Shown here: in pieces, positions 1-64,000 of the stretch
Layout: each line of letters begins with the position of its first letter
How positions within the stretch are numbered: the first letter of the stretch is position 1
Assembly (NCBI RefSeq): GCF_013122565.1
Contig: NZ_CP053258.1
Length of the DNA: 64,000 nt
Reading direction: 5' to 3' (one strand)
Source of the DNA: Escherichia coli
Lineage (GTDB): Bacteria > Pseudomonadota > Gammaproteobacteria > Enterobacterales > Enterobacteriaceae
The notes under the pieces: generated by a model
The model's input: only the letters and a program-made list of their open reading frames with translations
What the model was told of the DNA's origin: nothing
Databases searched by the model: none
Made by a program: the position numbers and the translations under genes

Positions 1-199
1 GCAGCAATTGATTAATCAGGTCAACGAATACATAAACAGTAAGCAATGGCCTGGTAAAGCGGCGATTGGTCGCCTGAAAGGTGAGGAACTGGCGCAATAT
101 AATTTGTGGCTGGATTATCTGGACACACTGGAACTGGTCGATACTTCCGGTGCGCCAGATATTGAATGGCCTACGCCTCCGGCAGTTCAGGCCAGATGA
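1..199 (+). CDS. Tail fiber assembly protein, alternate copy, C-terminal fragment (5' end truncated by window edge; frame starts at position 2)
   Basis: Translation ...LAQYNLWLDYLDTLELVDTSGAPDIEWPTPPAVQAR matches conserved Tfa C-terminus; converges on and overlaps the minus-strand tfa at 171-764. Confidence 0.55.
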   Translation, partial: QQLINQVNEYINSKQWPGKAAIGRLKGEELAQYNLWLDYLDTLELVDTSGAPDIEWPTPPAVQAR

Positions 200-764
200 C
201 ATCCGGCGCAGTGCTGGTATCTGTTACCGTCACCGCGTCAATATAATCCAGCACGGCGTTAAGTCGGGTTGTTTCTGCCTGCGTCAGCTTCCGCCCGGCC
301 TGTAATTTCAGTTGAATCAGACTGATGGAAGCCATTGCAGCATCGATCAGCGACTGGCGCTGTGCTTCTGCCGCGTCTACTGCGGCACTATGCTGTGCCT
401 CAGTATCTGTCACCCATTTCTCACCATCCCATTTATCGTATGGCGTTAACGGTGAAAGCGTGACATAACCGTCTTTGATGGCACCGATATAATCCACTGT
501 AACAGCTGCGCCATTTTCTGTTGAGTAAACAGTCTCATTGCGATGGTCTTCTTCATGGCTCCATCCCTTACCCGTAAATACTGCCACTCTTCCCGGAATG
601 TATTCGCCCGGGTCAATACCAGTGGAACAGGCGGGCATACTTACGCCAGTATTAATATATTCATCAGACCAGCCAGTATATTCATACGTAACTGCCTCAT
701 AATAAAAACAACGCATATTACCAGGTACTGTAGCCAGCCCATTTTCATCAAAAACAGGTTTCAT
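171..764 (-). CDS. Tail fiber assembly protein (P2 gpG-like)
   Basis: 197 aa; conserved Tfa C-terminus ...VLDYIDAVTVTDTSTAPDVIWPELPEA; directly downstream of tail fiber gene with start/stop overlap. Confidence 0.85.
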   Translation of the reverse strand: MKPVFDENGLATVPGNMRCFYYEAVTYEYTGWSDEYINTGVSMPACSTGIDPGEYIPGRVAVFTGKGWSHEEDHRNETVYSTENGAAVTVDYIGAIKDGYVTLSPLTPYDKWDGEKWVTDTEAQHSAAVDAAEAQRQSLIDAAMASISLIQLKLQAGRKLTQAETTRLNAVLDYIDAVTVTDTSTAPDVIWPELPEA

Positions 765-2278
765 TATGCAGCCCTCACAATATAATTAAAGGCGATGTTA
801 CGTGGACGGTTTTCATTAGCTGTTGGCACGACACGAGAGGCGTCGAATCCAAGGTCATCGGTTTTGCCTATAGCAGTTGTGTTATTCGCCATTGTCGCTG
901 ATCGTGTTCCTGCATCGTAAAAAGCCCCTCTGATTGCATCAAAAGACATGCCGATCCCGCCATCTGCGAATCCCTCAATATTTCTTATTGCATCCCCCTG
1001 TGAAGATAATAATTGTCGCCCGGCATCCACTCCACGTCCGTCATCCCAGCCACGAATAAATTCACCGCGTAAATCAGGCAATTTATTTGTCGGATAAACC
1101 TTTGCCAGTTCCGGGTATTCTTCAGCAGAAAAAGCCGCACCATTGCATTTTAGCCAGCCTGTTGGCGGAGTGGCGGAAGGCCACGGGACAGGCACACCAA
1201 CGGGTAATGCCGAACCTTCTCCCAAACCAAGGTATGCGAGAAGACCAGCCACATCCTTTCCACTCAAATTGGTAAGCGTATTGTCCAGCGGTTGTTTACC
1301 TGCCAGCGCATTAAGCATTGTCGTGGCAAAGTTCGGATCATTCCCCAGTGCCGCCGCCAGTTCGTTCAGTGTATCCAGTGCCGCGGGTGCAGAACCCACC
1401 ATTGCTGCAATCGCTGATTTCACAAAAGCCGTAGTGGCAATCTGTGTATTGTTGACCGACTGCGCCGCCGTGGGGGCTGTTGGCGTTCCGGTGAGTGCCG
1501 GACTCGATAGCGGCGCTTTCAGTGCCAGCGCATTGTTAATGGTGGTACTGAATTTCGGATCATTGTTAATGGCTACAGCTATTTCTTTCAGCGTGTCCAG
1601 CGTGGCTGGCGCACCATTAATAAGAGCCGTCAGTGCCGCCTGAACAAACTCGGTGGTCGCAACCTGCGTGGTGTTATTCCCCGCCGCTGGCGTTGGCGCT
1701 TTGGGTGTCCCGGTAAACGTAGGACTTTCTTTCTGTGCATACTGTGAATGCGGGTCCGGTGCGGCAAGATGTTTTGCCATCTGATCATCTGCGTACACCT
1801 TCAGCTCCAGTACCTTATCATCCACATACTTGCGGGTTGCCAGCACTACGGCAGGGTCGATTTTCAGGGTGATATTGTCCGTGCTGCTGGTAATCAACAC
1901 CATACGCACGGTCTGGGTACGCCCGCTGCCTTCAGCCAGTTGCGGCTTATAACTTTCCGGGCAGTTGCCCACGGCAATCAATGCCCCGGACTCATCAAAC
2001 AGGCCCACTTCACGTATCCACCAACCGCCCTCGTTTTCAGGGATCACCTGTTCAGCAATAATCTGGCTGCTGTTCTGCGGGTCGATATAGAGCATATTCA
2101 GCGCAGCCCGGCGTTTCTCATTTACCAATGCTGTCTGCTTTGCGTCCGGCGTTGGCAATGTTCCACCGCCATCGCCGACCGCCATATGGGTAATTTTTAA
2201 AGGCACACCGAGCGCGGCGGCGCTGGCAAGGTTCGCCGCGCCAATATCCGTCAGCAGGGTATAAAATTTTGTGCTCAT
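764..2278 (-). CDS. Tail fiber protein (P2 gpH-like N-terminus, Mu S/P1 S-like C-terminal receptor-binding part)
   Basis: 504 aa; N-terminal MSTKFYTLL...MAVGDGGG and repeat block ...LNELAAALGNDPNFATTMLNALAGKQP typical of P2 H; ATGA overlap with upstream gpI. Confidence 0.9.
   Translation of the reverse strand: MSTKFYTLLTDIGAANLASAAALGVPLKITHMAVGDGGGTLPTPDAKQTALVNEKRRAALNMLYIDPQNSSQIIAEQVIPENEGGWWIREVGLFDESGALIAVGNCPESYKPQLAEGSGRTQTVRMVLITSSTDNITLKIDPAVVLATRKYVDDKVLELKVYADDQMAKHLAAPDPHSQYAQKESPTFTGTPKAPTPAAGNNTTQVATTEFVQAALTALINGAPATLDTLKEIAVAINNDPKFSTTINNALALKAPLSSPALTGTPTAPTAAQSVNNTQIATTAFVKSAIAAMVGSAPAALDTLNELAAALGNDPNFATTMLNALAGKQPLDNTLTNLSGKDVAGLLAYLGLGEGSALPVGVPVPWPSATPPTGWLKCNGAAFSAEEYPELAKVYPTNKLPDLRGEFIRGWDDGRGVDAGRQLLSSQGDAIRNIEGFADGGIGMSFDAIRGAFYDAGTRSATMANNTTAIGKTDDLGFDASRVVPTANENRPRNIAFNYIVRAA
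1217..1242. other. Candidate Din-family invertase crossover site (cix/gix/hix-like) inside tail fiber gene
   Basis: TTCTCCCAAACCAAGGTATGCGAGAA; left half matches the recalled consensus TTCTCnnAAACC with central AA, right half degenerate; lies at the constant/variable boundary of H. Confidence 0.3.
1289..1723. repeat. Internal tandem duplication (two units of about 216 bp, about 72 aa each) inside the tail fiber gene
   Basis: Protein units PTFTGTPKAPTPAAGNNTTQVATTEFVQAALTALINGAPATLDTLKEIAVAINNDPKFSTTINNALALKAPL and PALTGTPTAPTAAQSVNNTQIATTAFVKSAIAAMVGSAPAALDTLNELAAALGNDPNFATTMLNALAGKQPL; coordinates approximate. Confidence 0.7.
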
Positions 2279-2880
2279 GGATTCACTCTCATTGTGTCAA
2301 TAACATGGACCGCCCCACCTTCATGCGCGGTGCCGCCGGAAATAATTGTTTCGTTGATATACGGATAGATCGTGATTTCTTCGCCAAGATAGCTGGCGGC
2401 TCCCACCCAATGCGGGCCGCTGGTCTGCAGGTTGATGGACATGCCGATCATGTGACGGCTACATGGTTTGGCATCGCTTATCAGTCGCTCAAGTTCCAGA
2501 TAGGTATCTTCAGTGATGCCCTGGTCCTGCACGCCGATATCCAGACGAAACGTGCCCGGTGCCTCTCCGGTCTGCCACCACTCAATAATGCGGATCAGAA
2601 AACCGAACGGCTCCACCACCCGCCGCACGGCACTGGTGGTCCCTTTATGCTGATGAATATAAAAAGCATCCTTCACCACCTGGCGCTTGACGCTTTCTGT
2701 CCAGCCCTCGTCCCAGCGATCCACAGAGAACGCCCAGGCGAGATAAGGCAGGAAACTGATCGGACAGGTTGCCGGATTCCACAAGTCACGCAGCGGCACC
2801 TGCAGATCAGAAATCCCGCTACAGGTCTGCGCCAGTCGGCGCTCCAGTGAAGTTGAACCCGGTGGCAGCAGACTATTCAT
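2275..2880 (-). CDS. Baseplate/tail protein (P2 gpI-like)
   Basis: 201 aa; position and overlap pattern in J-I-H-G block. Confidence 0.8.
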   Translation of the reverse strand: MNSLLPPGSTSLERRLAQTCSGISDLQVPLRDLWNPATCPISFLPYLAWAFSVDRWDEGWTESVKRQVVKDAFYIHQHKGTTSAVRRVVEPFGFLIRIIEWWQTGEAPGTFRLDIGVQDQGITEDTYLELERLISDAKPCSRHMIGMSINLQTSGPHWVGAASYLGEEITIYPYINETIISGGTAHEGGAVHVIDTMRVNP

Positions 2881-3781
2881 CCGTTCCTCCGTTGGTCACG
2901 CTCCACTGCGTACATGATGCCGCCTGCGTTTTGTTCAGAACCACATCCGCCAGCGGAGAAGCCAGTTCCACACGTTGAACACCTTCAACATGCAGCGCGG
3001 CAAAAATAGCACTACGGCGAATATCCCGACCGAGCCGCGTCTGACTGGCGATGTACCTCTGCAGGCTGACTTTTGCCGCTGCCATTACCGGCTCTGCTTC
3101 CGGTCCCGGATAAAGAAAAATGGTGGCTTCCACACGGTACGGGATGATTTCTGCGCTGCGAACCGTCAGACGGTCAGCCACCGGGCGGACGTTCTCACTG
3201 TTCAGGGCTTTCTCCACCACGTCCAGTAAGTCTTTTTCTGCAGTTCCGTCGCCTTCGCGACTCAGGACAGTCAGCACCACCTCTGCAGGTGCCGGACTGG
3301 TTGCACTGGCATCCGCCACCCGACCGTCGGCGCTTCGGGCATGAAATTCATAAGCTGCAGTTGGCCCCGCAACTGAAAGTCCTTCAAAGGCTGCAGGCAC
3401 ACGCAGGCGTAACGCTTCATCACTTTCCATCACAGCCGCAACAGGCGGTACAGCGTCATCATCAGCAGGTGTCACCGTCAGGCGTTTCACGTTGTAGTTG
3501 GCAGCAATTTGGTCAAGGTCTCCGCCCATCGCGTAAGCCACCATCACCGCCTGCGCGGCTTCGTTAATGCGCTGGCGCAGAAGCAATTCACGGTAAGCGT
3601 TCTCCTGCAACAATTTGGTGACGGGTTCAGATTCAAGCTCCAGCGTACGCATCACTGCTTCCTGCTCATCTTTCGGATGAAGCGCCACAAATTCGGCCTT
3701 GCGTTCGGAAAGCAGCGTCTCAAAGTCCGGCACATCCACAATCTGCGGCGCAGGTAACTGCGAAAGGTCAATCACTGCCAT
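2873..3781 (-). CDS. Baseplate assembly protein (P2 gpJ-like)
   Basis: Start trimmed to MAVIDLSQLPAP... giving 302 aa as in P2 J; synteny. Confidence 0.85.
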   Translation of the reverse strand: MAVIDLSQLPAPQIVDVPDFETLLSERKAEFVALHPKDEQEAVMRTLELESEPVTKLLQENAYRELLLRQRINEAAQAVMVAYAMGGDLDQIAANYNVKRLTVTPADDDAVPPVAAVMESDEALRLRVPAAFEGLSVAGPTAAYEFHARSADGRVADASATSPAPAEVVLTVLSREGDGTAEKDLLDVVEKALNSENVRPVADRLTVRSAEIIPYRVEATIFLYPGPEAEPVMAAAKVSLQRYIASQTRLGRDIRRSAIFAALHVEGVQRVELASPLADVVLNKTQAASCTQWSVTNGGTDE

Positions 3782-4127
3782 TCTCTGCTCCTGTTGATAC
3801 GGAAAGGGAAACAGGCACACCGTTATTCCGCCGCCCGGTCAGCTCCACCACCATTGAACCGTCAAAATTGCTGTTGATGGTGATGGAATCCAGCGTCATC
3901 CTTGGCTCCCAGCGACTCAGCGCCACATACACTGCCGACATGACCTGCAGGTGTAATGCCGGATTTTGTGGCTGGTCTATCAGTGCCGACAGCAGGGAAC
4001 CATATTCCCGACGGGCAATGCGGCTACCCTGCGGCGTCAGCAAAATGTCCCGCACCGACTGGCGCAGATGGTCCGTGTCTGTAATAGTTTTTCCGTTGTT
4101 CTGACTCATGCCGATATACAGCGTCAT
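3768..4127 (-). CDS. Baseplate protein (P2 gpW-like)
   Basis: 119 aa; ...DILLTPQGSRIARREYGSLLSALIDQPQ... resembles gpW; ATGA overlap with V. Confidence 0.8.
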   Translation of the reverse strand: MTLYIGMSQNNGKTITDTDHLRQSVRDILLTPQGSRIARREYGSLLSALIDQPQNPALHLQVMSAVYVALSRWEPRMTLDSITINSNFDGSMVVELTGRRNNGVPVSLSVSTGAENGSD

Positions 4128-4702
4128 ACCGGGCCTCCGGTTGTATCGCCGCCTTTCAGGACGCCAGTATGCTGATGCGCATCAACCACGATCCCGTTAG
4201 AACTCATCGCTCCGCCGCCCTGGGTAACGCCACCATTGATCACAACTTCGCTGTTAATGCGCGTGCGGTCAGCCTCCAGTACAAACTCACTGGTTTTCAG
4301 GGTGATATTGTCAGCGGCCTCAATGACCATGGATTTGATGCCCCTGACATACCAGCGCCCGGTGGCGGGTTCGTATTCAAACCAGCCACCGTCTGGGTAC
4401 TCAACCACGTTGCCGTCCTCAGAGTCTGAAGGTGGTGGAAACTGATTTGAGTAGACAGCAGGCAGGGCAAACGCGGTTTCCAGATTGCCACCCAGGCTGA
4501 ACAGCACAACCTGCTCGCCCACAGACGGTTTCCACCAGGTGCGCGATTTGCCCGCGCGCAGTGTCAGCCAGTTAATCCAGTTGGTTTCGAGGTCGCCCGT
4601 TTTCACCCGACACAGCCAGTTTTCCCGGTCCACTTCGGTGACTACACCTGTGCGAATCAGATTGGTGATAAGGCGCATGATTTCGGTTAGTTGTGCATTC
4701 AT
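4124..4702 (-). CDS. Baseplate spike/assembly protein (P2 gpV-like)
   Basis: 192 aa; MNAQLTEIMRLITNLIRTGVV... aligns with P2 V N-terminus. Confidence 0.85.
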   Translation of the reverse strand: MNAQLTEIMRLITNLIRTGVVTEVDRENWLCRVKTGDLETNWINWLTLRAGKSRTWWKPSVGEQVVLFSLGGNLETAFALPAVYSNQFPPPSDSEDGNVVEYPDGGWFEYEPATGRWYVRGIKSMVIEAADNITLKTSEFVLEADRTRINSEVVINGGVTQGGGAMSSNGIVVDAHQHTGVLKGGDTTGGPV

Positions 4703-4750
4703 GTCGACGATATTTGCACAAACATATATTGTGGGACATTGAGTCAGAAA

Positions 4751-4768
4751 TGTATGACTTACTACACA
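4751..4768. promoter_or_regulatory. TGT-N12-ACA dyad (P2-type late promoter activator element) upstream of V
   Basis: tgtatgacttactacaca; P2 late promoters carry a TGT-N12-ACA dyad bound by Ogr-type activators. Confidence 0.3.
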
Positions 4769-4795
4769 ATGTTTATCCGCGCAAAGGAGTTACAG

Positions 4796-5701
4796 ATGAC
4801 ACAAATCGGTATCTATGGATATTGCTTCACGAAAGAATTTACTTTTAAAGGAGGGACACTGATACCTCGTTACAAATCCTTTAAGGAACTAAAAGAGAAT
4901 AAATGCGATGGAAGCGAATATGTATTAAGTGGATTTTTCTCTCCCGCACATGCTTCTGAAAACACCGTCACTCAAATAATTTATGATCTTTCAGCTGTTT
5001 TAAGTTTCATTGAACAAAAAAATGTAATCATATCAAACTTCCTAGAGGAACATGAAACACCTGAAAAGTTAGATAATAATTTCCCACTAAAATTGAAGTC
5101 AAAAAGAAAGTCATCACTAGGAATAATTGTTGAAGATTACTTCTCTGAAAAGAGTCGCTCAGCGTTCATTGAGCTTGCGATGGATAAACTTCATAGAAAT
5201 ATTAATTCTCATCAAAACCCTTTTAGAACTGCGTTCTATAAGTCTATATTTTCTTTTAGGGAAAGAATGGACTATGTAGATGTTAAATACTTCCTTAATT
5301 TCTCAGCATTAGAATCCCTGTGCAGATATATCGATAACGAGTCGACATCTAGTTATACACCACAAATAATTACAAAGGTTTTAAAAGATTATGGTTTTAA
5401 TGTATCTAAAGAAGGCAACCCTGTACCACAAAGAAACGTGATTCACTATTGCACGCTTCGAAACTCTCTATTCCACAATGGAAATTATATTGGATACATT
5501 AAGAAAGATGATCCAAGCAGTATCATTAAATTAAGTGATTATTATTCAAATCTAAATTTACTTTTACCTTTAGTATTAATGAAATATATAGGATTCGATG
5601 ATGGATTAATTAACTGGGACTCATGGATAGACTATGAACCATTTCTCGCCCTCAGGCCTAAAAACTTAACTCCATCGAATGGTAAACAATCAATTAGATA
5701 G
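4796..5701 (+). CDS. AT-rich cargo gene: hypothetical protein with Rx4H motif (HEPN-like, abortive-infection-like candidate)
   Basis: About 301 aa from MTQIGIYGYCF with AGGAG RBS upstream; low GC relative to flanks; antisense to the S-V tail operon; motif RNSLFH. Confidence 0.7.
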   Translation: MTQIGIYGYCFTKEFTFKGGTLIPRYKSFKELKENKCDGSEYVLSGFFSPAHASENTVTQIIYDLSAVLSFIEQKNVIISNFLEEHETPEKLDNNFPLKLKSKRKSSLGIIVEDYFSEKSRSAFIELAMDKLHRNINSHQNPFRTAFYKSIFSFRERMDYVDVKYFLNFSALESLCRYIDNESTSSYTPQIITKVLKDYGFNVSKEGNPVPQRNVIHYCTLRNSLFHNGNYIGYIKKDDPSSIIKLSDYYSNLNLLLPLVLMKYIGFDDGLINWDSWIDYEPFLALRPKNLTPSNGKQSIR

Positions 5702-6136
5702 CCAGCGCAATAATACATCGTGGGTTAAGGATTCTACGTCATCATTAATACCTAACAAACGACGCTCTGCGTAACGGACCTCCGGTCCTTTGCGACTAAC
5801 GCGATCACGCAGGCCGTAATGGTGAACACGGGCAATACGCTGCACCTTGCCTTCAAACTGTACGCTGGCAGAGTCGGCGCTGGCGGCAGTTTTCAGGTAT
5901 TTTGTGGTGCGCAGCTTTGCAAACATCTGACGTTTGATGCGCCCCTTCTTGCTACGTGCTGTTACCCTGCGCGGTTCATAACTGCTGCCATCTGGATTGC
6001 GCTGCATCCTGATATTCTGCTGCTGTGTCCGGCGCAGTTCCTGCGCCAGCTGGCGCATCATGCGGCTTCTCGTGGCTGGTTCCAGATTCGCCAGCAAGGC
6101 ACTCAGCCAGTCGTCCACCTTCTGCAGTTCAGCCAC
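5690..6136 (-). CDS. Tail completion protein (P2 gpS-like)
   Basis: 148 aa; synteny R-S-V. Confidence 0.85.
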   Translation of the reverse strand: MAELQKVDDWLSALLANLEPATRSRMMRQLAQELRRTQQQNIRMQRNPDGSSYEPRRVTARSKKGRIKRQMFAKLRTTKYLKTAASADSASVQFEGKVQRIARVHHYGLRDRVSRKGPEVRYAERRLLGINDDVESLTHDVLLRWLSN

Positions 6137-6581
6137 GTTTCACCGTCCACATTTCTTCAGGTGCATCAGGTTCCGCTACAGCTTCAACGCTCGACACACT
6201 GCCGTCAGTGCTGACCAGCACACGCTCCGTCAGTTGCAGGTTCAGGCTGATATCACAGACATCGTTGCGCAGAATATCCACCTCAAAGGTGAATAGCTTT
6301 TCCCGTAACGCCAGGTTATTGATAGCATCGGGCTGGTTATCCCTCAGCCACAGCAAAACCGGGGCCATCAGCAGATTCTGGTCGCCGCTGAAATCCTCAA
6401 TCACCACGTTCAGGGTGTAACGGTACTCCCATGACATGGAGCTGGCCCCCGTGGCAACCAGCGAACCGTTATCCACAAACAGATGCAGTTTGTCCGGGTT
6501 ATTGCGGACATAAGGCACCGCTTTATTGAGGGCGTGGCGCAGGGATTGTGGTTTGTTCACTGTTTCGCTCCTGACACGCAA
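6129..6581 (-). CDS. Tail completion protein (P2 gpR-like)
   Basis: 150 aa; synteny. Confidence 0.85.
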   Translation of the reverse strand: MRVRSETVNKPQSLRHALNKAVPYVRNNPDKLHLFVDNGSLVATGASSMSWEYRYTLNVVIEDFSGDQNLLMAPVLLWLRDNQPDAINNLALREKLFTFEVDILRNDVCDISLNLQLTERVLVSTDGSVSSVEAVAEPDAPEEMWTVKRG

Positions 6582-6813
6582 TAATCATGTCCACTTTGTC
6601 TGCACAGACCGCCCAGGCGGCCTCCGTTTCATCCAGCAACGCGTTCAGATTACCGTTAGTGCGCGGCGTTGCCTGATCCAGCCGACACGGCGTCACTCGC
6701 GGACAACCACTGACGGTAAGCTGCACCTCCGGTGAGTGTCGGACGTTCCCGCAGCCGGATAATGTCAGCAGGCAAAGGAGTATCAGCCCAGCGGCGTAAA
6801 TCCTCGTTCTCAC
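6523..6813 (-). CDS. Outer-membrane spanin lipoprotein (P2 LysC / Rz1-like), overlapping lysB and R out of frame
   Basis: 96 aa; lipobox LTLSGC in MRTRIYAAGLILLCLLTLSGCG; Pro-rich. Confidence 0.7.
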   Translation of the reverse strand: MRTRIYAAGLILLCLLTLSGCGNVRHSPEVQLTVSGCPRVTPCRLDQATPRTNGNLNALLDETEAAWAVCADKVDMIIACQERNSEQTTIPAPRPQ

Positions 6814-7084
6814 GTTTCAGTTCCTCAATCCGATGTTGTCGTTGTCTCAGCAGTGCACTGGTCTGTTCTGCTTCGGCGTAGAGCCGCGCCTGCTCCCGGT
6901 TGTTGGTTTCAGCCAGAATGGACAGACTGATCAGCTGGCTATTTTTCTTCGTTAGTTCGTGCGCTTTACTTTTCAGCGCCGCGCGCTGCGTTTCGATGGT
7001 ATGGCTGGCGCTGTTAAGCCGCCACGACTGCCAGCCCAGCGCAACGAGTGCCAGCGCCGCCACTACCGCCAGCGCACGTGTCAT
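6656..7084 (-). CDS. Inner-membrane spanin (P2 LysB / Rz-like)
   Basis: 142 aa; N-terminal TM segment then coiled-coil rich in R/E/Q. Confidence 0.8.
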   Translation of the reverse strand: MTRALAVVAALALVALGWQSWRLNSASHTIETQRAALKSKAHELTKKNSQLISLSILAETNNREQARLYAEAEQTSALLRQRQHRIEELKRENEDLRRWADTPLPADIIRLRERPTLTGGAAYRQWLSASDAVSAGSGNAAH

Positions 7085-7596
7085 AGTCCAGCTCCTTTAA
7101 GGCACCAGGCCATCTCCCGCGCACGGCGGTTATCCAGCCCCTGATTAAACACACCTTTTACATACACCCAGCGCGGCAACTGTCGGCACGCATCCGCCCA
7201 GCGCCGCTGATTGAGCAATTTCACCAGCGTGGAACTACAGGCATTGCCCGTCCCCACGTTGAAGGCAAACGACACCGTAGCGTCATACACCTTCTGCGGT
7301 GGCTGTTGCTTCACACACCTTTCCAGCGCCCGCTCCACACGCAGCACGTTGGAGATCAGCCCTTCTGCTGCCTGTCGCTCCGTGATTGTTTTGCCGGGAA
7401 TGACGCCCGATGTATTACCAATGCCGTCGGTCCAGACACCCGCGCTGCACTGATACGGCTGCAGACGACAGCCTTCGTAATCGGCGATCAGTTTCAGTCC
7501 CTCCACGGAGGTGTGAAGCTGCTGAAAACCCGGCAGCGTGGCAGCAATAGCCAGCACAGCCCCGACAAGGCAGCGTTTAACGATTGATGGATTCAT
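7081..7596 (-). CDS. SAR-type endolysin (T4-lysozyme/GH24-like, resembles phage 21 R)
   Basis: 171 aa; N-terminal hydrophobic CLVGAVLAIAATL then EGLKLIADYEGCRL...WTDGIGNT catalytic region. Confidence 0.85.
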   Translation of the reverse strand: MNPSIVKRCLVGAVLAIAATLPGFQQLHTSVEGLKLIADYEGCRLQPYQCSAGVWTDGIGNTSGVIPGKTITERQAAEGLISNVLRVERALERCVKQQPPQKVYDATVSFAFNVGTGNACSSTLVKLLNQRRWADACRQLPRWVYVKGVFNQGLDNRRAREMAWCLKGAGL

Positions 7597-7792
7597 AGTC
7601 CTCCCGCGAGATCTGCCCGTCGCGCAGAAGCTGGTAGGCTTTGTGTTTGTAGTACCAGTTGATAGCCAGCATCAGCACACCGATCATCAGGCCGCCCAGC
7701 GTTGAGGCATCCTTGATGGACAAATCACCCAGCCAGGCCAGCACAACGGCGATGCAATACGTGATAAAGGCGCTGATTCGCTCAAGCGTCAT
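7577..7792 (-). CDS. Holin (small two-TM, pinholin-like)
   Basis: 71 aa with two hydrophobic segments and charged C-terminus; immediately upstream of endolysin. Confidence 0.65.
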   Translation of the reverse strand: MTLERISAFITYCIAVVLAWLGDLSIKDASTLGGLMIGVLMLAINWYYKHKAYQLLRDGQISREDYESINR

Positions 7793-7795
7793 AAT

Positions 7796-7999
7796 TCAGT
7801 CCCATAGCTGGACGGTCTGCACGGTGGTGGTGGTCGGAATGTCCGGCAGCTCCACCTGCAGCCCGTGAGGTAAAAAGGGGCCAAATTCGGCAAGCCCCGG
7901 ATTTGCCTTCAGTACCTGCTCCGTGACACCCTGCGTGCGCCCGTAATGACGCCAGCAAAGCGCGTCCACCGTGTCATACTGATGCGCACGCACTTTCAT
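7796..7999 (-). CDS. Tail protein X (P2 gpX-like)
   Basis: 67 aa, same length and position as P2 X. Confidence 0.7.
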   Translation of the reverse strand: MKVRAHQYDTVDALCWRHYGRTQGVTEQVLKANPGLAEFGPFLPHGLQVELPDIPTTTTVQTVQLWD

Positions 8000-8526
8000 C
8001 AGATAAGCTCCACTGTGCAGTGCGGCGCATCCTGTACCCGGCAGATGGCCCAGCGGGCGTCACGCCACAAATCACCGCTGGCTTCTGCCAGTTCCTCGCC
8101 CCGCTTCACACCGGATGCCGTGGCGTCATAGTCCTGGTAACGTTCGTTGAGCATGGCGCGAGCCCAGCAGTAAACCGCGTTGAAATAGTGCTGAATTCGC
8201 TCGCTTTTCCCGTCCAGCTGTTCCGCCGGAACCTCTGCCAGCGAGGCATATCCCAGCATCTGCTGGCGTCTGCGAAACTCATACAGCTCTGCGTTGACCT
8301 CCGAAATTGCCGACAGCGCAACCTGCTTTAAACGCGGCTGCGTCACCGTGCCGTCAGTGCGCATCACACTGCGAAACTCCGACAGGTCCACATCAGGCCA
8401 GAACGGCGTATTTCTGATGATTTCCGCCTGTTCCGGTGCCTGTTCTGGCGCAACAAACTTCATGCTGCTTTCTCCTGAAATAGAGGGCGGTGGACGGGGT
8501 TTTGATGTGGCAGTGCCTTTCGCCAC
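7999..8526 (-). CDS. Capsid completion protein (P2 gpL-like)
   Basis: 175 aa; C-terminal ...DLWRDARWAICRVQDAPHCTVELI resembles gpL. Confidence 0.8.
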   Translation of the reverse strand: MAKGTATSKPRPPPSISGESSMKFVAPEQAPEQAEIIRNTPFWPDVDLSEFRSVMRTDGTVTQPRLKQVALSAISEVNAELYEFRRRQQMLGYASLAEVPAEQLDGKSERIQHYFNAVYCWARAMLNERYQDYDATASGVKRGEELAEASGDLWRDARWAICRVQDAPHCTVELI

Positions 8527-8558
8527 CCCGTGCCGCCCGTGCGCGGGGGCACGTTCTG

Positions 8559-9209
8559 TCAGCGGCTGTCATTGCGCAGTCTGCGCTCCAGCTGCTGTTT
8601 GTCTTTTTTCACGCCACAGCGGGGATCGAGCTGTAACGCATGGTTGAGATGATTAAGGGCGGAAGCCGGATTGCTTTCACTCAGGACAGCGCCAATCGCT
8701 TTATGCAGACGCGCCCGTGACTGGTCCGGCATATCCAGACCGTCTGTCAGCTCCAGCGTCTGCAGCAACAGATCGGCATCAAAGCCGGTGGCGGCAAGCA
8801 TTGCGCTCTGCGCGGCGTCTGCCATTTCCTCTGCCAGCACGGTCTGCACGTTGCGGTTACCCAGCGGCATCACCCAGCCATGACGCAGGGCATGACGCCC
8901 GATCTCCAGCGCCCCGGCATAATCTCCGGCATCAATACGCCACAGCATCACGTACATCAGCACGTCATCCTGTTGAGCGCCTCCGGCAGCCAGGACACCC
9001 TCTGCCCAGGCGGCGTACTTCGGCAGCAGCTCCACCTTGATTTCCGCTTTTTTGACCGTGGACTGAACGCCCTTGAGACGGCGGCGGTCTTCCGCCAGTT
9101 GCAGCAGCATCAGGTCATAGCCCGATGCGTGGCGAACACTGCCGCCCTCGCGGGCGGCCTGTTCAGCCTGAACGCGCAGGCGATGCTGCCGTGCGGGACT
9201 CAGGCTCAT
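8559..9209 (-). CDS. Terminase small (endonuclease) subunit (P2 gpM-like)
   Basis: 216 aa; synteny between N and L. Confidence 0.8.
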   Translation of the reverse strand: MSLSPARQHRLRVQAEQAAREGGSVRHASGYDLMLLQLAEDRRRLKGVQSTVKKAEIKVELLPKYAAWAEGVLAAGGAQQDDVLMYVMLWRIDAGDYAGALEIGRHALRHGWVMPLGNRNVQTVLAEEMADAAQSAMLAATGFDADLLLQTLELTDGLDMPDQSRARLHKAIGAVLSESNPASALNHLNHALQLDPRCGVKKDKQQLERRLRNDSR

Positions 9210-9212
9210 GGA

Positions 9213-10271
9213 TTACGCTCCGGTTTCGGCTGCGGCGGCGCTGAAATCACCAATCTGGATATTTTCCACCAGTGCGGCGCAGCGGTAGTCCTCAACCACA
9301 TAGGCTTCGTTAACGGATTCAAAGTTTTCAATCCGGTCACGTTTCGGGTTGTCGATAACTGAACGGCGGCGGGTGTCTTCCTGCCAGTAGATGGACAGGT
9401 TATCCAGACGGGTGATCAGCAGCGCATTCGGCGGGAAGAACGGCGCACGCACGGCCTGCAGGCCACCCATGCGTTTCTGACTGATGATCATATCGGCAGC
9501 CAGTTTTTCACTGTTTTCCTGCTCTTTGTTGACCAGCGGGAAATACTTGTCAGACAGCAGTTCACGACCGCAAATCACCACCAGATCGTCATCGTCCTGG
9601 TAGACCACGTCGATAAGCTCATTGACGGCATCCATCACCACGGCGTCCAGGTTGGCATATTCGCCACCTTTCCCGACTTTCACTGCGCCCGGTGTGGTTT
9701 CACCGCCCGTGGTGGTGCTGCCCATGACGTGATCCGGTGCATCCTCACGGATTTTCTGCAGCCAGCCTTTATTCACATCCTGCAGTAGCGGGTTTTCGCT
9801 ACGGTTGGAGGTTTTCGCACGCTTCACGCCGTTAAAGCCGATCATGATGCGGTCCAGTGCCTGACGTTTCACGATGGCGTCACGGATACGCACCTGAAAA
9901 TCCTGAAACTTCGCCCACAGGTCCAGCTTCGCGTAGGTCAGCACCGTGTCAAAGTTGGTCTGCTCGCATTTATATTCCACATCGACCATCAGCGTCGGAT
10001 CGACAGGTTCACGCTCTTTCGCGGTGGTATCAGTGGTTCCGGCAATGGTGCTGCCAACTCCCAGCCCCAGCAGCTGACCGGACTGCTCAGTCACTGGCGT
10101 GACGTTAATCAGCGTCAGGAAAGCGGCGGACTGCTGGATCTGGTCTTCCAGCGTCTGCTGCACAGACGGCTCCACGGTGAATTTGCTGGACAGTTCTTCA
10201 ACTGCCACACCGTTCAGACGCGCCAGCTGCTGCAGGTAAGCGTTAAAAGCAAAGCGGGTATTCTTCTTCAT
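9213..10271 (-). CDS. Major capsid protein (P2 gpN-like)
   Basis: 352 aa; synteny O-N-M. Confidence 0.9.
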   Translation of the reverse strand: MKKNTRFAFNAYLQQLARLNGVAVEELSSKFTVEPSVQQTLEDQIQQSAAFLTLINVTPVTEQSGQLLGLGVGSTIAGTTDTTAKEREPVDPTLMVDVEYKCEQTNFDTVLTYAKLDLWAKFQDFQVRIRDAIVKRQALDRIMIGFNGVKRAKTSNRSENPLLQDVNKGWLQKIREDAPDHVMGSTTTGGETTPGAVKVGKGGEYANLDAVVMDAVNELIDVVYQDDDDLVVICGRELLSDKYFPLVNKEQENSEKLAADMIISQKRMGGLQAVRAPFFPPNALLITRLDNLSIYWQEDTRRRSVIDNPKRDRIENFESVNEAYVVEDYRCAALVENIQIGDFSAAAAETGA

Positions 10272-10287
10272 CGGGTTTTGTGCTCCA

Positions 10288-11121
10288 TCAGCAATTGGTC
10301 AGAGTGTCAGCGGGGGCGTTACCGCCTGTTGCACGCTGGCGGTAGTCCTGGCGGCTGTCTTCATGACTTAGCTTGTCCACCAGTTCGTTAAAGGCGGTCA
10401 GCTGTGCCTGCAGGGCAGTCTCCAGCTCAGACAGGCGTTCTTCCTGCTCAGACAGGGATTTTTCGGTGCGTGCGCTCAGGTTCTGCTGCTCAGTGGCGAC
10501 CAGCTCCACGGCCTTATGCACATCAGAGAACCGGGCGTCATCGGACTGCTCTTTTTTGGTAAACAGCGCCGTGACGCGGGCAAACAGGGACGGTTTGTCG
10601 TCTTGGATTTCTTCCAGTTCGATCACCGTTTCCTCTGCAGCGGTAAAGAGATTGGCAGGATTCTGCTTGCGGTTTGCCAGCGGGTTATGGGCTGCACTGG
10701 CGCTGAATGTCAGCATTTCCGTACCCAGACTGGCAGGGTCATCAGTGGCAGCCAGGCCGACCAGGTAGGCTTTGCCCGTATCAGCGAACTTCGGGCTGAC
10801 TTCCATAGAGGTGAATAATTTCTGGCCTTTTTTCACCAGTTCCACCAGGGACTCCGTTGGCTCAACGTCGGCATACAGCGCCATCTTGCCTGCCAGCGGA
10901 CCTTCCGTGATTTCTTCAGCAAACAGCGCCGTCACCTTGCCGTAGCGGTTAAAGGTGCTGTCCGGCAGATAAGACTTGATGTGCTCAAGGTTAATCAGCG
11001 CGGTATACACCGCCGGGTTGTAGCTGGCTGCCATCTGTTCCAGCCATTCACGCTGGATTTCGCGTCCGTCGGTGGTGGCACCTTCCACCCCGATGCGAAA
11101 ACGCTTTGCTTTCACTGTCAT
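10288..11121 (-). CDS. Capsid scaffolding protein (P2 gpO-like)
   Basis: 277 aa; acidic/coiled-coil C-terminal part; divergent from P. Confidence 0.85.
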   Translation of the reverse strand: MTVKAKRFRIGVEGATTDGREIQREWLEQMAASYNPAVYTALINLEHIKSYLPDSTFNRYGKVTALFAEEITEGPLAGKMALYADVEPTESLVELVKKGQKLFTSMEVSPKFADTGKAYLVGLAATDDPASLGTEMLTFSASAAHNPLANRKQNPANLFTAAEETVIELEEIQDDKPSLFARVTALFTKKEQSDDARFSDVHKAVELVATEQQNLSARTEKSLSEQEERLSELETALQAQLTAFNELVDKLSHEDSRQDYRQRATGGNAPADTLTNC

Positions 11122-11199
11122 GAGCCGTGCTCCGTTAGAAAAAACTTACTGGAGCCTTATGGTTGCGGTGATGGGGGCAGTGAAACAATGCGCGGTATT

Positions 11200-11217
11200 T
11201 GTACCGACAACCACACA
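11200..11217. promoter_or_regulatory. TGT-N12-ACA dyad in the divergent O/P late promoter region
   Basis: tgtaccgacaaccacaca, about 80 bp upstream of the O start codon. Confidence 0.35.
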
Positions 11218-11263
11218 AACCGCAGGCGGGGAAAGCCTTCATTCAAGGCTGTAGGTTTGTGCC

Positions 11264-13030
11264 ATGAACACCACACTGACACCCGCAGATCTCGATCCCC
11301 GTCGGCAGGCCATGCTGCTGTACTTTCAGGGATACCGCGTAGCCCGCATTGCTGAAATGCTGGGCGAGAAAGTTGCAACCGTTCACAGCTGGAAAAAACG
11401 CGACAAGTGGGGTGACTATGGGCCGCTGGATCAGATGCAGCTCACCACCGCCGCACGCTACTGCCAGCTCATCATGAAGGAGCACAAAGAAGGGAAAGAT
11501 TTCAAAGAGATTGACCTGCTGGCGCGCCAGTCTGAGCGCCACGCGCGGATCGGCAAGTTTAACAATGGCGGCAACGAATCCGACTTAAACCCTAACGTCG
11601 CCAACCGCAACAAAGGCCCACGCCGTCAGCCGGAAAAGAATGTTTTCACCGATGAGCAGATTGAGAAGCTGGAAGAAATCTTCCATTCCTCCATGTTCAA
11701 CTACCAGCGCCACTGGTGGGAAGCCGGAAAAACCAACCGCATCCGCAACCTGCTGAAGTCACGCCAGATCGGCGCGACCTTTTACTTTGCCCGTGAAGCC
11801 CTGATTGACGCCCTGCTGACCGGACGTAACCAGATTTTCCTTTCCGCCAGCAAGGCACAGGCCCACGTCTTTAAGCAGTACATCATCGACTTCGCCAAAG
11901 AAGTGGAGGTGGAGTTGAAAGGCGATCCGATGGTGCTTCCTAACGGGGCCACGCTTTACTTCCTCGGCACCAATGCCCGCACGGCCCAGAGTTATCACGG
12001 CAACCTGTATCTGGATGAATATTTCTGGATACCGAAATTCCAGGAGCTGCGCAAAGTGGCTTCCGGTATGGCTATTCACAAGAAATGGCGACAAACCTAT
12101 TTTTCCACGCCATCCAGCCTGACACACAGTGCTTATCCGTTCTGGTCCGGTGCGCTATTCAACCGTGGGCGCAACAAAGCCGATAAGGTGGACATCGACC
12201 TGTCCCACAGCAATCTGGCCCCCGGCCTGCTGTGCGCAGACGGGCAATACCGCCAGATTGTCACCGTGGAAGATGCAGTGCGCGGCGGATGTAACCTGTT
12301 CGACCTCGATCAGTTACGCATGGAGTACAGCCCGGACGAATACCAGAACCTGCTGATGTGCGAGTTTGTGGACGATCTCGCGTCTGTGTTCCCACTCAGC
12401 GAGCTGCAGGCGTGCATGGTGGACAGCTGGGAAGTCTGGACCGACTTTCATGCACTGGCACTGCGCCCATTTGGCTGGCGCGAAGTGTGGATCGGTTATG
12501 ACCCGGCGAAAGGTACGCAGAACGGCGACAGTGCCGGATGCGTGGTGGTGGCACCGCCAGCCGTGCCGGGCGGCAAGTTCCGCATTCTTGAGCGTTACCA
12601 GTGGCGCGGGATGGACTTTCGCGCCCAGGCTGACGCCATCAAAAAACTGACCGAACAGTACAACGTGACCTATATCGGCATCGACTCAACCGGCGTTGGT
12701 CACGGGGTTTATGAGAACGTGAAAGCGTTCTTTCCTGCCGTCCGGGAGTTTGTCTACAACCCCAACGTTAAAAACGCCCTGGTACTCAAGGCCTACGACA
12801 TTATCAGCCACCGCCGTCTGGAGTTTGACGCCGGGCACACCGACATTGCGCAGTCATTCATGGCAATCCGTCGCGCCACCACCGCCAGTGGCAACCGCCC
12901 GACCTATGAAGCCAGCCGCAGCGAAGAAGCCAGCCACGCCGATCTGGCCTGGGCAACGATGCACGCACTGTTTAACGAACCGCTGCAGGGCGAATCCGCC
13001 AATACCAGCAATATTGTGGAGATTTTTTGA
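11264..13030 (+). CDS. Terminase large (ATPase) subunit (P2 gpP-like)
   Basis: 588 aa; divergent from O as in P2. Confidence 0.9.
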   Translation: MNTTLTPADLDPRRQAMLLYFQGYRVARIAEMLGEKVATVHSWKKRDKWGDYGPLDQMQLTTAARYCQLIMKEHKEGKDFKEIDLLARQSERHARIGKFNNGGNESDLNPNVANRNKGPRRQPEKNVFTDEQIEKLEEIFHSSMFNYQRHWWEAGKTNRIRNLLKSRQIGATFYFAREALIDALLTGRNQIFLSASKAQAHVFKQYIIDFAKEVEVELKGDPMVLPNGATLYFLGTNARTAQSYHGNLYLDEYFWIPKFQELRKVASGMAIHKKWRQTYFSTPSSLTHSAYPFWSGALFNRGRNKADKVDIDLSHSNLAPGLLCADGQYRQIVTVEDAVRGGCNLFDLDQLRMEYSPDEYQNLLMCEFVDDLASVFPLSELQACMVDSWEVWTDFHALALRPFGWREVWIGYDPAKGTQNGDSAGCVVVAPPAVPGGKFRILERYQWRGMDFRAQADAIKKLTEQYNVTYIGIDSTGVGHGVYENVKAFFPAVREFVYNPNVKNALVLKAYDIISHRRLEFDAGHTDIAQSFMAIRRATTASGNRPTYEASRSEEASHADLAWATMHALFNEPLQGESANTSNIVEIF

Positions 13031-14064
13031 TGGGAAAGAGTAAGAAGAACCGAGCTGCGGCGACGAAACAGATCCAGCTTAAAAGTCAAACTACAGCCGA
13101 AGCATTCAGCTTCGGCGATCCCGTTCCTGTTCTGGACCGCCGAGAATTACTGGACTATGTGGAATGCGTACAGATGGACCGTTGGTATGAGCCGCCCGTC
13201 AGCTTTGACGGACTGGCGCGCACCTTCCGCGCTGCAGTGCATCACAGTTCCCCGATTGCAGTAAAGTGCAACATTCTGACCAGTACCTACATCCCTCACC
13301 CGCTGCTCAGCCAGCAGGCTTTTTCACGTTTTGTGCAGGACTATCTGGTATTTGGTAACGCCTACCTGGAGAAACGCACGAACCGATTCGGTGAAGTTAT
13401 CGCCCTTGAGCCTGTGCTGGCAAAATACACCCGACGCGGGTTAGACCTGGATACCTACTGGTTTGTGCAATACGGCATGACTACACAGCCGTATCAGTTC
13501 ACGAAAGGCAGCATTTTTCACCTGATGGAACCGGATATCAACCAAGAGATCTACGGCCTGCCCGGTTATCTTTCTGCCATTCCGTCAGCCCTGCTCAACG
13601 AGTCCGCCACGCTGTTCCGCCGCAAGTATTACATTAACGGCAGCCACGCAGGCTTCATCATGTACATGACCGACGCCGCGCAGAACCAGGAGGATGTAAA
13701 CAACCTCCGTAACGCGATGAAAAGCGCCAAAGGACCAGGCAACTTCCGTAACCTGTTTATGTACTCGCCGAACGGCAAAAAGGACGGGCTTCAGATCATC
13801 CCATTGTCTGAAGTCGCGGCAAAGGATGAGTTTCTGAATATCAAAAATGTTAGTCGCGATGACATGATGGCGGCACACCGCGTGCCGCCGCAAATGATGG
13901 GGATTATGCCTAATAATGTTGGGGGGTTTGGGGATGTGGAGAAAGCGAGTATGGTATTTGTGAGGAATGAATTAATTCCTCTACAAAGGCGTTTAGAAGA
14001 GCTTAATTTGTGGCTAGAAGAGGAAGCCATAAAATTCAAACCATACAATTTATCAGATAATTAG
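13027..14064 (+). CDS. Portal protein (P2 gpQ-like)
   Basis: 345 aa; ATGA overlap with P. Confidence 0.9.
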   Translation: MMGKSKKNRAAATKQIQLKSQTTAEAFSFGDPVPVLDRRELLDYVECVQMDRWYEPPVSFDGLARTFRAAVHHSSPIAVKCNILTSTYIPHPLLSQQAFSRFVQDYLVFGNAYLEKRTNRFGEVIALEPVLAKYTRRGLDLDTYWFVQYGMTTQPYQFTKGSIFHLMEPDINQEIYGLPGYLSAIPSALLNESATLFRRKYYINGSHAGFIMYMTDAAQNQEDVNNLRNAMKSAKGPGNFRNLFMYSPNGKKDGLQIIPLSEVAAKDEFLNIKNVSRDDMMAAHRVPPQMMGIMPNNVGGFGDVEKASMVFVRNELIPLQRRLEELNLWLEEEAIKFKPYNLSDN

Positions 14065-14070
14065 AATCAT

Positions 14071-14108
14071 GGCCCTAGTATATTATCATTTTCACTAGGG
14101 CTTTCTTT
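14071..14108. terminator. Hairpin between convergent portal and RT genes (bidirectional terminator candidate)
   Basis: ggccctagt ... actaggg stem followed by ctttctttc. Confidence 0.4.
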
Positions 14109-15869
14109 CTATATGCTGCATATTTTTTTATAATGTTCAAAAACATCTTTAAAAGTGTTGAGTATTATTTCAAAACCACTAAAATCAACTTTTCGTTTTT
14201 TATCCCTAACTACTTTCACAGAGAAAACATGTTTCCCATATTCAGTTTTTGAGTCCCCATCGTTCTTTTTGTTAAATTTTTTACCACCAAGAATAGTTGA
14301 TAATACATCATGAGTAAAAAGATCTTCCATCGCAGTCTGCTCACCAGTAGCACTTAAAGGCGTTAGAATGATATAGAGATTTTTAAAGACATGGATAAAT
14401 CTCATTTTTCTCATTTTATTGGTATCATCGGGGCAGCTCTTAACATTATTTTTAAGGAAATTCAAAATCTCATTAGAACCAGAATCGTTGTCCAATACCA
14501 TGATAACCGGGTGCTTAGGAATGCTTCCATAGTAGCTTGAATATTCATCCATATATCTTTCGATGAATTTTTTAAGATCTGCGCTACCTCCAGACATATT
14601 AATAAAATAACTTGACTTCTCATCAGATTTAAAAATATTCAAGTTGATATCATTTCCTTTACCGTCTGTGCTTTTCTTGAGCAACTCAGGAAATTTGGCA
14701 GAAAGTGAACGAATAGCTGATTTTAAATATACTCGATCAGTTTTGCCTTCTGTCAAGATTGTCGGGGAAGCATGTCCATGAAAAAACTTGTAGTAAATAA
14801 ATTTACTATATGCCTTCTCTCGTACATTCAGCTTTAACCTGTAGTTTTTTAATGTAATATGAATAGGCGCATATTTTTCAGGCTGTTTACTTATTTTATC
14901 TTGTATGTTATTAAATTTATCAATCTGGTCAATAAACCCAAATCTTCCCTCTAGTTTTTCGATACTCCCCACGACTAGCTTACCATCTTCATCAGGTAGC
15001 TTATATTCTCCCTTACTATAAAGTGAATGAGCTAATGCTCTTGTTTTATTCGAATATTTCCTATCAACGTTAACAAATCTATTTATAGTAAGTCCCGTAA
15101 CTTCTTGTCTCGTGGATTTGTACGAGATCCTTGTTTTAGCATCATTAATATCAAAACCAGCACGTTTTATTTCACTGACAAGAATGCTCCCCAAGACAAC
15201 CCCCTCAGGAAGAGATATTGCCAAATCGGTAGGAAATTCTTTTTTATTAGTTGAAAACGTGATGTCATCGGCATAACGACTATATGAACAACCTAAACTC
15301 TTTGCTAATTTAGCTAATCTAATATCCATAATGCTACAAATTAAGTTTGTTATCACTGGAGAACACGGGCTACCCTGAGGCAAACTTCCCTTATAGCATG
15401 CGGCTTTAGCTAAAGTAGTGGCGACAATCGGATTTAATAAGAAATCCCTATTGGATAGGAAGTACCCTCTCACTCGCCCAAAATTAAAGCTTTTGAAAAA
15501 ATCCTTAAGATCAATATTGAGTATTATATTTTTCCCACGATGTCTGAAAGCATTGGAAATTATTGACTTATTTCTTTCAAAACCAAAGGAGTAATTGTTT
15601 TTAATTTTTTTAATTTTGAAAGTTTCATCTCTACACTCCATTAAAAGATCGGCTATTCGTCTTTGGAGATCTTTCAAACTATCTTCTGGCGCAGAAATCA
15701 ATCTGACTCCCTTACCTTTTTTTGGAATAGAGAAATCTTTATACTGATTATCAGTACCAATTCTGTAAAGAATATTCGTTAAAAACACCAACTTAACATC
15801 TAGCAATTTTGCCAAGTCAGCACGAGATGCTGCGACTTTCAAAAGTAGTAATTTAGAAGTTGCGACCAT
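14109..15869 (-). CDS. ret: Retron reverse transcriptase with C-terminal TOPRIM domain (RT-TOPRIM fusion; consistent with retron-Ec67 / Retron-Eco2 RT)
   Basis: 586 aa; RT motifs [23 protein letters not shown] (res 199-202); TOPRIM-like TEGKTD (373-378) and VLDNDSG (458-464); strongly AT-rich. Confidence 0.9.
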
Positions 15870-15904
15870 AATTATATTTTATCGTAGAAGTTAGTAAGAG
15901 AGGA

Positions 15905-16040
15905 AGAACGCATGTAGGCACTCCTTCGCACAGCACAACGGCCCTATAGCGACGAAACAAGGATGTCAGGGATGCGATTCCACCTGCCATTAAAATCACT
16001 GGTTGTGATACACAACCAACAAATCTGCCTACATGCGCAT
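15905..16040 (-). ncRNA. msr-msd: Retron msr-msd-like non-coding RNA locus flanked by a1/a2 inverted repeats
   Basis: 12-bp inverted repeat cgcatgtaggca at 15909-15920 and 16026-16037 with about 105 bp between them; internal hairpin ggttgtg-tat-cacaacc; a2 lies 40 nt upstream of the RT start. Confidence 0.5.
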
Positions 16041-16108
16041 AAATGAAACTACCATTTCAACGTCTTCATTTCCAGTAATATATTTCAAATATCTACACTG
16101 AGCGCGCG

Positions 16109-16127
16109 CTCGTATCCCCGCCACGCC
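16109..16127 (-). other. Candidate cos cohesive-end site
   Basis: Minus-strand GGCGTGGCGGGGATACGAG; first 13 nt match the 186/P2 cohesive end as I recall it (GGCGTGGCGGGGA...). Confidence 0.4.
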
Positions 16128-16171
16128 TGCCCGCTTTATGTAGTGGTTTTCATGCAGGTGCATGATCTACG

Positions 16172-16196
16172 CAAAAGCCCGCCAGTTCTGGCGGGC
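16172..16196 (-). terminator. Rho-independent terminator ending the A/tum early transcript
   Basis: Stem gcccgccag/tggcgggc with T-tract on the minus strand. Confidence 0.55.
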
Positions 16197-16469
16197 CTTA
16201 GCAAAAACGATCCTCAAACGATCATGCAATCTCATGCAGCATAGACATGCACAGACGAGTAAAGCGAATCGGACCTTACGCAAGGTGAACTCCTCAGCGG
16301 GCATAATCAGTATGTCGGAAGATCTCTAAAAATAAATAATTCGGTTAACAGGTATGCTTACAAAAGCATATATTTGATTAAAAATCATGTAAGGGGGAGG
16401 ATCTCAAACTGAATCGCCACGGGTTTTACAAATTTCGATAGTCTCTCTAACGTTTCGGCTGAGGTCAAA

Positions 16470-16895
16470 ATGAAAAGCTTTTACGTATTAATTTTAATTC
16501 TGGTTGCAAGCTTTGTTAGCGTCCCAGTTCAGGCGGTAACAGCTAAAAACTATGAGAAAGGAACTAAAGCTCAACAGAAATCAATATCTTACCTTTCATG
16601 TGCATTCTATGGCAGTAGCACACAATTAGATCCTAGCTACACGGAGCAAGTACCTACAGCCGATATCAAGATATTACAGAAAGCAGCTTACCACGCTTAC
16701 AACGATGCGCTCTCATACTTTGGCTATGAGGAACCAGATCACGAACAACGCATAATTGATTATGCTGAATTTGTGGCGTCGCAAGAAGCTGTGTTATGGG
16801 ATAAGCCGGGAATGAATGGAAAGCAGGTAACACTAATTGCTCGTTCTCTCTACAATGAGAGTAACTGTAACTTGTTACTGGACTCAATTAAGTAG
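16470..16895 (+). CDS. AT-rich cargo gene: small secreted protein of unknown function
   Basis: 141 aa; signal peptide MKSFYVLILILVASFVSVPVQA; GAGG RBS; low GC. Confidence 0.7.
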   Translation: MKSFYVLILILVASFVSVPVQAVTAKNYEKGTKAQQKSISYLSCAFYGSSTQLDPSYTEQVPTADIKILQKAAYHAYNDALSYFGYEEPDHEQRIIDYAEFVASQEAVLWDKPGMNGKQVTLIARSLYNESNCNLLLDSIK

Positions 16896-17054
16896 GAAAA
16901 AGATGGTATTTTGCCCGTAGTTTCAACCTTAATCTCCGAACCTGTCGCAGAACGGGCGTTCACTCATCAAATAAACGCCACACCTAACGCCTCACTGTAC
17001 TCGTTGTTCAACCTTGCTGACGCCAGAACCAAGTTCAGACGCCAGCAACTTTTC

Positions 17055-17288
17055 TTAATGCAGCCAGCTGTCGTCTTCCCACACCTTCTGCATAATCTTC
17101 ATCACTTGTTTTCTTTCTTCGTCCAGTTGCAGTCCGGTCAGTTCCACACCGTTAGAGCTACCTTTGCGGATGCGAATTACCGTTTTGGGATACAGGGGGC
17201 GCAGATTGCGGTAAAGCTCGGATTCAAGGGCGTCCAGGGTAGACTGGCTAATCTTCTGCTCTTTATCGATCATTATTTCAATGCGCAT
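17055..17288 (-). CDS. DinI-family protein (Tum antirepressor C-terminal-domain-like)
   Basis: Start trimmed to MRIEIMIDKEQ... (GAGGTG RBS); pattern MRIE...LDALESEL...WEDDSW resembles DinI. Confidence 0.7.
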   Translation of the reverse strand: MRIEIMIDKEQKISQSTLDALESELYRNLRPLYPKTVIRIRKGSSNGVELTGLQLDEERKQVMKIMQKVWEDDSWLH

Positions 17289-17298
17289 AAAGGTCACC

Positions 17299-17487
17299 TC
17301 AGCTGATGACATCCATTGAGCGGTTGTATTCGTGGGTTCTGATTTTTGCCATGAGTTCATCAGTCAATTCAGAAACCCACTGCAGAGCCAGCCCCTTCTC
17401 TTCATCACTACACTCACTAGCCGCTACAAGCTTAAGAAAAAAATCAATGCGCTGGAGCTTCAAAGACTCCAAAAAATAGTCCTGCAT
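17299..17487 (-). CDS. Small protein upstream of DinI-like ORF (possible N-terminal part of a Tum-like antirepressor)
   Basis: 62 aa; directly downstream of a LexA box; separated from the DinI ORF by a frame change. Confidence 0.5.
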   Translation of the reverse strand: MQDYFLESLKLQRIDFFLKLVAASECSDEEKGLALQWVSELTDELMAKIRTHEYNRSMDVIS

Positions 17488-17529
17488 CTTTCCTCCTATG
17501 ACACCAAAGCAATACTGTATATATAACCA

Positions 17530-17545
17530 CTGTTTATATTTACAG
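17530..17545. promoter_or_regulatory. LexA box (SOS operator)
   Basis: CTGTttatatttACAG fits CTGT-N8-ACAG with AT-rich spacer; a second half-site tactgtatatata lies just upstream. Confidence 0.6.
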
Positions 17546-17639
17546 TATATAATAATCTTACTGATGTAAAACGTTTTTTTACGTTCATCAGCCTGAAATG
17601 CCTGGTATTATTAAGAGCACGAATTGTTAACCCGCGTAA

Positions 17640-20054
17640 TTAATACAGGTTCCGCCACTTATCATCTTCCTGCAAACGCTGGTTCCGATAGAAGATACGC
17701 AGGCCTGCTCCTGACGGAATACTGCCGCCGCGAAGGAGTAAATCGACCTCTTTCTCGCTGCCATCAAATCCTCTGGACTTCAGTTCATAGACGAGCTGCT
17801 GTCGCTGATGGTCTGTAATTCGCTGTTTGTAGTCTTTACGCCGTTTCGGTTTCACCAGGCGTAACCTTGCAGCCAGTTCCCGGCGCTCTTTTTTGCTCAT
17901 ACTGTGCAGGTATTCGTGCAACTCCTTGTCATCCATGCGGGTAATGTCCGTTCTGGTATCCCCATCAGCTGATTTGTCTTTCCCTTGTTGGTTCAAATTT
18001 TCAGCAAGGGGACAGTTATTGCCACGAGTCCAAGGGGCGCAAGCGCCCTGGTCGGCTACCGCCTCCTGAACGTCAACGGCTTTACGAACCATTTTCCACT
18101 TCACTGCATGAGTGCAGATCTTGCCCTCTGCAATGGGTGACCAGATGCCATAAATACGAATGCCGTGATCGCCATAGGCGGTCGGCTCTTCGTTAATTTC
18201 ATAAGCAGTTCTGATGAGGTGATATTTGCGGGGAACCAGTACGCCGCCCTGCTTCATGATGTAAGTGGCAAAACAACCAGCATCAGCAGCAGCCAGGATT
18301 GCATCAAGGCGCGGGTTATCCAGTACCGGCGCACCTGCTTTTTTGTCCCCCTGTTGCCTTGCCGCCTGACCAGCCAACAATCGCAGTTCACGGTAAGCCT
18401 GACGCCCCGGAATGCCAAAGAAGCGGAATTGCTGAACACGATGCAAAGACGCCCAGGCATTCACGTATTCAGCGTTATCACGCAGAGATTTACCCGTTTC
18501 CTTGCTGATCTCGCCAGCCAGACCACGCCCGTCAATGTTCTTACTGATGTATTTCGCGATGTAGCTTGTTGGCGTACCTTTGCGCGGGTTTATCAGCTCA
18601 GACTTAAAGCGTGGTCCCGTGTTATTACCCAGCTCCTCGCGGTCTTCACGAATGGCAAACTTACGCAACAAAGCAGTAATGGCTCGGCGATCTTTTTTGC
18701 GCATAAAACACAACAGGTGCCAGTGCACTGTACCGTCATGATGCGGCTCAGCCACCCGCACGCCATACCAGCGCAATCCGGCTTTGTGCATCGCTTTACG
18801 AAATGCAGCAAACATGCCGACCAGATAATCACTGCTTTGTCTTACCGTCGCGTTTGTCCAGGTCGGGTTTGGTCTGCCGTTATTTAGCGTGGAATGGAAA
18901 CGTGACGGACAGGTGATGGTGTAGAAAACGGCGCAGTCACCGCGCATTTCCGCGATAAGCTCCAGACCTTTAACACAGGCCATCATCTCATTGCGGCGAT
19001 GCGCAGGGTTGCTGCTGCTGGCGTTTACCACGTCTTCCATATCCAGCGTGTCGCCGTCTTCGTTCACCAGTTCATGAGAACGAAAAAACTCCAGCGACTT
19101 ACGGCGCTGCTCACGTTTATGCATCACGGCTTCATAGCTGACATAGGGAGATGCTTTTTTGCTGACCAGGCAGACAGCGCGCAACTGCTCTTCCCGCCAT
19201 TCGCAACGCATCTTCCATAATTTCCGATACCACCAGTCGGCGCACAACATACGCGCCAGCGAACCCGGAATGAGTTCATAGGGCACGGGTTTACGGCGGT
19301 TTCTTTTCCGGCGGAGTTGCTCAAACGCAGGTGGGATGACATCCAGTCGCAGGGTTTCTGCTGCCACCCTTTCCCATGTCTTGCGGATTTCTTCTGGCTT
19401 AACGTCATCGGTGGCATACAAATCGCCACAAGCTGCATCAAGGCACATGCTCATATGCGCAGCTACCAGGGTGGACAGGCGTTTCACCTGATCCTGACTC
19501 ATTTCAGGCAGGATCAGCAGGCCGTCCAGCCCTTCCTGGCTCGCCATAAAGCGAAAAGCAGTGGATAGCTGACTGTCGCGTACATGCTCCAGCCGTTCCA
19601 GACATGGCTTAATCGTCTCACGCAAATAGCGGGAATAAGCCTTTGGCCTGCCCAGGCTGCTGAAGTATTCAATACGTTGCATCAGCGGCTTGCTGATATG
19701 GGAAGGCTGGGCGTTAACGTCCGCCAGAATGACCATGTCTGGATTAAAACGCTGCTGCTCATGCGCCAGCTTTGCCCGGCTAATGAGCTTATCCTGCTCT
19801 ATTTCGCGTTGGACAGGATCACGGGATTCATTAAAGAAATAACGCTCCCAGACCTGATCACTCAGAGCCTCGCGGCGCAGTTGTTCCTGCTCGTTATCGG
19901 CAGCGTACAGAGTGATCAGGTTTGAAAGCGCAGAAACCGGCGCAACTTCCGCCGGGTCCAGATAAGGGTTAATGGCCTTTTTCGGGCTGTTCCATGAGAA
20001 TGCTGCGGCGACCTCGTTAAAGCCGCTGCAGTTGTTCATATCATCATGGCTCAT
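17640..20054 (-). CDS. Replication initiation protein (P2 gpA-like rolling-circle nickase)
   Basis: 804 aa; position downstream of early genes; stop/start overlap with the methylase gene. Confidence 0.9.
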
Positions 20055-20908
20055 GCACGCACTCCGTACATGGCAGAACTATCCACGCCACGCGAAGGAT
20101 CAAATCCCACCCAGCAGCGCGCCCCGGAAACAGCAATGATTTCTGTTGCAGATTTACTCTCGCCAGCCGACACGCCGATGCTGCGTTTTGCCTTGATGTA
20201 GTGGTGAGTGAAATTGCGATACAGCGAACGAATCAGGGATGTGTCACTGTTAGAAACAATGACCGGATGTCCTTCAGATGCTCGATGTTCAAGAACGGAT
20301 GCCAGGTGATACTGGTCATCTTCAGTGAAACCATCAGTGTGATAGCCGGAAAACGTACCGTCATACGGCGGATCGCAATACACCACATCCCCCGCCTTCA
20401 ACATCGCCAGCGTTTCATCAAAGCTGGCGCAGATAAACGTTGCCCGCTGGGCTTTTTCTGCAAATGCGCGAATTTCTTTTTCAGGGAAATACGGATTTTT
20501 ATAATTACCGTAGGGAATGTTGAAATGCCCGCTCTTGTTATAGCGACATAAACCACGGTAACCGTGACGATTGAGATACAGGAAATATACCGCTTTCATG
20601 AAATCAGTAATTTCAGTGGAGTAATTAAACTCCTGCCTTATGTTGTAATAAGCCACCTCCCTGTTTGCGATCTCAAATAAAACTCTGGCGCGAGATATAA
20701 ACGATTCACAATCAGCGGCAACCTTTTTATAGAGGTTGATTAAATCAAGATTAATATCCGCAACCAGATAGCTTGGATAATCCGTCTCCATCATCACAGC
20801 ACAGGAACCCGCGAAAGGTTCAACCAGTCGCGGGCCAGCAGGAAGGTGTTTTTTCAGTTCGGACATAATTGCGGTTTTATTTCCCGCCCATTTCAGGATG
20901 GTGCTCAT
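20051..20908 (-). CDS. DNA adenine methyltransferase (Dam family, orphan)
   Basis: Start trimmed to [11 protein letters not shown]; motif I-like FAGSCAV and motif IV DPPY (VYCDPPYDG). Confidence 0.85.
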
Positions 20909-21132
20909 ACAGCACCTCCGTTGTAATGTTTGCCTTTCAGCTCTGCGATTTCCTGACAGGTAATGCAAAGCTGCACTCCCGGAATGGCGCGGCGTCGTGC
21001 TGGCGGAATTGGCGCTTCACATTCAATGCAAAGTACGCGTGACACGCCCGGTGATTTGGCACGGGCTGCACGGATATGGCGCTGGCGTTCTTCTTCAACG
21101 CGCTGCTGTACGAGATCCATTGCATCAGCCAT
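20905..21132 (-). CDS. DksA/TraR-family C4 zinc-finger protein
   Basis: 75 aa; CIECEAPIPPARRRAIPGVQLCITCQ (CxxC-N17-CxxC). Confidence 0.75.
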   Translation of the reverse strand: MADAMDLVQQRVEEERQRHIRAARAKSPGVSRVLCIECEAPIPPARRRAIPGVQLCITCQEIAELKGKHYNGGAV

Positions 21133-21371
21133 TAGTGGATCTCCTGCGCTTCGTTCTGGATTGCTTCAGCAGTGACACGCAGCAGTTCTGCCGCTTCGAC
21201 GTGGTTTAGCTGGCGGGATGTGATATGACACGCCAGGCTATCAAGGCGAGCTGCCATTGCTTCAGCCCTTGCCCGGCGCTCTTCCAGACGAGCCTCTGTC
21301 AGTAAAATATTAAGCCCTGCGTCATCCGGTCCGGTTTTAGTCGTGAGGGTTTCAATATTACGCATAATCAA
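21132..21371 (-). CDS. Hypothetical phage early protein
   Basis: 79 aa ORF in early operon, start/stop overlap with the downstream gene. Confidence 0.5.
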   Translation of the reverse strand: MIMRNIETLTTKTGPDDAGLNILLTEARLEERRARAEAMAARLDSLACHITSRQLNHVEAAELLRVTAEAIQNEAQEIH

Positions 21372-21432
21372 TTCTCCTGAATTTAGATAAAGGAATGCCC
21401 GGCGGGTTTACGCCATGAATTTCATTAGTTGG

Positions 21433-21774
21433 TTAATTCGGCATGGTTAGCCGTCTGGGAAATAAGCTCACCACTGCACGAAAATGATTCATTGCTTTAA
21501 TCAGCTCCCGCTTTTCGTCAGTGGTCAGCTCATTAATGCTGATGCTATGACGTTCAGCTGGAATTTTTGCCATAAAGAATATAGCAGCTAGTGCCCGTTT
21601 ATTTTGTTCATTATTGATATCCCGTGGATCACGCATATCTTTAATAAACCGCTCAAGCTCTGACTCAATATTCAGGCCAAAAACTTTCGCCCTTAATTCC
21701 GCTATGTGATTAAGTCCATTCAGGCGTTCACCGGGGCTTAATGGAACAGTCGCCGCAGCGCCATTAATTGCCAT
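21433..21774 (-). CDS. Hypothetical phage early protein
   Basis: 113 aa ORF in early operon. Confidence 0.5.
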   Translation of the reverse strand: MAINGAAATVPLSPGERLNGLNHIAELRAKVFGLNIESELERFIKDMRDPRDINNEQNKRALAAIFFMAKIPAERHSISINELTTDEKRELIKAMNHFRAVVSLFPRRLTMPN

Positions 21775-21796
21775 AATTCATATCCCCAAAACGCAA

Positions 21797-22021
21797 CTAT
21801 CGTTCTTTGTTCTTACGGTAACGTTCAAGAGGAGATACATTTTTTCGTATCGTCTCTTTAACCTGCTCTCCCCGTAAAAACGTCCCATCCTTTAACGCGA
21901 AAAAGTAACTGCCATCGCCCGACAATGACGGATAGCAACAGAGCAAATCATCTTCAGGTACTGAATAACTCTCCCCTCTGTAACGAAACTGATAAACCAC
22001 TTCACTTTCTGCCGCATACAT
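21797..22021 (-). CDS. Hypothetical phage early protein (overlaps next ORF in another frame; one of the two may be spurious)
   Basis: 74 aa ORF. Confidence 0.3.
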   Translation of the reverse strand: MYAAESEVVYQFRYRGESYSVPEDDLLCCYPSLSGDGSYFFALKDGTFLRGEQVKETIRKNVSPLERYRKNKER

Positions 22022-22188
22022 TTGGACTTTCTCCGTTTCCTCATGGTCAATTCAGACAGCAATTCATCTTGTGAATGACATGGATGCCAGCGTTTTCCAT
22101 CCTCACCCGTGATCCAGCCGTGACCGTAGTGCATTGCCGGGCTTTGTTTTACCAGCAGCGATGCAAATGATGGTTCTTTCGTCAGCAT
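21892..22188 (-). CDS. Hypothetical phage early protein (fil/dhr position of phage 186)
   Basis: ORF trimmed to MLTKEPSF start; immediately downstream of cII-like gene. Confidence 0.4.
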   Translation of the reverse strand: MLTKEPSFASLLVKQSPAMHYGHGWITGEDGKRWHPCHSQDELLSELTMRKRRKSKCMRQKVKWFISFVTEGRVIQYLKMICSVAIRHCRAMAVTFSR

Positions 22189-22195
22189 AAGCACC

Positions 22196-22705
22196 TCACA
22201 GCAAACCGAATGAAGCACCGAGGCCAGTCACGGTATCAACTGCACTCGCCATCGCAGGGTTAGCCTGTAAACGGGCCTGCAATGAAACAGCAGCCAACGC
22301 CATCAGTCGTGTTACAGAGTTAATGCTGCTGATAGCATCACGACGACCTGCACTGGTTTTTACATCGCCAGATACCGCACCTGCAGCAACACGCCCGATC
22401 TCTGCGGTTGCACTCATGACGTAATGTGGCAGTTTCTCTTTTGCCACCTCATTAATCGGTACGCATGGCAGGCAGTGAATCTGAGCCAGAAAACCATCTA
22501 CCAGCGTTGAATCTTCAGTCAGATCGGTAAGCAGCCAGATTTCTGGTGCGGTTAATAAATGAGGTTGAGCCGGGTTCAGCTTGTTCCGCAGAATCTGCAC
22601 ATTCATGCCAGCACGTTCTGCCAGTTGCACCAGGTTGTGGCGCAGCGCGAATGCACGACAGGCTTCATCAAAATGTGGATGTTTGGAAACTTGGTAATCA
22701 AACAT
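22196..22705 (-). CDS. cII: CII-like transcriptional activator (phage 186 CII family)
   Basis: Start trimmed to [24 protein letters not shown]...; resembles 186 CII as recalled. Confidence 0.7.
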
Positions 22706-22737
22706 GGTCGACACCTCTGATGTATCCCAAAATGGAA

Positions 22738-22959
22738 CTAGTTGAATACAACATTGCAATCAGTAAGTGCATCAACGGTAAGAGCAGCAAGGTTGATCAT
22801 TACTTTTTCTCTTTTCTTGTCTTTACGAAGACGATGCCGAGGAATGCGACCATCCGCCAACATATCGTTGATTGTGTCGATTGAAAGACCAGTAAGTTCG
22901 CTATAACGCTCGATTGTGACGTGTGGCGTATTCAGAGTTATTGAAATGTTAGGGGTCAT
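22738..22959 (-). CDS. apl: Apl/Cox-like excisionase and lytic-switch regulator (HTH)
   Basis: Start trimmed to [33 protein letters not shown]...; divergent from cI-like gene. Confidence 0.6.
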
Positions 22960-23008
22960 GATGCAACATCTCCTATTGGCTTGTGGTGAGCCTGTAGTAA
23001 TCGCGACA

Positions 23009-23024
23009 AGTACCCAATTGGGTA
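23009..23024. promoter_or_regulatory. Perfect 16-bp palindrome in the apl/cI switch region (operator candidate)
   Basis: gtacccaattgggtac; a related half-site agtacccaag recurs at about 23079-23088. Confidence 0.4.
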
Positions 23025-23054
23025 CAAAACTGATACTAGGATCGCAAAAGAGAT

Positions 23055-23651
23055 ATGTCAACATCAAAGTACCCAAGTGAGATCAAAATAAATCCCAATA
23101 AAGGTGGTAAGGCTGCGATTGAGCGATTAGTCGAAGCCTATGGCTTTACGACACGACAGGCTTTAGCTGATCACTTGGAAGTATCAAAAAGCACACTAGC
23201 GAACAGGTATTTGCGGGATACATTTCCTGCTGACTGGATAATCCAATGTGCTCTTGAAACAGGAACCTCCCTCAAATGGTTAACTACCGGACAAGGCCTT
23301 AAGCAAAGCTCGCTGACAGCAGCTACAGAAGAGCTTGTTAAGTTTCGCCTTGCCGCAGGCAAAATGATTGAAGACGGTTCATATGTCTTCGATTCATCAT
23401 TTCTTCCTGCAAACCTTTCATCACCAATTGTTATTCAGGATGGACTCGTCACATACATTTGTGATCAAAAATTTTCTGAAGTACTTGATGGAAACTGGTT
23501 AATCAATATCGACGGAACCTATTCCATTCGAAAAATCACAAGGCTTCCTAAAGGAATGATTAAAATTACAACAGCAGAGAATAGCTTTGAATGTGCATTT
23601 TCTGATATTGAAGTGGTTGCTTGTATAAGAAGTACAATAGTCTCGAATTAA
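23055..23651 (+). CDS. cI: CI-like immunity repressor (186 CI type)
   Basis: 198 aa; position between switch region and int; N-terminal HTH-like segment. Confidence 0.7.
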   Translation: MSTSKYPSEIKINPNKGGKAAIERLVEAYGFTTRQALADHLEVSKSTLANRYLRDTFPADWIIQCALETGTSLKWLTTGQGLKQSSLTAATEELVKFRLAAGKMIEDGSYVFDSSFLPANLSSPIVIQDGLVTYICDQKFSEVLDGNWLINIDGTYSIRKITRLPKGMIKITTAENSFECAFSDIEVVACIRSTIVSN

Positions 23652-23671
23652 TATAGTAAAAGGATTTTAAA

Positions 23672-25348
23672 ATGAATTCATTTGCCATCGTTATACTCTT
23701 ATTAGCATTTCTCGCCCCTGTTCTAGCTGTAATATTATTTAAACAAAGTAAAAAACACAAAGCGGCTATAGATAACCTGACAGCTAACAACATAGCCCTT
23801 TCTAACCAACTGATTGAAAATCAAGAAAAACTAGCACAGACCGTACGAGAATTATCAGATCTTGAAGGGCGAGCAGCACCATTGTGGCAATACGAAGAAT
23901 TGCACAGCGCAGTAATGGATGCAGAGAATAAGATAAAAAATGCGGACTCAATAGCCAAGCAAAAAATAGATGAAGCCCAAATTAAGGCGGCTAAAACAGT
24001 AAACGAAGCAAATTATCAAGCTCAGATAACAATAAGCAACGCTAATAGCGAAGCTATAGCAATCACCAAAGACGCTCGCGATGCACGCCTGAAAGCCAAA
24101 GAACGTCTTGATAATGCTAATAATAAAGCAAATGAGCTAATCTCAAATGCTAATGACAATGCAGTAAAAATTATTTCTGATGCAGAAGAAAGAGCAAAGG
24201 AGATTGCTGGTTCAGCATATGAAGCTAAAGAGTTTGCAGAAAAATATGAAGCAGTTGCAAAATCAATGAAAAATAAAATTGAAGGTTATGGTGATGAATG
24301 GATCATCCCTAACCGTAGTGTACTTGATGAGCTGGCAGAAAATTATGAATTTACAGATGCAGGCAAGGAATTACAAAAAGCCAGAGAGTTAACCAAATCA
24401 TTAATAAAAACTAATAAAGCTGCTTCGTGTGATTATGTTGAGCAAAACAGGCGTAATACTGCCATAAACTTTGTTTTGGATGCCTTCAATGGAAGAGTTG
24501 ACAGTATTTTATCAAAAGTCAAACACAACAATTTTGGAAAACTTTCCCAAGAAATAAAAGATGCATTTCAACTAGTAAATTACAATGGCTCTGCCTTTAG
24601 GTCCGCAAAAATAAGTGACATCTATCTTCAGGCAAGACTCAACGAGCTAAAATGGGGTGTAGCAGTTAATGAAATTATGCTCGAAGAAAAAGAAGAGCAA
24701 AGAAGGATTAAAGAACAGCTTCGTGAAGAGGAAAGAGCTCGTAGAGAATATGAAAAAGCGATAAAAGAAGCTGAAAAAGAAGAAAAAGCTATTCAGCAAG
24801 CTATAAATAAAGCAACGAAAGAACTTATGCTTGCAAATGAAGAACAACGCTTAGCTTTAGAGCAAAAAATAGCTGAACTACAGTTAAAATATGAAGAAGC
24901 TGAAGCTAAAAATCAACGAGCTATTTCTATGGCTCAACAAACCAGATCAGGCCACGTCTATATCATTAGTAATATTGGTTCATTTGGCGAAGATGTATAT
25001 AAAATTGGAATGACACGCCGCCTTGAACCACTTGATCGTGTTCGTGAACTCGGAGATGCTAGTGTTCCTTTTTCGTTCGATGTTCATGCGATGATTTATA
25101 GTGATGATGCACCATCATTAGAAAACCATCTGCATAAAGTTTTCAACGAAAAGCAGGTCAATAAAATTAACTCACGAAAAGAGTTTTTTAACGTAAATTT
25201 AAAAGAAATCAAATCAGTTATTGAAGACATGAACATCAACGCCCACTGGACAATGTTTGCAGAGGCGAAAGAATATAGAGAGTCTCTAGCTATTGAGCAG
25301 GAGCGCAAAGCAGCCACTTCCGCCAACGATGAACTACATGTTGCTTAG
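23672..25348 (+). CDS. AT-rich cargo gene: membrane-anchored coiled-coil protein with C-terminal T5orf172 (GIY-YIG-like) domain; DUF4041-type architecture; defense candidate
   Basis: 558 aa; N-terminal TM helix, long K/E/A-rich coiled coils, C-terminal GHVYIISNIGSFGEDVYKIGMTRRLEPLDRVRELGDASVPFSFDV; co-directional with cI and int. Confidence 0.85.
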   Translation: MNSFAIVILLLAFLAPVLAVILFKQSKKHKAAIDNLTANNIALSNQLIENQEKLAQTVRELSDLEGRAAPLWQYEELHSAVMDAENKIKNADSIAKQKIDEAQIKAAKTVNEANYQAQITISNANSEAIAITKDARDARLKAKERLDNANNKANELISNANDNAVKIISDAEERAKEIAGSAYEAKEFAEKYEAVAKSMKNKIEGYGDEWIIPNRSVLDELAENYEFTDAGKELQKARELTKSLIKTNKAASCDYVEQNRRNTAINFVLDAFNGRVDSILSKVKHNNFGKLSQEIKDAFQLVNYNGSAFRSAKISDIYLQARLNELKWGVAVNEIMLEEKEEQRRIKEQLREEERARREYEKAIKEAEKEEKAIQQAINKATKELMLANEEQRLALEQKIAELQLKYEEAEAKNQRAISMAQQTRSGHVYIISNIGSFGEDVYKIGMTRRLEPLDRVRELGDASVPFSFDVHAMIYSDDAPSLENHLHKVFNEKQVNKINSRKEFFNVNLKEIKSVIEDMNINAHWTMFAEAKEYRESLAIEQERKAATSANDELHVA

Positions 25349-25406
25349 CAATGTATGTTTCATAGTAATCACACATTGATTACTGGTTACATATACAGTT
25401 AAATTT

Positions 25407-25430
25407 AGCCCTCTGATATGAGGGCTTTTT
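25407..25430 (+). terminator. Rho-independent terminator after the cargo gene, abutting the int start codon
   Basis: agccctc-tgatatg-gagggct followed by TTTTT; a second hairpin agtaatca/tgattact at 25364-25384. Confidence 0.6.
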
Positions 25431-26486
25431 ATGGCAGTACGAAAACTAACCACAGGGAAATGGCTTTGCGAATGTTACCCCGCCGGACGTAGCGGACGCC
25501 GTGTGCGTAAACAATTCGCCACCAAAGGCGAAGCACTGGCCTTCGAGCGATACACCATGGGGGAAATAGAAGCAAAGCCCTGGCTGGGCGAATCAGTGGA
25601 TCGTCGGACACTGAAAGATATGGTTGAGCTATGGTTCAAATTACATGGCAAATCTCTTACTGCCGGACAGCATGTCTACAACAAGCTGCTGTTGATGGTT
25701 GACGCCTTGGGAAATCCCCTTGCAACTGATCTCACCTCAAAAATGTTTGCTCACTATCGCGATAAACGCCTTACTGGTGAAATCTACTTCAGTGAAAAAT
25801 GGAAGAAAGGAGCAAGCCCAGTTACTGTTAACCTGGAGCAAAGCCATCTAAGCAGCGTTTTCAGAGAACTTTCCCGCCTGGGTGAATGGACACTTCCAAA
25901 CCCATTAGAGAAGATGCGCAAATTCACTATCGCAGAAAAGGAAATGGCATGGCTTACACATGAGCAGATTATCGAATTACTGTCTGACTGCAAACGTCAG
26001 AACCCAATTCTGGCACTGGTGGTAAAAATATGTCTAAGTACAGGCGCACGTTGGCGAGAAGCAATCAATCTTACCCGCTCACAGGTCACCAAGTACCGAA
26101 TCACCTTTGTGAGAACGAAGGGGAAGAAAAACAGAAGCATCCCTATCAGTAAAGAGCTTTATGAAGAGATCATGGCGCTCGATGGGTTCAATTTCTTCAC
26201 AGACTGCTATTTTCAATTTTTATCCGTGATGGAAAAAACGTCTATCGTTCTCCCTCGCGGTCAACTGACACACGTTCTGCGCCATACGTTTGCGGCGCAC
26301 TTCATGATGTCGGGTGGAAACATCTTGGCCTTACAAAAAATTCTCGGACACCACGATATAAAAATGACTATGCGTTATGCGCATCTGGCACCGGATCATT
26401 TGGAAACGGCGCTCCGTTTCAATCCACTGGCAACGTTACCAAATGGCGACAAAGTGGCGGCAGCGGTTGGCATTACCCCGCAATAA
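25431..26486 (+). CDS. int: Tyrosine site-specific integrase (P2/186-like)
   Basis: 351 aa; C-terminal catalytic region ...LRHTFAAHFMMSGGNILALQKILGHHDIKMTMRYAHL (R, H-x-x-R, Y). Confidence 0.9.
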   Translation: MAVRKLTTGKWLCECYPAGRSGRRVRKQFATKGEALAFERYTMGEIEAKPWLGESVDRRTLKDMVELWFKLHGKSLTAGQHVYNKLLLMVDALGNPLATDLTSKMFAHYRDKRLTGEIYFSEKWKKGASPVTVNLEQSHLSSVFRELSRLGEWTLPNPLEKMRKFTIAEKEMAWLTHEQIIELLSDCKRQNPILALVVKICLSTGARWREAINLTRSQVTKYRITFVRTKGKKNRSIPISKELYEEIMALDGFNFFTDCYFQFLSVMEKTSIVLPRGQLTHVLRHTFAAHFMMSGGNILALQKILGHHDIKMTMRYAHLAPDHLETALRFNPLATLPNGDKVAAAVGITPQ

Positions 26487-26542
26487 CCACCACTGACCAC
26501 CACATTAAGTTATTGTTTTTTATCTAACTTATTGTTTTTATT

Positions 26543-26570
26543 AACCCATTTAGATAAGTGGGTTTTTTGT
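26543..26570 (+). terminator. Hairpin plus T-tract in the prophage-host junction (terminator; att region candidate)
   Basis: aaccca-tttagataag-tgggtt followed by TTTTTT; preceded by imperfect direct repeats ttattgttttt. Confidence 0.5.
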
Positions 26571-26587
26571 TGCCTAAAATTTATCTA

Positions 26588-27124
26588 CTACCCTGCAACC
26601 CTCTCAACCATCCTCAAAATCTCCTCGCGCGATAGCGGCTTACGGTCGGTGACAAAATGCAGCGTCATCCCCTCAATAAACGCATCAAGCGCGCGGGCGG
26701 TTCCGGGTTCAAACCATTGTTCGAGCGTTTGCTGACTGCGCTGCATCCAGTTTTGCATTACCGTTTTTAATAGCGGTTTTCGGCTAGCCAGCGCGTAGAG
26801 CTGGTACATCAGCTCCATGTTATCCGGCGTTGCCACCTGTGAGCTGTAGATCATATCGGTGATAGCCTGGCATGCGCCTTGAGCATCACGAACATCGCTA
26901 AAAAATGCCTGATATTGCCGGGACATGATCTCAGTAAAACTGCTGAACGCCTCCAGCAACAACTCATCAATTCCTGAAAAATAGTAGGTCATCGATCCCA
27001 ACGGTACCCCGGCAAGGGTAGCAATTTTGCGGTGCGTAACAGCATGTATTCCGTAAAGTTTCACCGCCTCCAGCGTGGCCTGGATAATTTTTTCTCGCCG
27101 TTGCGGATCGTTAGCGCGACGCAT
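26588..27124 (-). CDS. rcdA: TetR-family transcriptional regulator RcdA (YbjK)
   Basis: Trimmed to [21 protein letters not shown]... (178 aa); synteny with ybjJ. Confidence 0.9.
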
Positions 27125-27207
27125 GTCATTTCCTCTCTCTGCAATTGTGTACAAATGTACACAACCTTGCTAATGTTGTCTTCCCTCTTCTTATTTTGAC
27201 GTGATCT

Positions 27208-28416
27208 ATGACCGTAAATTCTTCACGTAATGCATTGAAACGCCGAACCTGGGCGCTGTTTATGTTCTTCTTTTTGCCAGGCCTGTTAATGGCGTCCTGG
27301 GCAACCCGTACGCCTGCTATCCGCGATATTCTCTCTGTCTCGATCGCTGAAATGGGCGGTGTTCTCTTTGGTCTGTCGATCGGTTCGATGAGCGGTATTC
27401 TCTGCTCGGCGTGGTTAGTGAAACGCTTTGGGACACGTAATGTCATCCTGGTCACGATGTCCTGCGCATTGATCGGGATGATGATATTAAGTCTGGCACT
27501 CTGGCTGACATCGCCCCTGCTCTTCGCGGTTGGTCTCGGTGTCTTTGGGGCAAGTTTTGGTTCTGCGGAAGTGGCGATAAACGTTGAAGGTGCCGCCGTT
27601 GAGCGAGAAATGAATAAAACGGTTTTGCCGATGATGCACGGTTTTTATAGCCTGGGCACGCTGGCAGGCGCTGGTGTCGGGATGGCACTGACGGCCTTTG
27701 GCGTTCCGGCAACGGTGCACATTTTATTGGCGGCGCTGGTGGGCATCGCGCCTATTTATATCGCCATTCAGGCAATCCCTGACGGTACGGGCAAAAATGC
27801 TGCCGATGGCACCCAGCATGGCGAAAAAGGCGTACCTTTTTATCGCGATATCCAGTTGCTGTTGATTGGTGTTGTAGTGCTGGCGATGGCCTTTGCCGAA
27901 GGTTCTGCCAACGACTGGTTACCCTTATTAATGGTTGACGGTCACGGTTTTAGCCCTACTTCCGGCTCGCTGATTTATGCCGGTTTTACCCTGGGGATGA
28001 CCGTTGGACGCTTCACCGGCGGTTGGTTCATCGACCGTTACAGTCGCGTTGCCGTGGTTCGTGCCAGTGCACTAATGGGGGCGTTGGGTATTGGGCTGAT
28101 TATTTTTGTCGATAGCGCCTGGGTCGCTGGGGTGTCTGTTGTACTCTGGGGACTGGGTGCCTCGCTGGGCTTCCCGCTGACCATTTCTGCCGCCAGCGAT
28201 ACCGGCCCCGATGCACCAACCCGCGTCAGTGTGGTAGCAACGACCGGTTATCTGGCTTTCCTCGTCGGGCCGCCGCTGCTGGGCTATCTCGGCGAACATT
28301 ATGGATTACGTAGTGCAATGCTGGTTGTACTGGCGCTGGTTATTCTCGCGGCTATTGTCGCGAAAGCCGTCGCCAAACCCGATACCAAAACGCAAACGGC
28401 GATGGAGAATAGTTGA
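27208..28416 (+). CDS. ybjJ: MFS transporter YbjJ
   Basis: 402 aa polytopic membrane protein; K-12 synteny. Confidence 0.9.
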
Positions 28417-29231
28417 TGAGCATTAAATTAATTGCGGTAGACATGGATGGTACTTTCTTAAGCGATCAAAAAACCTATAACCGTGAGCGGTTTATGGCTC
28501 AGTATCAGCAAATGAAAGCACAAGGCATTCGCTTTGTGGTCGCCAGCGGGAATCAATATTATCAGTTGATCTCTTTCTTCCCTGAAATTGCTAATGAAAT
28601 TGCCTTTGTGGCTGAAAACGGCGGCTGGGTAGTGAGCGAAGGCAAAGATGTTTTTAATGGCGAGCTGTCGAAGGATGCGTTTGCTACTGTCGTGGAACAT
28701 TTGCTGACGCGCCCGGAAGTGGAAATTATTGCCTGCGGAAAAAATAGCGCCTATACACTCAAAAAATATGACGATGCCATGAAAACGGTGGCGGAAATGT
28801 ATTATCACCGTCTGGAATACGTCGATAACTTTGACAACTTAGAAGATATCTTCTTTAAGTTTGGCCTGAATCTTTCCGATGAACTGATTCCACAAATACA
28901 AAAAGCATTACATGAGGCCATCGGCGATATTATGGTGCCGGTCCACACCGGCAACGGCAGCATCGATCTGATTATCCCCGGCGTACATAAAGCCAATGGC
29001 CTTCGCCAACTGCAGAAATTATGGGGAATAGACGACAGCGAAGTAGTGGTCTTTGGCGATGGCGGTAACGATATTGAGATGCTGCGTCAGGCAGGCTTTA
29101 GTTTTGCTATGGAAAATGCCGGCAGCGCGGTCGTCGCAGCTGCAAAATACCGGGCAGGCTCCAATAACCGTGAAGGCGTACTGGATGTGATCGATAAAGT
29201 GCTTAAACACGAAGCGCCATTTAACCAATAA
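28416..29231 (+). CDS. ybjI: HAD-family (Cof-like) phosphatase YbjI
   Basis: [15 protein letters not shown]... (DxDGT motif); ATGA overlap with ybjJ. Confidence 0.9.
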   Translation: MSIKLIAVDMDGTFLSDQKTYNRERFMAQYQQMKAQGIRFVVASGNQYYQLISFFPEIANEIAFVAENGGWVVSEGKDVFNGELSKDAFATVVEHLLTRPEVEIIACGKNSAYTLKKYDDAMKTVAEMYYHRLEYVDNFDNLEDIFFKFGLNLSDELIPQIQKALHEAIGDIMVPVHTGNGSIDLIIPGVHKANGLRQLQKLWGIDDSEVVVFGDGGNDIEMLRQAGFSFAMENAGSAVVAAAKYRAGSNNREGVLDVIDKVLKHEAPFNQ

Positions 29232-29315
29232 AACGGCAGCACGCCCGGCAACACAATACCAGAATGAAGGTTGCATAATTCGCGGAAATTAACCCGCTGC
29301 ATTATTTCAGGCGAA

Positions 29316-29600
29316 ATGTTTATGAAAAATTGTCTACTGTTGGGCGCGCTTTTAATGGGCTTTACTGGTGTGGCGATGGCGCAAAGTGTCACCGTCGATG
29401 TGCCGAGTGGATACAAAGTGGTTGTGGTTCCTGATTCAGTCAGCGTTCCACAAGCGGTCAGCGTCGCGACTGTGCCGCAAACCGTCTATGTGGCTCCTGC
29501 GCCAGCTCCGGCTTACCGCCCGCATCCTTATGTTCGCCATCTTGCCAGCGTAGGTGAAGGGATGGTTATCGAACACCAGATTGACGACCATCACCATTAA
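29316..29600 (+). CDS. ybjH: Small secreted protein YbjH
   Basis: MFMKNCLLLGALLMGFTGVAMA signal peptide; 94 aa. Confidence 0.8.
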   Translation: MFMKNCLLLGALLMGFTGVAMAQSVTVDVPSGYKVVVVPDSVSVPQAVSVATVPQTVYVAPAPAPAYRPHPYVRHLASVGEGMVIEHQIDDHHH

Positions 29601-29606
29601 TTCGAG

Positions 29607-29642
29607 AATGCCTGATCGCACAAAGCAATCAGGCATTTTTTT
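29607..29642. terminator. Bidirectional rho-independent terminator between ybjH and mdfA
   Basis: aatgcctgat ... atcaggcatt stem flanked by T-tract. Confidence 0.7.
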
Positions 29643-30873
29643 ACCCTTCGTGAGAATTTCCCATCTGTTTATCTTTTAAAAAGATAACCATCAGCGACAG
29701 CCACAAAATTCCGTTGACAAGGTTGAAGAGATTAAACAGTCCGTTGCCCCCGTTCAGCCAGGCATGTTTGCTGATTTCAATACCGACGGTAAAGATCAGC
29801 ATTTGCAGCATTCCCATCGCCGCAGAAACCGTACCTTTACTCATATCGCTGGCAAACAGGGTTAATCGCACCAGTCCCGCATTCGCCAGACCAATACCGA
29901 AAGCATAAATACTTAACCCGGCGGTCATCCATAAATACGCGTGCGATGAGATAACCGTTGCCGCAGCAGCGACCAACAGACCAATCATAATCGGCCAGCC
30001 GCCCATAATAATCAGCGAACGTACGGTGCGGCGCGAGGTCAGACGCGCTAACAGCAAGTTACCCGCAATTAACGCCCCGAAAATAGGCACTTGCAGCAAA
30101 CCATATTCATAGCTGCTCAACTGCTCGCCGGTAATGATGATAATCGGCGACTGGGCGATCCACGCCAGCAACGGCAGGCTAACGAATCCCAGCGCCAGCG
30201 CCCCCGCCACAAAGCGACCGTTCTTCAGCACCAGCTTATAATCACGACCGAGTTCTTTCAGCGACAGTTTCTCGCCTATACGCGTGGCGGTTTCAGGCAT
30301 GGCTCGTTGCAGACCGAAAAAGGAGATCGCTGCCAATGCGGCAAACAAGACAAACATCCCCTCCCAGGGCAGCACATGGATCCACGCCGCGCCCACCAGC
30401 GGACCAAGTAGCGGAGCAATCAGCGCCACGTTCGCCATCAGCGCGGTGATCTTGATACAAACCGCCTCTTCGAAGGATTCCTGAATTGCGGCGTATCCCA
30501 CAGCGCCAATGAAACAGAGGCTTATGCCCTGCAAGAAGCGCAACAGGGTGAATTGTTCAATGTTTTGCGCCAATAATATTGCCAGACAGGTGACAATAAA
30601 CCACACCACACCCGCCAGCATCACCGGCCGGCGACCAATACGATCCGACAGCGGCCCCAGGAGCCATTGTAAAAACATCCCGCCCGCCAGATACGCGGTC
30701 ATCGAAGTAGGAACCCAATCAATGCCCGCCTGATATTGTTCCACCACGGCCAACATACCGGGTTGAATCATATCGTTGCCGATATAGGTTGAAAATTCGT
30801 AAAGCACCAGACAGAGAGGGAAAAGTAACGCCTGACGTCCAAGCCTGGCACCGGAAGCTAATTTATTTTGCAT
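29641..30873 (-). CDS. mdfA: Multidrug efflux MFS transporter MdfA (Cmr)
   Basis: Trimmed to [14 protein letters not shown]... (410 aa). Confidence 0.95.
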
Positions 30874-31157
30874 GCAATTTCTTCGCCAATAATAATCGCG
30901 CAAAGTTTAATAAAAGCGCAGCTAACGAGAAAGCGAATTTTGTAGCTGAAACCGCGGTTAAGCACATTCTTACATTATTGCGAGTATAGCTACGCTTTCT
31001 TTAAGTTTTATTTAACCTATGCCCGTTACAATCACCCACCGTAAACAGGCCGCTTGAGGGAAATAAGACGATGCCGCTTTACCCAGTTTAACCTGCACTT
31101 TATTCTCAACGACTTGCCTGTATTGGCTCCCTTTTAATCACTTTGCGTCGGGAAGTT

Positions 31158-31754
31158 ATGCTGGAAAATTTGAATCTCTCTCTATTCTCTCTTATTAACG
31201 CGACGCCAGACTCGGCTCCGTGGATGATCTCGTTGGCGATTTTTATTGCTAAAGATTTGATTACCGTGGTGCCGCTGCTGGCCGCGGTACTTTGGTTGTG
31301 GGGGCTTACAGCACAACGGCAACTGGTGATAAAAATCGCTATCGCGCTGGCGGTCAGCCTGTTTGTGTCCTGGACGATGGGACATCTTTTTCCGCACGAC
31401 CGACCGTTTGTCGAAAATATCGGCTATAACTTCCTGCATCATGCGGCGGATGACTCATTCCCGAGCGATCACGGTACGGTGATTTTCACCTTTGCACTGG
31501 CATTTTTATGCTGGCATCGCCTGTGGTCCGGCTCACTTTTAATGGTGCTGGCCGTCGTCATTGCCTGGTCGCGCGTTTATCTTGGCGTCCACTGGCCGCT
31601 GGATATGCTCGGTGGATTGCTGGCAGGTATGATTGGCTGCCTTAGCGCCCAGATTATCTGGCAAGCGATAGGGCATAAACTCTATCAACGTCTGCAATCG
31701 TGGTATCGCTTCTGTTTTGCATTACCGATCCGCAAAGGCTGGGTGCGTGACTGA
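31158..31754 (+). CDS. ybjG: Undecaprenyl-diphosphate phosphatase YbjG (PAP2 family)
   Basis: Trimmed to MLENLNLSLFSLINATPDSAPW... (198 aa). Confidence 0.9.
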   Translation: MLENLNLSLFSLINATPDSAPWMISLAIFIAKDLITVVPLLAAVLWLWGLTAQRQLVIKIAIALAVSLFVSWTMGHLFPHDRPFVENIGYNFLHHAADDSFPSDHGTVIFTFALAFLCWHRLWSGSLLMVLAVVIAWSRVYLGVHWPLDMLGGLLAGMIGCLSAQIIWQAIGHKLYQRLQSWYRFCFALPIRKGWVRD

Positions 31755-31811
31755 TCTCTGCTAAAAAGTGTAGTATTGAGCGGCTCGCTTCAATAACTAT
31801 TCAGAGGGATT

Positions 31812-32570
31812 ATGGAAACACGTCGCGAAGAGCGTATCGGGCAGCTGCTGCAAGAATTAAAACGCAGCGATAAGTTACATCTTAAAGACGCCGCCGCCCT
31901 GCTTGGGGTTTCGGAGATGACGATTCGTCGCGATCTGAACAACCACAGTGCGCCCGTCGTTTTGCTCGGCGGCTATATTGTTCTGGAACCGCGCAGTGCC
32001 AGCCATTACCTGTTAAGCGATCAAAAATCCCGCCTGGTGGAAGAAAAACGCCGGGCGGCAAAACTGGCTGCGACACTGGTAGAACCCGATCAGACCCTCT
32101 TTTTTGACTGTGGCACCACCACGCCGTGGATTATTGAAGCGATTGATAATGAAATCCCTTTTACCGCCGTTTGTTATTCGCTAAATACCTTTCTGGCGCT
32201 GAAAGAGAAACCCCATTGCCGCGCATTTCTGTGCGGTGGTGAATTTCACGCCAGCAACGCCATTTTCAAACCCATCGATTTTCAGCAAACGCTGAATAAT
32301 TTTTGCCCGGATATCGCTTTTTATTCTGCGGCGGGCGTGCATGTCAGTAAAGGCGCTACCTGTTTTAATCTTGAAGAGTTGCCGGTAAAACACTGGGCCA
32401 TGTCGATGGCGCAAAAGCATGTGCTGGTTGTCGACCACAGTAAATTTGGCAAGGTGCGTCCGGCGCGCATGGGTGACCTGAAACGCTTTGATATTGTGGT
32501 GAGTGATTGTTGCCCGGAAGATGAGTATGTGAAGTACGCGCAGACGCAGCGTATTAAGTTGATGTATTAA
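31812..32570 (+). CDS. deoR: DeoR deoxyribose operon repressor
   Basis: METRREERIGQLLQELKRSDKLHLKDAAALLGVSEMTIRRDLN...; 252 aa. Confidence 0.95.
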   Translation: METRREERIGQLLQELKRSDKLHLKDAAALLGVSEMTIRRDLNNHSAPVVLLGGYIVLEPRSASHYLLSDQKSRLVEEKRRAAKLAATLVEPDQTLFFDCGTTTPWIIEAIDNEIPFTAVCYSLNTFLALKEKPHCRAFLCGGEFHASNAIFKPIDFQQTLNNFCPDIAFYSAAGVHVSKGATCFNLEELPVKHWAMSMAQKHVLVVDHSKFGKVRPARMGDLKRFDIVVSDCCPEDEYVKYAQTQRIKLMY

Positions 32571-32616
32571 TGAAGTATAACCGGATGACGTTTCGCGCCA
32601 TCCGGTTATCACAAAA

Positions 32617-33819
32617 TTAAGAGAACCAGCTGCCGAACCACTGATGGAATTTCATCATCACGAAATCCCACATCCGACCAAAGAATCCGCCCTCTTCCAC
32701 ATTTTCCATCACGATCAGCGGACGCTGCTCAATGGATTTACCGTTAAGCTGGAAATCAATGGTGCCGACAACCTGACCTTTTTTCAGCGGTGCGGTAAGC
32801 TGCGGTTCCGTTAACGTGTAGCTCGCCTTCAGGTTTTTCAGCTGCCCACGCGGTATGGTCACTGAGCCCGCTTCGCCTGCCCCGAGATTCACTTCGCTCT
32901 TATCACCAAACCAGACGCGCTGAGTCACAAAGGTGGCATCAGGTTTAATTGGCGTCACGGTTTCAAAGAAGCGGAAACCCCAGGTCAATAATTTCTCAGA
33001 CTCATTAAAACGGATACGGTCAGTTTTCGCCCCCAGCACTACGGAGATTAAACGCATATCACCCTGGGTAGCCGAAGCAACCAGATTATATCCCGCGCCT
33101 GCCGTGGTTCCTGTCTTCATGCCATCAACATTCAGATTGCTGCTCCACAGCAGACGGTTACGGTTAGGCTGACGAATTTTGTTGAAGGTGAACTCTTTCT
33201 CTTTATGAATGGCGTACTCTTCCGGCACATCGTGGATCAATGCTTTACCCAGCAATGCCATATCGCGCGCGGTACTGAACTGCCCCGGCGCATCCAGACC
33301 GTGCACCGTCTGGAAGGTAGTGTTGGTCAGACCCAGTTTTTTGGCATAACCATTCATCAAACCAATAAATGACTCCTGGCTCCCGGCAACGTAATCGGCC
33401 AGCGCAATACAGGCGTCATTACCGGACTGGATAATCACACCTTTGTTCAAGTCTGCCACCGAAACCTGATCGCCCGGTTTGAGGAACATTACCGATGAAC
33501 CACGCAGTGCCGGATTTCCCGTCGCCCAGGCATCTTTACCGACCGTCACCATATCGGTGAGTTTAATCTTATCGGCCTTAAGCGCCTGCCCAACCACATA
33601 GCTGGTCATGATTTTAGTCAGGCTTGCGGGATCCAGTTTCTCATCCGCATTGCCTTCTGCCAGCACTTTACCGCTGGCGTAATCCATTAAAATCCATGCA
33701 CGCGCATCCACGCTCGGCGCTTCAACGGTTTGTTCCGCCGCGAATGCCGTTGGGGCAAAAAGGAATAAAAATGCAGAACCCGCTGCAAGACCACGAAGGA
33801 GAGAGGAGTATTGCGTCAT
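32617..33819 (-). CDS. dacC: D-alanyl-D-alanine carboxypeptidase DacC (PBP6)
   Basis: Trimmed to [20 protein letters not shown]... (400 aa); SxxK motif context. Confidence 0.95.
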
Positions 33820-34064
33820 AAATGCCACCCGAGTATCCATTCAAAAAAATACGTTATATCGCCGTATGATAAGTTCGGTGATTAATAACGCACACACAAA
33901 CTTAAAGAAACCGTAAGTTGGTAAAGTTTTTAAAGTTTATGCAATATCCTGCCGCTTCGCTGCTTCTGGTGTCATTTTTTTGCCAGCTGTTGCTTAAAAG
34001 TTAACTTTACTTCACCATCGGAGTCCTGTTCAGCCTGTGGCTGCCTGTCGGAAAAGGGGGGAGT

Positions 34065-34691
34065 ATGATTACGCTGTGGGGTCGGAATAATTCAACTAAC
34101 GTAAAAAAAGTATTGCTGACGCTCGAAGAACTGGAACTACCTTATGAGCAAATTCTCGCGGGCCGTGAGTTTGGGATAAATCACGATGCTGATTTTCTGG
34201 CGATGAACCCTAACGGGCTGGTGCCGTTGTTACGTGACGACGAAAGTGATCTCATTCTTTGGGAATCAAACGCCATTGTCCGCTATCTGGCGGCACAGTA
34301 CGGGCAAAAACGTCTGTGGATCGACTCACCGGCACGTCGTGCGGAAGCGGAAAAATGGATGGACTGGGCAAACCAGACACTCAGTAATGCTCATCGCGGG
34401 ATCCTGATGGGATTAGTCAGAACACCACCCGAAGAGCGCGATCAGGCCGCCATTGATGCCAGTTGCAAAGAGTGCGACGCCCTGTTTGCCCTGCTCGATG
34501 CGGAACTGGCAAAAGTAAAATGGTTCTCTGGCGACGAGTTTGGTGTGGGCGATATCGCTATCGCACCGTTCATCTACAATTTGTTTAACGTTGGCCTGAC
34601 CTGGACACCGCGTCCAAATCTGCAACGCTGGTATCAGCAACTCACTGAACGCCCCGCAGTGCGCAAAGTGGTGATGATTCCCGTTAGCTAA
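34065..34691 (+). CDS. gstB: Glutathione S-transferase GstB (YliJ)
   Basis: 208 aa; K-12 synteny. Confidence 0.9.
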
Positions 34692-35803
34692 TTGCGTGGG
34701 CTAACTTTAAGTAATTCCCCAATGGACTCGTCGGTGAGAACGTATAAATAACCGTCGGGTCCAGTGCGAACATCACGAATTCGCTGCCCTCTGTCCGTTA
34801 AAATACGGCCATCTTCTGTCACTTTGTCGCCGTTGACGCTCATCACAATGACATCTTTATCTTTCAGCGCGCCAATAAATAATTTTTGCTGCCACTGGGG
34901 GAATTTATCGCTGTTATAGAAGGCCATGCCGCTCACGGCGGGCGAATCTTTCCAGTAAAAAACAGGTTGCTCGGTCCCGGCGACGATCTCCCCTTTCGCT
35001 TCCGGTATCTTAAAGCCTGAATAGTTGATTCCCCAGGTTGCCAGCGGCCAGCCGTAGTTTTTGCCTTTTTGCGGGATATTAATTTCATCACCTCCGCGCG
35101 GGCCATGTTCATTCAGCCACAGTGCATTACTCCACGGATTCATCGCCATTCCTTGCGGATTACGAATGCCATAAGACCAGATCTCGGCGCGCGCACCGGA
35201 TTCCTTTATAAAAGGATTATCATCCGGGATTTCGCCCTGGTCGGTCAGTCGCACCAGTTTGCCCTGTAATTTATCCAGATCCTGCGCCGTCGGGCGCTGA
35301 TTGTTTTCGCCCAGAGCAATAAAAAGATAACCTTTACCGTCGAATACCAGCCGCCCGCCAAAATGGTTGCCGGTAGACAGTTTTGGCATCTGGCGAAAGA
35401 CGGTGCGAAAGTCGGTCACTTTTGAGAGATCATCACTTAAGCGGCCATAACCCACAGCAGTTCCGGCTTTGCCATCATCACCAACTTCGGAATAACTTAA
35501 CCAGATGCGGCGAGACTGAGCAAAATCAGGCGCTAAAACCACGTCCAGCAGGCCGCCCTGCCCGTGCGCCCAAACGTCCGGAACTCCGGAAAGCGGCGCA
35601 GATAATCCTTTTCCTGCTTGCCAGTGACGCAACTCGCCGCCGCGCAGAGTGATTAACATACCGTGATTGTCGGGTAAAAAGGCCAGCGCCCAGGGATGGT
35701 CGAGTTTGTCTTGCAGTACTTCGACATTTACCGTTGCAGGAGCCGCCCAGAGAGCGGAAGAAAGACAAATAAGGGGCACAAGGAAAAAGGATTGTCGATG
35801 CAT
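34688..35803 (-). CDS. yliI: PQQ-dependent aldose sugar dehydrogenase YliI
   Basis: 371 aa with signal peptide; synteny. Confidence 0.9.
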
Positions 35804-35913
35804 AACGCCTCCGGATTGACTCTGGCTTAAAGCGTAGTCAGTGGAGGAGATAACAAATTCATTTTTACAAAAACTTAAACATGAAGGGGGAGACGCTTTC
35901 TCCCCCTTAGTTT

Positions 35914-36297
35914 TCAGGCCTTCTCAAGCATGGCGTGCTTCTGCAGGCTCTGGATACTCAGCGTTAAGCTCATCAGACAATTTTCAAGCTTATCGGCGTT
36001 GACGGTAATAACAGTCGGGCAATCATGGTGCCCACTCATCAAACATACTGCGGCTGTCGCTAATGCTTCTTCAGCATGATGAAGAGCACTCCACTCTTCC
36101 TGATCCAGATGAAGATTCAACCGCAGCGATTTATCGTGCAGTTCGCGATTCAGTTTAAAAAAGTTATCTCGTAGATGATTGCTTTCGCTGACGGACATGT
36201 ATCCTTTTGCCTTCCTCAGTTGCACGTATGCGGCGAGGTCAACGCGTGCGTCGATCAACCGGTTCAGCAGATCGATTCGCTGTCTGTCAACGAACAT
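35914..36297 (-). CDS. bssR: Biofilm regulator BssR (YliH)
   Basis: Trimmed to MFVDRQRIDLLNRLIDARVDLAAY... (127 aa). Confidence 0.9.
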   Translation of the reverse strand: MFVDRQRIDLLNRLIDARVDLAAYVQLRKAKGYMSVSESNHLRDNFFKLNRELHDKSLRLNLHLDQEEWSALHHAEEALATAAVCLMSGHHDCPTVITVNADKLENCLMSLTLSIQSLQKHAMLEKA

Positions 36298-36509
36298 ACT
36301 TCGATCCTCCTCTTTCCAGCCTTGTTGCAATTAAATAGTATGGCTATTTTTTGAGCAAAATGCTGTCCAGGATCAATTCTTCACGCCGAATTAACAAAAT
36401 TTACATTTCCTTCGCCTCCGCCAGCGAATGAGATTGCGATACAAATTTTATCCAGAACTCTGTAGAATCCCTGCCCTGACCTTTCCTGTAACTGAATATT
36501 TTTTAAGCT

Positions 36510-37835
36510 ATGAGCAAAGTAACTCCCCAGCCGAAAATCGGCTTTGTTTCCCTTGGCTGTCCGAAAAACCTTGTCGATTCAGAGCGTATTCTCACCGAAC
36601 TCCGCACTGAAGGTTATGACGTGGTACCGAGCTATGACGATGCGGACATGGTGATCGTCAACACCTGCGGCTTTATTGACAGCGCGGTACAAGAATCACT
36701 GGAAGCCATTGGTGAAGCGTTGAATGAAAACGGCAAGGTAATTGTGACCGGGTGTCTGGGGGCAAAAGAAGATCAGATCCGCGAAGTCCACCCGAAAGTG
36801 CTGGAAATCACCGGGCCTCATAGCTATGAGCAGGTTCTGGAGCACGTTCATCACTACGTGCCAAAACCGAAACACAACCCGTTCCTGAGCCTGGTGCCAG
36901 AACAAGGTGTCAAACTGACGCCGCGTCATTATGCTTATCTGAAAATTTCTGAAGGCTGTAATCACCGCTGCACCTTCTGCATTATTCCGTCTATGCGCGG
37001 CGATCTGGTGAGCCGTCCGATTGGCGAAGTGTTAAGTGAAGCGAAACGTCTGGTAGATGCTGGCGTTAAAGAGATTCTGGTGATCTCGCAGGATACTTCC
37101 GCCTATGGCGTTGATGTTAAACATCGTACTGGCTTCCACAACGGCGAGCCGGTAAAAACCAGCATGGTCAGCCTGTGCGAACAGTTATCGAAACTGGGGA
37201 TCTGGACACGTCTGCACTACGTTTACCCTTATCCGCATGTGGACGACGTCATCCCACTGATGGCAGAAGGCAAAATCCTGCCGTATCTGGACATTCCGTT
37301 GCAGCACGCCAGCCCGCGCATTCTCAAACTGATGAAGCGTCCGGGTTCTGTAGATCGCCAACTGGCGCGCATCAAACAGTGGCGCGAAATCTGCCCGGAA
37401 CTGACCCTACGCTCAACCTTTATTGTCGGCTTCCCTGGCGAGACAGAAGAAGATTTCCAGATGCTACTCGACTTCCTGAAAGAAGCGCGTCTGGATCGCG
37501 TTGGCTGCTTTAAATACAGCCCGGTTGAAGGTGCAGACGCCAATGCCCTGCCTGACCAGGTTCCGGAAGAAGTGAAAGAAGAACGCTGGAACCGTTTCAT
37601 GCAGCTGCAGCAGCAGATTTCCGCCGAGCGCCTGCAAGAGAAAGTGGGCCGTGAAATTCTGGTGATTATCGACGAAGTGGACGAAGAAGGCGCTATTGGT
37701 CGCAGCATGGCAGATGCACCGGAAATCGACGGCGCGGTTTATCTCAATGGTGAAACCAACGTTAAGCCGGGTGATATCCTGCGTGTGAAAGTCGAGCACG
37801 CCGATGAGTACGATTTGTGGGGTAGCCGGGTTTAA
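36510..37835 (+). CDS. rimO: Ribosomal protein S12 methylthiotransferase RimO (radical SAM)
   Basis: 441 aa; CxxxCxxC in ...[14 protein letters not shown]... Confidence 0.95.
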
Positions 37836-38019
37836 TTAATCTAAAGGCAGATCTAACAAGGATATTGTTCTTCGATCTGCCTCTACTACCCTTCCCGATG
37901 TCCTACCCTTACGCACAAAATCCCCTGACGCATAAATCGAGAAAAATGAATCGTACTCGAGGCAACTCTCACTTTTTCACACCAAATTAAAGTTTTGATC
38001 GCAATTACTTGAAATAAGC

Positions 38020-38045
38020 GTAATGGTTACTATAGTAAACATTAC
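38020..38045. promoter_or_regulatory. Imperfect palindrome overlapping a -10-like TATAGT upstream of the toxin-antitoxin pair (autoregulatory operator candidate)
   Basis: gtaatggttactatagtaaacattac. Confidence 0.4.
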
Positions 38046-38060
38046 CACAAGGATGGATGT

Positions 38061-38447
38061 ATGGGTGTGTATAAGGCAAGGCGATTCAGCCAAAGCACGA
38101 AAAAACTTGGTATTCACGATAAAGTTCTCATGGCTGCCGCTGAAGAAGTGATGCAAGGCATATGGGAGGCTGATTTAGGTAGCGGTGTCATCAAAAAACG
38201 GTTACCCCTCCAACAAGGAAAGAGTGGTGGAGCCAGAACAATTATCTTTTTTAAATCAGCAAATCATGTGTTTTTTTATGATGGTTGGTCCAAGAGTGGT
38301 CTAAGCAGTAAAGGAACCAAAGAAATCGAAGATGATGAACTGGCAGCCTACAAAAAAATGGCAAATGCATTTCTGGCCTTTAGCAATAAGCAAATAGAGG
38401 ATTTGATCGAAACTGGCTTCTTGATTGAGGTGAAAAATGAGCGATAA
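38061..38447 (+). CDS. Type II toxin, RelE/ParE superfamily (HigB-2-like), toxin-first arrangement
   Basis: 128 aa; ...GKSGGARTIIFFKSANHVFFYDGWSKS... pattern typical of this toxin family. Confidence 0.65.
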   Translation: MGVYKARRFSQSTKKLGIHDKVLMAAAEEVMQGIWEADLGSGVIKKRLPLQQGKSGGARTIIFFKSANHVFFYDGWSKSGLSSKGTKEIEDDELAAYKKMANAFLAFSNKQIEDLIETGFLIEVKNER

Positions 38448-38766
38448 ATTACAAATGATGCTGGAAGATGCAAAGGAACTGAATGCATTGGGCCTGATGT
38501 CTGATAGTGAGGTTGATGCCATTGCCGTCATGGTCAAAGCCCGTGAAGTCAGCGCCCGTATAGCCAAAGTCAAATCAATGACGGGTGAAGAGATCAAAGC
38601 CATCCGCACCCGATACGGCATGTCACAATCCGTGCTGGCACATACAATGGGAATGTCAAAAGAAAGTGTCTCGAAATGGGAACGTAATGAAATAAAACCG
38701 AGCGGCCCGGCACTACGTATTTTGAATACATTGGCAATAAAAGGGCCGGAAGTTTTTGCAAAGTAA
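38437..38766 (+). CDS. HTH (Xre/NadS-like) antitoxin
   Basis: 109 aa; C-terminal HTH ...YGMSQSVLAHTMGMSKESVSKWERNE...; 11-bp overlap with toxin gene. Confidence 0.65.
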   Translation: MSDKLQMMLEDAKELNALGLMSDSEVDAIAVMVKAREVSARIAKVKSMTGEEIKAIRTRYGMSQSVLAHTMGMSKESVSKWERNEIKPSGPALRILNTLAIKGPEVFAK

Positions 38767-38835
38767 AATGTTTGCAAATGATTTACCACATTCATTAGTA
38801 CCCCTTGATTCAGGGGTACTAACACTATTCTAATT

Positions 38836-40164
38836 CTACTGCCAGCTAATCTGCGCCCTGCCGTTTTTCTTACTCTTATACAGCCGCTCATCTGCCAGCA
38901 TTTTCAAGCGTTCGACGGTAGTACATTCATTTGAATGCGCTATACCGATACTGGTGCTTAAATTAATGCTTCCCACCTGGAAATGAACAATTTCTTTTAG
39001 AATCGATAGCAACTCTTCCAGCGTTCCACCCGTATAAATCACCGCAAATTCGTCACCGCCGAAGCGGTAGACTTTACCTTTATCTACGGGGATCTGTGAT
39101 TTAAGGATTTTCACCACTTTCATCAACACTTCATCGCCCAGCAAATGACCGAAGGTGTCGTTAATGTTTTTGAATTTATCGACGTCAAACAGGCACAAAT
39201 ATCCGCCTTTTTCCGGCAGGGCTTTTAAATCTTCGTCAAAGGATTTTCTGCCCATTGCTTTGGTCAGGTCGTCCAGGAACGCTGAGTTATACAGACTGTA
39301 GAGTTTTTTGACATCGGCAGCCGAAAAGAAAAGCCCGCCATCCAGTACACGTTCAAAATGGTTATTAATGATGGCTTCTTTCTCCACAATACCACGATTA
39401 ATCACTCTGCGTACCATATAGAGGCAACTGGTACCCGATATCACTGCCACCAATGCGGCAAAGAAAATAATCAATGTACAGACCCGCAAATAAACATCTT
39501 TTTTATACGCAAATACGTACAATCCTGTCGGCAAATAGGCGAAGTGCTCCATCGCTTCCGAAACGGTGAAGATGGCGTTTTTAGCATTATATTCATCACC
39601 GGTCACCGGTTTACCGTTCTTAAACAGAGAGAACATCAGGTTTTCGCTATCCATCGCCAGCGATTTTGACAGTAAAGAAAAACGCTCCAGACCAAGCAAA
39701 AATATCAGACTACGATTGTGAGTTACCGGATAGAGGTAATAGACGAAGGTTTTACCGTCAAAAGAGATAAACCCTGTATTTTTGACATGTCGATACTTCA
39801 CAACCTGCATAATATCTGCACAATAATTTTTCTCGAACTCCTTTACCTGAATACATTCGTCACTGGAAATCAGATAAGGACCGACATCGTACAAATAAGA
39901 GGGTGAAACCGAGTCGGCGTAAGCTGTGCGTAAGCCAACCAACAGCTGTTCCTCCGTGGGATTTAGCGTGTTGATAAGATCAATTGCCACGCTACGCCGA
40001 TATTCAGCAATATTTGCCACCGCAAAAGCAGTATCAATAACGGACTGTTTCAGGCTATACACCCGTTCCTTTACCATTTGAGTGTAGATCCCGCAGGCAA
40101 CTGCTGAAATCATGATAAAAATCAGCAGACTGACTGTAAGTACGAACTTATTGATTCTGGACAT
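38836..40164 (-). CDS. dgcI: Diguanylate cyclase DgcI (YliF)
   Basis: 442 aa; GGDEF motif in ...[12 protein letters not shown]... Confidence 0.9.
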
Positions 40165-40171
40165 ACGTAAA

Positions 40172-42520
40172 CTACTCTTTTACTAATTTTCCACTTTTAT
40201 CCCAGGCGGAGAATGGCATGGGTTTCTGGTACAGATACCCCTGAGCCTGAACACATCCTAATTTGATTAATTCGCGCGCAACGTCTTCGCTCTCTACGCC
40301 TTCCGCAATCACCGGGATCCGGTTATAGCGTGCCAGGTCGAAAATAATGCGCACAATTTTTCCCGCAGTACCGAAAATATCGCCGGTAAATTGCGAGTCC
40401 ACCTTTATGCTGTCTGGATTAATTTCATAAAAACGTTTCAGGTTTGACAAACCGGTGCCAAAGTCATCAATCGATATCCGTACCCCTTGTTTACGCAGTT
40501 GTTCAATATTGAGATAAAAATGTTCATTAATTCGCTCGATCACGGTTTCAGTGATCTCAACACAGAGGCTGTTCGCCTTCAGGCCATTTTCTTTCATGAT
40601 GGTGGTAAAACGCTCATGAAAGTGCGGTTCGTTTAACTGCCAGGGCGAAACATTAATATGCAGTAAGAAATCATCCTTCAGCGATGCACGCTGACTAAAA
40701 TGTCTGAATTCACCCATTGCCGTTTTAATAATCTGATAACCCAGCTCATTGATAAACCCGATATCTTCAGCAATGGTAATGAACTTCAGCGGTGAAATGA
40801 TCCCCCGCTCCGCAGACACCCAACGGCACAACGCCTCCGCGCCCAGAATGGCGCGGGTGTTAATATCAACGATCGGTTGATAGACGAGGAATAGTTCGCC
40901 AATTTCCATTGCATGGCGAATATTACGCGCAATCCAGATATTCTCTTCTATTTCGTTGAGTTTCGCGTCATCACAGAAAATAAACTCGGAGAACATATGG
41001 TCACGGATACTGGAAATCGCCAGTTTCAGTTTTTCTGCGTAACTCCAGGCGTTTTCCCCCTGCAAAGGTTCACAAATGGCAGACTTATGGATGCGCAGAT
41101 TGCGGTAGCCAAAGCTGCTGTCAAAATCGTTTACCATCGCTATTTTACGGGTAAATGTCTGTACATTTTCCCGACACAGAAGTAAATAGAGATCGGCATT
41201 GAATGTCACGATATCGCAGCATTGTGCATATTTCTCGGCAATTCGCTGACACAATTTCCTGACGATTTTATTACGTTCATCAACACCAAACACCGCTTCC
41301 ACGGCTTCCAGACCACACAGTTTGATGATCCCCACAGCCAGATACTGATTATTGTTGGACTCAATAATCGCCATATTTTTAATAAAACCACTTTCCTGAT
41401 CGTAAGAGATCAGTGAGAGCAATTTATTTGACCGTTCAATTTCGGCATCTTTCATTTCCGCGATCGAATTTTTGATGCTGATAATCTCTTTCGCATCGCC
41501 TTCGCGAATTTTCAGAGCCTCGATCTGATCCGTTGAGTCAGGCAAAAACGCCAGCGTATTAACCAGCTCTGTCATTTCAGAAAATTGCCGACGGAACACA
41601 CGAGTGGTCATTAAATAAACCACCAGCAATACGATAATAATGAACGCAAACGGCAGATAAAAAAGTTTATCTGAGGCGTTCAATAAATTACCACCCGGAT
41701 AATAAAAATAGATTTCGAATAATGCGTTGTTTGGCACCGCTGATGTTTTTTCGATATATTTAGTATCGACAGAATCAATAATATTATAATTACCTTCGCT
41801 ATTATAAATAATCAGTTTTTCACGAGCGAGTTGATTCTTGGCAATGATCTCATGGCCTTGTTTCAAAAATAGAACTTCATCATTAGCGCTGATTTGATCA
41901 AGATACTCGTTCAGATATCGCCAGTTTAAATCGACATGAATTTTATCCACCGCTAACAAATCGTGATCTTTGCCGTTGATGCGTAGCGTAAAAGAGATAC
42001 ATTTTTTACCCGGACGATCAAAGCAATTGTAGGCCGGATTCCAGCTGTTGTTAGAGTCATCTGAAGCCACCGACCACGGTCGTTTCGATGGGTTAAAATC
42101 GGCAAAAATAACCCGCCCTGACTCGTCGACAAGCGGTCCATTTACTTGTTCCTGATGATAAACAACGATTTTATCGTTCGCCCTCCGCGAAAAGAGATAA
42201 TATTTATTATCATCAAGTACCAGTCCCACCGAGTCTAAAAATGGCATCATTTCCATTTTCAGGATCACAGCGCGTTGAATCTCCTCTGTATTTTTTAATA
42301 AATACAGTGAGTCCTTTAATGTCAGGGCCGAACGTTCAATATCTTTAAAGAAATAGCCAACGTTTTTCTGAATAAGTTCAAAGCGGCTATCGGCACGTTT
42401 TACCGCGCGTTCCGATACCAGTTGATAGTTAATGATGAAAAAAAGGCCAATAAATGACAGTGCTGCCAATAAAAATAAAATTATCAGCCTTATCTTTATC
42501 TTTTCGTATAAACTCAGCAT
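40172..42520 (-). CDS. pdeI: c-di-GMP phosphodiesterase PdeI (YliE), EAL domain
   Basis: Trimmed to [18 protein letters not shown]... (782 aa); EAL motif present. Confidence 0.9.
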
Positions 42521-42697
42521 GTTAATACATTTAACAAAATAACTGTCTGAACGCTGTGCCGCTGCAAAAACAGTCCCTTGCTGCGGCTTTTTAACCAAAT
42601 TACCCGATTCTACAAAATCAGCAGAAAGTTACAACACTTGCTTAGGGCAATAATTTCCTGTGAGGTGATTACTCTTTCAAGCAATATTCAAACGTAA

Positions 42698-43609
42698 CTA
42701 TCCTTTAATTTTCGGATCCAGCGCATCGCGTAAACCATCGCCCAACAAATTGAACGCCAGTACAGTCAGAAAAATAGCCAGGGCCGGAAAAACAGCGACA
42801 TGCGGCGCGATAACCATATCCGCTCGAGCCTCATTGAGCATTGCTCCCCACTCTGGTGTCGGCGGCTGCGCACCGAGGCCGAGAAATGACAGGCTGGCGG
42901 CAGAGATAATCGAGGTACCAATCCGCATGGTGAAAAACACCACGATAGAAGAGACGGTCCCAGGCAGGATATGACGCAACAAAATGGTCATATCGCTGGC
43001 ACCAATACTGCGTGCTGACTCAATAAAGGTTTGCTGTTTCAACACCAGCGTGTTGCCGCGCACCAGGCGGGCAAACGCGGGGATGGAAAAAATGGCGACT
43101 GCAATAATCACGTTAGCAATGCCGCTTCCCAACACCGCAACAACAGCGATCGCCAGTAAAATACCCGGGAAGGCAAACAGCACATCGCAAATGCGCATGA
43201 TCAGCCGATCCCACCAGCCTTCATAATATCCAGCCAGCAAACCCAGCAACGTCCCTATCGCCGCACCGATAAACACGGCAAACACGCCCGCCGCCAGCGA
43301 GATTTGCGCACCAACCAGGACACGGCTGAAAATGTCACGCCCCAGTGAATCGACGCCAAACCAGTGCTGCAAAGAAGGTCCGTTATTCAGATTGTCATAA
43401 TCAAAATAATTTTCGGCGTCATAGGGAGCGATCCAGCGTGCAAAAATGGCCACCACAATCAATAAAATAACGAATAATGCGGCGGTCATCGCCATATGCT
43501 GACGGCGAAATCGTCGCCAGAATTCATGCCACGGTGTACGTACCTGGTCAGGTTTGACCAGTGGCATGGCGTTTAACACCGCCTGACGTCGCCAGTTAAA
43601 TAGTCGCAT
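42698..43609 (-). CDS. gsiD: Glutathione ABC transporter permease GsiD
   Basis: 303 aa permease; synteny gsiABCD. Confidence 0.9.
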
Positions 43610-43611
43610 CC

Positions 43612-44532
43612 TTACTTGTACCTGATAGCCGGGTTAATGGCGGCGTAAAGCACATCCACCACTAAGTTGATAAGAATAAATTCCAGCGAGAAAAGCAGAA
43701 TTTCCGCCTGAATCACCGGGTAATCGCGCATTTCTACGGAGTCAACGAGTAAGCGTCCAAGTCCGGGCCAGTTGAAAACTTTCTCCACCACGATGGAACC
43801 ACCGAGCAAAAAGCCAAACTGTAAGCCCATCATGGTCACTACCGGGATCATCGCGTTGCGTAGCCCGTGTTTGAGGACAACCCAGGTTTCGCTCACCCCT
43901 TTCGCCCTCGCGGTACGCATATAATCTTCGCTTAAAACGTCGACAAACGACGCGCGGGTAAAGCGCGCCATCACGGCGGCCACTGCCGCGCCGAGCGTCA
44001 GGGAGGGTAAAATGTAGTGCTGCCAACTGTCTGCTCCCACGGTCGGCAGCCAGCCCAGTTCAACAGAGAATACCTGAATTAAAAGCATCCCCAGAGCAAA
44101 TGCCGGAAACGAGATCCCCGACACCGCAATGGTCATACTCAATCGATCCGGCCAACGGTTACGCCAGACGGCGGCGATAATTCCCGCCGCCATACCAAAT
44201 ATCACCGCCCAGACCATACTGGTTATGGTCAGCCACAGCGTTGGCATAAAGCGGCTGGCAATCTCATCGGCAACCGGACGACGCGACACCATCGACAGGC
44301 CAAAATCCCCCTGCACAGCATTGCTGATATAGTGCCAGAACTGGTGATACAGCGGCTGATCCAACCCCAGCTGCTGACGCACCAGTTCTATAACCTGCGC
44401 ATCAGCTTCGGGCCCGGCAATCAATCGCGCCGGATCGCCGGGCAGCATATGGACAAATAAAAACACCAGCACCGAGACGATAAACAGCGTCGGAATCAAC
44501 CCCAGCAAGCGTTTGATAACGTAATTAAGCAT
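43612..44532 (-). CDS. gsiC: Glutathione ABC transporter permease GsiC
   Basis: 306 aa permease. Confidence 0.9.
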
Positions 44533-44549
44533 TCCACTCCCTGCGTTGC

Positions 44550-46088
44550 TTATTGCAAATCCGCGTCTTCAAAGCTGAAGCCGGTGTCTGGCATGATCCA
44601 AAAACCGGTCAGGTTTTTACTGTGTGCCGACACCAGTTTTTCTACCACCAGCGGGATCCATGGCGATTCTTGCCAGATGATATCCTGCGCCGCCTTATAT
44701 AAGCGGGTCTTTTCCGCCGGATCATTAGTTTTCAGTGCCTGAGACAGGAAGTCATCCACCTGTTTATTGCTGTAAAACGCGGTATTAAACAGCGTCGGTG
44801 GCCAGTTTTGCGAGGCAAACAGCGGCGATAGTGCCCAGTCAGCTTCGCCGGTTGAAGCCGACCAGCCAGTGTAGAACATCCGCACGCCGCTCTCTTTTTG
44901 CCCTTTACCTTCAACTTCTGCCGCCCGCTGTCCGGCATCCATCGCAGTCACCTGGGCTTTAATCCCGACCTGCGCTAACTGCTGCTGGGTAAATTGCAGC
45001 ACTTTCTGCGCGGTGCTGTGGTTATGTGACGACCACAGCGTGGTACTGAAACCGTTGGGATATCCCGCCTCTTTCAGTAATTCGCGCGCTTTCACTGGAT
45101 CGTAAGGCCACGGTTTATAACTTTGCGCGTAGGCGATACTCGGCGGTACCACACCAGTAGCTGGCGTTGCATAGCCCGCGAAGGCCACTTTCACCAGCGC
45201 CGGGCGGTTAATGGCGTAATTCAGCGCCTCACGGACCTTCGGGTTATCGAACGGCTTTTGCGTCACGTTCATACTGATATAACGCTGCATAATTGACGGA
45301 CTGGCCATCAACTCTATATTTTTGTTTTTTTCCAGCAGTGCGGCCTGCTCGTAAGGAATGGGGAAAGCAAACTGCGCTTCACCGGTTTGCAGCATTGCCG
45401 CGCGGGTGTTGTTATCCGCCACCGGACGCCAGGTTATGCTGTCCAGTTTGGGCAATCCTGGCTGCCAGTAACCCGCGAATTTTTTCACCTTCACAAAATC
45501 GGTCTGATTCCAGGTATCCAGTTCATACGGTCCGGTTCCCACCGGATGAAAACCAATCTCCTTGCCATATTTTTCCAGCGCTGCCGGTGAAATCATCGCG
45601 GTCGCCGGATGGGCAAGAATATTAATAAACGCTGAGAACGGCTGTTTGAGGGTAATCTTTACCGTTGTCGGATCGATCGCTTCCGTTTTGGCAATATTCT
45701 TATACAGGTTGTAGCGTTTAAGATGATTCGCCGGATCGCTGGCCCGGTCCAGATTCGCTTTCACCGCCGCTGCGTTGAAATCGGTGCCATCCTGGAATTT
45801 AATGCCTTCCCGCAATTTCACGGTGTATGTAAGGCCGTCATCGGAAACGGTATAACTCTCCGCCAGCACGTTTTTCAGTTTCATCTCTTTATCCAGACCA
45901 AACAGCCCCTGGTAAAACGATTTCGCTACGGCCTGAGATAACGTGTCATTTGCGTCATACGGATCGAGCGTGGTGAAGTTCGATCCTACCGCTACCACCA
46001 CATCTTTGGCAGCGAATGCACAAGATGCCATCAACGCTGTCGCAATGCCCAGCGCCACTAACCCACTACGGTGTACAGCTCTTGCCAT
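44550..46088 (-). CDS. gsiB: Glutathione-binding periplasmic protein GsiB
   Basis: Trimmed to [26 protein letters not shown]... (512 aa). Confidence 0.9.
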
Positions 46089-46107
46089 TTTATTCTCCGC
46101 CTGAATG

Positions 46108-47979
46108 TTATCTACGCATGAATGCGTATTCTGATTGTGGTTGTGCGACGTAATGCCCCGGCCCGACGCATTGCAACGAGACGGCTGCCACCTCTTCGCC
46201 ACGCAGATGAATATTGCTGGGAAGATCGTCCGACAGCAGTACACGCTGCGGTCGTTGTCGGGACGGTTCAGCGACCGGAACTGCCGCCAGTAATTTACGC
46301 GTATAAGGATGCTGCGGGTTTTCGAAGACCGCGCGCCGTGGACCAATTTCAACAATTTGCCCGAGATACATCACCGCCACACGATGACTAATCCGCTCTA
46401 CCACAGCCATATCGTGGGAGATAAACAGATACGCAATGCCGAAATCACGCTGGAGATCGAGCAACAAGTTGATAATCTGCCCGCGAATAGAAACATCCAG
46501 CGCCGAAACGGCTTCGTCGGCAATGATCACTTTTGGATTCAATGCCAACGCGCGAGCAATGCAGATGCGCTGGCGCTGACCGCCGGAAAACTCATGCGGG
46601 TAACGCCAGGCATGTTCAGGTAACAGGCCCACGCGCTCCAGCAACCACGCAACGCGTGCAGCCGCGTCTTTACCTGGCAATAAACCGTGTACACGCAGCG
46701 GTTCGATAATCGAATCACCGATGGTCTGACGTGGGTCCAGCGAAGCGTAAGGGTCCTGAAAAATAAACTGAATATCCCGGCGCAATGCCTGAAGTTTGCC
46801 GGGTGACAAGGTATCGATTCGCTGACCGTTAAAGATAATTTCGCCGCCCTGCGATTCGACCAGGCGCAGCAACGCCCGCCCGGTAGTGGATTTACCGCTG
46901 CCAGACTCGCCCACCAGCGATAGCGTTTCGCCAGGCCAGAGATCAAAACTGACTTTCTCAACGGCATGCACTTCCCGCGTTACGCGATTCAACAAACCGC
47001 TGCGCAAAGAGAAACGGGTGACCAGATTACGCACCCGTAAAACAGGTTCGCCATCCACCACCGTTTTCTGCTCGATGGGGGGTCCCTGTTTCGCTGGATG
47101 TTCAAGCGATATCAACGGGAAACGTCGGGGATAATCTAACCCTTTCATCGCACCAAGTTGCGGAACAGCAGCTAACAGCGCACGGGTGTGAGGATGTTGC
47201 GGCGCATGAAAAATCTGTTCGACGGTACCCGTTTCCACCGCCTCGCCCTGATACATCACCAGTACCCGATCGGCAATCTCTGCCACCACGCCCATATCGT
47301 GCGTGATAAAGATAACGCCCATCGACATCTCTTTTTGCAATACTTTGATTAATTGCAGGATCTGCGCCTGAATAGTGACATCCAGCGCGGTGGTTGGCTC
47401 ATCGGCAATCAGCACCGCCGGGCGGCATGACAGCGCCATCGCAATCATCACTCGCTGGCGCATCCCGCCAGAGAGTTGATGCGGATAACGTGAAAGGATG
47501 GTTTGTGCCTCCGGAATGCGTACCTGATCCAGCATCCGCTTCGCCTCGACCATCGCTTCTTCACGACTGGCGTTTTGATGCAGACGAATTGATTCGGCAA
47601 TCTGTTCACCCACAGTAAATACCGGGTTCAGCGATGTCATCGGCTCCTGAAATATCATCGCCATATCCGCACCGCGCACATGGCGCATTTGTGCAGCGCT
47701 CTGCTCGCTAAGTTCAATCACTTCGCGACTGCGCCGCCGCAACAGCATTTGATCGCACTGCACTAAACCGCCCGCCTGTTCCAACAGGCGCATCAATGCC
47801 AGCGCAGTCACTGACTTACCGGAGCCGGATTCGCCAACAATTGCCAGCGTCTCACCGCGTTGCAGGCTAAAAGAGAGATTGCGGACCGCAGCTATTTTCT
47901 GCTGGTCCTGCATAAAGGCAATATTCAGATTTTCAACCGCCAGCACATCACCGGCATCAAGTTCATCACTGTGTGGCAA
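46108..47979 (-). CDS. gsiA: Glutathione ABC transporter ATPase GsiA (two ABC domains); apparent TTG start
   Basis: 623 aa if initiated at TTG 47977-47979 preceding [11 protein letters not shown]...; duplicated Walker A GESGSGKS. Confidence 0.85.
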
Positions 47980-48931
47980 CGGTGTCCCCTTTTTCACGGT
48001 AGATACCGGTGGTTGGCGTATCGCCTGCGTAGCCCCAGGCGCGATACATTCCTTCGGTGTTAAACGGTAGCGCGACATTCCCTTCATGGTCGATAGCGAT
48101 TAAGCCACCGTTACCGCCAAGCGCAGGGAGTTTTTCCATTACTACCCGCTCGCAGGCTTCCGCGAGACTTAATCCGCCGTAATCCATTAACGCGGCGATG
48201 TCATATGCCGCCAGCGAGCGGATGAAGACTTCGCCCGTGCCGGTACAAGAAACCGCCACACTGGCATTATTGGCGTAGCATCCGGCACCCACTAAGGGGC
48301 TATCGCCAACTCGTCCGGGTAATTTATTGGTCATTCCGCCCGTGGACGTGGCTGCCGCCAGATTGCCGTCTAAATCCAACGCCACGGCCCCCACGGTGCC
48401 CATTTTCTGTTTTTCATCCAGTGGCGCACCGCTATGGTCGAGGACTGTTGCCCCTTCCTCGCGCGCTGCCAGTAGTTGTTCATAACGCAAAGGCGTGGAG
48501 AAAATCTCCGGTGAGACGCGCTCCATGCCATGAGCAAACGCAAAATTTTCTGCCCCTTCGCCAATCATCATCACGTGCGCGCTTTGCTCCATCACCAGCC
48601 GGGCGGCAAGAACCGGATTACGCAGATGACTAACGCCCGCCACCGCACCGGCTTTCAGGGTGTTACCATCCATCACACAGGCGTCCAGTTCATGGGTTTC
48701 ATCACGCGTAAAGACAGCGCCAATTCCGGCGTTAAACAGTGGACACTCTTCCAGCAGACGCACCGCTTCCGTCACCACATCCAGTGCACTTTCGCCCGCT
48801 TCCAGCATTTTCTGCCCGGTTTCAACAATGGCAGACAATGCCTCGATGTAGCGTAATTCCTGTTGCAGACTCATCTGTGCGCGGCTAATTGCACCTGCGC
48901 CGCCATGAATTGCAATGACTGCTTTGCCCAT
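47966..48931 (-). CDS. iaaA: Isoaspartyl peptidase / L-asparaginase IaaA
   Basis: 321 aa; [19 protein letters not shown]... Confidence 0.95.
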
Positions 48932-49134
48932 AGTATTCGTCCATTAAGGGTGGCTCGCCACTTTTGTTATAAATATCAGAATTTTTATTAATTACTCATT
49001 CAATTTTTGAATATAGAAAGATGGATATGGCATGTAAAGGCAGGAGCCAGCGCTACGCCCGAGGTGGAATACAGTCCGTGGCATTTTTCTGACATAATAG
49101 GCAAATTCGATTTTCCCTCCGCAGGAGTGTTTTC

Positions 49135-50370
49135 ATGGAATTTACCACCGGATTGATGTCGCTCGACACCGCGCTTAATGAGATGCTTTCTCGCGTCACC
49201 CCACTGACCGCCCAGGAAACGCTGCCACTGGTACAGTGTTTTGGACGTATTCTGGCGAGCGATGTCGTTTCGCCACTGGATGTCCCGGGTTTTGATAACT
49301 CCGCTATGGACGGCTACGCGGTGCGTTTAGCCGATATTGCCTCCGGGCAACCGCTGCCCGTTGCCGGTAAATCCTTTGCCGGTCAGCCGTACCATGGTGA
49401 ATGGCCTGCGGGTACCTGCATTCGTATTATGACCGGTGCGCCGGTGCCGGAAGGCTGCGAAGCGGTGGTGATGCAGGAGCAGACTGAACAAACGGACAAT
49501 GGCGTGCGTTTTACTGCTGAAGTGCGTAGCGGGCAAAATATTCGCCGTCGCGGTGAAGATATCTCTGCAGGTGCGGTTGTTTTCCCGGCGGGAACTCGCC
49601 TGACTACCGCAGAGCTGCCAGTAATTGCTTCACTGGGGATTGCCGAAGTTCCGGTGATTCGTAAAGTGCGTGTAGCGCTTTTTTCTACCGGTGATGAACT
49701 CCAGTTGCCCGGTCAGCCGCTGGGCGACGGCCAAATCTACGATACCAACCGTCTCGCCGTACACCTGATGTTAGAACAGTTGGGATGCGAGGTAATCAAC
49801 TTAGGGATTATCCGCGACGATCCACATGCCCTGCGCGCCGCATTTATTGAAGCCGACAGCCAGGCGGATGTGGTGATCAGTTCCGGCGGTGTTTCAGTGG
49901 GTGAAGCGGATTACACCAAAACGATTCTTGAAGAGCTGGGGGAGATCGCCTTCTGGAAGCTGGCGATTAAACCAGGTAAACCGTTCGCGTTCGGTAAACT
50001 CAGCAATAGCTGGTTCTGCGGCCTGCCGGGCAACCCGGTTTCAGCGACGCTGACCTTCTATCAACTGGTACAGCCTTTGCTGGCAAAACTAAGCGGTAAC
50101 ACCGCCAGCGGCCTGCCCGCGCGCCAGCGCGTACGCACAGCGTCCCGCCTGAAAAAAACGCCAGGTCGCCTTGATTTCCAGCGCGGCGTGCTGCAACGCA
50201 ACGCCGATGGAGAACTGGAAGTGACGACCACCGGACATCAGGGTTCACATATATTTAGCTCCTTTAGCCTCGGCAACTGCTTTATCGTGCTGGAACGCGA
50301 TCGCGGCAATGTGGAAGTGGGCGAATGGGTGGAAGTAGAACCGTTTAACGCATTGTTCGGAGGCCGGTAA
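49135..50370 (+). CDS. moeA: Molybdopterin molybdenumtransferase MoeA
   Basis: 411 aa; synteny with moeB. Confidence 0.95.
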
Positions 50371-51119
50371 TGGCGGAACTCAGCGATCAGGAGATGCTGC
50401 GCTATAACCGGCAAATCATTCTGCGCGGTTTTGATTTTGACGGTCAGGAGGCGCTAAAAGATTCTCGTGTGCTGGTAGTCGGCCTCGGTGGACTCGGCTG
50501 CGCAGCCTCGCAGTATCTGGCAAGCGCCGGTGTCGGCAACCTGACGCTGCTCGACTTCGACACGGTTTCGCTCTCGAATCTGCAACGCCAGACGCTGCAC
50601 AGTGATGCTACGGTCGGGCAACCGAAGGTGGAATCCGCCCGTGACGCCCTGACGCGGATCAACCCACATATCGCGATTACGCCAGTCAATGCACTGCTGG
50701 ATGACGCAGAACTTGCAGCATTGATTGCTGAACACGATCTTGTGCTCGACTGTACGGATAACGTTGCGGTACGTAATCAACTGAACGCAGGCTGTTTTGC
50801 CGCGAAGGTGCCGCTGGTTTCCGGCGCGGCAATTCGTATGGAAGGGCAAATCACGGTCTTCACTTATCAGGACGGCGAGCCTTGCTATCGCTGCCTTAGC
50901 CGTTTGTTTGGCGAGAACGCGTTAACCTGCGTAGAAGCAGGCGTGATGGCACCGTTGATCGGCGTAATTGGTTCGTTGCAGGCAATGGAAGCGATCAAAC
51001 TGCTGGCAGGTTATGGTAAACCGGCCAGCGGGAAAATCGTCATGTACGATGCGATGACCTGTCAGTTTCGTGAAATGAAACTGATGCGCAATCCGGGGTG
51101 TGAGGTGTGCGGGCAGTAA
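50370..51119 (+). CDS. moeB: Molybdopterin-synthase adenylyltransferase MoeB
   Basis: 249 aa; GLGGLGC nucleotide-binding motif and C-terminal CxxC. Confidence 0.95.
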   Translation: MAELSDQEMLRYNRQIILRGFDFDGQEALKDSRVLVVGLGGLGCAASQYLASAGVGNLTLLDFDTVSLSNLQRQTLHSDATVGQPKVESARDALTRINPHIAITPVNALLDDAELAALIAEHDLVLDCTDNVAVRNQLNAGCFAAKVPLVSGAAIRMEGQITVFTYQDGEPCYRCLSRLFGENALTCVEAGVMAPLIGVIGSLQAMEAIKLLAGYGKPASGKIVMYDAMTCQFREMKLMRNPGCEVCGQ

Positions 51120-51206
51120 TTGCCACCTCCAGGCCTGATAAGACGTGGCAGGCATCGGTGCACTCCGCCACGTCATCAGCAATTTATGAGGATGCAGAAC
51201 GTCCGG

Positions 51207-51869
51207 TTAAATCGACGTTCTGCCAAACGCTCCCTGCCAGTCCTGCTCAAACTTCGCCACAGCGGCATCAACCGCCGGATAGCTAATCATATGTTGTGCC
51301 ACATCCAGTGGCAGAGTAATTGATTCACATCCTGCCAGTAAGCAGTCCAGCGCCTGACGCGGGGTTTTGAAACTCGCGGCTAACACTTTCGCCCGCGGCG
51401 CATGCATTTTCAATAACTGGTGTAAGTCGGTCACAGTCTGAATACCGCTACCGCCCTGAGCATCAATACGATTAACGTAAGGCGCAACATATTCCGCACC
51501 TGCCAGCGCCGACAGCAGCCCTTGTGCTGCGCCATATACCGCGGTTCCCAGCGTCGGAATCCCTTCCGCTTTTAACATCTTAATCGCTGCCAGCCCCTCG
51601 GTGGTAACCGGAACTTTCACCACGATATCCGCAATAATAGAACGCAATTTACGTGCGTCATTCACCATCCCTTCAGCAGTGGTAGCCATTACCTGGGCAA
51701 ACAGACGCCCCTGACCGCCCATCGCTTCATGAAGTTGCGGAAGCACAACCTCCAGCGGTTTTTTACCCGCGGCGATAATGCTTGGGTTAGTGGTCACACC
51801 CGCCAGCGGAAAAATACGTGACAGCGCCTTCACCGCAACAACGTCTGAAGTATCCAGATACAGTTCCAT
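51207..51869 (-). CDS. fsaA: Fructose-6-phosphate aldolase 1
   Basis: Trimmed to [31 protein letters not shown]... (220 aa). Confidence 0.95.
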
Positions 51870-51999
51870 AAACATCCTCAAAATGTACTTTTTGTCTGAA
51901 TGTAGACTATCACGGGAAAACTCTCTGAACAGTTGACGCACATCAATCTAACTTTCATTCGAAAGTATTTTAATGTTTGAACGAAACAGAGAGGCAACT

Positions 52000-52899
52000 A
52001 TGATTTTCAATATTCAGCGCTACTCGACCCATGATGGCCCCGGTATCCGCACGGTCGTATTTCTTAAAGGCTGTTCGCTGGGCTGCCGATGGTGTCAGAA
52101 CCCGGAAAGCCGCGCCCGAACGCAGGATCTGCTGTATGACGCACGACTGTGTCTGGAAGGCTGCGAGCTGTGCGCTAAGGCCGCGCCGGAAGTGATTGAG
52201 CGCGCACTGAATGGCTTGCTTATTCATCGGGAAAAGTTAACCCCGGAGCATCTGACGGCGTTAACCGACTGCTGCCCGACACAGGCGTTAACCGTGTGTG
52301 GGGAAGTGAAAAGCGTTGAGGAGATCATGGCGACCGTTCTGCGCGATAAACCGTTTTACGATCGCAGCGGCGGCGGCTTAACGCTTTCTGGCGGTGAACC
52401 GTTTATGCAGCCGGAAATGGCGACGGCGCTACTGCAAGCCTGCCACGAGGCCGGCATTCATACTGCGGTAGAAACCTGTCTGCATGTGCCGTGGAAATAT
52501 ATCGCCCCTTCTCTGCCCTATATCGATCTGTTTCTTGCCGATTTAAAACACGTCGCCGACGCGCCGTTTAAACAGTGGACCGACGGTAACGCCGCCAGGG
52601 TGCTGGATAATCTGAAAAAACTCGCTGCGGCGGGGAAAAAAATCATCATCCGCGTACCGCTGATTCAGGGCTTTAATGCCGACGAAACCGCTGTAAAAGC
52701 CATTACCGATTTTGCCGCCGACGAGCTGCACGTTGGCGAAATCCATTTCCTGCCCTACCACACGCTGGGCATCAACAAATATCACTTACTTAATCTGCCC
52801 TATGACGCCCCGGAAAAACCGCTTGATGCGCCAGAACTGCTCGACTTTGCCCAGCAGTATGCCTGCCAGAAAGGGTTAACCGCGACCTTACGAGGATAA
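52000..52899 (+). CDS. pflE: Glycyl-radical enzyme activating enzyme PflE (YbiY)
   Basis: Trimmed to [36 protein letters not shown] (radical SAM CxxxCxxC). Confidence 0.9.
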
Positions 52900-52904
52900 C
52901 AACC

Positions 52905-55337
52905 ATGACCACACTGAAACTGGACACGCTCAGCGACCGCATTAAAGCGCACAAAAATGCGCTGGTGCATATTGTGAAACCGCCGGTTTGTACCGAGCGC
53001 GCGCAGCACTATACCGAGATGTATCAACAACATCTCGATAAGCCGATCCCGGTACGTCGCGCGCTGGCGCTGGCACATCACCTGGCGAATCGCACCATCT
53101 GGATCAAGCACGATGAGTTGATCATCGGCAACCAGGCAAGCGAGGTTCGCGCCGCGCCGATCTTCCCGGAATATACCGTCTCGTGGATCGAAAAAGAGAT
53201 TGATGATCTGGCAGATCGTCCCGGTGCTGGTTTTGCGGTGAGCGAAGAGAACAAACGCGTTCTGCATGAAGTGTGCCCGTGGTGGCGCGGTCAGACCGTA
53301 CAGGATCGCTGCTACGGCATGTTTACCGATGAGCAAAAAGGTCTGCTGGCGACCGGAATCATTAAAGCGGAAGGCAATATGACCTCCGGCGATGCGCACC
53401 TGGCGGTGAATTTCCCGCTGCTGCTGGAAAAAGGTCTTGATGGTCTGCGCGAGAAAGTAGCGGAACGTCGCTCGCGCATCAATCTGACGGTGCTGGAAGA
53501 TTTGCACGGCGAACAATTCCTGAAAGCGATTGATATCGTGCTGGTGGCAGTCAGTGAACACATTGAACGTTTCGCTGCCCTGGCGCGTGAAATGGCCGCG
53601 ACCGAAACTCGCGAAAACCGTCGCGATGAACTGCTGGCGATAGCAGAAAACTGCGATCTTATCGCCCACCAGCCGCCGCGGACTTTCTGGCAGGCGCTGC
53701 AACTGTGTTACTTCATCCAGTTGATTTTGCAGATCGAATCCAACGGTCACTCGGTATCGTTTGGTCGTATGGACCAGTATCTGTACCCGTATTATCGTCG
53801 CGACGTTGAACTCAACCAGACGCTGGATCGCGAACACGCCATCGAGATGCTGCATAGCTGCTGGCTGAAACTGCTGGAAGTGAACAAGATCCGCTCCGGC
53901 TCGCACTCAAAAGCCTCTGCGGGTAGTCCGCTGTATCAGAACGTCACCATTGGCGGGCAAAATCTGGTTGATGGTCAACCAATGGACGCGGTGAATCCAC
54001 TCTCTTACGCGATCCTCGAATCCTGCGGTCGCCTGCGTTCCACTCAGCCTAACCTCAGCGTGCGTTACCACGCGGGAATGAGCAACGATTTCCTCGACGC
54101 CTGCGTACAGGTGATCCGCTGCGGCTTCGGGATGCCGGCGTTCAACAACGACGAAATCGTCATCCCGGAATTTATTAAACTCGGTATTGAACCGCAGGAC
54201 GCTTACGACTATGCAGCAATTGGCTGTATAGAAACCGCCGTCGGTGGCAAATGGGGCTATCGCTGTACCGGCATGAGCTTTATCAACTTCGCCCGTGTGA
54301 TGCTGGCGGCGCTGGAAGGTGGTCGAGACGCCACCAGCGGCAAAGTGTTCCTGCCACAAGAAAAAGCGTTGTCAGCGGGTAACTTTAACAATTTCGATGA
54401 AGTAATGGACGCGTGGGATACGCAAATCCGTTACTACACCCGCAAATCAATCGAAATCGAATATGTCGTCGACACCATGCTGGAAGAGAACGTGCACGAT
54501 ATTCTCTGCTCGGCGCTGGTGGATGACTGTATTGAGCGAGCAAAAAGTATCAAGCAAGGCGGCGCGAAATATGACTGGGTTTCTGGCCTGCAGGTCGGCA
54601 TTGCCAACCTCGGCAACAGCCTGGCTGCAGTGAAGAAACTGGTGTTTGAACAGGGCGCGATTGGTCAGCAACAGCTGGCTGCCGCACTGGCGGATGACTT
54701 CGACGGCCTGACGCACGAGCAGCTGCGTCAGCGGCTGATTAACGGTGCGCCGAAGTACGGCAACGACGATGATACTGTCGATACGCTGCTGGCTCGCGCT
54801 TATCAGACCTATATCGACGAACTGAAGCAGTACCATAACCCGCGCTACGGACGTGGTCCGGTTGGCGGCAACTATTACGCGGGTACGTCGTCTATCTCCG
54901 CTAACGTACCGTTTGGCGCGCAAACTATGGCAACGCCAGACGGACGTAAAGCCCACACCCCGCTGGCAGAAGGCGCAAGCCCGGCCTCCGGTACTGACCA
55001 TCTTGGCCCTACTGCGGTCATTGGCTCGGTGGGTAAACTGCCTACGGCAGCGATCCTCGGCGGCGTGTTGCTCAACCAGAAACTGAATCCGGCAACGCTG
55101 GAGAACGAATCTGACAAGCAGAAACTGATGATCCTGCTGCGTACCTTCTTTGAAGTGCATAAAGGCTGGCATATTCAGTACAACATCGTTTCCCGCGAAA
55201 CGCTGCTGGAAGCGAAAAAACATCCGGATCAGTACCGCGATCTGGTAGTGCGCGTCGCGGGCTATTCCGCCTTCTTCACCGCGCTCTCTCCAGACGCACA
55301 GGACGATATCATCGCCCGTACCGAACATATGCTGTAA
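52905..55337 (+). CDS. pflF: Glycyl-radical enzyme (pyruvate formate-lyase-like) PflF (YbiW)
   Basis: 810 aa; C-terminal glycyl radical motif region ...RVAGYSAFF... Confidence 0.9.
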   Translation: MTTLKLDTLSDRIKAHKNALVHIVKPPVCTERAQHYTEMYQQHLDKPIPVRRALALAHHLANRTIWIKHDELIIGNQASEVRAAPIFPEYTVSWIEKEIDDLADRPGAGFAVSEENKRVLHEVCPWWRGQTVQDRCYGMFTDEQKGLLATGIIKAEGNMTSGDAHLAVNFPLLLEKGLDGLREKVAERRSRINLTVLEDLHGEQFLKAIDIVLVAVSEHIERFAALAREMAATETRENRRDELLAIAENCDLIAHQPPRTFWQALQLCYFIQLILQIESNGHSVSFGRMDQYLYPYYRRDVELNQTLDREHAIEMLHSCWLKLLEVNKIRSGSHSKASAGSPLYQNVTIGGQNLVDGQPMDAVNPLSYAILESCGRLRSTQPNLSVRYHAGMSNDFLDACVQVIRCGFGMPAFNNDEIVIPEFIKLGIEPQDAYDYAAIGCIETAVGGKWGYRCTGMSFINFARVMLAALEGGRDATSGKVFLPQEKALSAGNFNNFDEVMDAWDTQIRYYTRKSIEIEYVVDTMLEENVHDILCSALVDDCIERAKSIKQGGAKYDWVSGLQVGIANLGNSLAAVKKLVFEQGAIGQQQLAAALADDFDGLTHEQLRQRLINGAPKYGNDDDTVDTLLARAYQTYIDELKQYHNPRYGRGPVGGNYYAGTSSISANVPFGAQTMATPDGRKAHTPLAEGASPASGTDHLGPTAVIGSVGKLPTAAILGGVLLNQKLNPATLENESDKQKLMILLRTFFEVHKGWHIQYNIVSRETLLEAKKHPDQYRDLVVRVAGYSAFFTALSPDAQDDIIARTEHML

Positions 55338-55476
55338 TCTCCTCAGCCCGGTAACGGTTGTTGCCGGGCGAAAATACTCATCCCATCGATATTATTTTAA
55401 TCCGAAATAAATTTGTGCTCCGCGTCCCATTGTCATTACACTGTGGCGGTTTGCATTCATTGTCAGGAGCACATCT

Positions 55477-56292
55477 ATGAGCGTAAAAGTTATCGTCACA
55501 GACATGGACGGTACTTTTCTGAGCGACGCCAAAACGTACAACAATGAGCGTTTTATGGTGCAATATCAGGAACTTAAAAAGCGCGGCATTGAGTTCGTTG
55601 TCGCCAGCGGTAATCAGTATTACCAGCTTATTTCGTTCTTTCCTGAGCTAAAGGATGAGATCTCTTTTGTCGCGGAAAACGGCGCACTGGTTTACGAAAA
55701 TGGCATGCAGTTGTTCCACGGCGAATTAACCCGACATGAATCGCGGATTGTTATTGGCGAGTTGCTGAAAGACAAGCAACTCAATTTTGTCGCCTGCGGT
55801 TTGCAAAGCGCGTATGTCAGCGAAAATGCCCCCGAAGCATTCGTCGCACTGATGGCAAAACACTACCATCGCCTGAAACCTGTAAAAGATTATCAGGAGA
55901 TTGACGACGTACTGTTCAAGTTTTCGCTCAACCTGCCGGATGAACAAATCCCGTTAGTGATCGACAAACTGCACGTAGCGCTCGATGGCATTATGAAACC
56001 CGTCACCAGTGGTTTTGGCTTTATCGACCTGATTATTCCCGGTCTACATAAAGCGAATGGTATTACGCGGTTGCTGAAACGCTGGGATCTGTCACCGCAA
56101 AATGTGGTAGCGGTTGGCGACAGCGGTAACGATGCGGAGATGCTGAAAATGGCGCGTTATTCCTTTGCGATGGGCAATGCTGCGGAAAACATTAAACAAA
56201 TCGCCCGTTACGCTACCGATGATAATAATCATGAAGGCGCGCTGAATGTGATTCAGGCGGTGCTGGATAATAAAGCGCCGTTTACTCTTTAA
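55477..56292 (+). CDS. ybiV: HAD-family sugar phosphatase YbiV (SupH)
   Basis: 271 aa; [15 protein letters not shown] (DxDGT). Confidence 0.9.
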
Positions 56293-56333
56293 TAATTGCC
56301 GATTCATTTTATTGAGAAAGTGCGCGTCGTCAT

Positions 56334-56431
56334 GCCGGATGCGGCGTGACCGCCTTATCCAGCCTACAAAATCATGCAAATTCAACATATTGCGATACGC
56401 TGCCAGGTCTGATAAGCGTAGCGCATCAGGC
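56334..56431. repeat. REP/BIME element (two REP units in opposite orientation) plus adjacent hairpin at 56456-56482
   Basis: gccggatgcggcgtgaccgccttatccagcctac and ggtctgataagcgtagcgcatcaggc match the E. coli REP consensus. Confidence 0.8.
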
Positions 56432-56491
56432 AATTTTGCATTTGTCATCAGTCTCAGTAGCCCTGACATTATCAGGGCTACTGGTAATAAC

Positions 56492-58084
56492 TTACTCGAT
56501 CCCTTTACTACGCAGGTAATCTTCGTAATTACCGCTAAAGTCGATCACGCGTTCCGGGGTGATTTCCAGAATACGGGTCGCCAGGGAGCTTACAAACTCA
56601 CGGTCGTGAGAAACAAAGATCAGCGTGCCCTGATACAGTTCCAGTGCCATGTTCAGCGACTCGATGGATTCCATATCCAGATGGTTGGTCGGTTCGTCCA
56701 TGATCAGAATGTTTGGCTTCTGCATCATTAACTTACCAAACAGCATCCGCCCTTTTTCCCCACCGGAAAGCACTTTAGCTGGCTTTTTGATGTCGTCCTG
56801 GCTGAACAGCAAACGACCGAGAATGCTGCGTACCGCCTGCTCGTCATCGCCTTCCTGCTTCCACTGACTCATCCATTCGAACACGGTCAGATCATTTTCG
56901 AACTCATATTCGTGGTCCTGAGCGTAGTAACCAATGCGCGCATTTTCAGACCATTTTACGGTGCCGCTCTCCGGTTGCAGATCGCCCACCAGCGTTTTCA
57001 GCAGCGTTGATTTACCGACGCCGTTGGTACCCAGTACCGCCAGTTTTTCACCGACTTCCAGCAGCAGGTTGAGATTTTTAAACAGCGGACCGTTATCAAA
57101 CCCTTTGGTCAGACCTTCCACTTCCAGCGCGTTACGGAACAGTTTCTTATCCTGTTCAAAACGGATGAACGGGTTCTGACGGCTGGAGGCTTTCACCTCT
57201 TCCAGTTTGATTTTATCAATCTGGCGCGCGCGCGAAGTTGCCTGGCGAGATTTCGAGGCGTTGGCGCTAAAGCGGCTAACGAAAGATTGCAGCTCAGCAA
57301 TCTGCGCTTTCTTCTTGGCGTTATCAGCCAGCAGACGTTCACGCGCCTGGGTCGCCGCCGTCATGTACTCATCGTAGTTGCCCGGATAAACGCGCAGCTC
57401 ACCGTAATCCAGATCCGCCATGTGGGTACAAACCATGTTAAGGAAGTGACGGTCGTGCGAGATGATGATCATGGTGCTGTCACGCTCGTTCAGCACCTGT
57501 TCCAGCCAGCGAATGGTGTCGATGTCGAGGTTGTTGGTCGGTTCGTCGAGCAGGAGAATGTCTGGATCAGCAAACAGCGCCTGCGCCAGCAGCACACGAA
57601 GCTTCCAGCCAGGAGCAACTTCACTCATCGGGCCGAAGTGCTGTTCCACTGGAATTCCCACGCCAAGCAACAGTTCACCGGCGCGAGCTTCCGCAGAGTA
57701 ACCGTCCATTTCGCCGTATTTCACTTCCAGATCGGCCACTTTATAGCCGTCTTCTTCACTCATTTCCGGCAAAGCATAGATGCGGTCACGCTCCTGCTTC
57801 ACTTCCCACAACTCTTTATGCCCCATGATCACCGTATCCAGCACAGTGAACTCTTCAAAGGCAAACTGATCCTGACGCAGCTTACCAATGCGCTCGTTGG
57901 GATCGAGGGAAACGTTACCCAACGTCGGCTCTAAGTCGCCGCCGAGGATCTTCATAAAGGTGGATTTACCACTACCGTTCGCGCCAATCAGGCCGTAACG
58001 GTTGCCGCCGCCAAATTTGACGGAAATGTTTTCAAACAACGGCTTACTGCCGAACTGCATGGTGACGTTACTGGAAACTAACAC
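56492..58084 (-). CDS. ybiT: ABC-F family ATPase YbiT
   Basis: 530 aa; two ABC domains ([20 protein letters not shown]). Confidence 0.95.
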
Positions 58085-58302
58085 AGGCGTATCCTGAAAA
58101 GAGATATGACAAACCGCGCATTATGCCATAAGTCTGAAAGAAGATCCTGCTCCTCGCTTAAGGTCTACACTCAAGCCAAAGGCAAAAAATGTGATTTCGT
58201 ACACATCTGATTTCACTGTGAGCTGGAATGAACTTATAATGCGCTTCCAATACTCTAATATTCTCAACCCAATGGCCTGCCAGGCACAAAATCTCGCTTA
58301 AC

Positions 58303-59223
58303 ATGAATATGAAATTGAAAACATTATTCGCAGCGGCCTTCGCTGTTGTCGGCTTTTGCAGTACCGCCTCTGCGGTAACTTATCCTCTGCCAACCGACGG
58401 GAGTCGCCTGGTTGGTCAGAATCAGGTGATCACCATTCCTGAAGGTAACACTCAGCCGCTGGAGTATTTTGCCGCCGAGTACCAGATGGGGCTTTCCAAT
58501 ATGATGGAAGCGAACCCGGGTGTGGATACCTTCCTGCCGAAAGGCGGTACTGTACTGAACATTCCACAGCAGCTGATCCTGCCGGATACCGTTCATGAAG
58601 GCATCGTCATTAACAGTGCAGAGATGCGTCTGTATTACTATCCGAAAGGGACCAACACCGTTATCGTGCTGCCGATCGGCATTGGTCAGTTAGGCAAAGA
58701 CACGCCTATCAACTGGACCACCAAAGTTGAGCGTAAAAAAGCAGGCCCGACCTGGACGCCGACCGCCAAAATGCACGCAGAGTACCGCGCTGCGGGCGAA
58801 CCGCTTCCGGCTGTCGTTCCGGCAGGTCCGGATAACCCGATGGGTCTGTATGCACTCTATATCGGTCGCCTGTACGCTATCCATGGCACCAACGCCAACT
58901 TCGGTATCGGCCTGCGTGTAAGTCATGGTTGTGTGCGTCTGCGTAACGAAGACATCAAATTCCTGTTCGAGAAAGTACCGGTTGGTACCCGCGTACAGTT
59001 TATTGATGAGCCGGTAAAAGCGACCACCGAGCCAGACGGCAGCCGTTATATTGAAGTCCATAACCCGCTGTCTACCACCGAAGCCCAGTTTGAAGGTCAG
59101 GAAATTGTGCCAATTACCCTGACGAAGAGCGTGCAGACAGTGACCGGTCAGCCAGATGTTGACCAGGTTGTTCTTGATGAAGCGATCAAAAATCGTTCCG
59201 GGATGCCGGTTCGTCTGAATTAA
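58303..59223 (+). CDS. ldtB: L,D-transpeptidase LdtB (YbiS)
   Basis: 306 aa; signal peptide; YkuD active site HGCVRL. Confidence 0.95.
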
Positions 59224-59280
59224 TCTTCAAAACGTAAAACAAAGGCGGACTCATAATCCGCCTTTTTTATTTGCCAGACC

Positions 59281-60399
59281 TTACCAGGCCGGGAGCATAA
59301 CCAACAAAACATATCCCACCAGCGCCGCCCACAACAGCATCGGTATTGAATAGAGATGGAAACGCCACCAGATGCGGCGATCGTTCGCCATACGTAGCGC
59401 AATCAAATTTGCCAGCGATCCGGGTAATAACCCAAAGCCACCTACGTTTACCGCCCATGCCAGTAATAAAGACGGCGGCACATAGTTCAGCAACAATATG
59501 GTACTCGGCACGTTACTGATCACCTGCGATAAACCGATTGCCGTTAACCATAACCCGGGTTCAGATAAATGACTCACGTTAACCAACACGCCTTGCAACG
59601 CTGGAAGCTGGGTCAGTAAATGGACGTCGATAAACATCGCCATAAACACCAGCAGCAACGTCCAGTCCACACTCAACACCACGCGACGTGCCAGCAGCGC
59701 AAAGCCCGCCGCCACAATCACCAGTCCCCACAGCTCTTGTTTGAACTCCAGCGCCGTCAGAAAAACGATATACAGCCCCAGACAACTCCACACCAGCCGC
59801 GGTTTCCACTCCGGCGTTTGCACCCCAGTATGGTATTGCAGCGCCTTTCCAGGGAAACAACACCAGCACAACAGCATGAGTGTCAGCATCATTGCGCCAG
59901 CCAGCGGTGCCATTTGGGCAATAAATCCGGCAAACGAAAGACCAGAACGTCCCCAGATAAGAATATTTTGCGGGTTGCCAATTGGCGTCAGTAGCGAACC
60001 AGCGTTGACTGCCAGCGCCTCAAAAATAATCAGCCGATTAACCGGGATCTCACACAGTCTTTTTAGCGTGATAGTCAGCGGAACAACAATAAACAGCGCG
60101 ACATCGTTGGTCAGAAAGGTAGAAAGCAGCGCCGCCGCCAGCACCATAAACATCGCCAGCCGACGCTCTGTAGCAAAGCGGCGCACCATTTTGCGCCCCA
60201 GCACATCAAAATAACCGCTTAACTCCACACCTTTGGTCAGCAGCATCAGGCCGCTTAATGTGATGATGGTGTGCCAGTCGATAGCAGCAGGCCAGGATTT
60301 CGGTGCAAAGGGCACGAAAAAGCTTAATCCGATACCAACAAGAATTAATAACTGAAAAAAACGATCGCCTTGCAGCGTGCGTAAAAAAGGCAGGCTCAT
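59281..60399 (-). CDS. ybiR: Inner membrane transporter YbiR
   Basis: 372 aa polytopic membrane protein; synteny. Confidence 0.9.
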
Positions 60400-60863
60400 T
60401 TGGCACCGTGTTTCTGGGTAAACAAACGAAAAGCGTCGAGCGTCTCTTCACTAACATGGTGCTCCATGCCTTCCGCGTCGCGACGGGCGATTTCCGGACT
60501 GACGCCCAACACCAACAAGAAATTTTCGACTATCTGATGTCGCTCGCGGCTTTCCTGCGCCAGCTTCTCTCCTTCTGCCGTTAAAAACACGCCACGCCAG
60601 GGGATCATTTCAATCAGCCCCATGGTTGCCAGCCGCTTAAGCATTTTAGCCACCGTCGGTTGCGAAACTCCCAAACGAGCAGCCATGTCTACCTGACGAG
60701 CTTCCCCCACTTCCCTGATCAAGTCAGAAATCAGCTCAACGTAATCATCAATAAGCTCGCGCCGATGCGCCTCTCTGACCTGGCGGAACCCTTCAACGTG
60801 CTCTTCCACGTTCACTAACTGCGTCACTTTTTTTGCTGTTGGCGTACCTGCGCGACGACTCAT
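60396..60863 (-). CDS. mntR: Manganese-responsive repressor MntR
   Basis: 155 aa; [29 protein letters not shown]... Confidence 0.95.
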
Positions 60864-61048
60864 TGTGCTTCCTCATTATGGTGACGCATACATAGCGTTC
60901 TCATTTCGTGCGCACATTGTAAACCAGAGTTGCGAAGGTACAAAAAATTAACGTTTTAGCAATAGCTATATAATATAGCCTGTGCTATATCTGTATGTAA
61001 TGCAATCATCCCTCAAGGATCGACGGGATTAGCAAGTCAGGAGGTCTT

Positions 61049-61177
61049 ATGAATGAGTTCAAGAGGTGTATGCGCGTGTTTAGTCATTCTCCCTTTAAAG
61101 TACGGTTAATGCTGCTCTCTATGTTGTGCGATATGGTCAACAACAAACCGCAGCAAGATAAACCTTCAGATAAATAG
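61049..61177 (+). CDS. mntS: Small protein MntS (rybA locus)
   Basis: 42 aa MNEFKRCMRVFSHSPFKVRLMLLSMLCDMVNNKPQQDKPSDK; GGAGG RBS. Confidence 0.85.
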   Translation: MNEFKRCMRVFSHSPFKVRLMLLSMLCDMVNNKPQQDKPSDK

Positions 61178-61448
61178 CGGCGTCGCGGTACGCCGCTTCA
61201 CTCCTGCTTTTATGCAGGCATAACGCGTTTTGGTCTGAAAAACCCCACTTTTTGTCGGATTTGCAATCCCCTTCGCAAAAGATTTGTTCGTCAGTAGTTG
61301 ACCTGAACGGCGGCTCGCTCTATCTTCTTGCAGCCCTGCGTATATTGCGGCTCGCGGATGCGGACCCCTTTCCCCTCTTCACGCACTCTTGCAGGTATTG
61401 ACCCTTGACGCCAGGGTAAGCACATGGCGTTTGTTACGATAGTGGCAT

Positions 61449-63032
61449 ATGAATTTAACCCTCAAAGAATCGCTTGTTACCCGTAGCCGGGTATTTAGCC
61501 CGTGGACTGCGTTCTACTTTTTACAGTCGCTATTAATTAACCTCGGCTTAGGTTACCCCTTCAGTTTGCTCTACACCGCTGCATTTACGGCTATTTTGCT
61601 TTTGCTATGGCGAACATTGCCTCGCGTACAAAAAGTTCTGGTCGGTGTCAGTTCGCTGGTGGCGGCTTGTTATTTCCCTTTTGCTCAGGCCTACGGCGCG
61701 CCTAATTTCAATACATTGCTGGCATTGCACTCCACCAATATGGAAGAGTCGACCGAAATCCTGACGATTTTTCCGTGGTACAGCTACCTGGTCGGCTTAT
61801 TTATTTTTGCGCTCGGCGTAATAGCAATCAGGCGAAAAAAAGAGAATGAAAAAGCGCGCTGGAATACCTTCGACAGCCTGTGTCTGGTATTCAGTGTGGC
61901 GACATTTTTTGTTGCTCCCGTGCAAAACCTGGCCTGGGGTGGCGTATTTAAACTGAAAGATACTGGCTATCCGGTATTTCGTTTTGCTAAGGATGTCATC
62001 GTCAATAATAACGAGGTGATTGAAGAGCAAGAACGGATGGCAAAACTTTCCGGAATGAAAGATACCTGGACGGTCACTGCCGTTAAGCCGAAGTATCAGA
62101 CCTATGTGGTGGTGATCGGTGAAAGCGCGCGTCGCGATGCCCTCGGTGCCTTTGGCGGTCACTGGGACAATACCCCGTTTGCCAGCAGCGTTAACGGTTT
62201 GATATTTGCTGACTACATTGCCGCCAGTGGCTCCACGCAGAAATCGCTTGGCTTAACGCTCAATCGCGTAGTCGATGGCAAACCACAGTTTCAGGATAAC
62301 TTTGTCACCCTGGCAAATCGCGCGGGCTTCCAGACCTGGTGGTTTTCCAACCAGGGTCAAATCGGCGAATACGATACCGCTATCGCCAGCATCGCCAAAC
62401 GAGCAGATGAAGTGTACTTCCTGAAAGAAGGTAATTTTGAAGCAGATAAAAACACGAAAGACGAAGCGTTACTGGATATGACCGCTCAAGTGCTGGCGCA
62501 AGAGCACTCGCAACCGCAGCTGATTGTTCTGCATCTGATGGGCTCGCATCCGCAGGCCTGCGACCGGACACAAGGAAAATACGAAACCTTTGTGCAATCG
62601 AAAGAAACGTCGTGCTATCTCTATACTATGACGCAAACGGACGATTTACTGCGCAAGCTGTACGATCAGTTACGCAACAGCGGCAGCAGCTTCTCGATGG
62701 TTTACTTTTCTGACCACGGTCTGGCCTTTAAAGAGCGCGGCAAAGACGTGCAATACCTTGCCCATGATGATAAATATCAGCAAAATTTCCAGGTGCCTTT
62801 TATGGTCATTTCCAGCGACGATAAAGCGCATCGTGTGATTAAAGCCCGCCGCTCAGCCAATGACTTCTTAGGCTTTTTCTCCCAGTGGACGGGAATTAAA
62901 GCGAAGGAAATTAACATCAAATACCCGTTTATATCTGAGAAGAAAGCCGGGCCGATATACATCACCAACTTCCAGTTACAGAAGGTGGATTACAACCATC
63001 TCGGAACCGATATTTTCGACCCGAAGCCTTAA
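61449..63032 (+). CDS. opgE: Phosphoethanolamine transferase OpgE (YbiP)
   Basis: 527 aa; N-terminal membrane helices then sulfatase-like domain. Confidence 0.9.
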   Translation: MNLTLKESLVTRSRVFSPWTAFYFLQSLLINLGLGYPFSLLYTAAFTAILLLLWRTLPRVQKVLVGVSSLVAACYFPFAQAYGAPNFNTLLALHSTNMEESTEILTIFPWYSYLVGLFIFALGVIAIRRKKENEKARWNTFDSLCLVFSVATFFVAPVQNLAWGGVFKLKDTGYPVFRFAKDVIVNNNEVIEEQERMAKLSGMKDTWTVTAVKPKYQTYVVVIGESARRDALGAFGGHWDNTPFASSVNGLIFADYIAASGSTQKSLGLTLNRVVDGKPQFQDNFVTLANRAGFQTWWFSNQGQIGEYDTAIASIAKRADEVYFLKEGNFEADKNTKDEALLDMTAQVLAQEHSQPQLIVLHLMGSHPQACDRTQGKYETFVQSKETSCYLYTMTQTDDLLRKLYDQLRNSGSSFSMVYFSDHGLAFKERGKDVQYLAHDDKYQQNFQVPFMVISSDDKAHRVIKARRSANDFLGFFSQWTGIKAKEINIKYPFISEKKAGPIYITNFQLQKVDYNHLGTDIFDPKP

Positions 63033-63066
63033 AAACAAAAATCCGCCCCGAGAGGCGGATTTTTTA
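63032..63066. terminator. Bidirectional rho-independent terminator between opgE and ompX
   Basis: aaaaacaaaa-atccgcc-ccgaga-ggcggat-ttttt. Confidence 0.75.
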
Positions 63067-63080
63067 TATCACCAAAGTGA

Positions 63081-63596
63081 TTAGAAGCGGTAACCAACAC
63101 CGGCAATCCAGGTGCCTACGTCAACGCTACGAATACGGCTCTGCTCGTAAGAGAAGTCCAGAGCAACGTTTTCCATCGGGTTGAACTGCAGACCAGCACC
63201 GTAGGAGAAACCGTAGTCGCTGGTGTCGTGTTTGTAGGTCGGGTATTCAGTGGTCTGGAATTTACCATAACCCACACCCACTACACCGTAGATGCTTGCC
63301 CAGTCGTTAATGCGGTAAGCCGGACCAGCAGTGATGCCGTAGTACTGGTTTTTGTTGTAGTCACCAGAGCTTGCAGTACGGCTTTTCTCGGTGTAAGTGA
63401 AAGAACCGATCACACCCAGCGGGCTGTTGTCTTCTTCATAGCGGTATTTCAGGTTGAAACCGCCCATTTTGTTCATTTGGCCCTGAGCGTCGCTCTGTGC
63501 GTAACCGCCAGTTACGGTAGAAGTCGCAGCTACGGAAGTACCTGCGGTGAAAGCCAGAACTGCGGCCAGTGCTGAAAGACATGCAATTTTTTTCAT
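63081..63596 (-). CDS. ompX: Outer membrane protein X
   Basis: Trimmed to MKKIACLSALAAVLAFTAGTSVA...; C-terminal ...AGVGYRF. Confidence 0.95.
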   Translation of the reverse strand: MKKIACLSALAAVLAFTAGTSVAATSTVTGGYAQSDAQGQMNKMGGFNLKYRYEEDNSPLGVIGSFTYTEKSRTASSGDYNKNQYYGITAGPAYRINDWASIYGVVGVGYGKFQTTEYPTYKHDTSDYGFSYGAGLQFNPMENVALDFSYEQSRIRSVDVGTWIAGVGYRF

Positions 63597-63948
63597 AACC
63601 ACCTCAAATGTGATTCAAATAAGTCCTAAGTTTTAAATATATCAAAAATTAATGGGAAACTCTTCGCGATTTGTGATGTCTAACGGGCCATTTCATGTAA
63701 CAGAACGTTTCCATACACCGCTATCCATCTAAATTTAAATCACTTTTTCAGAGAACTGCGTAAGTATTACGCATGTTTTCCCTGTCATTCATCCAGATTA
63801 TTCCTAATCACAAGACTAATGATTCCATCAATCCTGGCGCATTTTAGTCAAAACGGGGGAAAATTTTTTCAACAAATGCTCAACCAGCATTGGGTATATC
63901 CAGTACACTCCACGCTTTACTTAAGTCTAGATATTTGTGGGAGAAAGG

Positions 63949-64000
63949 ATGCCTGGTTCATTACGTAAAATGCCGGTCTGGTTACCAATAGTCATATTGC
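63949..64000 (+). CDS. rhtA: Threonine/homoserine exporter RhtA, N-terminal fragment (3' end beyond window)
   Basis: MPGSLRKMPVWLPIVIL...; GGAAAGG RBS; divergent from ompX. Confidence 0.8.
   Translation, partial: MPGSLRKMPVWLPIVIL

Follow-up and report, generated by a model that had tools for sequence, protein, structure and literature searches.

Does the tail fibre encoded at the start of this stretch of Escherichia coli DNA have a single, fixed tip, or is the tip one setting of a switch that can be turned by DNA inversion? The whole stretch that was analysed, called the window here, is 64,000 nucleotides long. It opens with the end of one tail-fibre assembly gene running into another on the opposite strand, followed by a tail-fibre gene, H, with a putative recombination site inside it (Table 1). 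We put the probability at a little under nine in ten that the left edge of the window falls within an invertible segment, belonging to a P2-like prophage, that carries tail-fibre genes and acts as a switch of the Pin/Cin/Gin type. A preliminary description of the window had already suggested an invertible tail-fibre switch, and this reading is now supported by a close relative in which the same DNA is inverted with its breakpoint in the site, and by a partner site and an invertase in related prophages.

Table 1. Features of the tail-fibre locus at the start of the window, including those predicted to lie upstream of it
Feature	Position	Strand	Remarks
tfa' 3' end (65 codons + stop)	1..199	+	alternate tail-fibre assembly chaperone; gene start upstream of window
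tfa	171..764	-	197 aa; tail-fibre assembly chaperone; expressed position, directly 3' of H
H, tail-fibre gene	764..2278	-	504 aa; constant part fused to currently selected variable tip
Hc, constant part of H (~residues 1-350)	1231..2278	-	outside invertible segment
Hv, variable C-terminal tip of H (~residues 351-504, Collar-domain type)	764..1228	-	within invertible segment
Crossover site, 26 bp, pix/cix/gix type	1217..1242	.	central AA 1229-1230; inside H
In-window share of ~1.83-kb invertible segment	1..1230	.	remaining ~0.6 kb predicted upstream of position 1
Partner site, predicted from L006 offset	~590-615 bp upstream of window position 1		expected close to TTTTCATAAACGTTGGTTTGGGAGAA
Invertase gene, predicted from L006 offset	~0.67-1.24 kb upstream of window position 1		

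The plus-strand gene at the left edge of the window, tfa', is undamaged as far as it can be read. Its frame is open from position 2, with no stop or frameshift, and ends ...WLDYLDTLELVDTSGAPDIEWPTPPAVQAR* at 199; the encoded fragment equals, residue for residue, the C-terminus of the 146-aa Tfa' of a near-clonal relative, L006. The preliminary description had recognised a Tfa C-terminus in this frame and allowed that it might be a decayed remnant with stops. It belongs to a second tfa gene, whose 3' end is intact, and the product matches phrog_188 (tail fiber assembly) at 2.6e-62. The Tfa encoded on the minus strand matches phrog_105 (2.1e-83), PF02413 (Caudo_TAP) is matched by both tfa products, and an exact-protein look-up finds the 197-aa Tfa in identical form in P2-like and Mu-like prophages; against Mu U its BLASTP match is marginal (E=0.026). 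The convergence of the two genes, also described earlier, is confirmed, with a 29-bp overlap at 171-199.

The tail-fibre protein itself is composite. Pfam places Phage_tail_fib at residues 1-150 of H and Collar at 361-408, residues 1-332 are 53% identical to H of P2, and Hc is common to both forms in which H occurs, one of 504 aa and one of 468 aa. Hv is 97% identical to the tip (the C-terminus) of a 251-aa fibre protein of the Mu-like prophage L005, in a match that begins at the LGLGE motif. H had been described as a P2-like N-terminus joined to a Mu S-like C-terminus, of which the first half holds. The second, taken in its strict sense, was rejected because BLASTP similarity to Mu S and Mu S' is non-significant (E=0.66 for H against Mu S, E=2.3 for the tip against Mu S').

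The two parts of H meet at TTCTCCCAAACCAAGGTATGCGAGAA, a 26-bp near-palindrome at 1217-1242 whose half-sites, TTCTCCCAAACC and TTCTCGCATACC, are identical at 10 of 12 positions and flank a central AA. The common skeleton of gix and cix sites, TTCNNNNAAACCNNGGTNTNNGANAA, which was derived from the annotated Mu gix and P1 cix sites, matches here (0 mismatches on the plus strand, 1 on the minus strand) at a chance expectation of 0.00 from 100 shuffles, and the skeleton search of the 64-kb window returned no further crossover site. The site spans codons 346-354 of H (LLAYLGLGE), so that the placement at the constant/variable junction given in the preliminary description stands. Its likeness to Din-type crossover sites had been confined to the left half; that half does fit, but so does the whole site. 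Reading frame and peptide motif at the site agree across systems, with NLGLQE in Mu S, YLGLRE in P1 S and YLGLGE here. The site is identical at 23 of 26 positions to e14 pix, at 21 of 26 to cixR and at 17 of 26 to gix. Its inner half and central dinucleotide, CCTTCTCCCAAACCAA (window 1215-1230), are identical to the inverted repeat of the e14 P segment as read directly from MG1655, and a P-segment inverted repeat with CCTTCTCCCAAACCAA has been published (PMC12529663).

Evidence for inversion comes from L006, in which 10.4 kb show 5 mismatches to the window. From 1216 to 10457 the two are collinear (99.968% identity, 3 mismatches in 9,242 bp), whereas window 1-1233 corresponds to L006 10764-9532 in inverted orientation (99.838%). 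The inversion breakpoint therefore lies at window 1216-1233, within the 26-bp site. L006 extends further, and its gene order is an invertase (188 aa), the partner site, a fibre tip with tfa, and then tfa' with the fibre tip that is fused to constant H. Its crossover sites lie at 9523-9548 and 11354-11379 in inverted relative orientation, as do those of a second relative, L001 (7386-7411 and 9217-9242). In both pairs the core is AA/TT and the inner half-sites are identical, and the invertase-proximal site of L006 is identical at 26 of 26 positions to the pinE-proximal pix site of e14. Since L006 is this close to the window, has an intact invertase and shows the opposite orientation, the inversion must be very recent in the lineage.

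Other relatives agree with this picture. The same layout occurs in L001, L002, L003, L004, L007 and L010, and a Pin-like invertase lies next to the segment in every relative examined. L001 and L006 both carry the second set in full, made up of the 146-aa Tfa' and a tip of gp53-like type; the two tips differ in domain (Collar versus Gp53-like_C). Among complete E. coli genomes the best match to the window is 96.8% identical. The 504-aa H gave no hit when looked up as an exact protein, nor did a 42-mer across the junction in the window orientation when matched exactly against genome_contigs; the exact look-up of the 197-aa Tfa is what led to L006. Some copies of the locus are altered: L003 (CFSAN051542) has an IS1 inserted between the two tfa genes, in the segment, and L002 (strain H3) has several genes whose annotation marks them as frameshifted. 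Judging from these relatives, the source genome of the window probably also carries the invertase, and the partner site and alternate fibre tip would likewise be expected there, just outside the window.

Both settings of the switch are found in nature, and both keep H in frame. The preliminary description had named a single orientation in reads as an outcome that would speak against a switch; in assembled DNA both were found, in the window versus L006 and in ERP001, one E. coli assembly in which the same locus is present in both orientations. In the ERP001 record the ends overlap by ~25.9 kb and were left untrimmed, and its two copies are therefore one locus assembled twice. L004 is a flipped L001 (99.86% identity over 8,053 bp), and complete E. 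coli genomes include ~28 with the window orientation and 30 with the flipped junction. Flipping L001 in silico yields an in-frame H of 468 aa, and a natural 468-aa H is present in L006. A Logan contig of 1,817 bp (L012) has both of its ends exactly at the central dinucleotides of the two inverted sites.

It is nevertheless conceivable that the locus is a frozen remnant, in which the upstream invertase or the partner site has been lost or inactivated and the orientation has become fixed. That such damage happens is seen in the relatives with IS1 in the segment (L003) or with genes annotated as frameshifted (L002). Yet the tfa' reading frame in the window is free of stops and frameshifts and agrees with Tfa' of L006 in every residue, and L006, at 5 mismatches in 10.4 kb, combines an intact 188-aa invertase with the opposite orientation. 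Even a locus without its own enzyme might be served in trans by invertases of the same family in the same cell, as Pin, Gin, Cin and Hin complement one another (PMC12529663). We therefore regard a frozen locus as improbable.

A second possibility is that the site-like sequence marks only a mosaic junction, left when phages once swapped fibre tips by homologous or illegitimate recombination, without site-specific inversion. Phage homology does begin or end at the site, as expected of a module boundary: H50 covers 1-1230, H52-H60 cover 1217-2300, and L005 and L009 stop at 1241. The sequence coding for LGLGE is, moreover, conserved among fibre genes. A junction of this kind would not account for identical DNA in both orientations with the breakpoint within the 26-bp site, nor for an inverted partner site with the same central dinucleotide and an adjacent Pin-like invertase in every relative examined, and we give this explanation very little credence. 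The roles of the site as module boundary and as point of inversion are mutually compatible. Equally slight is the chance of a multi-site shufflon that would use at least three crossover sites to offer more than two tips, of the kind known from Min of plasmid p15B or from the three-repeat, four-variant locus of the P2-like prophage of EPEC E2348/69 (PMC4272514), given that a relaxed search (up to 3 mismatches) of the 20.6-kb L006 locus returned its two known sites and no third, that the 64-kb window has one, and that the L006 segment holds exactly two tip-plus-chaperone sets.

An inversion switch with two sites thus remains the preferred reading, and the following mechanism can be proposed for it. 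The prophage sits next to rcdA, and its ogr/ybjL end lies outside the window on the upstream side. Shortly before the window, in the interval that separates the segment from the tail-sheath gene, there would be a gene for a serine invertase of the Pin/Cin/Gin family; this interval is the position of the Z/fun hotspot of P2. This enzyme is predicted to recombine two inverted 26-bp sites, one inside H and the other beside the invertase gene. Inversion of the ~1.83 kb between them would exchange the last ~154 codons of H, together with tfa, for an alternate tip of ~118 codons together with tfa'; Tfa' would be the chaperone specific to this tip, whose C-terminal domain is of gp53-like type. In the orientation of the window, the Collar-type tip and the 197-aa Tfa would occupy the expressed position, and tfa' (1-199) and its tip would be silent. 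Expression from the late operon is presumably limited to the copy joined to Hc, and the two tips, given their different domains, may confer different host ranges.

The enzyme that would drive the switch is best seen in L006. Its 188-aa invertase matches the Gin structure 3uj3 (E=1e-91), keeps the Ser9 motif YVRVSTNDQ, has the Pfam domains Resolvase and HTH_7, and matches phrog_125 (DNA invertase). Its identity is highest with PinE (85%), followed by Cin (77%) and Gin (73%). By analogy with Gin, Cin and Hin, inversion may depend on Fis and an enhancer. In P1 the enhancer is annotated at cin nt 19-90, and the equivalent stretch of the L006 invertase gene agrees with P1 at only 56 of 72 positions and with Mu at 52 of 72; because it is coding sequence, this conservation is no proof of Fis binding. 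Promoter and terminator scans of the L006 switch gave counts near the shuffle expectation. In window 1-30000 an Rfam scan found no family at threshold, and no retron msr/msd or other RNA.

The nearest known system is the P segment of e14 with its invertase Pin, in E. coli K-12 (stfP-tfaP / tfaE-stfE, pinE and pix sites). The preliminary description had compared the locus with the G segment of Mu and the C segment of P1; the convergent chaperone genes of U/U' type bear this out, but the closest relative is the e14 segment and not Mu G. Like the window, e14 has two sets of tip and chaperone genes that converge, with the tfa genes sharing 29 bp (4518-4546 in L017, the e14 record; 171-199 in the window). 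The segments are of similar size (1,797 bp in e14, ~1,831 bp here), and DNA identity reaches 87-90% over parts of them. Tfa is 64% identical to TfaE, with the last ~80 residues nearly identical, and Tfa' is 55% identical to TfaP. There are also clear differences. The host element here is a complete-looking P2-like prophage whereas e14 is defective, the constant part of the fibre is like H of P2, the fibre tips are different for most of their length, and the H-side site departs from that of e14 at 3 of 26 positions, in its outer half.

With Mu G/Gin and P1 C/Cin the locus shares sites of 26 bp, one of them within the fibre gene, and a serine invertase beside the segment. At 1.8 kb the segment is shorter, however, than those of Mu (~3.1 kb) and P1 (~4.3 kb), going by the annotated boundaries. 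The U and U' genes of Mu do not overlap, and no similarity to Mu S or S' could be detected for the fibre tip here.

The prophage itself belongs with P2. Late genes follow the P2 order V-W-J-I-H-G, and H carries the Phage_tail_fib domain; window ORFs 2275-4702 are collinear, at ~95%, with the phage tail protein I, baseplate assembly, GPW/gp25 and baseplate V genes of L001. The P2 families found by Pfam in L006 are Tail_P2_I, Phage_base_V, P2_Phage_GpR, Phage_cap_P2, Phage_GPD and Ogr_Delta. P2 differs from the prophage studied here in having no invertase, second tip/chaperone set or crossover site at this place. As in other P2-like prophage loci, the switch lies between the tail-fibre genes H and G and the tail-sheath gene FI, where P2 itself has Z/fun, a hotspot that commonly carries a DNA invertase (bioRxiv 10.1101/2024.10.15.618418). 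A Din-type switch in this setting is ordinary, and such switches in P2-like prophages have already been published. Phase-variable inversions in EPEC prophages of P2-like type were confirmed by PCR (PMC4272514), and the size of the published inversion, ~1.8 kb, matches the one here, although the E2348/69 locus has three repeats where two sites are found here. Fin of Fels-2 is cited in PMC12529663 as a further P2-like invertible tail-fibre locus.

The locus adds a further example to a classic type of host-range switch, and beyond correct annotation it has little significance in itself; dozens of E. coli genomes already have these genes annotated in RefSeq. Whether the switch matters to the lysogen is a more speculative point. 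The invertase-proximal site equals one of the e14 pix sites at all 26 positions and the enzyme shares 85% identity with PinE, so the prophage enzyme could flip e14-type segments elsewhere in the chromosome, or the reverse. Either of the two tips, were it expressed in the lysogen, could also block the adsorption of other phages, an effect that has been reported for PinQ and StfE2 (PMC12529663). We consider such a role for the switch a long shot.

For the reading of phage genomes the consequences are more immediate. Short-read assemblies tend to break at segments of this kind or to give them an arbitrary orientation, and the fibre gene taken from any single assembly shows one of the two receptor-binding tips that the phage can make. 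The 26-bp site is in addition a point at which P2-like and Mu-like phages trade modules for the fibre tip, and this bears on the prediction and engineering of host range.

Three ORFs occupy positions 1-2278 of the window: the end of an alternate chaperone gene (tfa'), the chaperone gene tfa, and the tail-fibre gene H. As the preliminary description had it, the two chaperone genes converge and share 29 bp (171-199). Both belong to tail-fibre-assembly families, the 197-aa Tfa matching phrog_105 (2.1e-83) and a full-length relative of the plus-strand fragment matching phrog_188 (2.6e-62), with Pfam Caudo_TAP matched by both. Pfam assigns residues 1-150 of the 504-aa H to Phage_tail_fib and residues 361-408 to Collar, and residues 1-332 share 53% identity with P2 H.

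A crossover site had been proposed inside H from the resemblance of its left half to Din-invertase sites, and both of its half-sites in fact fit. A search skeleton, TTCNNNNAAACCNNGGTNTNNGANAA, built solely from the annotated boundaries of the Mu G segment and the cixL and cixR features of P1, matches the window nowhere else (0 mismatches on one strand, 1 on the other; shuffle expectation 0.00). The site is a 12-2-12 near-palindrome with central AA, its half-sites identical to each other at 10/12 positions, and it shares 23/26 positions with the stfP-side pix of the e14 P segment, 21/26 with cixR and 17/26 with the Mu site gix. The inverted repeat printed for the P segment is exactly the 16-mer CCTTCTCCCAAACCAA at window positions 1215-1230 (PMC12529663). 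The site covers H codons 346-354 (LLAYLGLGE), and the same reading frame runs through the sites elsewhere, as NLGLQE in Mu S and YLGLRE in P1 S.

Features of the window and, in their order along the contig, of the tail-fibre locus of the near-clonal prophage contig L006
Feature	Coordinates	Strand	Remarks
tfa' 3' end	..199	+	frame open from position 2, reads QQLINQVNEYINSKQWPGKAAIGRLKGEELAQYNLWLDYLDTLELVDTSGAPDIEWPTPPAVQAR and stop
tfa, 197 aa	171-764	-	ORF; phrog_105 and Caudo_TAP
H, 504 aa	764-2278	-	ORF; P2 H-type tail fibre
Crossover site TTCTCCCAAACCAAGGTATGCGAGAA	1217-1242		inside H
336-aa ORF	4691-5701	+	opposite-strand insertion in the late genes, between V (4124-4702) and S (5690-6136)
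Retron Ec67-family reverse transcriptase/Toprim endonuclease, 586 aa	14109-15869	-	NCBIfam NF038237, 685.9 bits (cutoff 450); PADLOC RT-Toprim_I-C, 6e-213
Dam-family adenine methyltransferase gene	20051-20968	-	TIGR00571, 321.6 bits; early region of prophage
PADLOC candidate defence family PD-Lambda-1 match, 558 aa	23672-25348	+	3e-120
Integrase	25431-26486		prophage extends up to here
L006, 1-2: tail sheath gene, then serine recombinase gene		-	recombinase 188 aa (strand given for it)
L006, 3: partner site TTTTCATAAACGTTGGTTTGGGAGAA	9523-9548
L006, 4: Collar-type tip and 197-aa Tfa		+
L006, 5: 146-aa Tfa' and gp53-like tip		-	tip fused to constant H, 468-aa H
L006, 6: crossover site	11354-11379		same sequence as in the window

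Both orientations occur in near-identical DNA. L006 (GCA_021121335.1), one of several contigs with an exact match to the window's Tfa protein, is collinear with window positions 1216-10457 (99.968%, 3 mismatches) and inverted over 1-1233 (99.838%), so that the breakpoint falls at 1216-1233, within the proposed crossover site. The annotated layout is the same in two complete E. coli genomes, ERP001 (L001) and H3 (L002), which are 96-97% identical to the window, and a Pin-like invertase and partner site are present in all relatives examined. Projected from L006, the expected place of the partner site is about 590-615 bp upstream of window position 1 and that of the invertase about 0.67-1.24 kb upstream; the source genome would still carry both. 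In a related, degraded P2-like prophage of E. coli CFSAN051542 (L003), an IS1A element (2372-3069) splits the invertible segment between its convergent tfa genes.

An in-silico inversion of L001 at its two site cores yields an in-frame 468-aa H, and the constant part of H is fused in frame both ways. The flipped junction is found at 100% identity within the same ERP001 record (NZ_CP063214.1), where the part denoted L004 is 99.86% identical to flipped L001 over 8,053 bp, all differences being gaps. This record opens partway through the prophage repressor region and closes within the tail-tube gene, and its first ~25.9 kb (1-25,9xx) are repeated by its last ~25.9 kb (4,964,5xx-4,990,420; L018, L019). 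The duplicated stretch is most of the P2-like prophage, with many frameshift-type indels in one copy, and the two copies carry the invertible segment in opposite orientations. It appears that the ends of a circular assembly overlap in this 'complete' record and were left untrimmed; if so, the two copies are the same physical locus, built from different reads with the segment facing opposite ways. Among complete E. coli genomes, the window orientation is present in about 28 (at least 80% of the 2.3-kb query) and the flipped junction in 30.

The Logan short-read contig L012 (SRR35898320; 1,817 bp), which starts TTGGTTTGGGAGAA and ends TTCCCCCAAACCAA, is exactly one invertible segment ending at the central dinucleotides of both sites. 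Such ends are as expected of a de Bruijn graph with both junctions among the reads, and since the contig is bounded by the site cores, assemblies break at the switch. A second contig, L011 (SRR35097130; 1,837 bp), likewise consists of the invertible segment alone; in these variants the second inner half-site is TTCCCCCAAACC in place of TTCTCCCAAACC.

The L006 recombinase matches the Gin structure 3uj3 over residues 1-183 (E=1e-91), keeps the catalytic-serine motif YVRVSTNDQ, and is 85% identical to PinE, 77% to Cin and 73% to Gin. The pinE-proximal pix of e14 is identical at 26/26 positions to the invertase-proximal site of L006, the P-segment DNA is 87-90% identical over parts of the invertible segment, and the overlap of tfaP and tfaE is 29 bp, as for the window's chaperone genes. 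The e14 P segment with Pin is therefore the nearest known system, with Mu G/Gin and P1 C/Cin as remoter members of the same family.

The C-terminal part of H had been described as Mu S-like, a reading that we reject in the strict sense, as it shows no significant similarity to Mu S (E=0.66) or Mu S' (E=2.3). From the LGLGE motif on, the tip is instead 97% identical to that of a 251-aa fibre protein in the Mu-like prophage L005, and phage SKA5 (L020), L008 and L009 also have this cassette, with an invertase, following baseplate genes of Mu type. Window homology to such elements ends at 1230-1241, and P2-like phages whose tips differ become homologous from 1217 on, so the crossover site is also the boundary of tip-module exchange. 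In L005, L008, L009 and SKA5 the exact 197-aa Tfa, together with a tip cassette that is 97-99% identical, follows homologues of Mu gp45-gp48; L008 and SKA5 have a more distant invertase (51% identity for the L008 protein). This points to a recent exchange of the whole cassette between Mu-like and P2-like phages, with the crossover site as border.

Downstream of H, the ORFs are collinear, at ~95%, with the L001 genes annotated as P2 baseplate I, J, W and V. A TetR-family regulator gene, at the position of rcdA, adjoins the integrase end, and a 4-kb gsiA/gsiB stretch with up to 99.0% identity to E. coli genomes places the host in Escherichia. Beside the retron gene, which sits at the P2 old/tin hotspot, are two ORFs (11264-13030 and 13027-14064) that collinearity with L001 and L006 puts in the places of terminase and portal; a search for Rfam RNA families nearby found none, and msr/msd were not located. 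The PD-Lambda-1 gene is flanked by the integrase and by a 198-aa ORF (23055-23651) in the place of the repressor, an interval that is a third cargo hotspot in P2-like prophages. The 336-aa ORF has no match in NCBIfam or PADLOC, and relatives differ in their cargo at this V/S position: L006 has a 301-aa protein without Pfam match, L002 a DUF6216 protein, and L001 nothing. The Dam-family gene adjoins an 804-aa ORF (17640-20054) at the position of the ERP001 replication endonuclease gene.

Inversion switches in P2-like prophages have already been published, and the switch proposed in the preliminary description, correctly read, is an ordinary and known system. Two inversion loci, one of ~1.8 kb, were confirmed by PCR in P2-like prophages of EPEC E2348/69 (PMC4272514), and Fels-2 Fin is cited as a P2-like prophage inversion switch in PMC12529663. 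The position between G and FI is occupied by Z/fun in P2 itself, and a DNA invertase with inverted neighbour genes has been described as frequent at the Z/fun hotspot (bioRxiv 10.1101/2024.10.15.618418). Inversion would depend on Fis together with an enhancer near the 5' end of the invertase gene. The L006 counterpart of the annotated P1 enhancer is identical to it at 56/72 positions, but this stretch is itself coding sequence. Late-operon expression would be limited to the tip and chaperone joined to the constant part of H, and the two tips may confer different host ranges.

Follow-up and report, generated by a model that had tools for sequence, protein, structure and literature searches.

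Repeated motifs common to the tail fibres of phages P2, lambda, Mu, P1 and the T-even phages have been known since the early 1990s, while invertible fibre genes of the serine-invertase type occur in the G segment of Mu (S/U), the C segment of P1 and the P segment of e14. Recognition of repeated, shared fibre motifs from that time onwards is likewise cited in PMC8986868. Among the described fibres, P2 gpH (NP_046775) offers the closest comparison for the gene considered here. It carries a PF12571 N-terminal domain, two PF03406 'Phage_fiber_2' repeats, a single unit of 74 aa (aa 255-328) and a Gp34_trimer-like tip, and is encoded in the neighbourhood V-W-J-I-H-tfa. The 74-aa unit is not discussed in the P2 pseudotyping paper, and the stretch of annotation examined beyond H and G in the P2 record lists no invertase gene. 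Parts of the unit are also found in fibres of solved structure. The stem of the cyanophage A4 fibre joins the head-binding to the cell-binding domains (PMC12002296), and both the A4 (PMC12002296) and the phiTE papers place the segment matched here within the stem of a trimeric fibre. Repeats are ordinary in the fibre genes of phages, and the one described here, in a very common prophage protein, is of an already known kind.

The window, which is the whole stretch of 64,000 nucleotides of Escherichia coli contig NZ_CP053258.1 (RefSeq assembly GCF_013122565.1) that was analysed, encodes a tail fibre of 504 aa, that of a P2-like prophage, close to its first letter (Table 1). This protein matches phrog_327 'tail protein' (E = 1.8e-215), and a Pfam search returned a full-length N-terminal PF12571 match (E = 1.4e-64), the domain type found in P2 gpH, and a Collar match (E = 3.9e-14), with no match in the repeat region between them (aa 184-331). 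The N-terminal domain is likely to form the baseplate-attachment part of the fibre. Towards the C-terminus, two solved structures are matched by residues 356-502, namely the short tail fibre of phiTE (9cuy_c; E = 6e-32) and the tip of T4 gp37 (2xgf; E = 9e-14). The gene order is of the P2 type, with gpV, gpW, gpJ and gpI followed by the fibre gene, in the position of the P2 tail module, and then by a tail-fibre assembly gene, as established from the open reading frames of the window, the Pfam labels of a syntenic locus (L001) and the RefSeq annotation of a second genome (L004). In the list of best matches, dozens of database entries, annotated as 'phage tail protein' in E. coli, Salmonella and Klebsiella, share ~98% identity with the 504-aa fibre, and close matches are also present in P2-like prophages and phages. 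An open reading frame of 336 aa (4691-5701, plus strand), situated on the opposite strand and flanked by the tail genes gpV and gpS, has 30-34% G+C against about 55-58% in its surroundings and looks like an inserted accessory gene. It gave no significant Pfam match and no PADLOC match. For another E. coli relative, the features listed somewhere beneath the same 8-kb match include a 'SIR2 family protein'.

Table 1. Features of the tail-fibre locus, in coordinates of the window
Feature	Position	Strand	Basis and remarks
Second tail-fibre assembly gene, 3' end, cut by window edge	8..199	+	PF02413, E = 3.3e-15, profile positions 76-130
Tail-fibre assembly (chaperone) gene, 197 aa	171..764	-	PF02413 Caudo_TAP, E = 2.4e-27
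Tail-fibre gene (P2 gpH-like), 504 aa	764..2278	-	ORF, Pfam and phrog_327
Collar domain, aa 361-408	1055..1198	-	PF07484; opens the variable receptor-binding part, aa ~355-504
Putative DNA-invertase crossover site, codons 346-354	1217..1242	.	TTCTCCCAAACCAAGGTATGCGAGAA; inverted partner in L004; boundary of constant and variable parts
Repeat unit 2, aa 258-331, terminal-type, ending ALAGKQPL	1286..1507	-	Self-alignment; 59/74 (80%) identical to P2 gpH unit
Repeat unit 1, aa 184-257, internal-type, ending ALALKAPL	1508..1729	-	Self-alignment; 53% identical to single P2 unit
N-terminal tail-collar fibre domain, aa 1-150	1829..2278	-	PF12571; 58% identity to P2 gpH residues 1-151

The translation and the positions of the TGTP motif show the two repeat units to be adjacent and head to tail, with a period of 74 aa (222 nt). 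They align without gaps, with 43/74 residues identical and 53/74 positive (BLASTP E = 8e-28 with compositional adjustment), and their Smith-Waterman score of 221 compares with 34.8 +/- 6.4 (maximum 68; z = 29) for 2000 shuffles. On the strength of these shuffle statistics and of the composition-adjusted E-value, a low-complexity origin of the similarity was rejected. The original prediction of a tandem duplicated module within the tail-fibre gene is thereby borne out, and the protein motif quoted for it is correct in both units. The span that had been given (1289-1723) lies just inside the true limits (1286-1729), while the period of about 72 aa requires correction to 74 aa. The further description of the repeat as collagen-like does not hold, with glycine not recurring at each third position, no G-X-Y triplets and a predicted model made up of an extended segment and three short helices. 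Each unit is full-length and combines an N-half with an in-phase C-half ending in K(A/Q)PL, at the 74-aa spacing. The ending of unit 1 is the one most often seen in other fibres in units that precede another unit, and that of unit 2 is the commonest among array-terminal units (10/111). The PF03406 family ('Phage tail fibre repeat') likewise comprises a short tandem shaft repeat, at the equivalent position in P2 gpH, but is a separate sequence family: neither unit, nor the whole protein, matched it at E <= 10, while the P2 gpH control did so at E = 3.4e-38. The window gene thus resembles P2 gpH in its N-terminal domain, its neighbourhood and its 74-aa unit, but lacks the two PF03406 repeats that precede the single unit of P2. 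It also differs at its C-terminus, with a Collar/gp37-like tip in place of the Gp34_trimer-like one and BLASTP likeness that stops at aa 332.

An absence of repetition at the DNA level had been named beforehand as an observation that would speak against a duplication. Seed-based tools come close to that outcome, as neither Tandem Repeats Finder nor a seed-based repeat finder reported a DNA repeat in the fibre gene, yet the in-register DNA identity of the units (134/222, 60%) is significant when set against codon-shuffled controls (31 +/- 3%, maximum 41%). The matches are distributed over the first, second and third codon positions as 50, 59 and 25 of 74, respectively, and the longest exact run common to both units is 12 nt. 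With only 25/74 third codon positions matching, synonymous sites are essentially randomised, and it follows from this saturation that the unit pair is an ancient tandem duplication in which likeness has been kept at the protein level. Mean identity between units of a single protein is 72%, and between units of different proteins 61%; at 58%, the pair in the window is unusually diverged. A recent or unstable duplication is rejected by the same saturation. The third-position identity, the shortness of the exact runs and the blank results of both repeat finders thus make it scarcely credible that the repeat serves as a contingency locus whose copy number changes frequently within populations.

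The distribution of copy number argues in the same direction. A hidden Markov model built from units 1 and 2 and applied to the 120 closest homologues detected exactly two copies in 118 of them, a constancy that runs counter to a contingency locus and because of which copy-number change is taken to be rare. The repeat region is matched in ~1,050 of 5,426 complete E. coli genomes, and the best listed places (30/30) all span 444 nt, that is, two units. As all listed E. coli places are two units long, length variation may be selectively irrelevant within this lineage. What does favour frequent change is the existence of a three-unit allele in E. coli, represented by a close homologue (P0074) of 578 aa (504 + 74). 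The DNA of its middle unit is of the unit-2 type over approximately the first 85 nt and of the unit-1 type thereafter, with the switch located in the ATTAFV codons. The chimeric middle unit is the footprint of unequal crossing-over, being the product expected where unit 2 of one copy is misaligned with unit 1 of another. The P0074 cluster contains 14 sequence variants on >120 contigs, some of them above 5 Mb, by which an assembly artefact is ruled out. Since all of these variants carry one identical chimeric unit, the allele points to a single old event and not to the recurrent change that a contingency locus would entail. When the three-unit region and the chimeric unit were used as queries against the 5,426 complete E. 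coli genomes, the matches listed consisted of two-piece (two-unit) matches only.

Among relatives at a greater distance, copy number does vary, as had been anticipated in the original prediction. One unit is present in P2 gpH, two in the window gene and three in the P0074 allele, while fibres that share the N-terminal domain and have their first unit at aa 184 contain two, three or four, and other fibres up to 11. The accompanying description of the repeat as recombination-prone consequently holds on evolutionary time scales only, and not in the sense of an unstable locus, for which the DNA identity is too low, the shared runs are too short and the listed E. coli places are too uniform. At E <= 1e-3 the unit profile matches 40,511 representatives of clusters formed at 50% identity, of which 1,629 match at E <= 1e-30. 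The best 150 of the 40,511 contain 0 (N-half-only arrays), 1, 2, 3, 4, 5, 6, 9 or 11 full units each, most commonly with starts spaced by exactly 74 aa. The N-half-only arrays repeat at 36-39 aa, and the existence of arrays at this spacing indicates that the two halves are separable and constitute independent repeat modules. A tblastn search with unit 2 against 50,697 phage records found 722 that match, including P2, lambda-like Stf, Escherichia phage D6 (in its long tail fibre), BcepMu gp52 and a Clostridium phage. Hundreds of actinobacteriophages are also among them, with matches that cover the C-half only. The unit is shared by fibres whose tips are unrelated to one another (P2 gpH, lambda Stf, the D6 long tail fibre and BcepMu gp52), and the two-unit segment matches 32 PHROG tail-fibre families, all of which are whole-protein families.

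So wide a distribution could also be expected if the units acted chiefly as conserved 'linkers', at which homologous recombination between unrelated phages could swap tips and shafts, with any structural role being secondary. The greater identity of unit 2 to the P2 unit (80%) than of the N-terminal domains to one another (58%), the spread of the unit over 32 PHROG families and over phages that infect Proteobacteria, Actinobacteria and Clostridia, and the use of the conserved ATTAFV stretch in the crossover of the three-unit allele are all consistent with this role. However, where comparison with the nearest phages shows mosaic breakpoints, these are located at gene nt 1062, 1149 and 1238-1242, at or beyond the invertase site and outside the units. 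Moreover, at 72% DNA identity, with 32/74 third positions matching, unit 2 and its P2 counterpart are too far apart for efficient homologous exchange, and the conservation is seen at the protein level, as a constraint on the fold predicts. A primary function as recombination linkers is therefore considered unlikely.

The make-up of the unit provides a basis for a structural interpretation. The N-half (unit positions ~2-31; SPxLTGxPxAPT...NxTQIATTAFV) is predicted to be extended, and the C-half (positions ~29-72; APxxLDTLxELAxALGNDPNFxTT) to comprise three helices. Profile searches of solved chains matched the N-half to the phiTE long fibre (9cuy_g; E = 9e-7) and to A4 gp24 (9k09; E = 3e-9), in the latter of which it occurs twice in tandem without the C-half, and matched the C-half to the Bxb1 gp4 collar fibre (9d93; E = 9e-17) and to FibU gp68 of staphylococcal phage 80alpha (6v8i; E = 3e-7); the whole 74-aa unit is absent from every solved structure matched. 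In an AF2 model of one unit (94-sequence alignment; mean pLDDT 78.7), the N-half is extended and non-helical, with block means of 87-91, and is followed by three short helices. Foldseek superposed the modelled N-half on 9cuy_g and 9k09 with an rmsd of 1.1-1.2 A over 33-39 columns and a probability of 0.95-0.96, although, for so short a match, the E-values (0.55-0.68) are weak. A pseudo-trimer model, in which three two-unit copies were joined by 25-Gly linkers (18-sequence alignment), reached a pLDDT of 28 and was unusable. The phiTE and A4 fibres thus share the N-half by sequence and local structure, and Bxb1 gp4 and 80alpha FibU share the C-half by sequence. All four differ from the window fibre in having neither the full composite unit nor a tandem array of it, and in their unrelated terminal domains.

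We consider it probable, with good though not overwhelming confidence, that in the trimeric shaft of a P2-like fibre the two units form successive modules, which arose by an ancient duplication, act as a spacer between the attachment domain and the tip, and have a fold that is under purifying selection. Of this, the repeat, its age, its distribution and range of copy numbers, the chimeric unit and the place in the constant region are shown, whereas the trimeric fold and packing, the spacer role and any length added per unit are inferred. The most probable fold of the N-half is a short interdigitated beta-helical segment, and that of the C-half, with its three short helices (FVxxAIxALV / APxxLDTLxELAxAL / DPNFxTTxxNALA), a small helical bundle. 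Units stacked head to tail would connect the baseplate-binding N-terminal domain with an exchangeable receptor-binding tip, and the number of units would set the distance between tip and baseplate. In this reading the pair, born of the ancient tandem duplication, is retained by purifying selection on the fold, and its copy number changes only rarely, through unequal crossing-over at ATTAFV, the stretch that is conserved best, which yields shafts of one, two, three and four units.

The position of the repeat relative to a putative crossover site is in keeping with a shaft. The site (TTCTCCCAAACCAAGGTATGCGAGAA) is unique in the window and lies 14 residues after unit 2. Its inverted partner falls beyond the window edge here and is seen in L004, the closest complete genome (99% identical), where it lies 1.9 kb away and is 81% complementary over 27 nt. 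In that genome the partner site adjoins a gene, outside the window here, for a 188-aa protein with Resolvase and HTH_7 domains (PF00239, E = 2e-53; PF02796, E = 1e-15). L004 further holds the full second assembly gene and a promoterless alternative fibre C-terminus (136 aa, Gp53-like_C), within the region 4727-7277 of that locus. Where the fibre gene resembles one group of several Klebsiella phages, the likeness breaks off exactly at gene nt 1062, which is the end of the crossover site. This layout suggests that the fibre gene belongs to a switch of the Mu G or P1 C type, operated by a serine invertase. The parts of the Mu, P1 and e14 switches, namely the constant 5' part of the fibre, a crossover site within the coding sequence, two convergent cassettes of tip and chaperone, and an adjacent small serine invertase, are all seen in L004 and half of them in the window, the comparison being one of layout. 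The window differs from those switches in being cut inside the segment, without the invertase and the second site. It starts inside the putative invertible segment, and the gene at its very edge would belong to the alternative cassette. The two convergent assembly genes overlap at their 3' ends by 29 nt (171-199).

As the repeat lies upstream of the crossover site, it belongs to the constant shaft common to both alternative tips. This bears on a further explanation, namely that the units are carbohydrate- or receptor-binding modules, the duplication of which raises avidity for the host surface. Several binding sites are frequent in tail fibres, although no finding here is specific to binding. 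Against such a function, the units lie in the part common to both alternative tips and are conserved in fibres of phages with very different hosts, their relatives in solved structures are stem segments, and the recognisable receptor-binding part of the fibre is its Collar/gp37-like C-terminus. A binding function is accordingly regarded as very improbable.

No Pfam-A or NCBIfam model covers the unit when the single units and the two-unit segment are searched, and for so common a module this represents a database gap. It is possible, though less probable than not, that the unit constitutes an uncatalogued and extremely widespread shaft module (at least 40,000 clusters), consisting of two halves that travel separately and with a copy number that acts as a natural length ruler. 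If this were the case, the definition of the unit could provide precise and naturally tolerated splice points for fibre-length engineering and tip swaps. The unit boundaries, the internal and terminal types and the natural series of one to four units mark where the length of the shaft is changeable while the attachment domain and the tip are left untouched. The value of the repeat as a discovery is small, and its practical value lies in annotation and engineering.

Some individual proteins have unusual arrays. A protein of 768 aa from Salmonella Typhi (P0001) has four units through an internal duplication of 264 aa, the sequence running as far as 'NNTT' in the tip and then resuming from 'NNTT' within unit 1. 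This is either illegitimate recombination at micro-homology or, possibly, an assembly artefact, and the protein, a single-member sequence, was set aside. Eleven full units are present in a protein of 6556 aa (P0121) and nine in one of 1039 aa (P0122), while three others (P0124, P0128 and P0134) have up to 23 matched stretches, which consist mostly of the N-half only.

Follow-up and report, generated by a model that had tools for sequence, protein, structure and literature searches.

A probable Ogr-type activator site at a fixed distance upstream of gene V in a P2/186-like prophage of Escherichia coli

The DNA analyzed here is a 64-kb stretch of an Escherichia coli genome, referred to below as the window, which contains part of a P2/186-like prophage. 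The region of interest lies between two divergent genes. On the minus strand, gene V (4124 to 4702) encodes a baseplate spike or assembly protein of 192 amino acids and is the first gene of the late morphogenetic operon V-W-J-I-H-G; its product is 42% identical to P2 V, and close relatives annotate it as baseplate assembly protein V. On the plus strand, an accessory gene (4796 to 5701), called here the cargo gene, encodes a 301-amino-acid protein of family phrog_4373 and is preceded by the Shine-Dalgarno sequence AAGGAG at positions 4784 to 4789. Beyond it lies the tail completion gene S (5690 to 6136, minus strand), the last gene of the O late operon, which is convergent with the cargo gene and overlaps it by 12 bp (5690 to 5701). 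With the V ATG at 4702 and the cargo ATG at 4796, the interval between V and the cargo gene spans 4703 to 4795, which is 93 bp, as an earlier sequence-only reading of this DNA had reported. That reading also placed tgtatgacttactacaca at 4751 to 4768, and these coordinates are exact: the 18-mer there, TGTATGACTTACTACACA, is an exact match to TGT-N12-ACA located between V and the cargo gene, directly upstream of the late operon on the minus strand. In the V sense, it reads TGTGTAGTAAGTCATACA. The center falls at 4759.5, which leaves 57.5 bp to the first base of the V start codon (4702). From its sequence, geometry, and conservation, it is predicted to be the dyad to which an Ogr/B-type late activator of pV, the promoter of V, would bind.

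The motif taken by itself carries little information. TGT-N12-ACA was not enriched in the window, with 14 matches versus 15.3 ± 4.1 expected from dinucleotide shuffles. The bare motif is therefore at chance level, the nonrandom feature is position, and the case for the dyad rests on its position rather than on the motif. Matches can also be unrelated to phage late control, as indicated by the perfect palindrome TGTGTACAAATGTACACA at 27146 to 27163, another TGT-N12-ACA match in the window. This palindrome overlaps the 5' end of a TetR-family open reading frame (ORF; 26588 to 27154, minus strand) and lies upstream of a divergent major facilitator superfamily (MFS) transporter gene (27208, plus strand), and it is very probably a host TetR-type operator. 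Both the number of matches and the presence of at least one unrelated host operator among them would fit the view that a loosely defined 6-base motif is matched at 4751 to 4768 by chance. However, this explanation is effectively refuted, and its likelihood is close to nil, because the position of the dyad was kept in all 21 sequence classes of the comparison described below, at a chance of about 0.0013 per sequence.

The upstream region of V was compared in 84 sequences, made up of 80 IMG/VR loci (V 92 to 99% identical), 3 GenBank phages, and the window. These fell into 16 upstream classes that were mutually unalignable, and 5 further cassettes, added through homologues of the cargo protein, brought the total to 21 sequence classes. 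The largest class, with 54 of the 84 sequences, was a cargo-less allele with an S-V interval of only 68 bp; the intervals of the other classes were 553, 800, 851, 887, 967, about 985, 1,038, 1,214, 1,356, 1,393, 1,539, 2,129, and 2,229 bp. Exactly one exact TGT-N12-ACA was present within 130 bp upstream of V in every one of the 84 sequences, and its center was always 54.5 to 57.5 bp upstream of the V ATG. The 5 further cassettes had the dyad at the same position relative to the V ATG, so that the position held in 21 of 21 classes. According to shuffling, the chance of an exact dyad in this four-position slot is about 0.0013 per sequence. When the 16 classes were aligned on the dyad, the logo T-TGT-R-Y-C-A-N4-T-S-A-Y-ACA-A was obtained. 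The proximal half of the window dyad (TCATACA) corresponds to this consensus, and its distal half fits in part: it departs from the clade consensus at two positions, one of them being an A at position 6 where 11 of the 16 classes have C. Its center is also 2 bp farther from the V ATG than in the commonest class. The cargo-less phages (KP12, 500465-1, and most of the IMG/VR loci) have a perfectly palindromic dyad, TGTATCAGCACTGATACA, at 55.5 bp from V. An exact match is frequently missing from the P2 clade proper, where a TGTGYCA half-site is all that remains at this place; the exact-motif criterion is thus good for the clade of this prophage only. The comparison amounts to an unusually clean natural footprint, in which nothing is common to 21 unrelated sequences but the TGT and ACA triplets and a -10 element, each at a fixed distance from the start codon.

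The sequence between the dyad and V contains an extended -10-like element, TGcAAATAT (4710 to 4718, minus strand), with its TG at -16/-15 and its hexamer at -13 to -8 relative to the V ATG. It ends in ...TGTGCAAATATCGTCGAC-ATG without a Shine-Dalgarno sequence. In the 21 classes aligned on the ATG, an A was found at -11 in 17 classes and at -12 in 13, a T at -7 or -8, a G at -15/-14 in about half of the classes, often within a TG, and a C at -1 in 15. A Shine-Dalgarno-like word preceded V in only 1 of the 21 classes, and none preceded V in the window. A scan of positions 4400 to 6200 for sigma-70 promoters and terminators found no full sigma-70 promoter with a -35 element in the V-cargo interval. 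The combination of A at -11, T at -7 or -8, and C at -1 has the signature of a -10 element placed so that transcription would start at the A of the ATG, and these sequence features support a leaderless V across the clade. By reference to P2, the transcription start in the window is predicted at position 4702 on the minus strand, where the V ATG begins, or no more than 1 to 2 nt away. Cassettes of the phrog_4373 family, whose cargo proteins are 55 to 65% identical, share a near-invariant block from -30 to -1, GATAAATGTTTRTGYAARTATCGTCGAC, as well as the dyad ends TGTGTG...CCATACA. Maintenance of this block and of the dyad ends despite the divergence of the cargo argues for purifying selection on the promoter.

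The same dyad could serve V through a different geometry, in which an ATATAT or ATAAAT word would set the transcription start about 15 nt before the ATG, the dyad would lie near -42 in a class II-like arrangement, and V would have a short leader. An A/T-rich hexamer at about -27 to -22 (ATATAT in the window) is kept among the phrog_4373 cassettes and in P2 (TATATAT). However, P2 has the same arrangement, and yet its start is annotated at the V ATG. Moreover, other cassette classes that lack the A/T-rich word keep the A at -11 and the T at -7, and a 15-nt leader of V would still be without a Shine-Dalgarno sequence. We regard this geometry as very unlikely.

We also searched for the cognate activator, for which the Ogr homologue WP_000972391.1 is a candidate. 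No Ogr homologue was found in the 64-kb window, whose left end cuts the prophage short. The prophage of E. coli FACU 2024, which is about 99% identical over the late region, has an ogr/Delta-like zinc finger gene beside D, at the prophage end. An Ogr/Delta gene (PF04606, E = 1.7e-20) was also found in ST437-OXA245phi4.1, a Klebsiella phage with a homologue of the cargo gene. In the FACU 2024 prophage, perfect dyads also mark the remaining places where late promoters are expected, namely, the pF position and the shared pP/pO site. The pF-position dyad, upstream of the tail sheath gene (10027 to 10044 of locus L169), is about 85 bp from the ATG, which leaves room for a leader of about 30 nt with GGAGG. 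The pV, pF-position, and pP/pO dyads all begin with TGTGT in the late-gene sense. Within the window, the other late dyad of the prophage is TGTACCGACAACCACACA at 11200 to 11217, common to the divergent promoters pP and pO. It is probably the first dyad implied by the sequence-only reading, in which 4751 to 4768 was called the second. Its center is 55.5 bp from the ATG of the terminase gene P (11264). This ATG aligns with the start of P in P2 and is preceded by a -10-like TAGGTT without a clear Shine-Dalgarno sequence; judging from this sequence, P may be leaderless in this phage, versus a 23-nt leader in P2. A second exact dyad, at 11258 to 11275, overlaps the start codon of P.

The proposal that 4751 to 4768 is a late promoter element for V has good support from three sides: the geometry, the annotation of the P2 reference, and the conservation of the dyad where upstream sequences are otherwise unrelated. 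We consider it highly probable that this dyad serves pV as an Ogr-type activator site, pV being the late promoter for V-W-J-I-H-G, which is the baseplate and tail fiber operon of a P2/186-like prophage in E. coli. Sites of this type are a known kind of element, of which 4751 to 4768 is a further instance; that the activator binds it, where transcription starts, and that expression is late are all taken by analogy from P2. According to the model, during lytic growth a small zinc-finger activator of the Ogr/Delta/B family would bind TGT-N12-ACA about 55 to 57 bp upstream of the start. The bound activator would recruit sigma-70 RNA polymerase to a promoter that has the -10-like TGcAAATAT (4718 to 4710) and no -35 element. 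Transcription would start at or beside the A of the V ATG (4702), and V would be translated from a leaderless mRNA. For annotation, the site fixes the pV promoter and the true start of V in a prophage family that is widespread in E. coli and Klebsiella.

We also considered the dyad as a structural element, which might close the O operon as a hairpin or terminator or belong to a folded 5' untranslated region of the cargo gene. The cargo-less allele fits such a role to some extent, as the 8+8 palindrome of its dyad is perfect and follows immediately on the S stop codon, and the 93-nt interval of the window folds somewhat better than shuffled sequences (z = -1.8 and -2.4). On the other hand, the arms of the window dyad pair through TGT/ACA only, and the local fold (z = +0.35) is no better than that of shuffles. 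Neither a T-run after the dyad nor an Rfam match was found, and nothing in the dyad corresponds to the GC-rich hairpin and T-run of an intrinsic terminator or to a known structured RNA family. A longer inverted repeat around the dyad is absent from the cassettes of loci L173, L176, and L179. Taken together, a structural role appears most improbable. The longer repeat is an imperfect one that flanks the dyad at 4713 to 4733 and 4765 to 4785, with its arms at the -10 region of V and beside the Shine-Dalgarno sequence of the cargo gene. At the corresponding places, the ST437 phage contains an inverted repeat of 10 bp in which some changes look compensatory. This flanking repeat, or hairpin, was rejected as a functional element since it is missing from the same three cassettes. 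As to the end of the O operon, the scan of 4400 to 6200 gave no convincing terminator after S and only one weak terminator-like site, located inside the cargo gene. Late transcription from pO thus probably reads antisense through the cargo gene.

The cargo protein gave no significant match in Pfam, NCBIfam, or PADLOC, and its sole match was phrog_4373, a family of unknown function. An AlphaFold model (pLDDT 88) showed an N-terminal alpha/beta domain and a C-terminal helical domain, and the latter appears to adopt the four-helix HEPN fold in the model. An Rx4-6H motif is present as RNSLFH at residues 222 to 227, with R222 and H227 invariant in 29 homologues. Because of the predicted fold of the helical domain and the RNSLFH motif, the label "HEPN-like" given to this gene in the sequence-only reading appears reasonable at the level of fold and motif. 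Members of phrog_4373 also occur outside P2-like phages, one on the chromosome of an Acinetobacter and another beside a resolvase in a Klebsiella element. The only IMG/VR copy of the exact cargo gene (L085:1501-2405; about 98% identity) is split into two frames near codons 74 to 77, which is a frameshift or a sequencing error.

The second role suggested for the dyad, that it may drive the cargo gene, was not supported: its distance to V is held, its distance to the cargo gene varies, and cargo-less phages keep it. The center of the dyad is 36.5 bp from the cargo ATG in the window versus 41.5 bp in a Pantoea P2-like phage, in which the distance from the dyad to V stays at 55.5 bp. No TGT-N12-ACA occurs within 200 bp upstream of the cargo homologues in the Acinetobacter chromosome and the resolvase-linked Klebsiella element. 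In the other cassettes, the near ends of unrelated cargo genes, whether starts or stops, lie about 11 to about 215 bp past the distal edge of the dyad, in either orientation, and two of these genes are oriented in the same direction as V. As judged from these sequences, the dyad appears to track V and not the cargo. A search for the promoter of the cargo gene itself found no conserved -35/-10 elements.

A related idea is that the dyad also, or instead, regulates the cargo gene, either as an activator site or as an operator over the cargo -10 that would switch the gene off or on late. Several features of the window would suit this. The edge of the dyad is only 27 bp upstream of the cargo ATG, and CACAAT at 4765 to 4770 on the cargo strand, at the end of the dyad, resembles a -10 element that would leave a leader of about 19 nt including the Shine-Dalgarno sequence. 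The ST437 phage has TACAAT at the same spot on the cargo strand, and in P2 one activator site serves two divergent promoters. However, a plus-strand start 55 bp from the dyad would fall at about 4815, some 18 nt inside the cargo ORF and with no in-frame ATG nearby. CACAAT or TACAAT over the dyad occurs in two cassettes only and is absent in L007 and L173, and the scan showed no sigma-70-like promoter in the interval. The variation of the dyad-to-cargo distance within the cargo family (36.5 to 41.5 bp) and the cargo homologues without the dyad outside P2-like phages also speak against it. Such regulation of the cargo gene seems to us quite unlikely.

Homology between the window and the cargo-less allele breaks exactly at the V ATG on one side and about 50 to 70 nt inside the 3' end of S on the other. 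Because of these two breaks, the pV promoter must be counted as part of an exchanged cassette and not as a retained element. The earlier suggestion that the promoter was retained when the cargo was inserted right beside it therefore has to be abandoned: the interval shares only the TGT and ACA triplets with the cargo-less allele, and the whole cassette was exchanged. This exchangeable AT-rich cassette (about 33% GC) extends from 4703 to 5760, the right boundary being approximate (5740 to 5760), and comprises the pV promoter, the cargo gene, and the diverged last 17 to 23 or so codons of S. It occupies the same slot, in the same orientation, as orf30 of P2, and phages have swapped it as a unit (about 4703 to 5760). 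The exact cassette of the window was found in 7 of 5,426 complete E. coli genomes; E. coli FACU 2024 and STK78-E, for example, have it at more than 99% identity.

In close relatives (loci L005 to L084), the slot between S and V is occupied by no fewer than 15 different AT-rich cassettes of 31 to 37% GC. One of them (L005, 272 to 2500) carries two genes, the larger of which has an N terminus resembling that of a P-loop ATPase; another (L014, 372 to 2500) encodes a 591-amino-acid protein with a DUF262-like N terminus, both likenesses being judged from N-terminal motifs only. Similarly, the N-terminal sequence motif of L024 indicates a Cys/His-rich protein of 271 amino acids. Other accessory slots are present in the prophage of the window. 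At 14109 to 15869 (minus strand), in the counterpart of the old/tin hot spot immediately beyond the portal gene, lies a gene for a 586-amino-acid reverse transcriptase (RVT_1, E = 4e-27), probably a retron or defense-associated reverse transcriptase; the near-identical FACU 2024 prophage has a TIR-domain gene in this slot instead. A 558-amino-acid protein with T5orf172/MUG113 and DUF4041 domains is encoded immediately beside the prophage integrase, the two genes being at 23672 to 25348 and 25431 to 26486 (both plus strand). The slot beside the integrase is another accessory slot at the prophage end.

These observations could be joined in a broader scheme. The S-V slot of P2/186-like prophages would be a little-studied cargo or defense hot spot, each cassette bringing its own Ogr-dependent leaderless V promoter. 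The dyad would be a switch coupling the HEPN-like gene to the lysogeny-to-late transition, and at virion commitment the cargo would be silenced jointly by the activator bound over its putative -10 and by antisense transcripts running on from the unterminated O operon. We offer this full scheme as a speculation and consider it rather unlikely. Apart from it, an essential promoter moves along whenever the accessory cassettes between S and V are exchanged, and one boundary of these cassettes is exactly at a start codon; this sets limits on the movement of S-V cassettes and on the expression of their genes.

Both the Ogr-type activator sites of the P2 late promoters and the leaderless message of V are established knowledge dating from the 1980s. 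The zinc-finger activators Ogr, Delta, and B are interchangeable at pP/pO of P2 and at the late promoters of P4 and 186, and the dyad lies about 55 bp upstream of the start, according to the annotation of the P2 record and the literature. The TGT-N12-ACA consensus of four P2 late promoters and their Ogr dependence are described in PMC3931495, which also bears on the two preceding points, and the part of PMC4633059 that gives references for leaderless genes from lambda and P2 phage includes Christie & Calendar 1985. The P2 record (NC_001895) annotates positions 10239 to 10266 as "activator binding site; activation of pV promoter" and sets the transcription start of the V operon at 10308, exactly where the V coding sequence begins; V of P2 is thus leaderless. 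The center of this site is 55.5 bp from the annotated start. The leaderless annotation is not a default, because the starts of pP and pO (3016 and 3127) are placed 23 and 40 nt upstream of their genes in the same record, with one activator site common to both and centered 55 to 56 bp from each start.

Comparison with the S-V interval of P2, proposed in the sequence-only reading as a check, bore out the assignment, with an activator site at a matching distance from V and orf30 divergent just beyond it. Like the window site, pV of P2 lies upstream of V-W-J-I-H-G, with its activator site about 55 to 57 bp from the V ATG. The -10 regions (TGTGCAA(T/A)) are similar, and neither promoter has a -35 element or a Shine-Dalgarno sequence. 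The -10 equivalent of P2, TGTGCAATCT, and its pre-V end, ...TGTGCAATCTCACATGC-ATG, are at the same place as those of the window. The two differ in that the P2 site is off consensus (TGT-N11-ACA or TGT-N12-CAA), whereas that of the window is an exact TGT-N12-ACA, and V of the window is only 42% identical to that of P2. The orf30 gene resembles the cargo gene in being a nonessential, AT-rich gene between S and V, divergent and just beyond the activator site. No homology of the window cargo to orf30 was found, and orf30 sits between the S terminator and the pV site, whereas the window has no recognizable terminator after S. In 186, the same layout is found upstream of orf32, the V homologue, but only the distal half-site TGTGTGA is kept. 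Since neither the P2 nor the 186 pV site is an exact match, strict TGT-N12-ACA is not an absolute requirement. The pP/pO promoters of P2, the late promoters of P4, and the B-activated late promoters of 186 have the same dyad consensus at the same upstream position as the window; unlike the predicted leaderless V, however, the P2 pP/pO promoters give leadered mRNAs. With respect to the cassettes, earlier accounts of the old/tin and Z/fun hot spots of P2-like prophages (Rousset et al. 2022, PMC9122126) and of the variable orf30 region (PMC3091744) describe AT-rich accessory genes swapped at a fixed slot between conserved late genes, as found here; a term search of the two papers did not meet the S-V slot. 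Compared with those hot spots, the cassette of the window includes an essential promoter, and its boundary is the start codon of V.

Follow-up and report, generated by a model that had tools for sequence, protein, structure and literature searches.

The window, a stretch of 64,000 nt from Escherichia coli (contig NZ_CP053258.1), starts inside a P2-like prophage whose late genes lie on the minus strand (Table 1). A plus-strand open reading frame extends from a TTG codon at 4691 to 5701 and could encode 336 residues, and an internal ATG at 4796 gives a protein of 301 residues. This ATG corresponds to the first residue position of all homologues of the protein. Because it is preceded by AAGGAG and is shared by the N terminus of every homologue, the gene, here called the cargo gene, was taken to be 4796 to 5701; the longer TTG start was rejected, since the homologues begin at the ATG. 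The product matches phrog_4373, a PHROGs family of unknown function, from end to end (E value, 1.5e-111), and the ORF is a real gene and not a chance ORF. Its GC content is 0.31 to 0.33 over 4801 to 5700 (about 32%), versus 0.53 to 0.60 on either side (summarized as 55 to 58%, or about 56%). As the flanking genes V and S are on the minus strand and the cargo ORF is on the plus strand, the cargo gene lies antisense between V and S, with its final 12 nt (5690 to 5701) overlapping the 3′ end of S convergently. These results bear out an earlier note on this DNA, which had described a low-GC gene of about 0.9 kb on the opposite strand. The ribosome-binding site, the overlap with the S stop codon, the 301-residue product, and the RNSLFH motif claimed there likewise hold on the sequence.

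Table 1. Features of the cargo gene and its flanks, and defense genes elsewhere in the window prophage
Feature	Position	Strand	Basis or remark
gpV, baseplate assembly/spike protein, first gene of the V operon	4124..4702	-	PHROGs baseplate assembly protein, E 2.5e-30; annotation of homologous records
Low-GC cargo island	4703..5732	.	blastn versus Klebsiella phage KP12 and Salmonella phage RE-2010; GC profile
TGT-N12-ACA dyad, Ogr-type activator site of the V-operon late promoter	4751..4768	-	Same distance from V start in window, KP12, ST437-OXA245phi4.1, and RE-2010
Shine-Dalgarno sequence AAGGAG	4785..4790	+	5 nt before ATG of cargo gene; read from sequence
CDS, 301-aa cargo protein, phrog_4373 member	4796..5701	+	Stop codon included; full-length PHROG match, shared homologue start
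N-terminal alpha/beta domain (approximately residues 1-110), candidate sensor/regulatory domain	4796..5125	+	
C-terminal helical HEPN-like domain (approximately residues 120-285)	5153..5650	+	
Helix motif (Y/F)Lx-F-S-(G/A)-L-E-x-L-x-R (residues 166-177), candidate HEPN helix H1	5291..5326	+	Column counts; weak in-register hhalign match to ApeA NLWIALE(T/S)L
RNSLFH, Rx4H catalytic-type HEPN motif (R222...H227)	5459..5476	+	C-terminal end of helix 215-228
gpS, tail completion protein, last gene of the O operon	5690..6136	-	PHROGs tail completion protein, E 2.5e-49; ORF coordinates
gpR, tail terminator	6129..6581	-	PHROGs tail terminator, E 4.2e-59
Retron-type RT-Toprim, window prophage	14109-15869		old/tin position
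PD-Lambda-1, window prophage	23672-25348		Between repressor and integrase

The position of the cargo gene can be read against phage P2, in which the O operon closes with S (a terminator is annotated), V opens a separate operon under an activator-dependent promoter, and the antisense gene orf30 lies between them. The core of the dyad upstream of V is invariant in alignment A4, which includes an ApeA-bearing locus, and the P2 annotation has an activator site at this position. In blastn comparisons, the DNA homology shared with empty-slot relatives breaks off at the V start codon (4702) and is picked up again at about 5733, within the 3′ end of S. These breakpoints place the insert where two operons meet, immediately past the activator site. 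With S as the last gene of the O operon and V as the first of another, the cargo gene lies between two late operons and not inside one. The antisense position between S and V given in the earlier note therefore stands, but its placement inside a single tail operon does not, as this is the O|V late-operon boundary and the orf30 position of P2.

The slot between S and V is empty (68 nt) in Klebsiella phage KP12 and in most Klebsiella relatives. The cargo is thus a variable, low-GC, non-syntenic insert between the S stop codon and the V activator site that is absent from close relatives. The gene is accessory and not a conserved component of the tail module: the slot is empty in most close relatives, and only 7 of 5,426 complete E. 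coli genomes carry the gene. P2 Orf30 (NP_046770) shares several traits with the cargo gene: the low-GC accessory character, the antisense orientation, and the S-V slot itself, which is bounded by the O-operon end and the V-promoter activator site. Nevertheless, this AT-rich, nonessential gene of 261 aa represents a different cargo of a shared hotspot, and similarity between the two proteins was rejected (BLASTP E value, 4.5; no P2 match in a tblastn search of the phage collection).

Scans did not reveal a convincing sigma-70 promoter or terminator for the cargo gene, and at the junction between S and the cargo gene, neither promoter and terminator scans nor RNA folds gave anything above the shuffled expectation. 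The start codon is about 28 nt beyond the activator dyad, and the cargo gene and S converge with no terminator between them. Given the 28-nt distance, there is no room for a rightward promoter that does not overlap the V promoter region. One might guess at TATGAC (4753 to 4758), inside the activator dyad, as a rightward −10 element, although its −35 region is poor. This arrangement suggests a way in which the resident prophage, by its late transcription, might silence the cargo gene.

In all, 80 IMG/VR loci with a V protein at least 92% identical to that of the window were surveyed, and both S and V were located in 78 of them. The slot was empty in 53 of the 78, with a gap of 50 to 100 nt, and occupied in the remaining 25, by inserts of 556 to 2,235 nt that represent at least 13 cargo types with a GC content of 31 to 37%. 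Most inserts (22/25) are antisense to the late genes, and three belong to the family of the window protein. The cargo recognized by PADLOC includes PARIS AriA and AriB, SIR2/ThsA/LmuA-like proteins, PDC-S15, and an NsnA/PD-T4-2-like protein. About one-third of the cargo types have no recognizable function, and two of the unrecognized proteins carry RxxxxH motifs.

A canonical ApeA uses the same slot. In the ApeA preprint, a supplementary table gives the flank cloned with Ec3ApeA, which opens on the V start in reverse complement and includes the same dyad, and an Ec3ApeA-type gene, there split into two ORFs, lies in the same orientation between V and S in a P2-like prophage of E. coli EC416. 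A 2026 preprint describes a P2 defense hotspot in the late genes, “downstream of GpL,” that holds 16% of P2 systems, a description compatible with its being the same position as the S-V slot. The window prophage itself also holds defense genes in two further hotspots, a retron RT-Toprim and PD-Lambda-1 (Table 1). The cargo gene is real, foreign, accessory, and solitary, and its slot is a hotspot for defense cargo. Finding PARIS, SIR2-like, and other defense cargo together with ApeA in this slot strengthens the earlier idea of a horizontally acquired moron or defense gene, although the location by itself is no more than suggestive of a defense role.

The location could also be read as that of a gene serving the phage. 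In such a case, the cargo protein would act in the lytic or lysogenic program of the P2-like phage, as an RNase acting on host or competitor RNA at induction, as a superinfection or host-takeover factor, or as a counterdefense factor. The gene adjoins the V late promoter and has the intergenic region with the Ogr-type activator site in common with it, phages do carry HEPN proteins, and no defense HMM recognizes the cargo protein. However, the gene runs antisense to the late genes and lacks a late-promoter dyad of its own, most close relatives do without it and are presumably viable, and in the slot it is exchangeable with bona fide defense systems. Nor are homologues confined to phages, as some were found in an integron-like array and at a bare chromosomal site. 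We therefore regard a role in the phage program as improbable. The wider distribution gives no sign of a fixed partner either, since no conserved neighbor of the cargo homologues was found in P2 slots, in a Klebsiella resolvase/integrase element, in the Halomonas integron-like array (which adjoins an integrase), or at the bare Acinetobacter chromosomal site.

The family to which the cargo protein belongs is sizable and uniform in architecture. A collection of 5.8 billion proteins contained 44 close homologues, and a profile built from 31 homologues retrieved 190 representatives (50% identity clusters; E value of ≤1e-3) from 1.84 billion proteins, nearly all of them 260 to 320 aa long with a single common architecture. 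The family alignment (A2) comprises 88 sequences that are 21 to 65% identical to the window protein, and a second database search with the profile of these 88 reached no new relatives. Homologues in the S-V slot are found in ST437-OXA245phi4.1 (57% identity), in RE-2010 (35%), in Pantoea, and in very many Salmonella prophages (55%).

Within the alignment of 88 sequences, H227 is present in all, R222 in 87, and N223 in 82, and F226, W274, and W277 are each at least 90% conserved. On the candidate helix H1, E173 is kept in 87 and R177 in 82 of the 88. The motif R[NHD]xxxH is retained, in the scanned region, in 122 of 125 full-length family members, so that the motif noted earlier in a single protein is indeed conserved among its homologues. 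The three exceptions are one sequence in which RNKLVH is displaced by an insertion, one that is apparently frameshifted, and one that is degenerate. Conservation of the R, N, and H of the motif together with E173 and R177, across identities of 21 to 65%, indicates purifying selection on a putative catalytic-type site.

This pattern bears on whether the protein is an enzyme at all. Some HEPN domains are noncatalytic, and a distant family member, P0180, has lost the motif, as might be expected if the HEPN-like domain were catalytically inert, with the protein acting as a nonenzymatic binding or structural factor, or if the gene were decaying, nonfunctional cargo. Against this, the ORF is intact in all seven E. 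coli genomes that carry it (99.5 to 99.8% DNA identity), and that of the 55%-identical Salmonella homologue, which is indexed in 6,117 blocks of the assembly collection, is intact in thousands of assemblies. With the conservation of the motif residues and of E173 and R177 added, inertness or decay is very unlikely.

An AlphaFold2 (AF2) model of the cargo protein, made from the 31-sequence alignment, has a pLDDT of 87.6 and a pTM of 0.86. It places a compact alpha/beta domain at the N terminus, followed by predicted helices at residues 120 to 132, 142 to 155, 161 to 180, 188 to 198, 215 to 228, and 250 to 264. In the model, the RNxxxH motif closes helix 215-228, after which come a beta hairpin and the last long helix. 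The modeled C-terminal domain has the all-alpha, four-helix up-down core expected of HEPN proteins, and RNSLFH (residues 222 to 227) provides an Rx4-6H motif with a polar residue after the arginine, on the third core helix. In a Foldseek search of AFDB50, close homologues (57% and 35% identical) that bear the UniProt name “Apea-like HEPN domain-containing protein” matched with TM scores of 0.84 to 0.93, and farther matches (E values of 1e-5 to 1e-3) were proteins of 400 to 500 aa named for an ApeA N-terminal or a YopA central domain. A Foldseek search of the PDB with the same model gave nothing significant, with Csm6 and a HEPN protein as the top weak matches; among solved structures, HepT-type toxins are the closest. 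The C-terminal domain is thus predicted to have a HEPN-like fold and not another one. Of the three outcomes that the earlier note had named as speaking against it, none was observed: the motif is conserved among homologues, the predicted C-terminal fold matches HEPN proteins, and the gene is accessory.

Sequence profiles were less informative. For the window protein, Pfam, NCBIfam, and PADLOC gave nothing significant, and PADLOC gave no family at an E value of ≤1. Pfam searches with 31 and then 88 family members found no match to HEPN_Apea (PF18739) at an E value of ≤0.001, and this family was the most frequent one, weakly, with 3 of the 88 members matching at an E value of ≤0.1 (best, 8.1e-3). 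A sequence-profile search of the PDB returned one irrelevant weak match, 2p1a. The YopA_M family (PF26308) flagged on one cargo homologue was set aside, as the match is only a precomputed one labeled “faint.”

The earlier note had likened the cargo protein to AbiD/AbiF-type abortive infection proteins. Of that proposal, the HEPN-like protein with an Rx4H motif is supported by both motif and fold, but the kinship with AbiD/AbiF is not. Abi_2 (PF07751) matched neither the window protein nor any of the 31 or 88 family members, and there was no PADLOC Abi match. An identity as AbiD or AbiF is ruled out by these absences, and the nearest kin are ApeA-like HEPN proteins. What Abi_2/AbiD/AbiF proteins and the cargo protein have in common is the HEPN superfamily, the Rx4-6H motif, and the logic of single-gene abortive infection.

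A comparison with HepT and other minimal HEPN toxins (PDB 5YEP, 7AE2/7AE8, 8XDJ, and 1JOG) is relevant to a different possibility. These are single-domain proteins of about 130 to 150 aa, whereas the cargo protein has an extra N-terminal domain and insertions. They invariably come with an MNT antitoxin, by which they are AMPylated. Membership in the HEPN-MNT (HepT/MntA) group was tried and failed, as there is no adjacent MNT gene, the island holds one ORF, and the protein has two domains and 301 aa. Nonetheless, the gene could be a selfish toxin, an addiction module, or a lysogenic-conversion factor, with the HEPN RNase acting on host RNA in stress, growth arrest, or persistence and having no antiphage role. 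HEPN RNases are common toxins (Anantharaman 2013), and the solved structures closest to the cargo protein come from toxin-antitoxin pairs. Yet no partner or antitoxin ORF was found in the island, where nothing of at least 20 aa is conserved, and no neighbor is conserved in any context. The extra 110-residue N-terminal domain fits built-in regulation better, and the tested solo HEPN proteins with sensor domains, ApeA and HepS, are defense proteins. Such a toxin role is accordingly unlikely.

ApeA is the known system nearest to the cargo gene. It is a single-gene HEPN defense (Gao et al. 2020), of which Ec1ApeA to Ec4ApeA have been described (Juozapaitis et al. 2026, bioRxiv 10.64898/2026.01.26.701840), and the comparison made here draws on that work and on Drobysheva et al. 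2026 (bioRxiv 10.64898/2026.03.20.713152). ApeA cleaves tRNA anticodon loops upon activation by a ligand, also cleaves the genomes of single-stranded RNA phages, and is reported as a standalone system. Proteins of this group are about 560 to 600 aa long, with a helical N-terminal domain, a Mid domain, and a split HEPN_ApeA domain, a ligand pocket between the N-terminal and HEPN domains, and, in the published structures, an active site on helix H3.

Several traits are shared. Like ApeA, the cargo gene stands alone and has no partner, with no conserved neighbor in five kinds of context. Both proteins have a C-terminal HEPN domain with R-N-x-x-x-H-x-G (Y-x-x-R-N-x-x-x-H-x-G) on H3, and on the preceding conserved helix both have an aromatic-x-(A/G)-L-E sequence, which is F-S-(G/A)-L-E in the cargo family and W-I-A-L-E in ApeA. 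The layout of the active-site helix in the cargo model is the same as that in the published ApeA structures, and HepT-type toxins are the closest solved structures for ApeA as well.

There are also differences. The cargo protein has 301 aa versus about 560 to 600 aa in ApeA, and the helical N-terminal domain of ApeA, which has about 200 residues and forms half of the ligand pocket, is absent; the cargo protein has the alpha/beta domain of about 110 residues instead. With this one domain upstream of the HEPN domain, it does not have the three-domain architecture of ApeA. The PADLOC ApeA HMM did not match the window protein, whereas Ec3ApeA-type proteins, used as a positive control, matched PDLC02157 with an E value of 4.6e-12. 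Among 10 distant members of the cargo family searched against PADLOC, there was one weak Cas13-ApeA match (E value, 0.016). In HMMER profile searches covering 1.84 and 5.8 billion proteins, ApeA and the cargo family were never connected. When the 88 cargo-family sequences were compared with 48 ApeA sequences by hhalign, there were only short, weak local matches, which placed the H1 and H3 motifs in register, with E values of 0.016 to 0.11 and probabilities of at most 3%. Comparisons of the cargo family with a single ApeA sequence, and with a HEPN-looking cargo of 449 aa from another S-V slot, gave nonsignificant local matches. The full-length ApeA sequences were taken from the E. coli EC416 locus and from a database search, as the entries in the supplementary table are the first 400 residues. 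Taking together the half length, the missing helical N-terminal domain, the lack of a PADLOC match, and the weak hhalign matches, we file the protein as an ApeA-like HEPN protein of a distinct, compact architecture, for which membership in canonical ApeA is not demonstrable.

A second point of comparison is HepS, a solo HEPN anticodon nuclease of the Gifsy-1 prophage that acts by abortive infection and cleaves anticodon loops after sensing siphovirus tail-tip proteins (Sargen et al., Nature 2026, PMC13043305). HepS and the cargo gene are alike in being prophage encoded at an accessory position and in specifying a single HEPN protein with a canonical Rx4-6H motif and no partner. If the likeness extends to mechanism, the cargo protein would be expected to be constitutive, inactive until a phage cue arrives, and then to cleave anticodon loops. 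HepS is a different, smaller HEPN protein (motif R100-H105) from a lambdoid siphovirus prophage, likened to the cargo protein here by description, and its trigger, a siphovirus tail-tip protein, cannot be carried over to the cargo protein by analogy.

The tested solo HEPN proteins with an extra domain, ApeA and HepS, are defense RNases, and the same is proposed by analogy for the cargo protein. The cargo gene is probably a horizontally acquired moron of the S|V hotspot that encodes a stand-alone, ApeA-like HEPN RNase, with an alpha/beta domain followed by a HEPN domain carrying R-N-x-x-x-H-x-G, and that serves as a single-gene prophage antiphage defense. The lysogen would make the protein and hold it in an inactive state. 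Pairing of two HEPN domains, in a dimer or a larger assembly, would bring their RNxxxH motifs together into a composite RNase site. An infecting phage may then supply a cue that, acting via the N-terminal domain or an interdomain pocket, switches the enzyme on, and the RNA cut would most plausibly be tRNA anticodon loops or phage RNA. Translation would stop, and the infection would be aborted or halted. For the cargo protein, we infer RNase activity, dimerization, trigger, target, and defense phenotype from its analogues.

A more specific reading goes further, and we give it a low probability. In it, the cargo gene would encode a minimal solo HEPN immune protein of a kind not recognized before, a “mini-ApeA” in which a domain of about 110 residues replaces a sensor apparatus of about 300 residues, and in which the compact alpha/beta domain, standing in place of that apparatus, would imply a different trigger. 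Its placement might also be regulatory. During late expression of the resident prophage, the toxin would be silenced by activator binding combined with antisense read-through out of the O operon, and the prophage would thereby escape its own abortive-infection gene.

With or without this refinement, the cargo gene is a good candidate for a minimal solo HEPN defense and not for a categorically new kind of system. PADLOC HMMs miss its family, yet P2-like prophages of E. coli, Klebsiella, and Pantoea carry members of it, and those of Salmonella do so very commonly. Should the gene prove not to be a defense gene, it would still illustrate cleanly how cargo can be exchanged, like a cassette, at a precise boundary beside a late-promoter activator site. 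If it is an active defense, the protein would be among the smallest sensor-plus-HEPN immune proteins known and would offer a tractable model for the restraint and triggering of a solo HEPN RNase, and the S|V (orf30) slot would join the practical list of sites to mine for new systems.

The slot between S (tail completion) and V (baseplate assembly) in P2-like prophages holds further cargoes with HEPN-type motifs, found on two P2-like contigs from IMG/VR (loci L066 and L067). One encodes a protein of 449 aa with the motif RNIIIH, preceded by "LFQSFESI," and the other a protein of 386 aa with RDKIAH close to its C terminus. Neither matched any PADLOC model, nor did the 449-aa protein match any Pfam family. 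Both are possible additional ApeA-like or solo HEPN proteins of this hotspot. An Ec3ApeA-type gene occupies the same slot in E. coli EC416 (locus L012). The gene is annotated there as two ORFs, and translation in a single frame is interrupted about 190 residues in, which suggests that this copy is frameshifted and possibly inactive; elsewhere the gene is intact (P0213; 583 aa).

Three different small cargo proteins of 145, 231, and 268 aa, from the S-V slots of P2-like contigs in IMG/VR (L052, L068, and L041), have long hydrophobic stretches and look like multipass membrane proteins. The 268-aa protein, which had no match when scanned with PADLOC, is the commonest cargo sampled, being present in 7 of the 25 occupied S-V slots.

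The final ~14 codons of S in the window (5690 to 5732, minus strand) fall inside the zone that lacks DNA homology to empty-slot phages, and the cargo exchange boundary therefore lies within the S coding sequence. The C terminus of S is still similar at the protein level (HDVLLRWLSN in the window versus RDMILQWLAG in the empty-slot Klebsiella phage KP12). It seems that every cargo comes with an S 3' end of its own.

A homologue of the 301-aa ApeA-like protein encoded in the window's S-V slot, with 41% identity, was found on a Halomonas metagenome contig (L093), where it directly adjoins, in divergent orientation, a 319-aa tyrosine integrase (Phage_int_SAM_4 plus Phage_integrase). It is followed by a series of small unrelated genes (cupin, acetyltransferases, and DUFs) and looks like the first cassette of a putative integron array.

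Locations of cargo genes and neighboring genes
Feature	Location	Strand	Match or annotation
Retron-type reverse transcriptase fused to Toprim, 586 aa	window 14109-15869	-	PADLOC RT-Toprim_I-C, E 1e-212
Small ORF adjoining retron RT, 141 aa	window 16470-16895	+	full-length match to phrog_7437 (unknown function)
Small ORF adjoining retron RT, 131 aa	window 16911-17306	+	
gpA	window 17640-20054		
CI-type repressor	window 23055-23651		
PD-Lambda-1-type gene, 558 aa	window 23672-25348	+	PADLOC PD-Lambda-1, E 3e-120
Integrase	window 25431-26486		
HEPN-motif cargo	L066 2955-4498		
HEPN-motif cargo	L067 3274-4498		
Ec3ApeA-type gene, EC416	L012 3601-5354 (NZ_AP027404 3812032-3813785)		two ORFs, 196 + 372 aa
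Region of the Halomonas homologue	L093 5693-7858		

Elsewhere in the window prophage, a low-GC island (~14000 to 17000) contains the RT-Toprim gene. With the portal/terminase end on one side and gpA on the other, this gene occupies the site known in P2-like phages as the classical old/tin hotspot. Two small ORFs share this island, the 131-aa one without a match in PHROG or PADLOC; they may serve the retron as accessory genes or effectors, or may represent separate cargo. A second stretch of lowered GC (0.40 to 0.44, versus ~0.50 to 0.55 around it) is located at 38000 to 43000, far outside the prophage.

The PD-Lambda-1-type gene is flanked by the CI-type repressor and the integrase. Counting this gene, the window prophage carries candidate defense cargo in three separate hotspots.

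Follow-up and report, generated by a model that had tools for sequence, protein, structure and literature searches.

A P2-like lysis cassette with an HP1-family holin, a P1 Lyz-like endolysin of probable SAR type and overlapping spanins in Escherichia coli

Layout of the lysis locus

The DNA analysed here (the window) is a 64-kb stretch of an Escherichia coli genome. Its lysis ORFs are real, all being present on the minus strand where the first-pass annotation had put them, and they lie between two tail genes:

7796..7999, minus strand: tail gene X, directly upstream of the holin gene (PF05489, E=4.9e-34; 61% identity to P2 X)
7577..7792, minus strand: class II holin of the HP1 family, 71 aa (PF16080, 36.7 bits; phrog_20 holin, E=1.9e-26)
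7081..7596, minus strand: P1 Lyz-like endolysin of the SAR type, 171 aa (PF00959 Phage_lysozyme, E=4.5e-40, residues 39–161)
6656..7084, minus strand: LysB, Rz-like inner-membrane spanin, 142 aa (TIGR03495 phage_LysB, 175.5 bits; phrog_89, E=5e-46)
6523..6813, minus strand: LysC, Rz1-like outer-membrane lipoprotein spanin, 96 aa (NF038368 P2_Rz1, 121 bits; PF23793, 55.7 bits)
6129..6560, minus strand: tail completion gene R, outside the lysis function (PF06891, E=2.2e-46; 54% identity to P2 R)

The gene order X–holin–endolysin–lysB/lysC–R–S is that of phage P2, and X, LysB, LysC, R and S each have a homologue in P2. The junction between X and the holin gene, marked by X itself, is the same as in P2. 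The holin and the endolysin had been described as different from P2 Y and K, and our comparison agrees: the holin aligns with P2 Y over a short transmembrane stretch only (BLASTP E=0.001, not a significant match), and the endolysin is unrelated to P2 K (E=0.095). The family matches of the holin, LysB and LysC far exceed what chance would give. The four lysis ORFs are all intact, each with a ribosome-binding site. A scan of positions 4500–8600 for promoters and terminators gave nothing informative within the cassette, and PADLOC and Pfam searches of a neighbouring AT-rich ORF returned no match.

The holin belongs to the HP1 family

The 71-residue holin has two hydrophobic segments by hydropathy (residues 6–22 and 29–45) and a charged C-terminal tail, in keeping with the small two-TM (class II) holin claimed earlier. 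It passes the threshold of the HP1-holin family PF16080 (Phage_holin_2_3) over residues 6–57, with 36.7 bits against a gathering cut-off of 28.8, and PGAP gives the identical protein the name 'HP1 family phage holin'. The pairwise match to HP1 Hol itself is weak (21% identity, E=0.19), which counts against our best explanation.

The first-pass annotation had called the holin pinholin-like. A likeness to phage 21 S holds insofar as the protein is small, has two TMDs and sits beside a SAR endolysin; its family, however, is that of HP1 and not that of S21. Direct homology to S21 was considered and rejected, as BLASTP gave no alignment and the match to the phage 21 S family PF04971 stays below the Pfam cut-off (23.2 versus 26 bits). 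TMD1 is strongly hydrophobic, with a KD value of 2.12 over 17 residues and 35% Gly/Ala/Ser/Thr, compared with less than 1.2 for TMD1 of S21, the sequence of which was verified against phage 21. Because TMD1 is so hydrophobic, an S21-style mechanism in which TMD1 leaves the membrane is not indicated. No dual-start antiholin motif was found in the holin gene: there is a single start (MTLER...), with no other start codon between its ATG and the in-frame stop upstream. TMD2 carries a small-residue zipper, S30xxxG34xxxG38, read from the sequence, and a SAR-type lysozyme adjoins a holin of this kind in every phage record that we inspected.

The endolysin resembles P1 Lyz

The endolysin gene begins inside the 3' end of the holin gene, with an overlap of 20 nt, and GGGAGGA stands ahead of its ATG. 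At the N-terminus, K7 and R8 are followed by a 16-residue uncharged, weakly hydrophobic segment (C9–F24) with 44% Gly/Ala/Ser/Thr, as read from the sequence, and a GH24 muramidase domain (PF00959) follows at residues 39–161; the earlier description of a T4-lysozyme-like catalytic region behind an N-terminal hydrophobic segment of the SAR type is borne out. The small-residue motifs A16-I17-A18 and A18-A19-T20 in this region are possible signal peptidase I sites in principle. In several public records the annotated endolysin begins at an internal GTG, so that the SAR segment and Cys9 are lost.

This protein had also been likened to the phage 21 SAR endolysin rather than to P2 K. It is indeed unlike P2 K, but it is nearer to P1 Lyz than to R21. 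The best PDB match by sequence is P1 Lyz 1xjt (E=2.1e-26, versus 1.5e-17 for phage 21 R, 3hde), and residues E41, C43, C50 and T56 align with P1 Lyz E42, C44, C51 and T57. The catalytic triad is E41-C50-T56, in the pattern E-x8-C-x5-T, with the putative caging Cys43 two residues after the Glu. R21 has Val at the Cys43 position and its catalytic Asp at the Cys50 position, so its regulation would be steric and not thiol-based. In an AF2 model of the endolysin (pLDDT 93), residues 11–26 are packed onto the enzyme body with pLDDT 94–96. The best Foldseek match of the model is the active Lyz form 1xjt (TM 0.84); R21 (3hde) matches with TM 0.77, and the SAR-less inactive Lyz form 1xju matches less well (TM 0.58).

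Across 20 aligned homologues reaching down to 35% identity, E41, C43, C50 and T56 do not vary. Cys9 stands at the N-terminal edge of the hydrophobic segment and is shared by 18 of the 20, down to 35–45% identity. Among 33 representatives at 50% identity that have the E-C-C-T pattern together with an N-terminal hydrophobic segment, 31 have an N-terminal Cys. A further 28 homologues show the E-C-C-T pattern but have no N-terminal TMD at all, and the Cys43–Cys50 pair alone is therefore no proof of caging.

The spanins are arranged as in P2

LysB has an N-terminal TMD at about residues 3–20 (peak hydropathy window 4–18), followed by a periplasmic helical domain. Its score of 175.5 bits for the TIGR03495 equivalog compares with a cut-off of 92.75, and it is 34% identical to the C-terminal half of P2 LysB. 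LysC starts at a GTG and has a signal peptide, MRTRIYAAGLILLCLLTLSGC, with an LSGC lipobox, Cys21 and Gly (non-Asp) at +2. It scores 121 bits against a cut-off of 27 for the NF038368 P2_Rz1 equivalog, and is 41% identical to P2 LysC over residues 1–92 (E=4.5e-24). The PGAP start of LysC falls inside this signal peptide, and LysC is unannotated in phage Cartapus.

As had been reported for this locus, the 96-aa lipoprotein ORF with its LSGC lipobox crosses the 3' part of lysB in another frame and continues into R. It occupies the +1 frame within lysB (7084-6813 = 271 = 3x90+1), overlaps it by 158 nt and runs past the lysB stop. The overlap with R measures 38 nt with the R start at GTG 6560, which is the PGAP start and agrees with the N-terminus of P2 R, or 59 nt with the alternative TTG 6581. 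This overlap had been presented as a departure from P2, which it is not. P2 lysC (8202–8492) also encodes 96 aa, lies in the +1 frame within lysB (8202-7922 = 280 = 3x93+1) and ends 38 nt inside R, and the placement of lysC in the +1 frame inside lysB with its end in R is given for P2 in the literature (PMC3091744).

The LysC frame is conserved in relatives: 274 phage records have a LysC match, and both the ORF and the lipobox are intact in 11 loci. From Fels-2 to P2 and phiCTX, LysC retains the lipobox and its four periplasmic Cys residues. Nucleotide identity is 0.82–0.87 in the overlapped segments versus 0.70–0.85 in the single-coding flanks, weak evidence that is consistent with dual coding.

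The position of lysA between endolysin and lysB

No lysA-like gene separates the endolysin gene from lysB, as the first-pass annotation had noted. The lysB ATG overlaps the endolysin stop codon (ATGA), so that there is no space for a gene between them. A tblastn search of the 64-kb window for lysA elsewhere, with four LysA-type proteins, gave scattered noise (best E=0.07). The lysA-less form is a common allele, occurring in 233 complete E. coli genomes, whereas 784 carry a lysA-like gene in the slot, of the DNZ54_00345 family, which encodes a 4-TM protein of 125–127 aa. Other occupants are a P2-LysA type protein of 143 aa in Midge and two small ORFs in Fels-2.

That the slot is a naturally variable antiholin position, empty here and in the 233 genomes, is a reading we consider rather unlikely. 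If the fillers are antiholins, the empty allele would show that an HP1-type holin and a thiol-caged SAR endolysin can time lysis without one, and isogenic lysA+ and lysA- prophages would offer a ready means of probing the role of LysA-type proteins. Alleles with and without lysA form a natural pair for a study of lysis timing.

Two further ideas about this region were examined and dropped. Co-variation of the N-terminal third of LysB with the presence of lysA, which would have hinted at a LysA–LysB interaction, is not seen, since the identities over 55 aa do not sort by lysA status: the N-terminal 55 aa of LysB in the window are 0.80 identical to Fels-2 and 0.73 to the lysA-less ST13 phage. 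Database entries for a 296-aa 'endolysin-LysA' and a 235-aa 'holin-endolysin' fusion do not represent a real architecture, as the three sequences that we read are frameshifted, each at a different position. Almost all entries of this sort form clusters with one member, and sequencing errors or sporadic pseudogenes are the most likely explanation for them.

Interpretation and alternatives

Taken together, we interpret the locus, with a probability of about 0.85, as the lysis module in the late operon of a Fels-2/Cartapus-type prophage, P2-like and belonging to the Peduoviridae, in which an HP1-type holin and a P1-Lyz-type SAR endolysin are combined with P2-type overlapped spanins and there is no separate antiholin. 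By homology to the characterised systems, the endolysin would be exported by Sec and then, through the SAR segment at its N-terminus, remain tethered to the inner membrane, where it would probably be inactive, with the catalytic Cys50 tied up in a disulfide bond to Cys43. The class II holin, of 71 aa, would build up in the inner membrane and, at the trigger time, collapse the membrane potential. The SAR segment would then leave the bilayer, allowing the thiol of Cys9 to attack the caging disulfide and free Cys50, and the segment would refold onto the enzyme body to give an active muramidase. Once the murein has been degraded, the outer membrane would be disrupted by LysB, predicted to be anchored in the inner membrane, and LysC, the predicted outer-membrane lipoprotein.

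The holin may instead be a canonical large-hole holin and not a pinholin; we regard this as possible, if somewhat doubtful. A SAR endolysin needs membrane depolarisation only and hence is workable with either holin type, as in the case of P1 Lyz, which is partnered by LydA, a canonical holin, and LydB, an antiholin. In the same direction, TMD1 has the hydrophobicity of an ordinary TMD and, unlike TMD1 of S21, is not Gly/Ala/Ser-rich, and neither Pfam at its cut-off nor BLASTP connects the protein with S21. The TMD2 zipper and the constant neighbourhood of a SAR-type lysozyme speak against a large-hole holin. So does membership of the HP1 family, the prototype of which, HP1 Hol, is lethal without lysis and without release of beta-galactosidase, although the HP1 paper itself describes the topology results as unusual and the mechanism as unknown (PMC7312051).

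The N-terminus of the endolysin could also be a cleavable Sec signal peptide, the enzyme being secreted like Lys44 of phage fOg44, but this we judge very improbable. The n-h-c outline, with K7 and R8 followed by 16 uncharged residues and the AIA and AAT motifs, would suit such a peptide, and SignalP called the equivalent segment of HP1 Lys a signal peptide (PMC7312051). Conservation of Cys9 in distant homologues, on the other hand, would be unexpected if the peptide were discarded, and the segment aligns with the SAR segment of P1 Lyz. P1 Lyz is reportedly left uncleaved (Xu et al. 2004/2005), and AF2 places the segment with high confidence in the folded enzyme, as in 1xjt. Decay is still less probable, to the point of being remote: the absence of lysA would then be the sign of a defective cassette in a prophage remnant, a suspicion fed by the 125-aa lysA-like gene that fills the slot in most close relatives (the 784 genomes) and by the left end of the prophage, which is cut off by the window. 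The same lysA-less junction, however, recurs in the 233 complete E. coli genomes and in the Cartapus and ST13-OXA48phi12.1 records; the four lysis ORFs and their ribosome-binding sites are intact, and the ATGA overlap is clean and not a scar. P2 lysA is, moreover, annotated as nonessential, and HP1 does without an antiholin (PMC7312051).

The module as we read it, with an HP1-type holin, a P1-Lyz-type endolysin and P2-type spanins, is an ordinary and already known lysis set, normal for a large annotated branch of the Peduoviridae, and the earlier suggestion that it is unusual does not stand. It is a common cassette made up of families with characterised prototypes (HP1 Hol/Lys, P1 Lyz and P2 LysB/LysC) and has little significance beyond correct annotation.

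Distribution and comparison with known systems

Of 5426 complete E. coli genomes, 1057 carry the cassette, which is also present in phages Cartapus, Fels-2, KP12 and Midge, and near-identical cassettes are annotated likewise in E. coli (PGAP), Fels-2 and Midge. The Fels-2/Cartapus group has the same holin–endolysin–LysB–LysC set at 77–99% identity, and the annotated Peduoviridae genomes 4LV2017, 813R9, KP12 and Midge have it as well. In most of Fels-2, Cartapus, KP12, 4LV2017, 813R9 and Midge, unlike in the window, the endolysin gene and lysB are separated by further sequence coding for a membrane protein, in some of them of the DNZ54_00345 family (125–127 aa). Two phage records are lysA-less like the window: Cartapus (ICTV species Elveevirus cartapus) and Klebsiella phage ST13-OXA48phi12.1. 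The combination of a P1-Lyz-like SAR endolysin with P2-type spanins was already noted for KP12 (PMC9902359).

HP1 offers the experimental precedent, its Hol and Lys having been shown to be a pinholin and a sec-dependent SAR endolysin; the hol and lys genes overlap, and neither a dual start nor an antiholin is present (Adamczyk-Poplawska et al. 2020, PMC7312051). The window shares these gene features, as well as the PF16080 holin, a LysB-like gene next in order and a P2-like phage background. HP1 Lys is likewise a P1-Lyz-like lysozyme with a Cys in the N-terminal hydrophobic segment and an EGC...C motif (34% identity, E=2e-27). HP1 differs in that Hol has 78 aa and a weaker TMD1, in that the cassette lies behind a tail tube gene and not behind X, and in that no LysC is reported.

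P1 Lyz (PDB 1XJT/1XJU) is a SAR endolysin activated by disulfide isomerisation, and is the closest to the window endolysin in sequence and fold, with the same E-x8-C-x5-T pattern, a caging Cys likewise placed two residues beyond the Glu, and a SAR segment that contains a Cys. Identity is about 35%, and 12 residues are inserted in Lyz near query residue 117; Cys13 of Lyz lies inside the SAR segment, whereas Cys9 here is at the cytoplasmic edge. Phage 21 also has a small class II holin adjoining a SAR GH24 endolysin, but the dual start and the weakly hydrophobic TMD1 of S21 are both absent from the window holin, and R21 lacks the Cys43/Cys50 pair, having Val and Asp in their place. The spanins are like those of P2, with equivalog HMM matches, a 96-aa LysC in the +1 frame of lysB and an end 38 nt into R; P2 lysC starts with ATG and not GTG, and the LysC proteins are 41% and the LysB proteins 34% identical. 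Upstream of the spanins P2 has Y (a class I holin), K and lysA; the window proteins have no significant BLASTP match to Y or K, and no LysA homologue was found in the window.

Architecture of the lysis cassette

The lysis cassette spans 6523-7792 of the window and lies wholly on the minus strand inside a P2-like late operon, in the following gene order.

Genes of the cassette and its surroundings (window positions)
10271-9213, minus strand, capsid gene N
9209-8559, minus strand, terminase subunit M
8526-7999, minus strand, L
7999-7796, minus strand, X
7792-7577, minus strand, holin, 71 aa
7596-7081, minus strand, endolysin, PF00959
7084-6656, minus strand, lysB, TIGR03495
6813-6523, minus strand, lysC, NF038368 P2_Rz1
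6560/6581-6129, minus strand, R
6136-5690, minus strand, S

The endolysin ATG sits 20 nt within the holin 3' end with a GGGAGGA ribosome-binding site ahead of it, and lysC starts at GTG 6813, one codon past an in-frame stop. The ORFs, overlaps, lipobox and empty endolysin-lysB junction described in the first-pass annotation are all present.

The endolysin resembles P1 Lyz

The endolysin begins with MNPSIVKRCLVGAVLAIAATLPGF, followed by a Phage_lysozyme domain (PF00959, E=4.5e-40, residues 39-161). It had been likened to the SAR endolysin of phage 21 (R21); the SAR type fits, but among solved structures P1 Lyz is the closest in sequence (1xjt, E=2.1e-26), with R21 weaker (3hde, E=1.5e-17). Residues E41-G-C43...C50...T56 align to P1 Lyz E42-G-C44...C51...T57, whereas in R21 Val replaces C43 and the catalytic Asp takes the place of C50. 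E41, C43, C50 and T56 are invariant in alignment A2 (20 homologues, identity down to 35%), and at least 90% of the aligned proteins also carry Cys9, which marks the N-terminal edge of the hydrophobic segment. When a 1.84-billion-protein library was scanned in full with HMMER, 148 representatives were returned; of the 33 that combine the E-C-C-T pattern with a hydrophobic N-terminal segment, 31 have an N-terminal Cys. In the AlphaFold model (pLDDT 93), residues 11-26 lie on the body of the protein (pLDDT 94-96), and the top PDB match is active P1 Lyz (1xjt, TM 0.84 over 173 columns); the inactive form 1xju, which lacks the SAR segment, matches far less well (TM 0.58). Sequence and model together are consistent with a thiol-caged SAR endolysin of the P1 Lyz type, and argue against a discarded signal peptide, making cleavage unlikely. 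In the 813R9 and Fels-2 records the endolysin is started at an internal GTG (157-158 aa), so that the SAR segment and Cys9 are lost.

The holin belongs to the HP1 family

The holin has two hydrophobic segments (residues 6-22 and 29-45) and scores above the Pfam threshold for the HP1 holin family (PF16080, 36.7 vs 28.8 bits). It falls below that for the phage 21 S family (PF04971, 23.2 vs 26 bits), and BLASTP gave no alignment with the phage 21 holin S21, whose sequence as used here was confirmed to agree 100% with that of phage 21. Its TMD1 is strongly hydrophobic (KD 2.12), whereas that of S21 is SAR-like, and it lacks a dual start. The experimentally studied family prototype, HP1 Hol, kills cells without beta-galactosidase release, is required for lysis alongside a sec-dependent SAR endolysin, and lacks both an antiholin and a dual start, with hol and lys overlapping (PMC7312051). 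HP1 Lys is likewise of the P1 Lyz type, with a Cys in its SAR segment. Family membership thus makes the earlier label 'pinholin-like' a reasonable guess at the function of this putative pinholin, which shares only 21% identity with HP1 Hol and would be of the HP1 kind and not the phage 21 kind.

A variable slot between endolysin and lysB

The start of lysB and the stop of the endolysin gene share the sequence ATGA, leaving no gene between the two, so the reported absence of a lysA-like gene stands. Many close relatives, including 813R9, 4LV2017 and KP12, carry here a 125-aa multi-TM protein (NCBIfam DNZ54_00345 / phrog_162) with only marginal similarity to P2 LysA. This gene occurs in 784 E. 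coli genomes, and the direct junction in 233, BL21 among them, as well as in phages Cartapus and ST13-OXA48phi12.1.

Contents of the slot
Empty: window 7081-7084; Cartapus; ST13-OXA48phi12.1; BL21
DNZ54_00345 family, 125-127 aa: 813R9 (L002 1982-2359); ST512-KPC3phi13.2 (L008 1150-1533)
P2-LysA type, 143 aa: Midge (L006 2709-3140)
Two small ORFs: Fels-2 (L005 1358-1733)

The slot proteins of 813R9 and ST512-KPC3phi13.2 are only 39% identical. On either side of the indel the sequence has diverged, in the endolysin 3' end and in the lysB 5' third; the indel looks like a common mosaic exchange of modules, not like the scar of a deletion. The LysB N-terminal 55 aa (6920-7084) are only 64% identical to 813R9, against 92% for the remainder and 95-98% for flanking genes; the lysB 5' third thus marks a recombination boundary adjoining the slot. 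Across six phages, LysB N-terminal divergence did not correlate with lysA presence.

The phrog_162 label 'endolysin' looks like a mislabel of a multi-TM family. The BL21 P2-like prophage (NZ_CP060121.1 852887-853085) has the same junction at 97% identity; there the endolysin carries the name 'glycoside hydrolase family protein' instead of 'lysozyme', a hint that the gene is altered or truncated.

The spanins

LysB scores above equivalog model TIGR03495 (175.5 bits) and LysC above NF038368 P2_Rz1 (121 bits, aligned from residue 5). The LysC N-terminus, MRTRIYAAGLILLCLLTLSGC followed by G, is a lipoprotein signal with lipobox LSGC. Its frame, whose conservation in relatives had been the point to check, was found by tblastn in 274 phage records (among them Fels-2 77%, phiCTX 50%, P2 41%); ORF, signal peptide, lipobox (LSGC, LAGC, CAGC or CVGC) and four periplasmic Cys are kept in all 11 loci examined. 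PGAP starts LysC 14 codons downstream, within the signal peptide (82 aa), and Cartapus leaves it unannotated.

Fused database proteins and an AT-rich ORF

The protein database holds many 277-296-aa 'endolysin + LysA-like' entries, one 235-aa 'holin + endolysin' and one 288-aa 'endolysin + gpD' (matches P0003, P0015, P0020, P0021, P0051). Because the sequences read have frameshifts at differing positions and nearly all entries are single-member clusters, assembly errors or sporadic pseudogenes are the probable explanation; P0015, reported on 30 contigs, may be a real lineage.

A 301-aa ORF at 4796-5701 (plus strand; phrog_4373, unknown function, E=1.5e-111) occupies the P2 orf30 position, on the strand opposite to the tail genes S and V that flank it, with 32-34% GC against ~57% around it. 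Pfam gives nothing above threshold (SBDS_domain_II only, sub-cutoff), and neither NCBIfam nor PADLOC has a match. The ORF resembles a moron or cargo gene and is a possible candidate for a defence function.

Distribution and comparison with P2

Of 5426 complete E. coli genomes, 1057 have a match to the 1.9-kb cassette region, most of them at 95-99% identity; 58 phage records (Klebsiella, Escherichia, Salmonella, Yersinia) match as well. PGAP names the genes 'HP1 family phage holin / lysozyme / LysB / LysC', the Fels-2 record lists a putative holin with 2 TMs and likens the endolysin to P1 Lyz, and Midge reads 'holin class II / SAR endolysin / putative antiholin / i-spanin / o-spanin'. A P1-Lyz-like SAR endolysin with P2-type overlapped spanins has been described in KP12 (PMC9902359). 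The cassette type is well populated, previously annotated and published, with nothing new past annotation detail. Public annotations are inconsistent at the equivalents of 6523-6813 and 7081-7596 (loci L001, L002, L003 and L005).

The cassette had been said to differ from canonical P2, in part because LysC overlaps lysB and R out of frame. That part fails, since P2 (NC_001895) has the same arrangement, given explicitly by Lynch et al. 2010 (PMC3091744): its lysC (8202-8492, also 96 aa) begins in the +1 frame within lysB (7922-8347) and stops 38 nt inside R (start 8455). In the window lysC is likewise +1 relative to lysB (7084-6813 = 271 = 3n+1), and its overlap with R is 38 nt from the PGAP start GTG 6560, at which R begins MNKPQSLRHAL (P2 R, MLKPDSLRRAL). 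The two LysC proteins align from residue 1 (MRTRIYAAG vs MRTKIFAAG; 41% identity, E=4.5e-24). The true departures from P2 are three: the holin, which does not significantly resemble the class I holin Y; the endolysin, which has no similarity to K (E=0.095); and the missing lysA. The cassette is a lysA-less allele in which an HP1/P1-type holin and SAR endolysin are joined to P2-type LysB/LysC.

Follow-up and report, generated by a model that had tools for sequence, protein, structure and literature searches.

The window, by which we mean the whole 64,000-nucleotide stretch of Escherichia coli DNA analyzed here, contains part of a P2-family prophage. About 26 kb around the site discussed below belong to this Fels-2-like element, which lies in the E. 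coli chromosome, integrated beside rcdA; identity of the host genes to E. coli is 99.3%. Its head and tail genes match those of Fels-2, Escherichia phage 500465-1, and many Klebsiella prophages at 96 to 99%, the early region, which includes CI, CII, Fil, and DinI-like genes, is of the 186 type, and the closest prophage among complete E. coli genomes is 96.8% identical. The window start falls inside the invertible tail-fibre segment of the prophage. Head genes O and P diverge from a 142-bp gap, and within this gap, at 11200-11217, lies the TGTACCGACAACCACACA dyad. Read directly, the window has tgtaccgacaaccacaca at these positions, a perfect TGT-N12-ACA, so that the sequence and coordinates given in an earlier note on this DNA are exact. 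The gap and its flanking genes comprise the following features.

10288..11121, minus strand: gene O, capsid scaffold/protease (Pfam Phage_GPO, E = 8e-113), first gene of the P_O late operon
11130..11133, minus strand: GGAG, the Shine-Dalgarno sequence of gene O, 8 nt before the ATG, in columns that are invariant or nearly so in relatives
11200..11217, no strand: TGT-N12-ACA dyad, with a conserved core TTGT-N12-ACAAA at 11199-11219; predicted Ogr/B-type activator site common to P_O and P_P
11264..13030, plus strand: gene P, large terminase (Terminase_5 from residue 11, then Terminase_6N and Terminase_6C), first gene of the P_P operon
13027-14064: gene Q, downstream of P in the P_P operon

These Pfam assignments of O and P agree with the earlier description of the region as a divergent O/P promoter region. 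Going upstream from the O start codon, whose A is at 11121 on the minus strand, the near edge of the dyad is reached after 79 nt and the centre after 87.5 nt; the former is the distance that had been put at about 80 bp. On the other side, the centre is 55.5 nt from the P ATG. Apart from this ATG, at 11264, P has no in-frame start ahead of residue 11, and a TAG interrupts the frame at 11252.

Several genes of the surrounding prophage are worth recording in their own right. The old/tin cargo slot adjoining Q is occupied by a 586-aa reverse transcriptase (14109-15869, minus strand), which is recognised by models for retron type I-C RT-Toprim (PADLOC E = 6e-213; Pfam RVT_1) and is annotated as retron Ec67 family in relatives; Rfam at gathering thresholds returned no msr/msd RNA for it, and an Rfam scan of 1-27000 gave no matches. 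Between this retron reverse transcriptase and replication gene A (17640-20054) are open reading frames of 141 and 131 aa (16470-16895 and 16911-17306, plus strand), both without a Pfam or PADLOC match. Gene A is followed directly by a gene for a D12-class N6-adenine DNA methyltransferase (20051-20968, minus strand; Pfam MethyltransfD12, E = 2e-75), an arrangement shared with Fels-2 and retron-Ec67-type prophages. Finally, an insertion that separates the CI repressor (23055-23651) from the integrase (25431-26486) encodes a 558-aa DUF4041 and T5orf172/MUG113 protein (23672-25348, plus strand), which matches the defence candidate PD-Lambda-1 (PADLOC E = 3e-120).

To follow the dyad among relatives, we collected 79 loci encoding a P protein 94 to 100% identical to that of the window, which yielded 49 distinct versions of the gap, the window's own included. 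TTGT (11199-11202) and ACAAA (11215-11219) are unchanged in all 49. The earlier note had made conservation in relatives one of the points on which its reading would turn, and the half-sites prove invariant; indeed, the conserved core among these sequences is TTGT-N12-ACAAA rather than the TGT-N12-ACA first called. As the relatives are close, the invariance of six columns taken alone says little, and it is the contrast with the spacer that carries the argument. Variable positions number 0 of 6 in the half-sites and 11 of 12 in the spacer (Fisher p = 3.8e-4 over the 49 distinct sequences). The spacer, 11203-11214, is the most variable stretch of the O/P gap, exceeding the rest of the gap (p = 0.0018), and phages that are otherwise close relatives by their P proteins carry many different spacers: the 49 gap versions contain 16 different dyads, every one of them TTGT-N12-ACAAA. 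Fixed arms around a free spacer form, at the level of sequence, the pattern that is expected of a two-part protein-binding site.

TGT-N12-ACA specifies only six bases, and the dyad might be a functionless chance match of this pattern. The motif is not enriched window-wide, with 14 matches in 64 kb compared to 15.3 +/- 4.1 in shuffled sequences, and a neighbouring match at 11258-11275, which spans the P start codon and in which TGT becomes TGG in 14 of 49 relatives, is evidently best read as chance. Without enrichment the motif count is unusable as evidence, and the case has to be made by placement and conservation. With respect to placement, two of the 14 matches fall at both of the late-promoter positions expected in the window, O/P (11200-11217) and V (4751-4768), and for each promoter the probability that a perfect match falls no more than 2 nt to either side of a set position is ~1e-3 (from 2.2e-4 matches per position). 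Measured from the -10 elements, the dyad is also placed as in P2 and 186, agreeing with their annotated sites to within a nucleotide, and it has siblings at P_V and P_F. These points, and half-sites that stay the same across 16 dyad versions while nearly the whole spacer changes, make a chance match extremely improbable.

The sibling in the window is a second perfect dyad, upstream of gene V.

4751..4768, no strand: second perfect TGT-N12-ACA, TGTATGACTTACTACACA, centred 57.5 nt upstream of the V start codon (4702, minus strand); predicted P_V activator site

In relatives, perfect dyads lie 55.5 nt upstream of V, and this is also where P2 has its annotated P_V site. Perfect TTGT-N12-ACA(A) dyads precede both V and FI in 500465-1, E. 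coli LR-21-1, and Fels-2; P_F of the window's prophage falls outside the window. A -10-like AAATAT at 4715-4710 ends 7 nt before the V ATG, so that the V transcript of the window probably has no leader. In the P2 record, likewise, the transcription start of gene V coincides with the start of its coding sequence, and V in the window has the same layout.

The gap between S and V, which is the P2 orf30 slot, holds an open reading frame of its own at 4691-5701 (plus strand). The product would be about 300 aa from the likely start, ATG 4796, which follows a GGAG at 4786-4789. It is without a Pfam or PADLOC match, and in LR-21-1 the slot encodes an AAA ATPase and a DUF4435 protein. The frame diverges from V, and a 92-bp upstream region containing the P_V dyad is common to the two.

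Comparison of the O/P gap with more distant phages is complicated by divergence, as the gaps of P2 and 186 cannot be aligned with that of the window at the nucleotide level (the P proteins are ~57% identical). We therefore compared geometry instead, in eight P2-family phages: the window's prophage, Fels-2, P2, 186, PSP3, two Klebsiella phages, and one Yersinia phage. TG(T/G)-N12-ACA is present at the conserved position of the P/O gap in all eight. On the P side, the distance from the dyad centre to a TAnnnT is 43.5 nt in seven phages and 44.5 nt in the remaining one, and on the O side, the distance to an xAnnnT is 43.5 or 44.5 nt in all eight. The same geometry places the following elements in the window.

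11252..11257, plus strand: predicted P_P -10 hexamer TAGGTT, TAnnnT in all relatives, first base 43.5 nt from the dyad centre
11159..11164, minus strand: predicted P_O -10 hexamer AACCAT, first base 44.5 nt from the dyad centre, A2 and T6 kept in relatives
near 11152 +/- 3, minus strand: predicted P_O transcription start, extrapolated, giving a leader of ~30 nt
11264..11264, plus strand: predicted P_P transcription start, the A of the P start codon, placed purely by P2 spacing

The P_P hexamer occurs in relatives as TAGGTT, TATGTT, TAGGCT, TAACCT, and TAATCT, with T1, A2, and T6 kept in all. The P_O hexamer is AAACAT in Fels-2 and GAAACT in P2, 186, and PSP3, where it lies 43.5 nt from the dyad centre. 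A scan of 10900-11500 found no sigma-70-type promoter, which is a weak test given that shuffles average only 0.3, and such an absence is as expected for activator-dependent promoters.

The sites annotated in P2 and 186 are in the same place as the dyad of the window, and the match to the dyad of P2 Ogr and 186 B, suggested in the earlier note, is upheld by this correspondence. The P2 record (NC_001895) has one "activator binding site; pO, pP promoters" at 3057-3087, with transcription starts at 3016 (P) and 3127 (O), each 55.5 nt from the centre of a TGG-N12-ACA. In the 186 record (NC_001317), the first base of TGGACAACCGCCCACACA is also that of a protein_bind feature at 3798-3817, "B protein; activation of pV and p12." Like the window's prophage, P2 has a single dyad in the gap from which O and P diverge, and there its centre is 43.5 nt from both -10 elements. 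The P2 set of sites also includes P_V and P_F, and the P2 activator gene follows D at the prophage end, the position predicted for that of the window's prophage. The two differ in that the P2 site is an imperfect TGG-N12-ACA, whereas the window site is perfect and extended to TTGT...ACAAA; in the gap, which is 173 bp in P2 and 142 bp in the window, with flanks that cannot be aligned; and in the P leader, 23 nt in P2 and predicted to be absent in the window phage. Phage 186 shares the architecture, including a distance of 87.5 nt from the dyad centre to the ATG of the scaffold gene in both and an early region of the same type, but differs in having a TGG-N12-ACA site, a leader on its P homologue, and head genes of another clade.

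Published accounts give TGT-N12-ACA as the consensus, describe P2 late promoters as dependent on Ogr and the zinc finger as CX2CX22CX4C, and report a late-promoter motif TGTTGT-N13-ACAACA in Ralstonia phages phiRSY1 and phiRSA1 and a TGT-N12-ACA-like motif in Stenotrophomonas phage Smp131 (PMC3931495, PMC5694545). The Ralstonia and Smp131 sites resemble ours in being predicted Ogr-type sites 5' of the same four late operons, and in Smp131 PP' and PO' have one common site. The Ralstonia motif has half-sites of another length and another spacing, and all of these sites are predictions, as is that of the window. The dyad is almost certainly an unannotated instance, in the Fels-2-like clade, of the long-known Ogr/B activator-site class.

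Assignment to some other factor, such as host CRP, or to a structural element, such as a small hairpin or terminator over the left half-site, was also considered. CRP sites too begin with TGT and end with ACA, but the CRP core, TGTGA-N6-TCACA, corresponds to TGT-N10-ACA, and both its spacing and its inner bases differ from those of the dyad. The structural possibility stems from a scan that returned a 5-bp stem at 11193-11206 (minus strand) followed by a T-poor tail. Terminator-like matches numbered 2 versus 0.8 expected, which is not significant, and the stem lies upstream of both predicted starts and so would not be transcribed. We view either alternative as very improbable. The TGT-N12-ACA string is also the consensus operator of PpsR/CrtJ, which we rejected as binder: these proteins belong to purple photosynthetic bacteria, protein family, organisms, and function are unrelated, and the identity of the strings is coincidental.

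Whether an Ogr-type site here would serve both operons is a more demanding question. The dyad might activate P_O only, with P-Q expressed from another, unrecognised promoter or activator site and provided with a normal leader. What speaks for this is the crowding on the P side, where the dyad centre is just 55.5 nt from the P ATG, compared to 78.5 nt in P2, 186, and PSP3, such that a conventional leader has no room; moreover, leaderless translation is inefficient in E. coli. Yet the gap offers little else for a separate P promoter to use. No second TGT-N12-ACA-like dyad was found in the O/P gap, even with one mismatch allowed, except a 2-nt-shifted overlap of the same site, and the stretch that would need to hold an alternative -10, 11236-11243, is among the most variable of the gap. 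The TAnnnT at 11252-11257 is conserved and has the exact P2 spacing, and the P side contains no further conserved -10. P2 and 186, furthermore, use one site for both promoters. Activation of P_O alone consequently appears unlikely to us, and the single dyad most likely serves both divergent promoters, a role that goes beyond P_O alone.

If the dyad does serve P_P, the arrangement has an unusual consequence for the P-Q transcript. P2 transcribes P from 3016, at 55.5 nt from the dyad centre and 6 nt after the -10, and the same arithmetic in the window leads to 11264. The distance from the -10 to the ATG of the P homologue is 29 nt in P2, 186, and PSP3 versus 6 nt in the window, and with so short a distance the predicted 5' end of the P-Q transcript is the A of the ATG or a position 1 to 2 bases from it. 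Among relatives there is no conserved Shine-Dalgarno sequence upstream of the P ATG, whereas the TAnnnT is conserved. The commonest -10 variant, TAGGTT, contains an AGG 8 nt before the P ATG that could be a weak ribosome-binding site if a longer transcript existed. Fels-2 has the same 6-nt gap between -10 and P ATG, as does Yersinia phage 06.16-2, where the -10 reads TAGCCT just as in P2, and Klebsiella phage phi16.1 has it as well if an in-frame ATG 9 nt upstream of the annotated start is used. P2 gene V, with its annotated transcription start on the first base of the coding sequence, offers a further parallel. A literature search for leaderless late mRNAs in the P2 family returned nothing relevant. 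We see a leaderless P-Q mRNA as an evenly balanced proposition. The evolutionary counterpart would be two independent losses of the P 5' leader, one in the clade with Fels-2-like head genes and one in a P2-like phage of Yersinia, with the transcript starting on the A of the ATG; this could with equal probability be right or wrong.

The phi16.1 locus itself (Klebsiella phage ST258-KPC3phi16.1, L085, positions 695-706) has the annotated terminase start at 704 and the in-frame ATG 9 nt upstream. Judging from this sequence, the deposited start is probably three codons too short.

An operator of this class calls for an activator, and the earlier note had stated that no Ogr/B homolog is visible in the window and that the activator probably lies beyond the window start. 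A tblastn search with P2 Ogr and 500465-1 Ogr revealed no Ogr homologue in the window (best E = 0.11), and synteny lends good support to the second statement. In four relatives, namely 500465-1, LR-21-1, Fels-2, and an IMG/VR locus (L091), a 72-aa Ogr/Delta zinc-finger protein is encoded directly after gene D at the prophage end. In these relatives the ogr homologue is ~8.5 kb past gene G, which corresponds to a position beyond the window start.

Phage 500465-1, 29211-29429: ogr homologue (Pfam Ogr_Delta PF04606, E = 9e-21)
E. coli LR-21-1: ogr homologue, annotated "ogr/Delta-like zinc finger family protein"
Fels-2, 139-357: ogr homologue

The Ogr proteins of the relatives are 50 to 54% identical to P2 Ogr and keep the four cysteines, as CX2CX22CX4C, and one ogr-bearing relative is 96.8% identical over the shared prophage. 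The tail-fibre assembly protein was also tried as a route to the unseen part of the prophage; its gene is mosaic, and few of 80 loci were of the same phage type, with 12 having an ogr homologue. That the activator of the window's prophage would be a 72-aa protein of the Ogr/B/Delta family encoded beyond the window start is well supported by this sequence comparison.

Considering conservation, placement, and geometry together, we conclude that the dyad is very probably the operator for the prophage's Ogr/B/Delta-family late activator, one site for the divergent P_O and P_P. We infer activator binding, the start sites, and the leaderless mRNA, extrapolating the start sites from P2 and 186. Under the proposed mechanism, the activator would be made after induction and would bind the half-sites TTGT and ACAA, 12 bp apart. 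The site would be centred ~55 bp upstream of each of two divergent promoters that lack a -35, and host RNA polymerase would be recruited to both; P2 Ogr contacts the RNA polymerase alpha subunit. Leftward, P_O would transcribe O-N-M-L together with lysis and tail-completion genes, and rightward, P_P would transcribe P-Q.

The late-transcription switch of a very common prophage type, the Fels-2-like prophages of E. coli, Klebsiella, and Salmonella, can in this way be placed on the sequence, which matters little beyond annotation, and reporter assays or induction experiments gain exact targets. Such a site is also where P4-type satellites would be expected to take control of the late genes. Only the predicted leaderless terminase transcript is mildly new. 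If the prediction is true, a leaderless packaging mRNA could hold down the production of terminase and portal in comparison with the divergent capsid operon expressed from the same site, and the predicted transcript may therefore bear on how one activator site drives two operons at different outputs.
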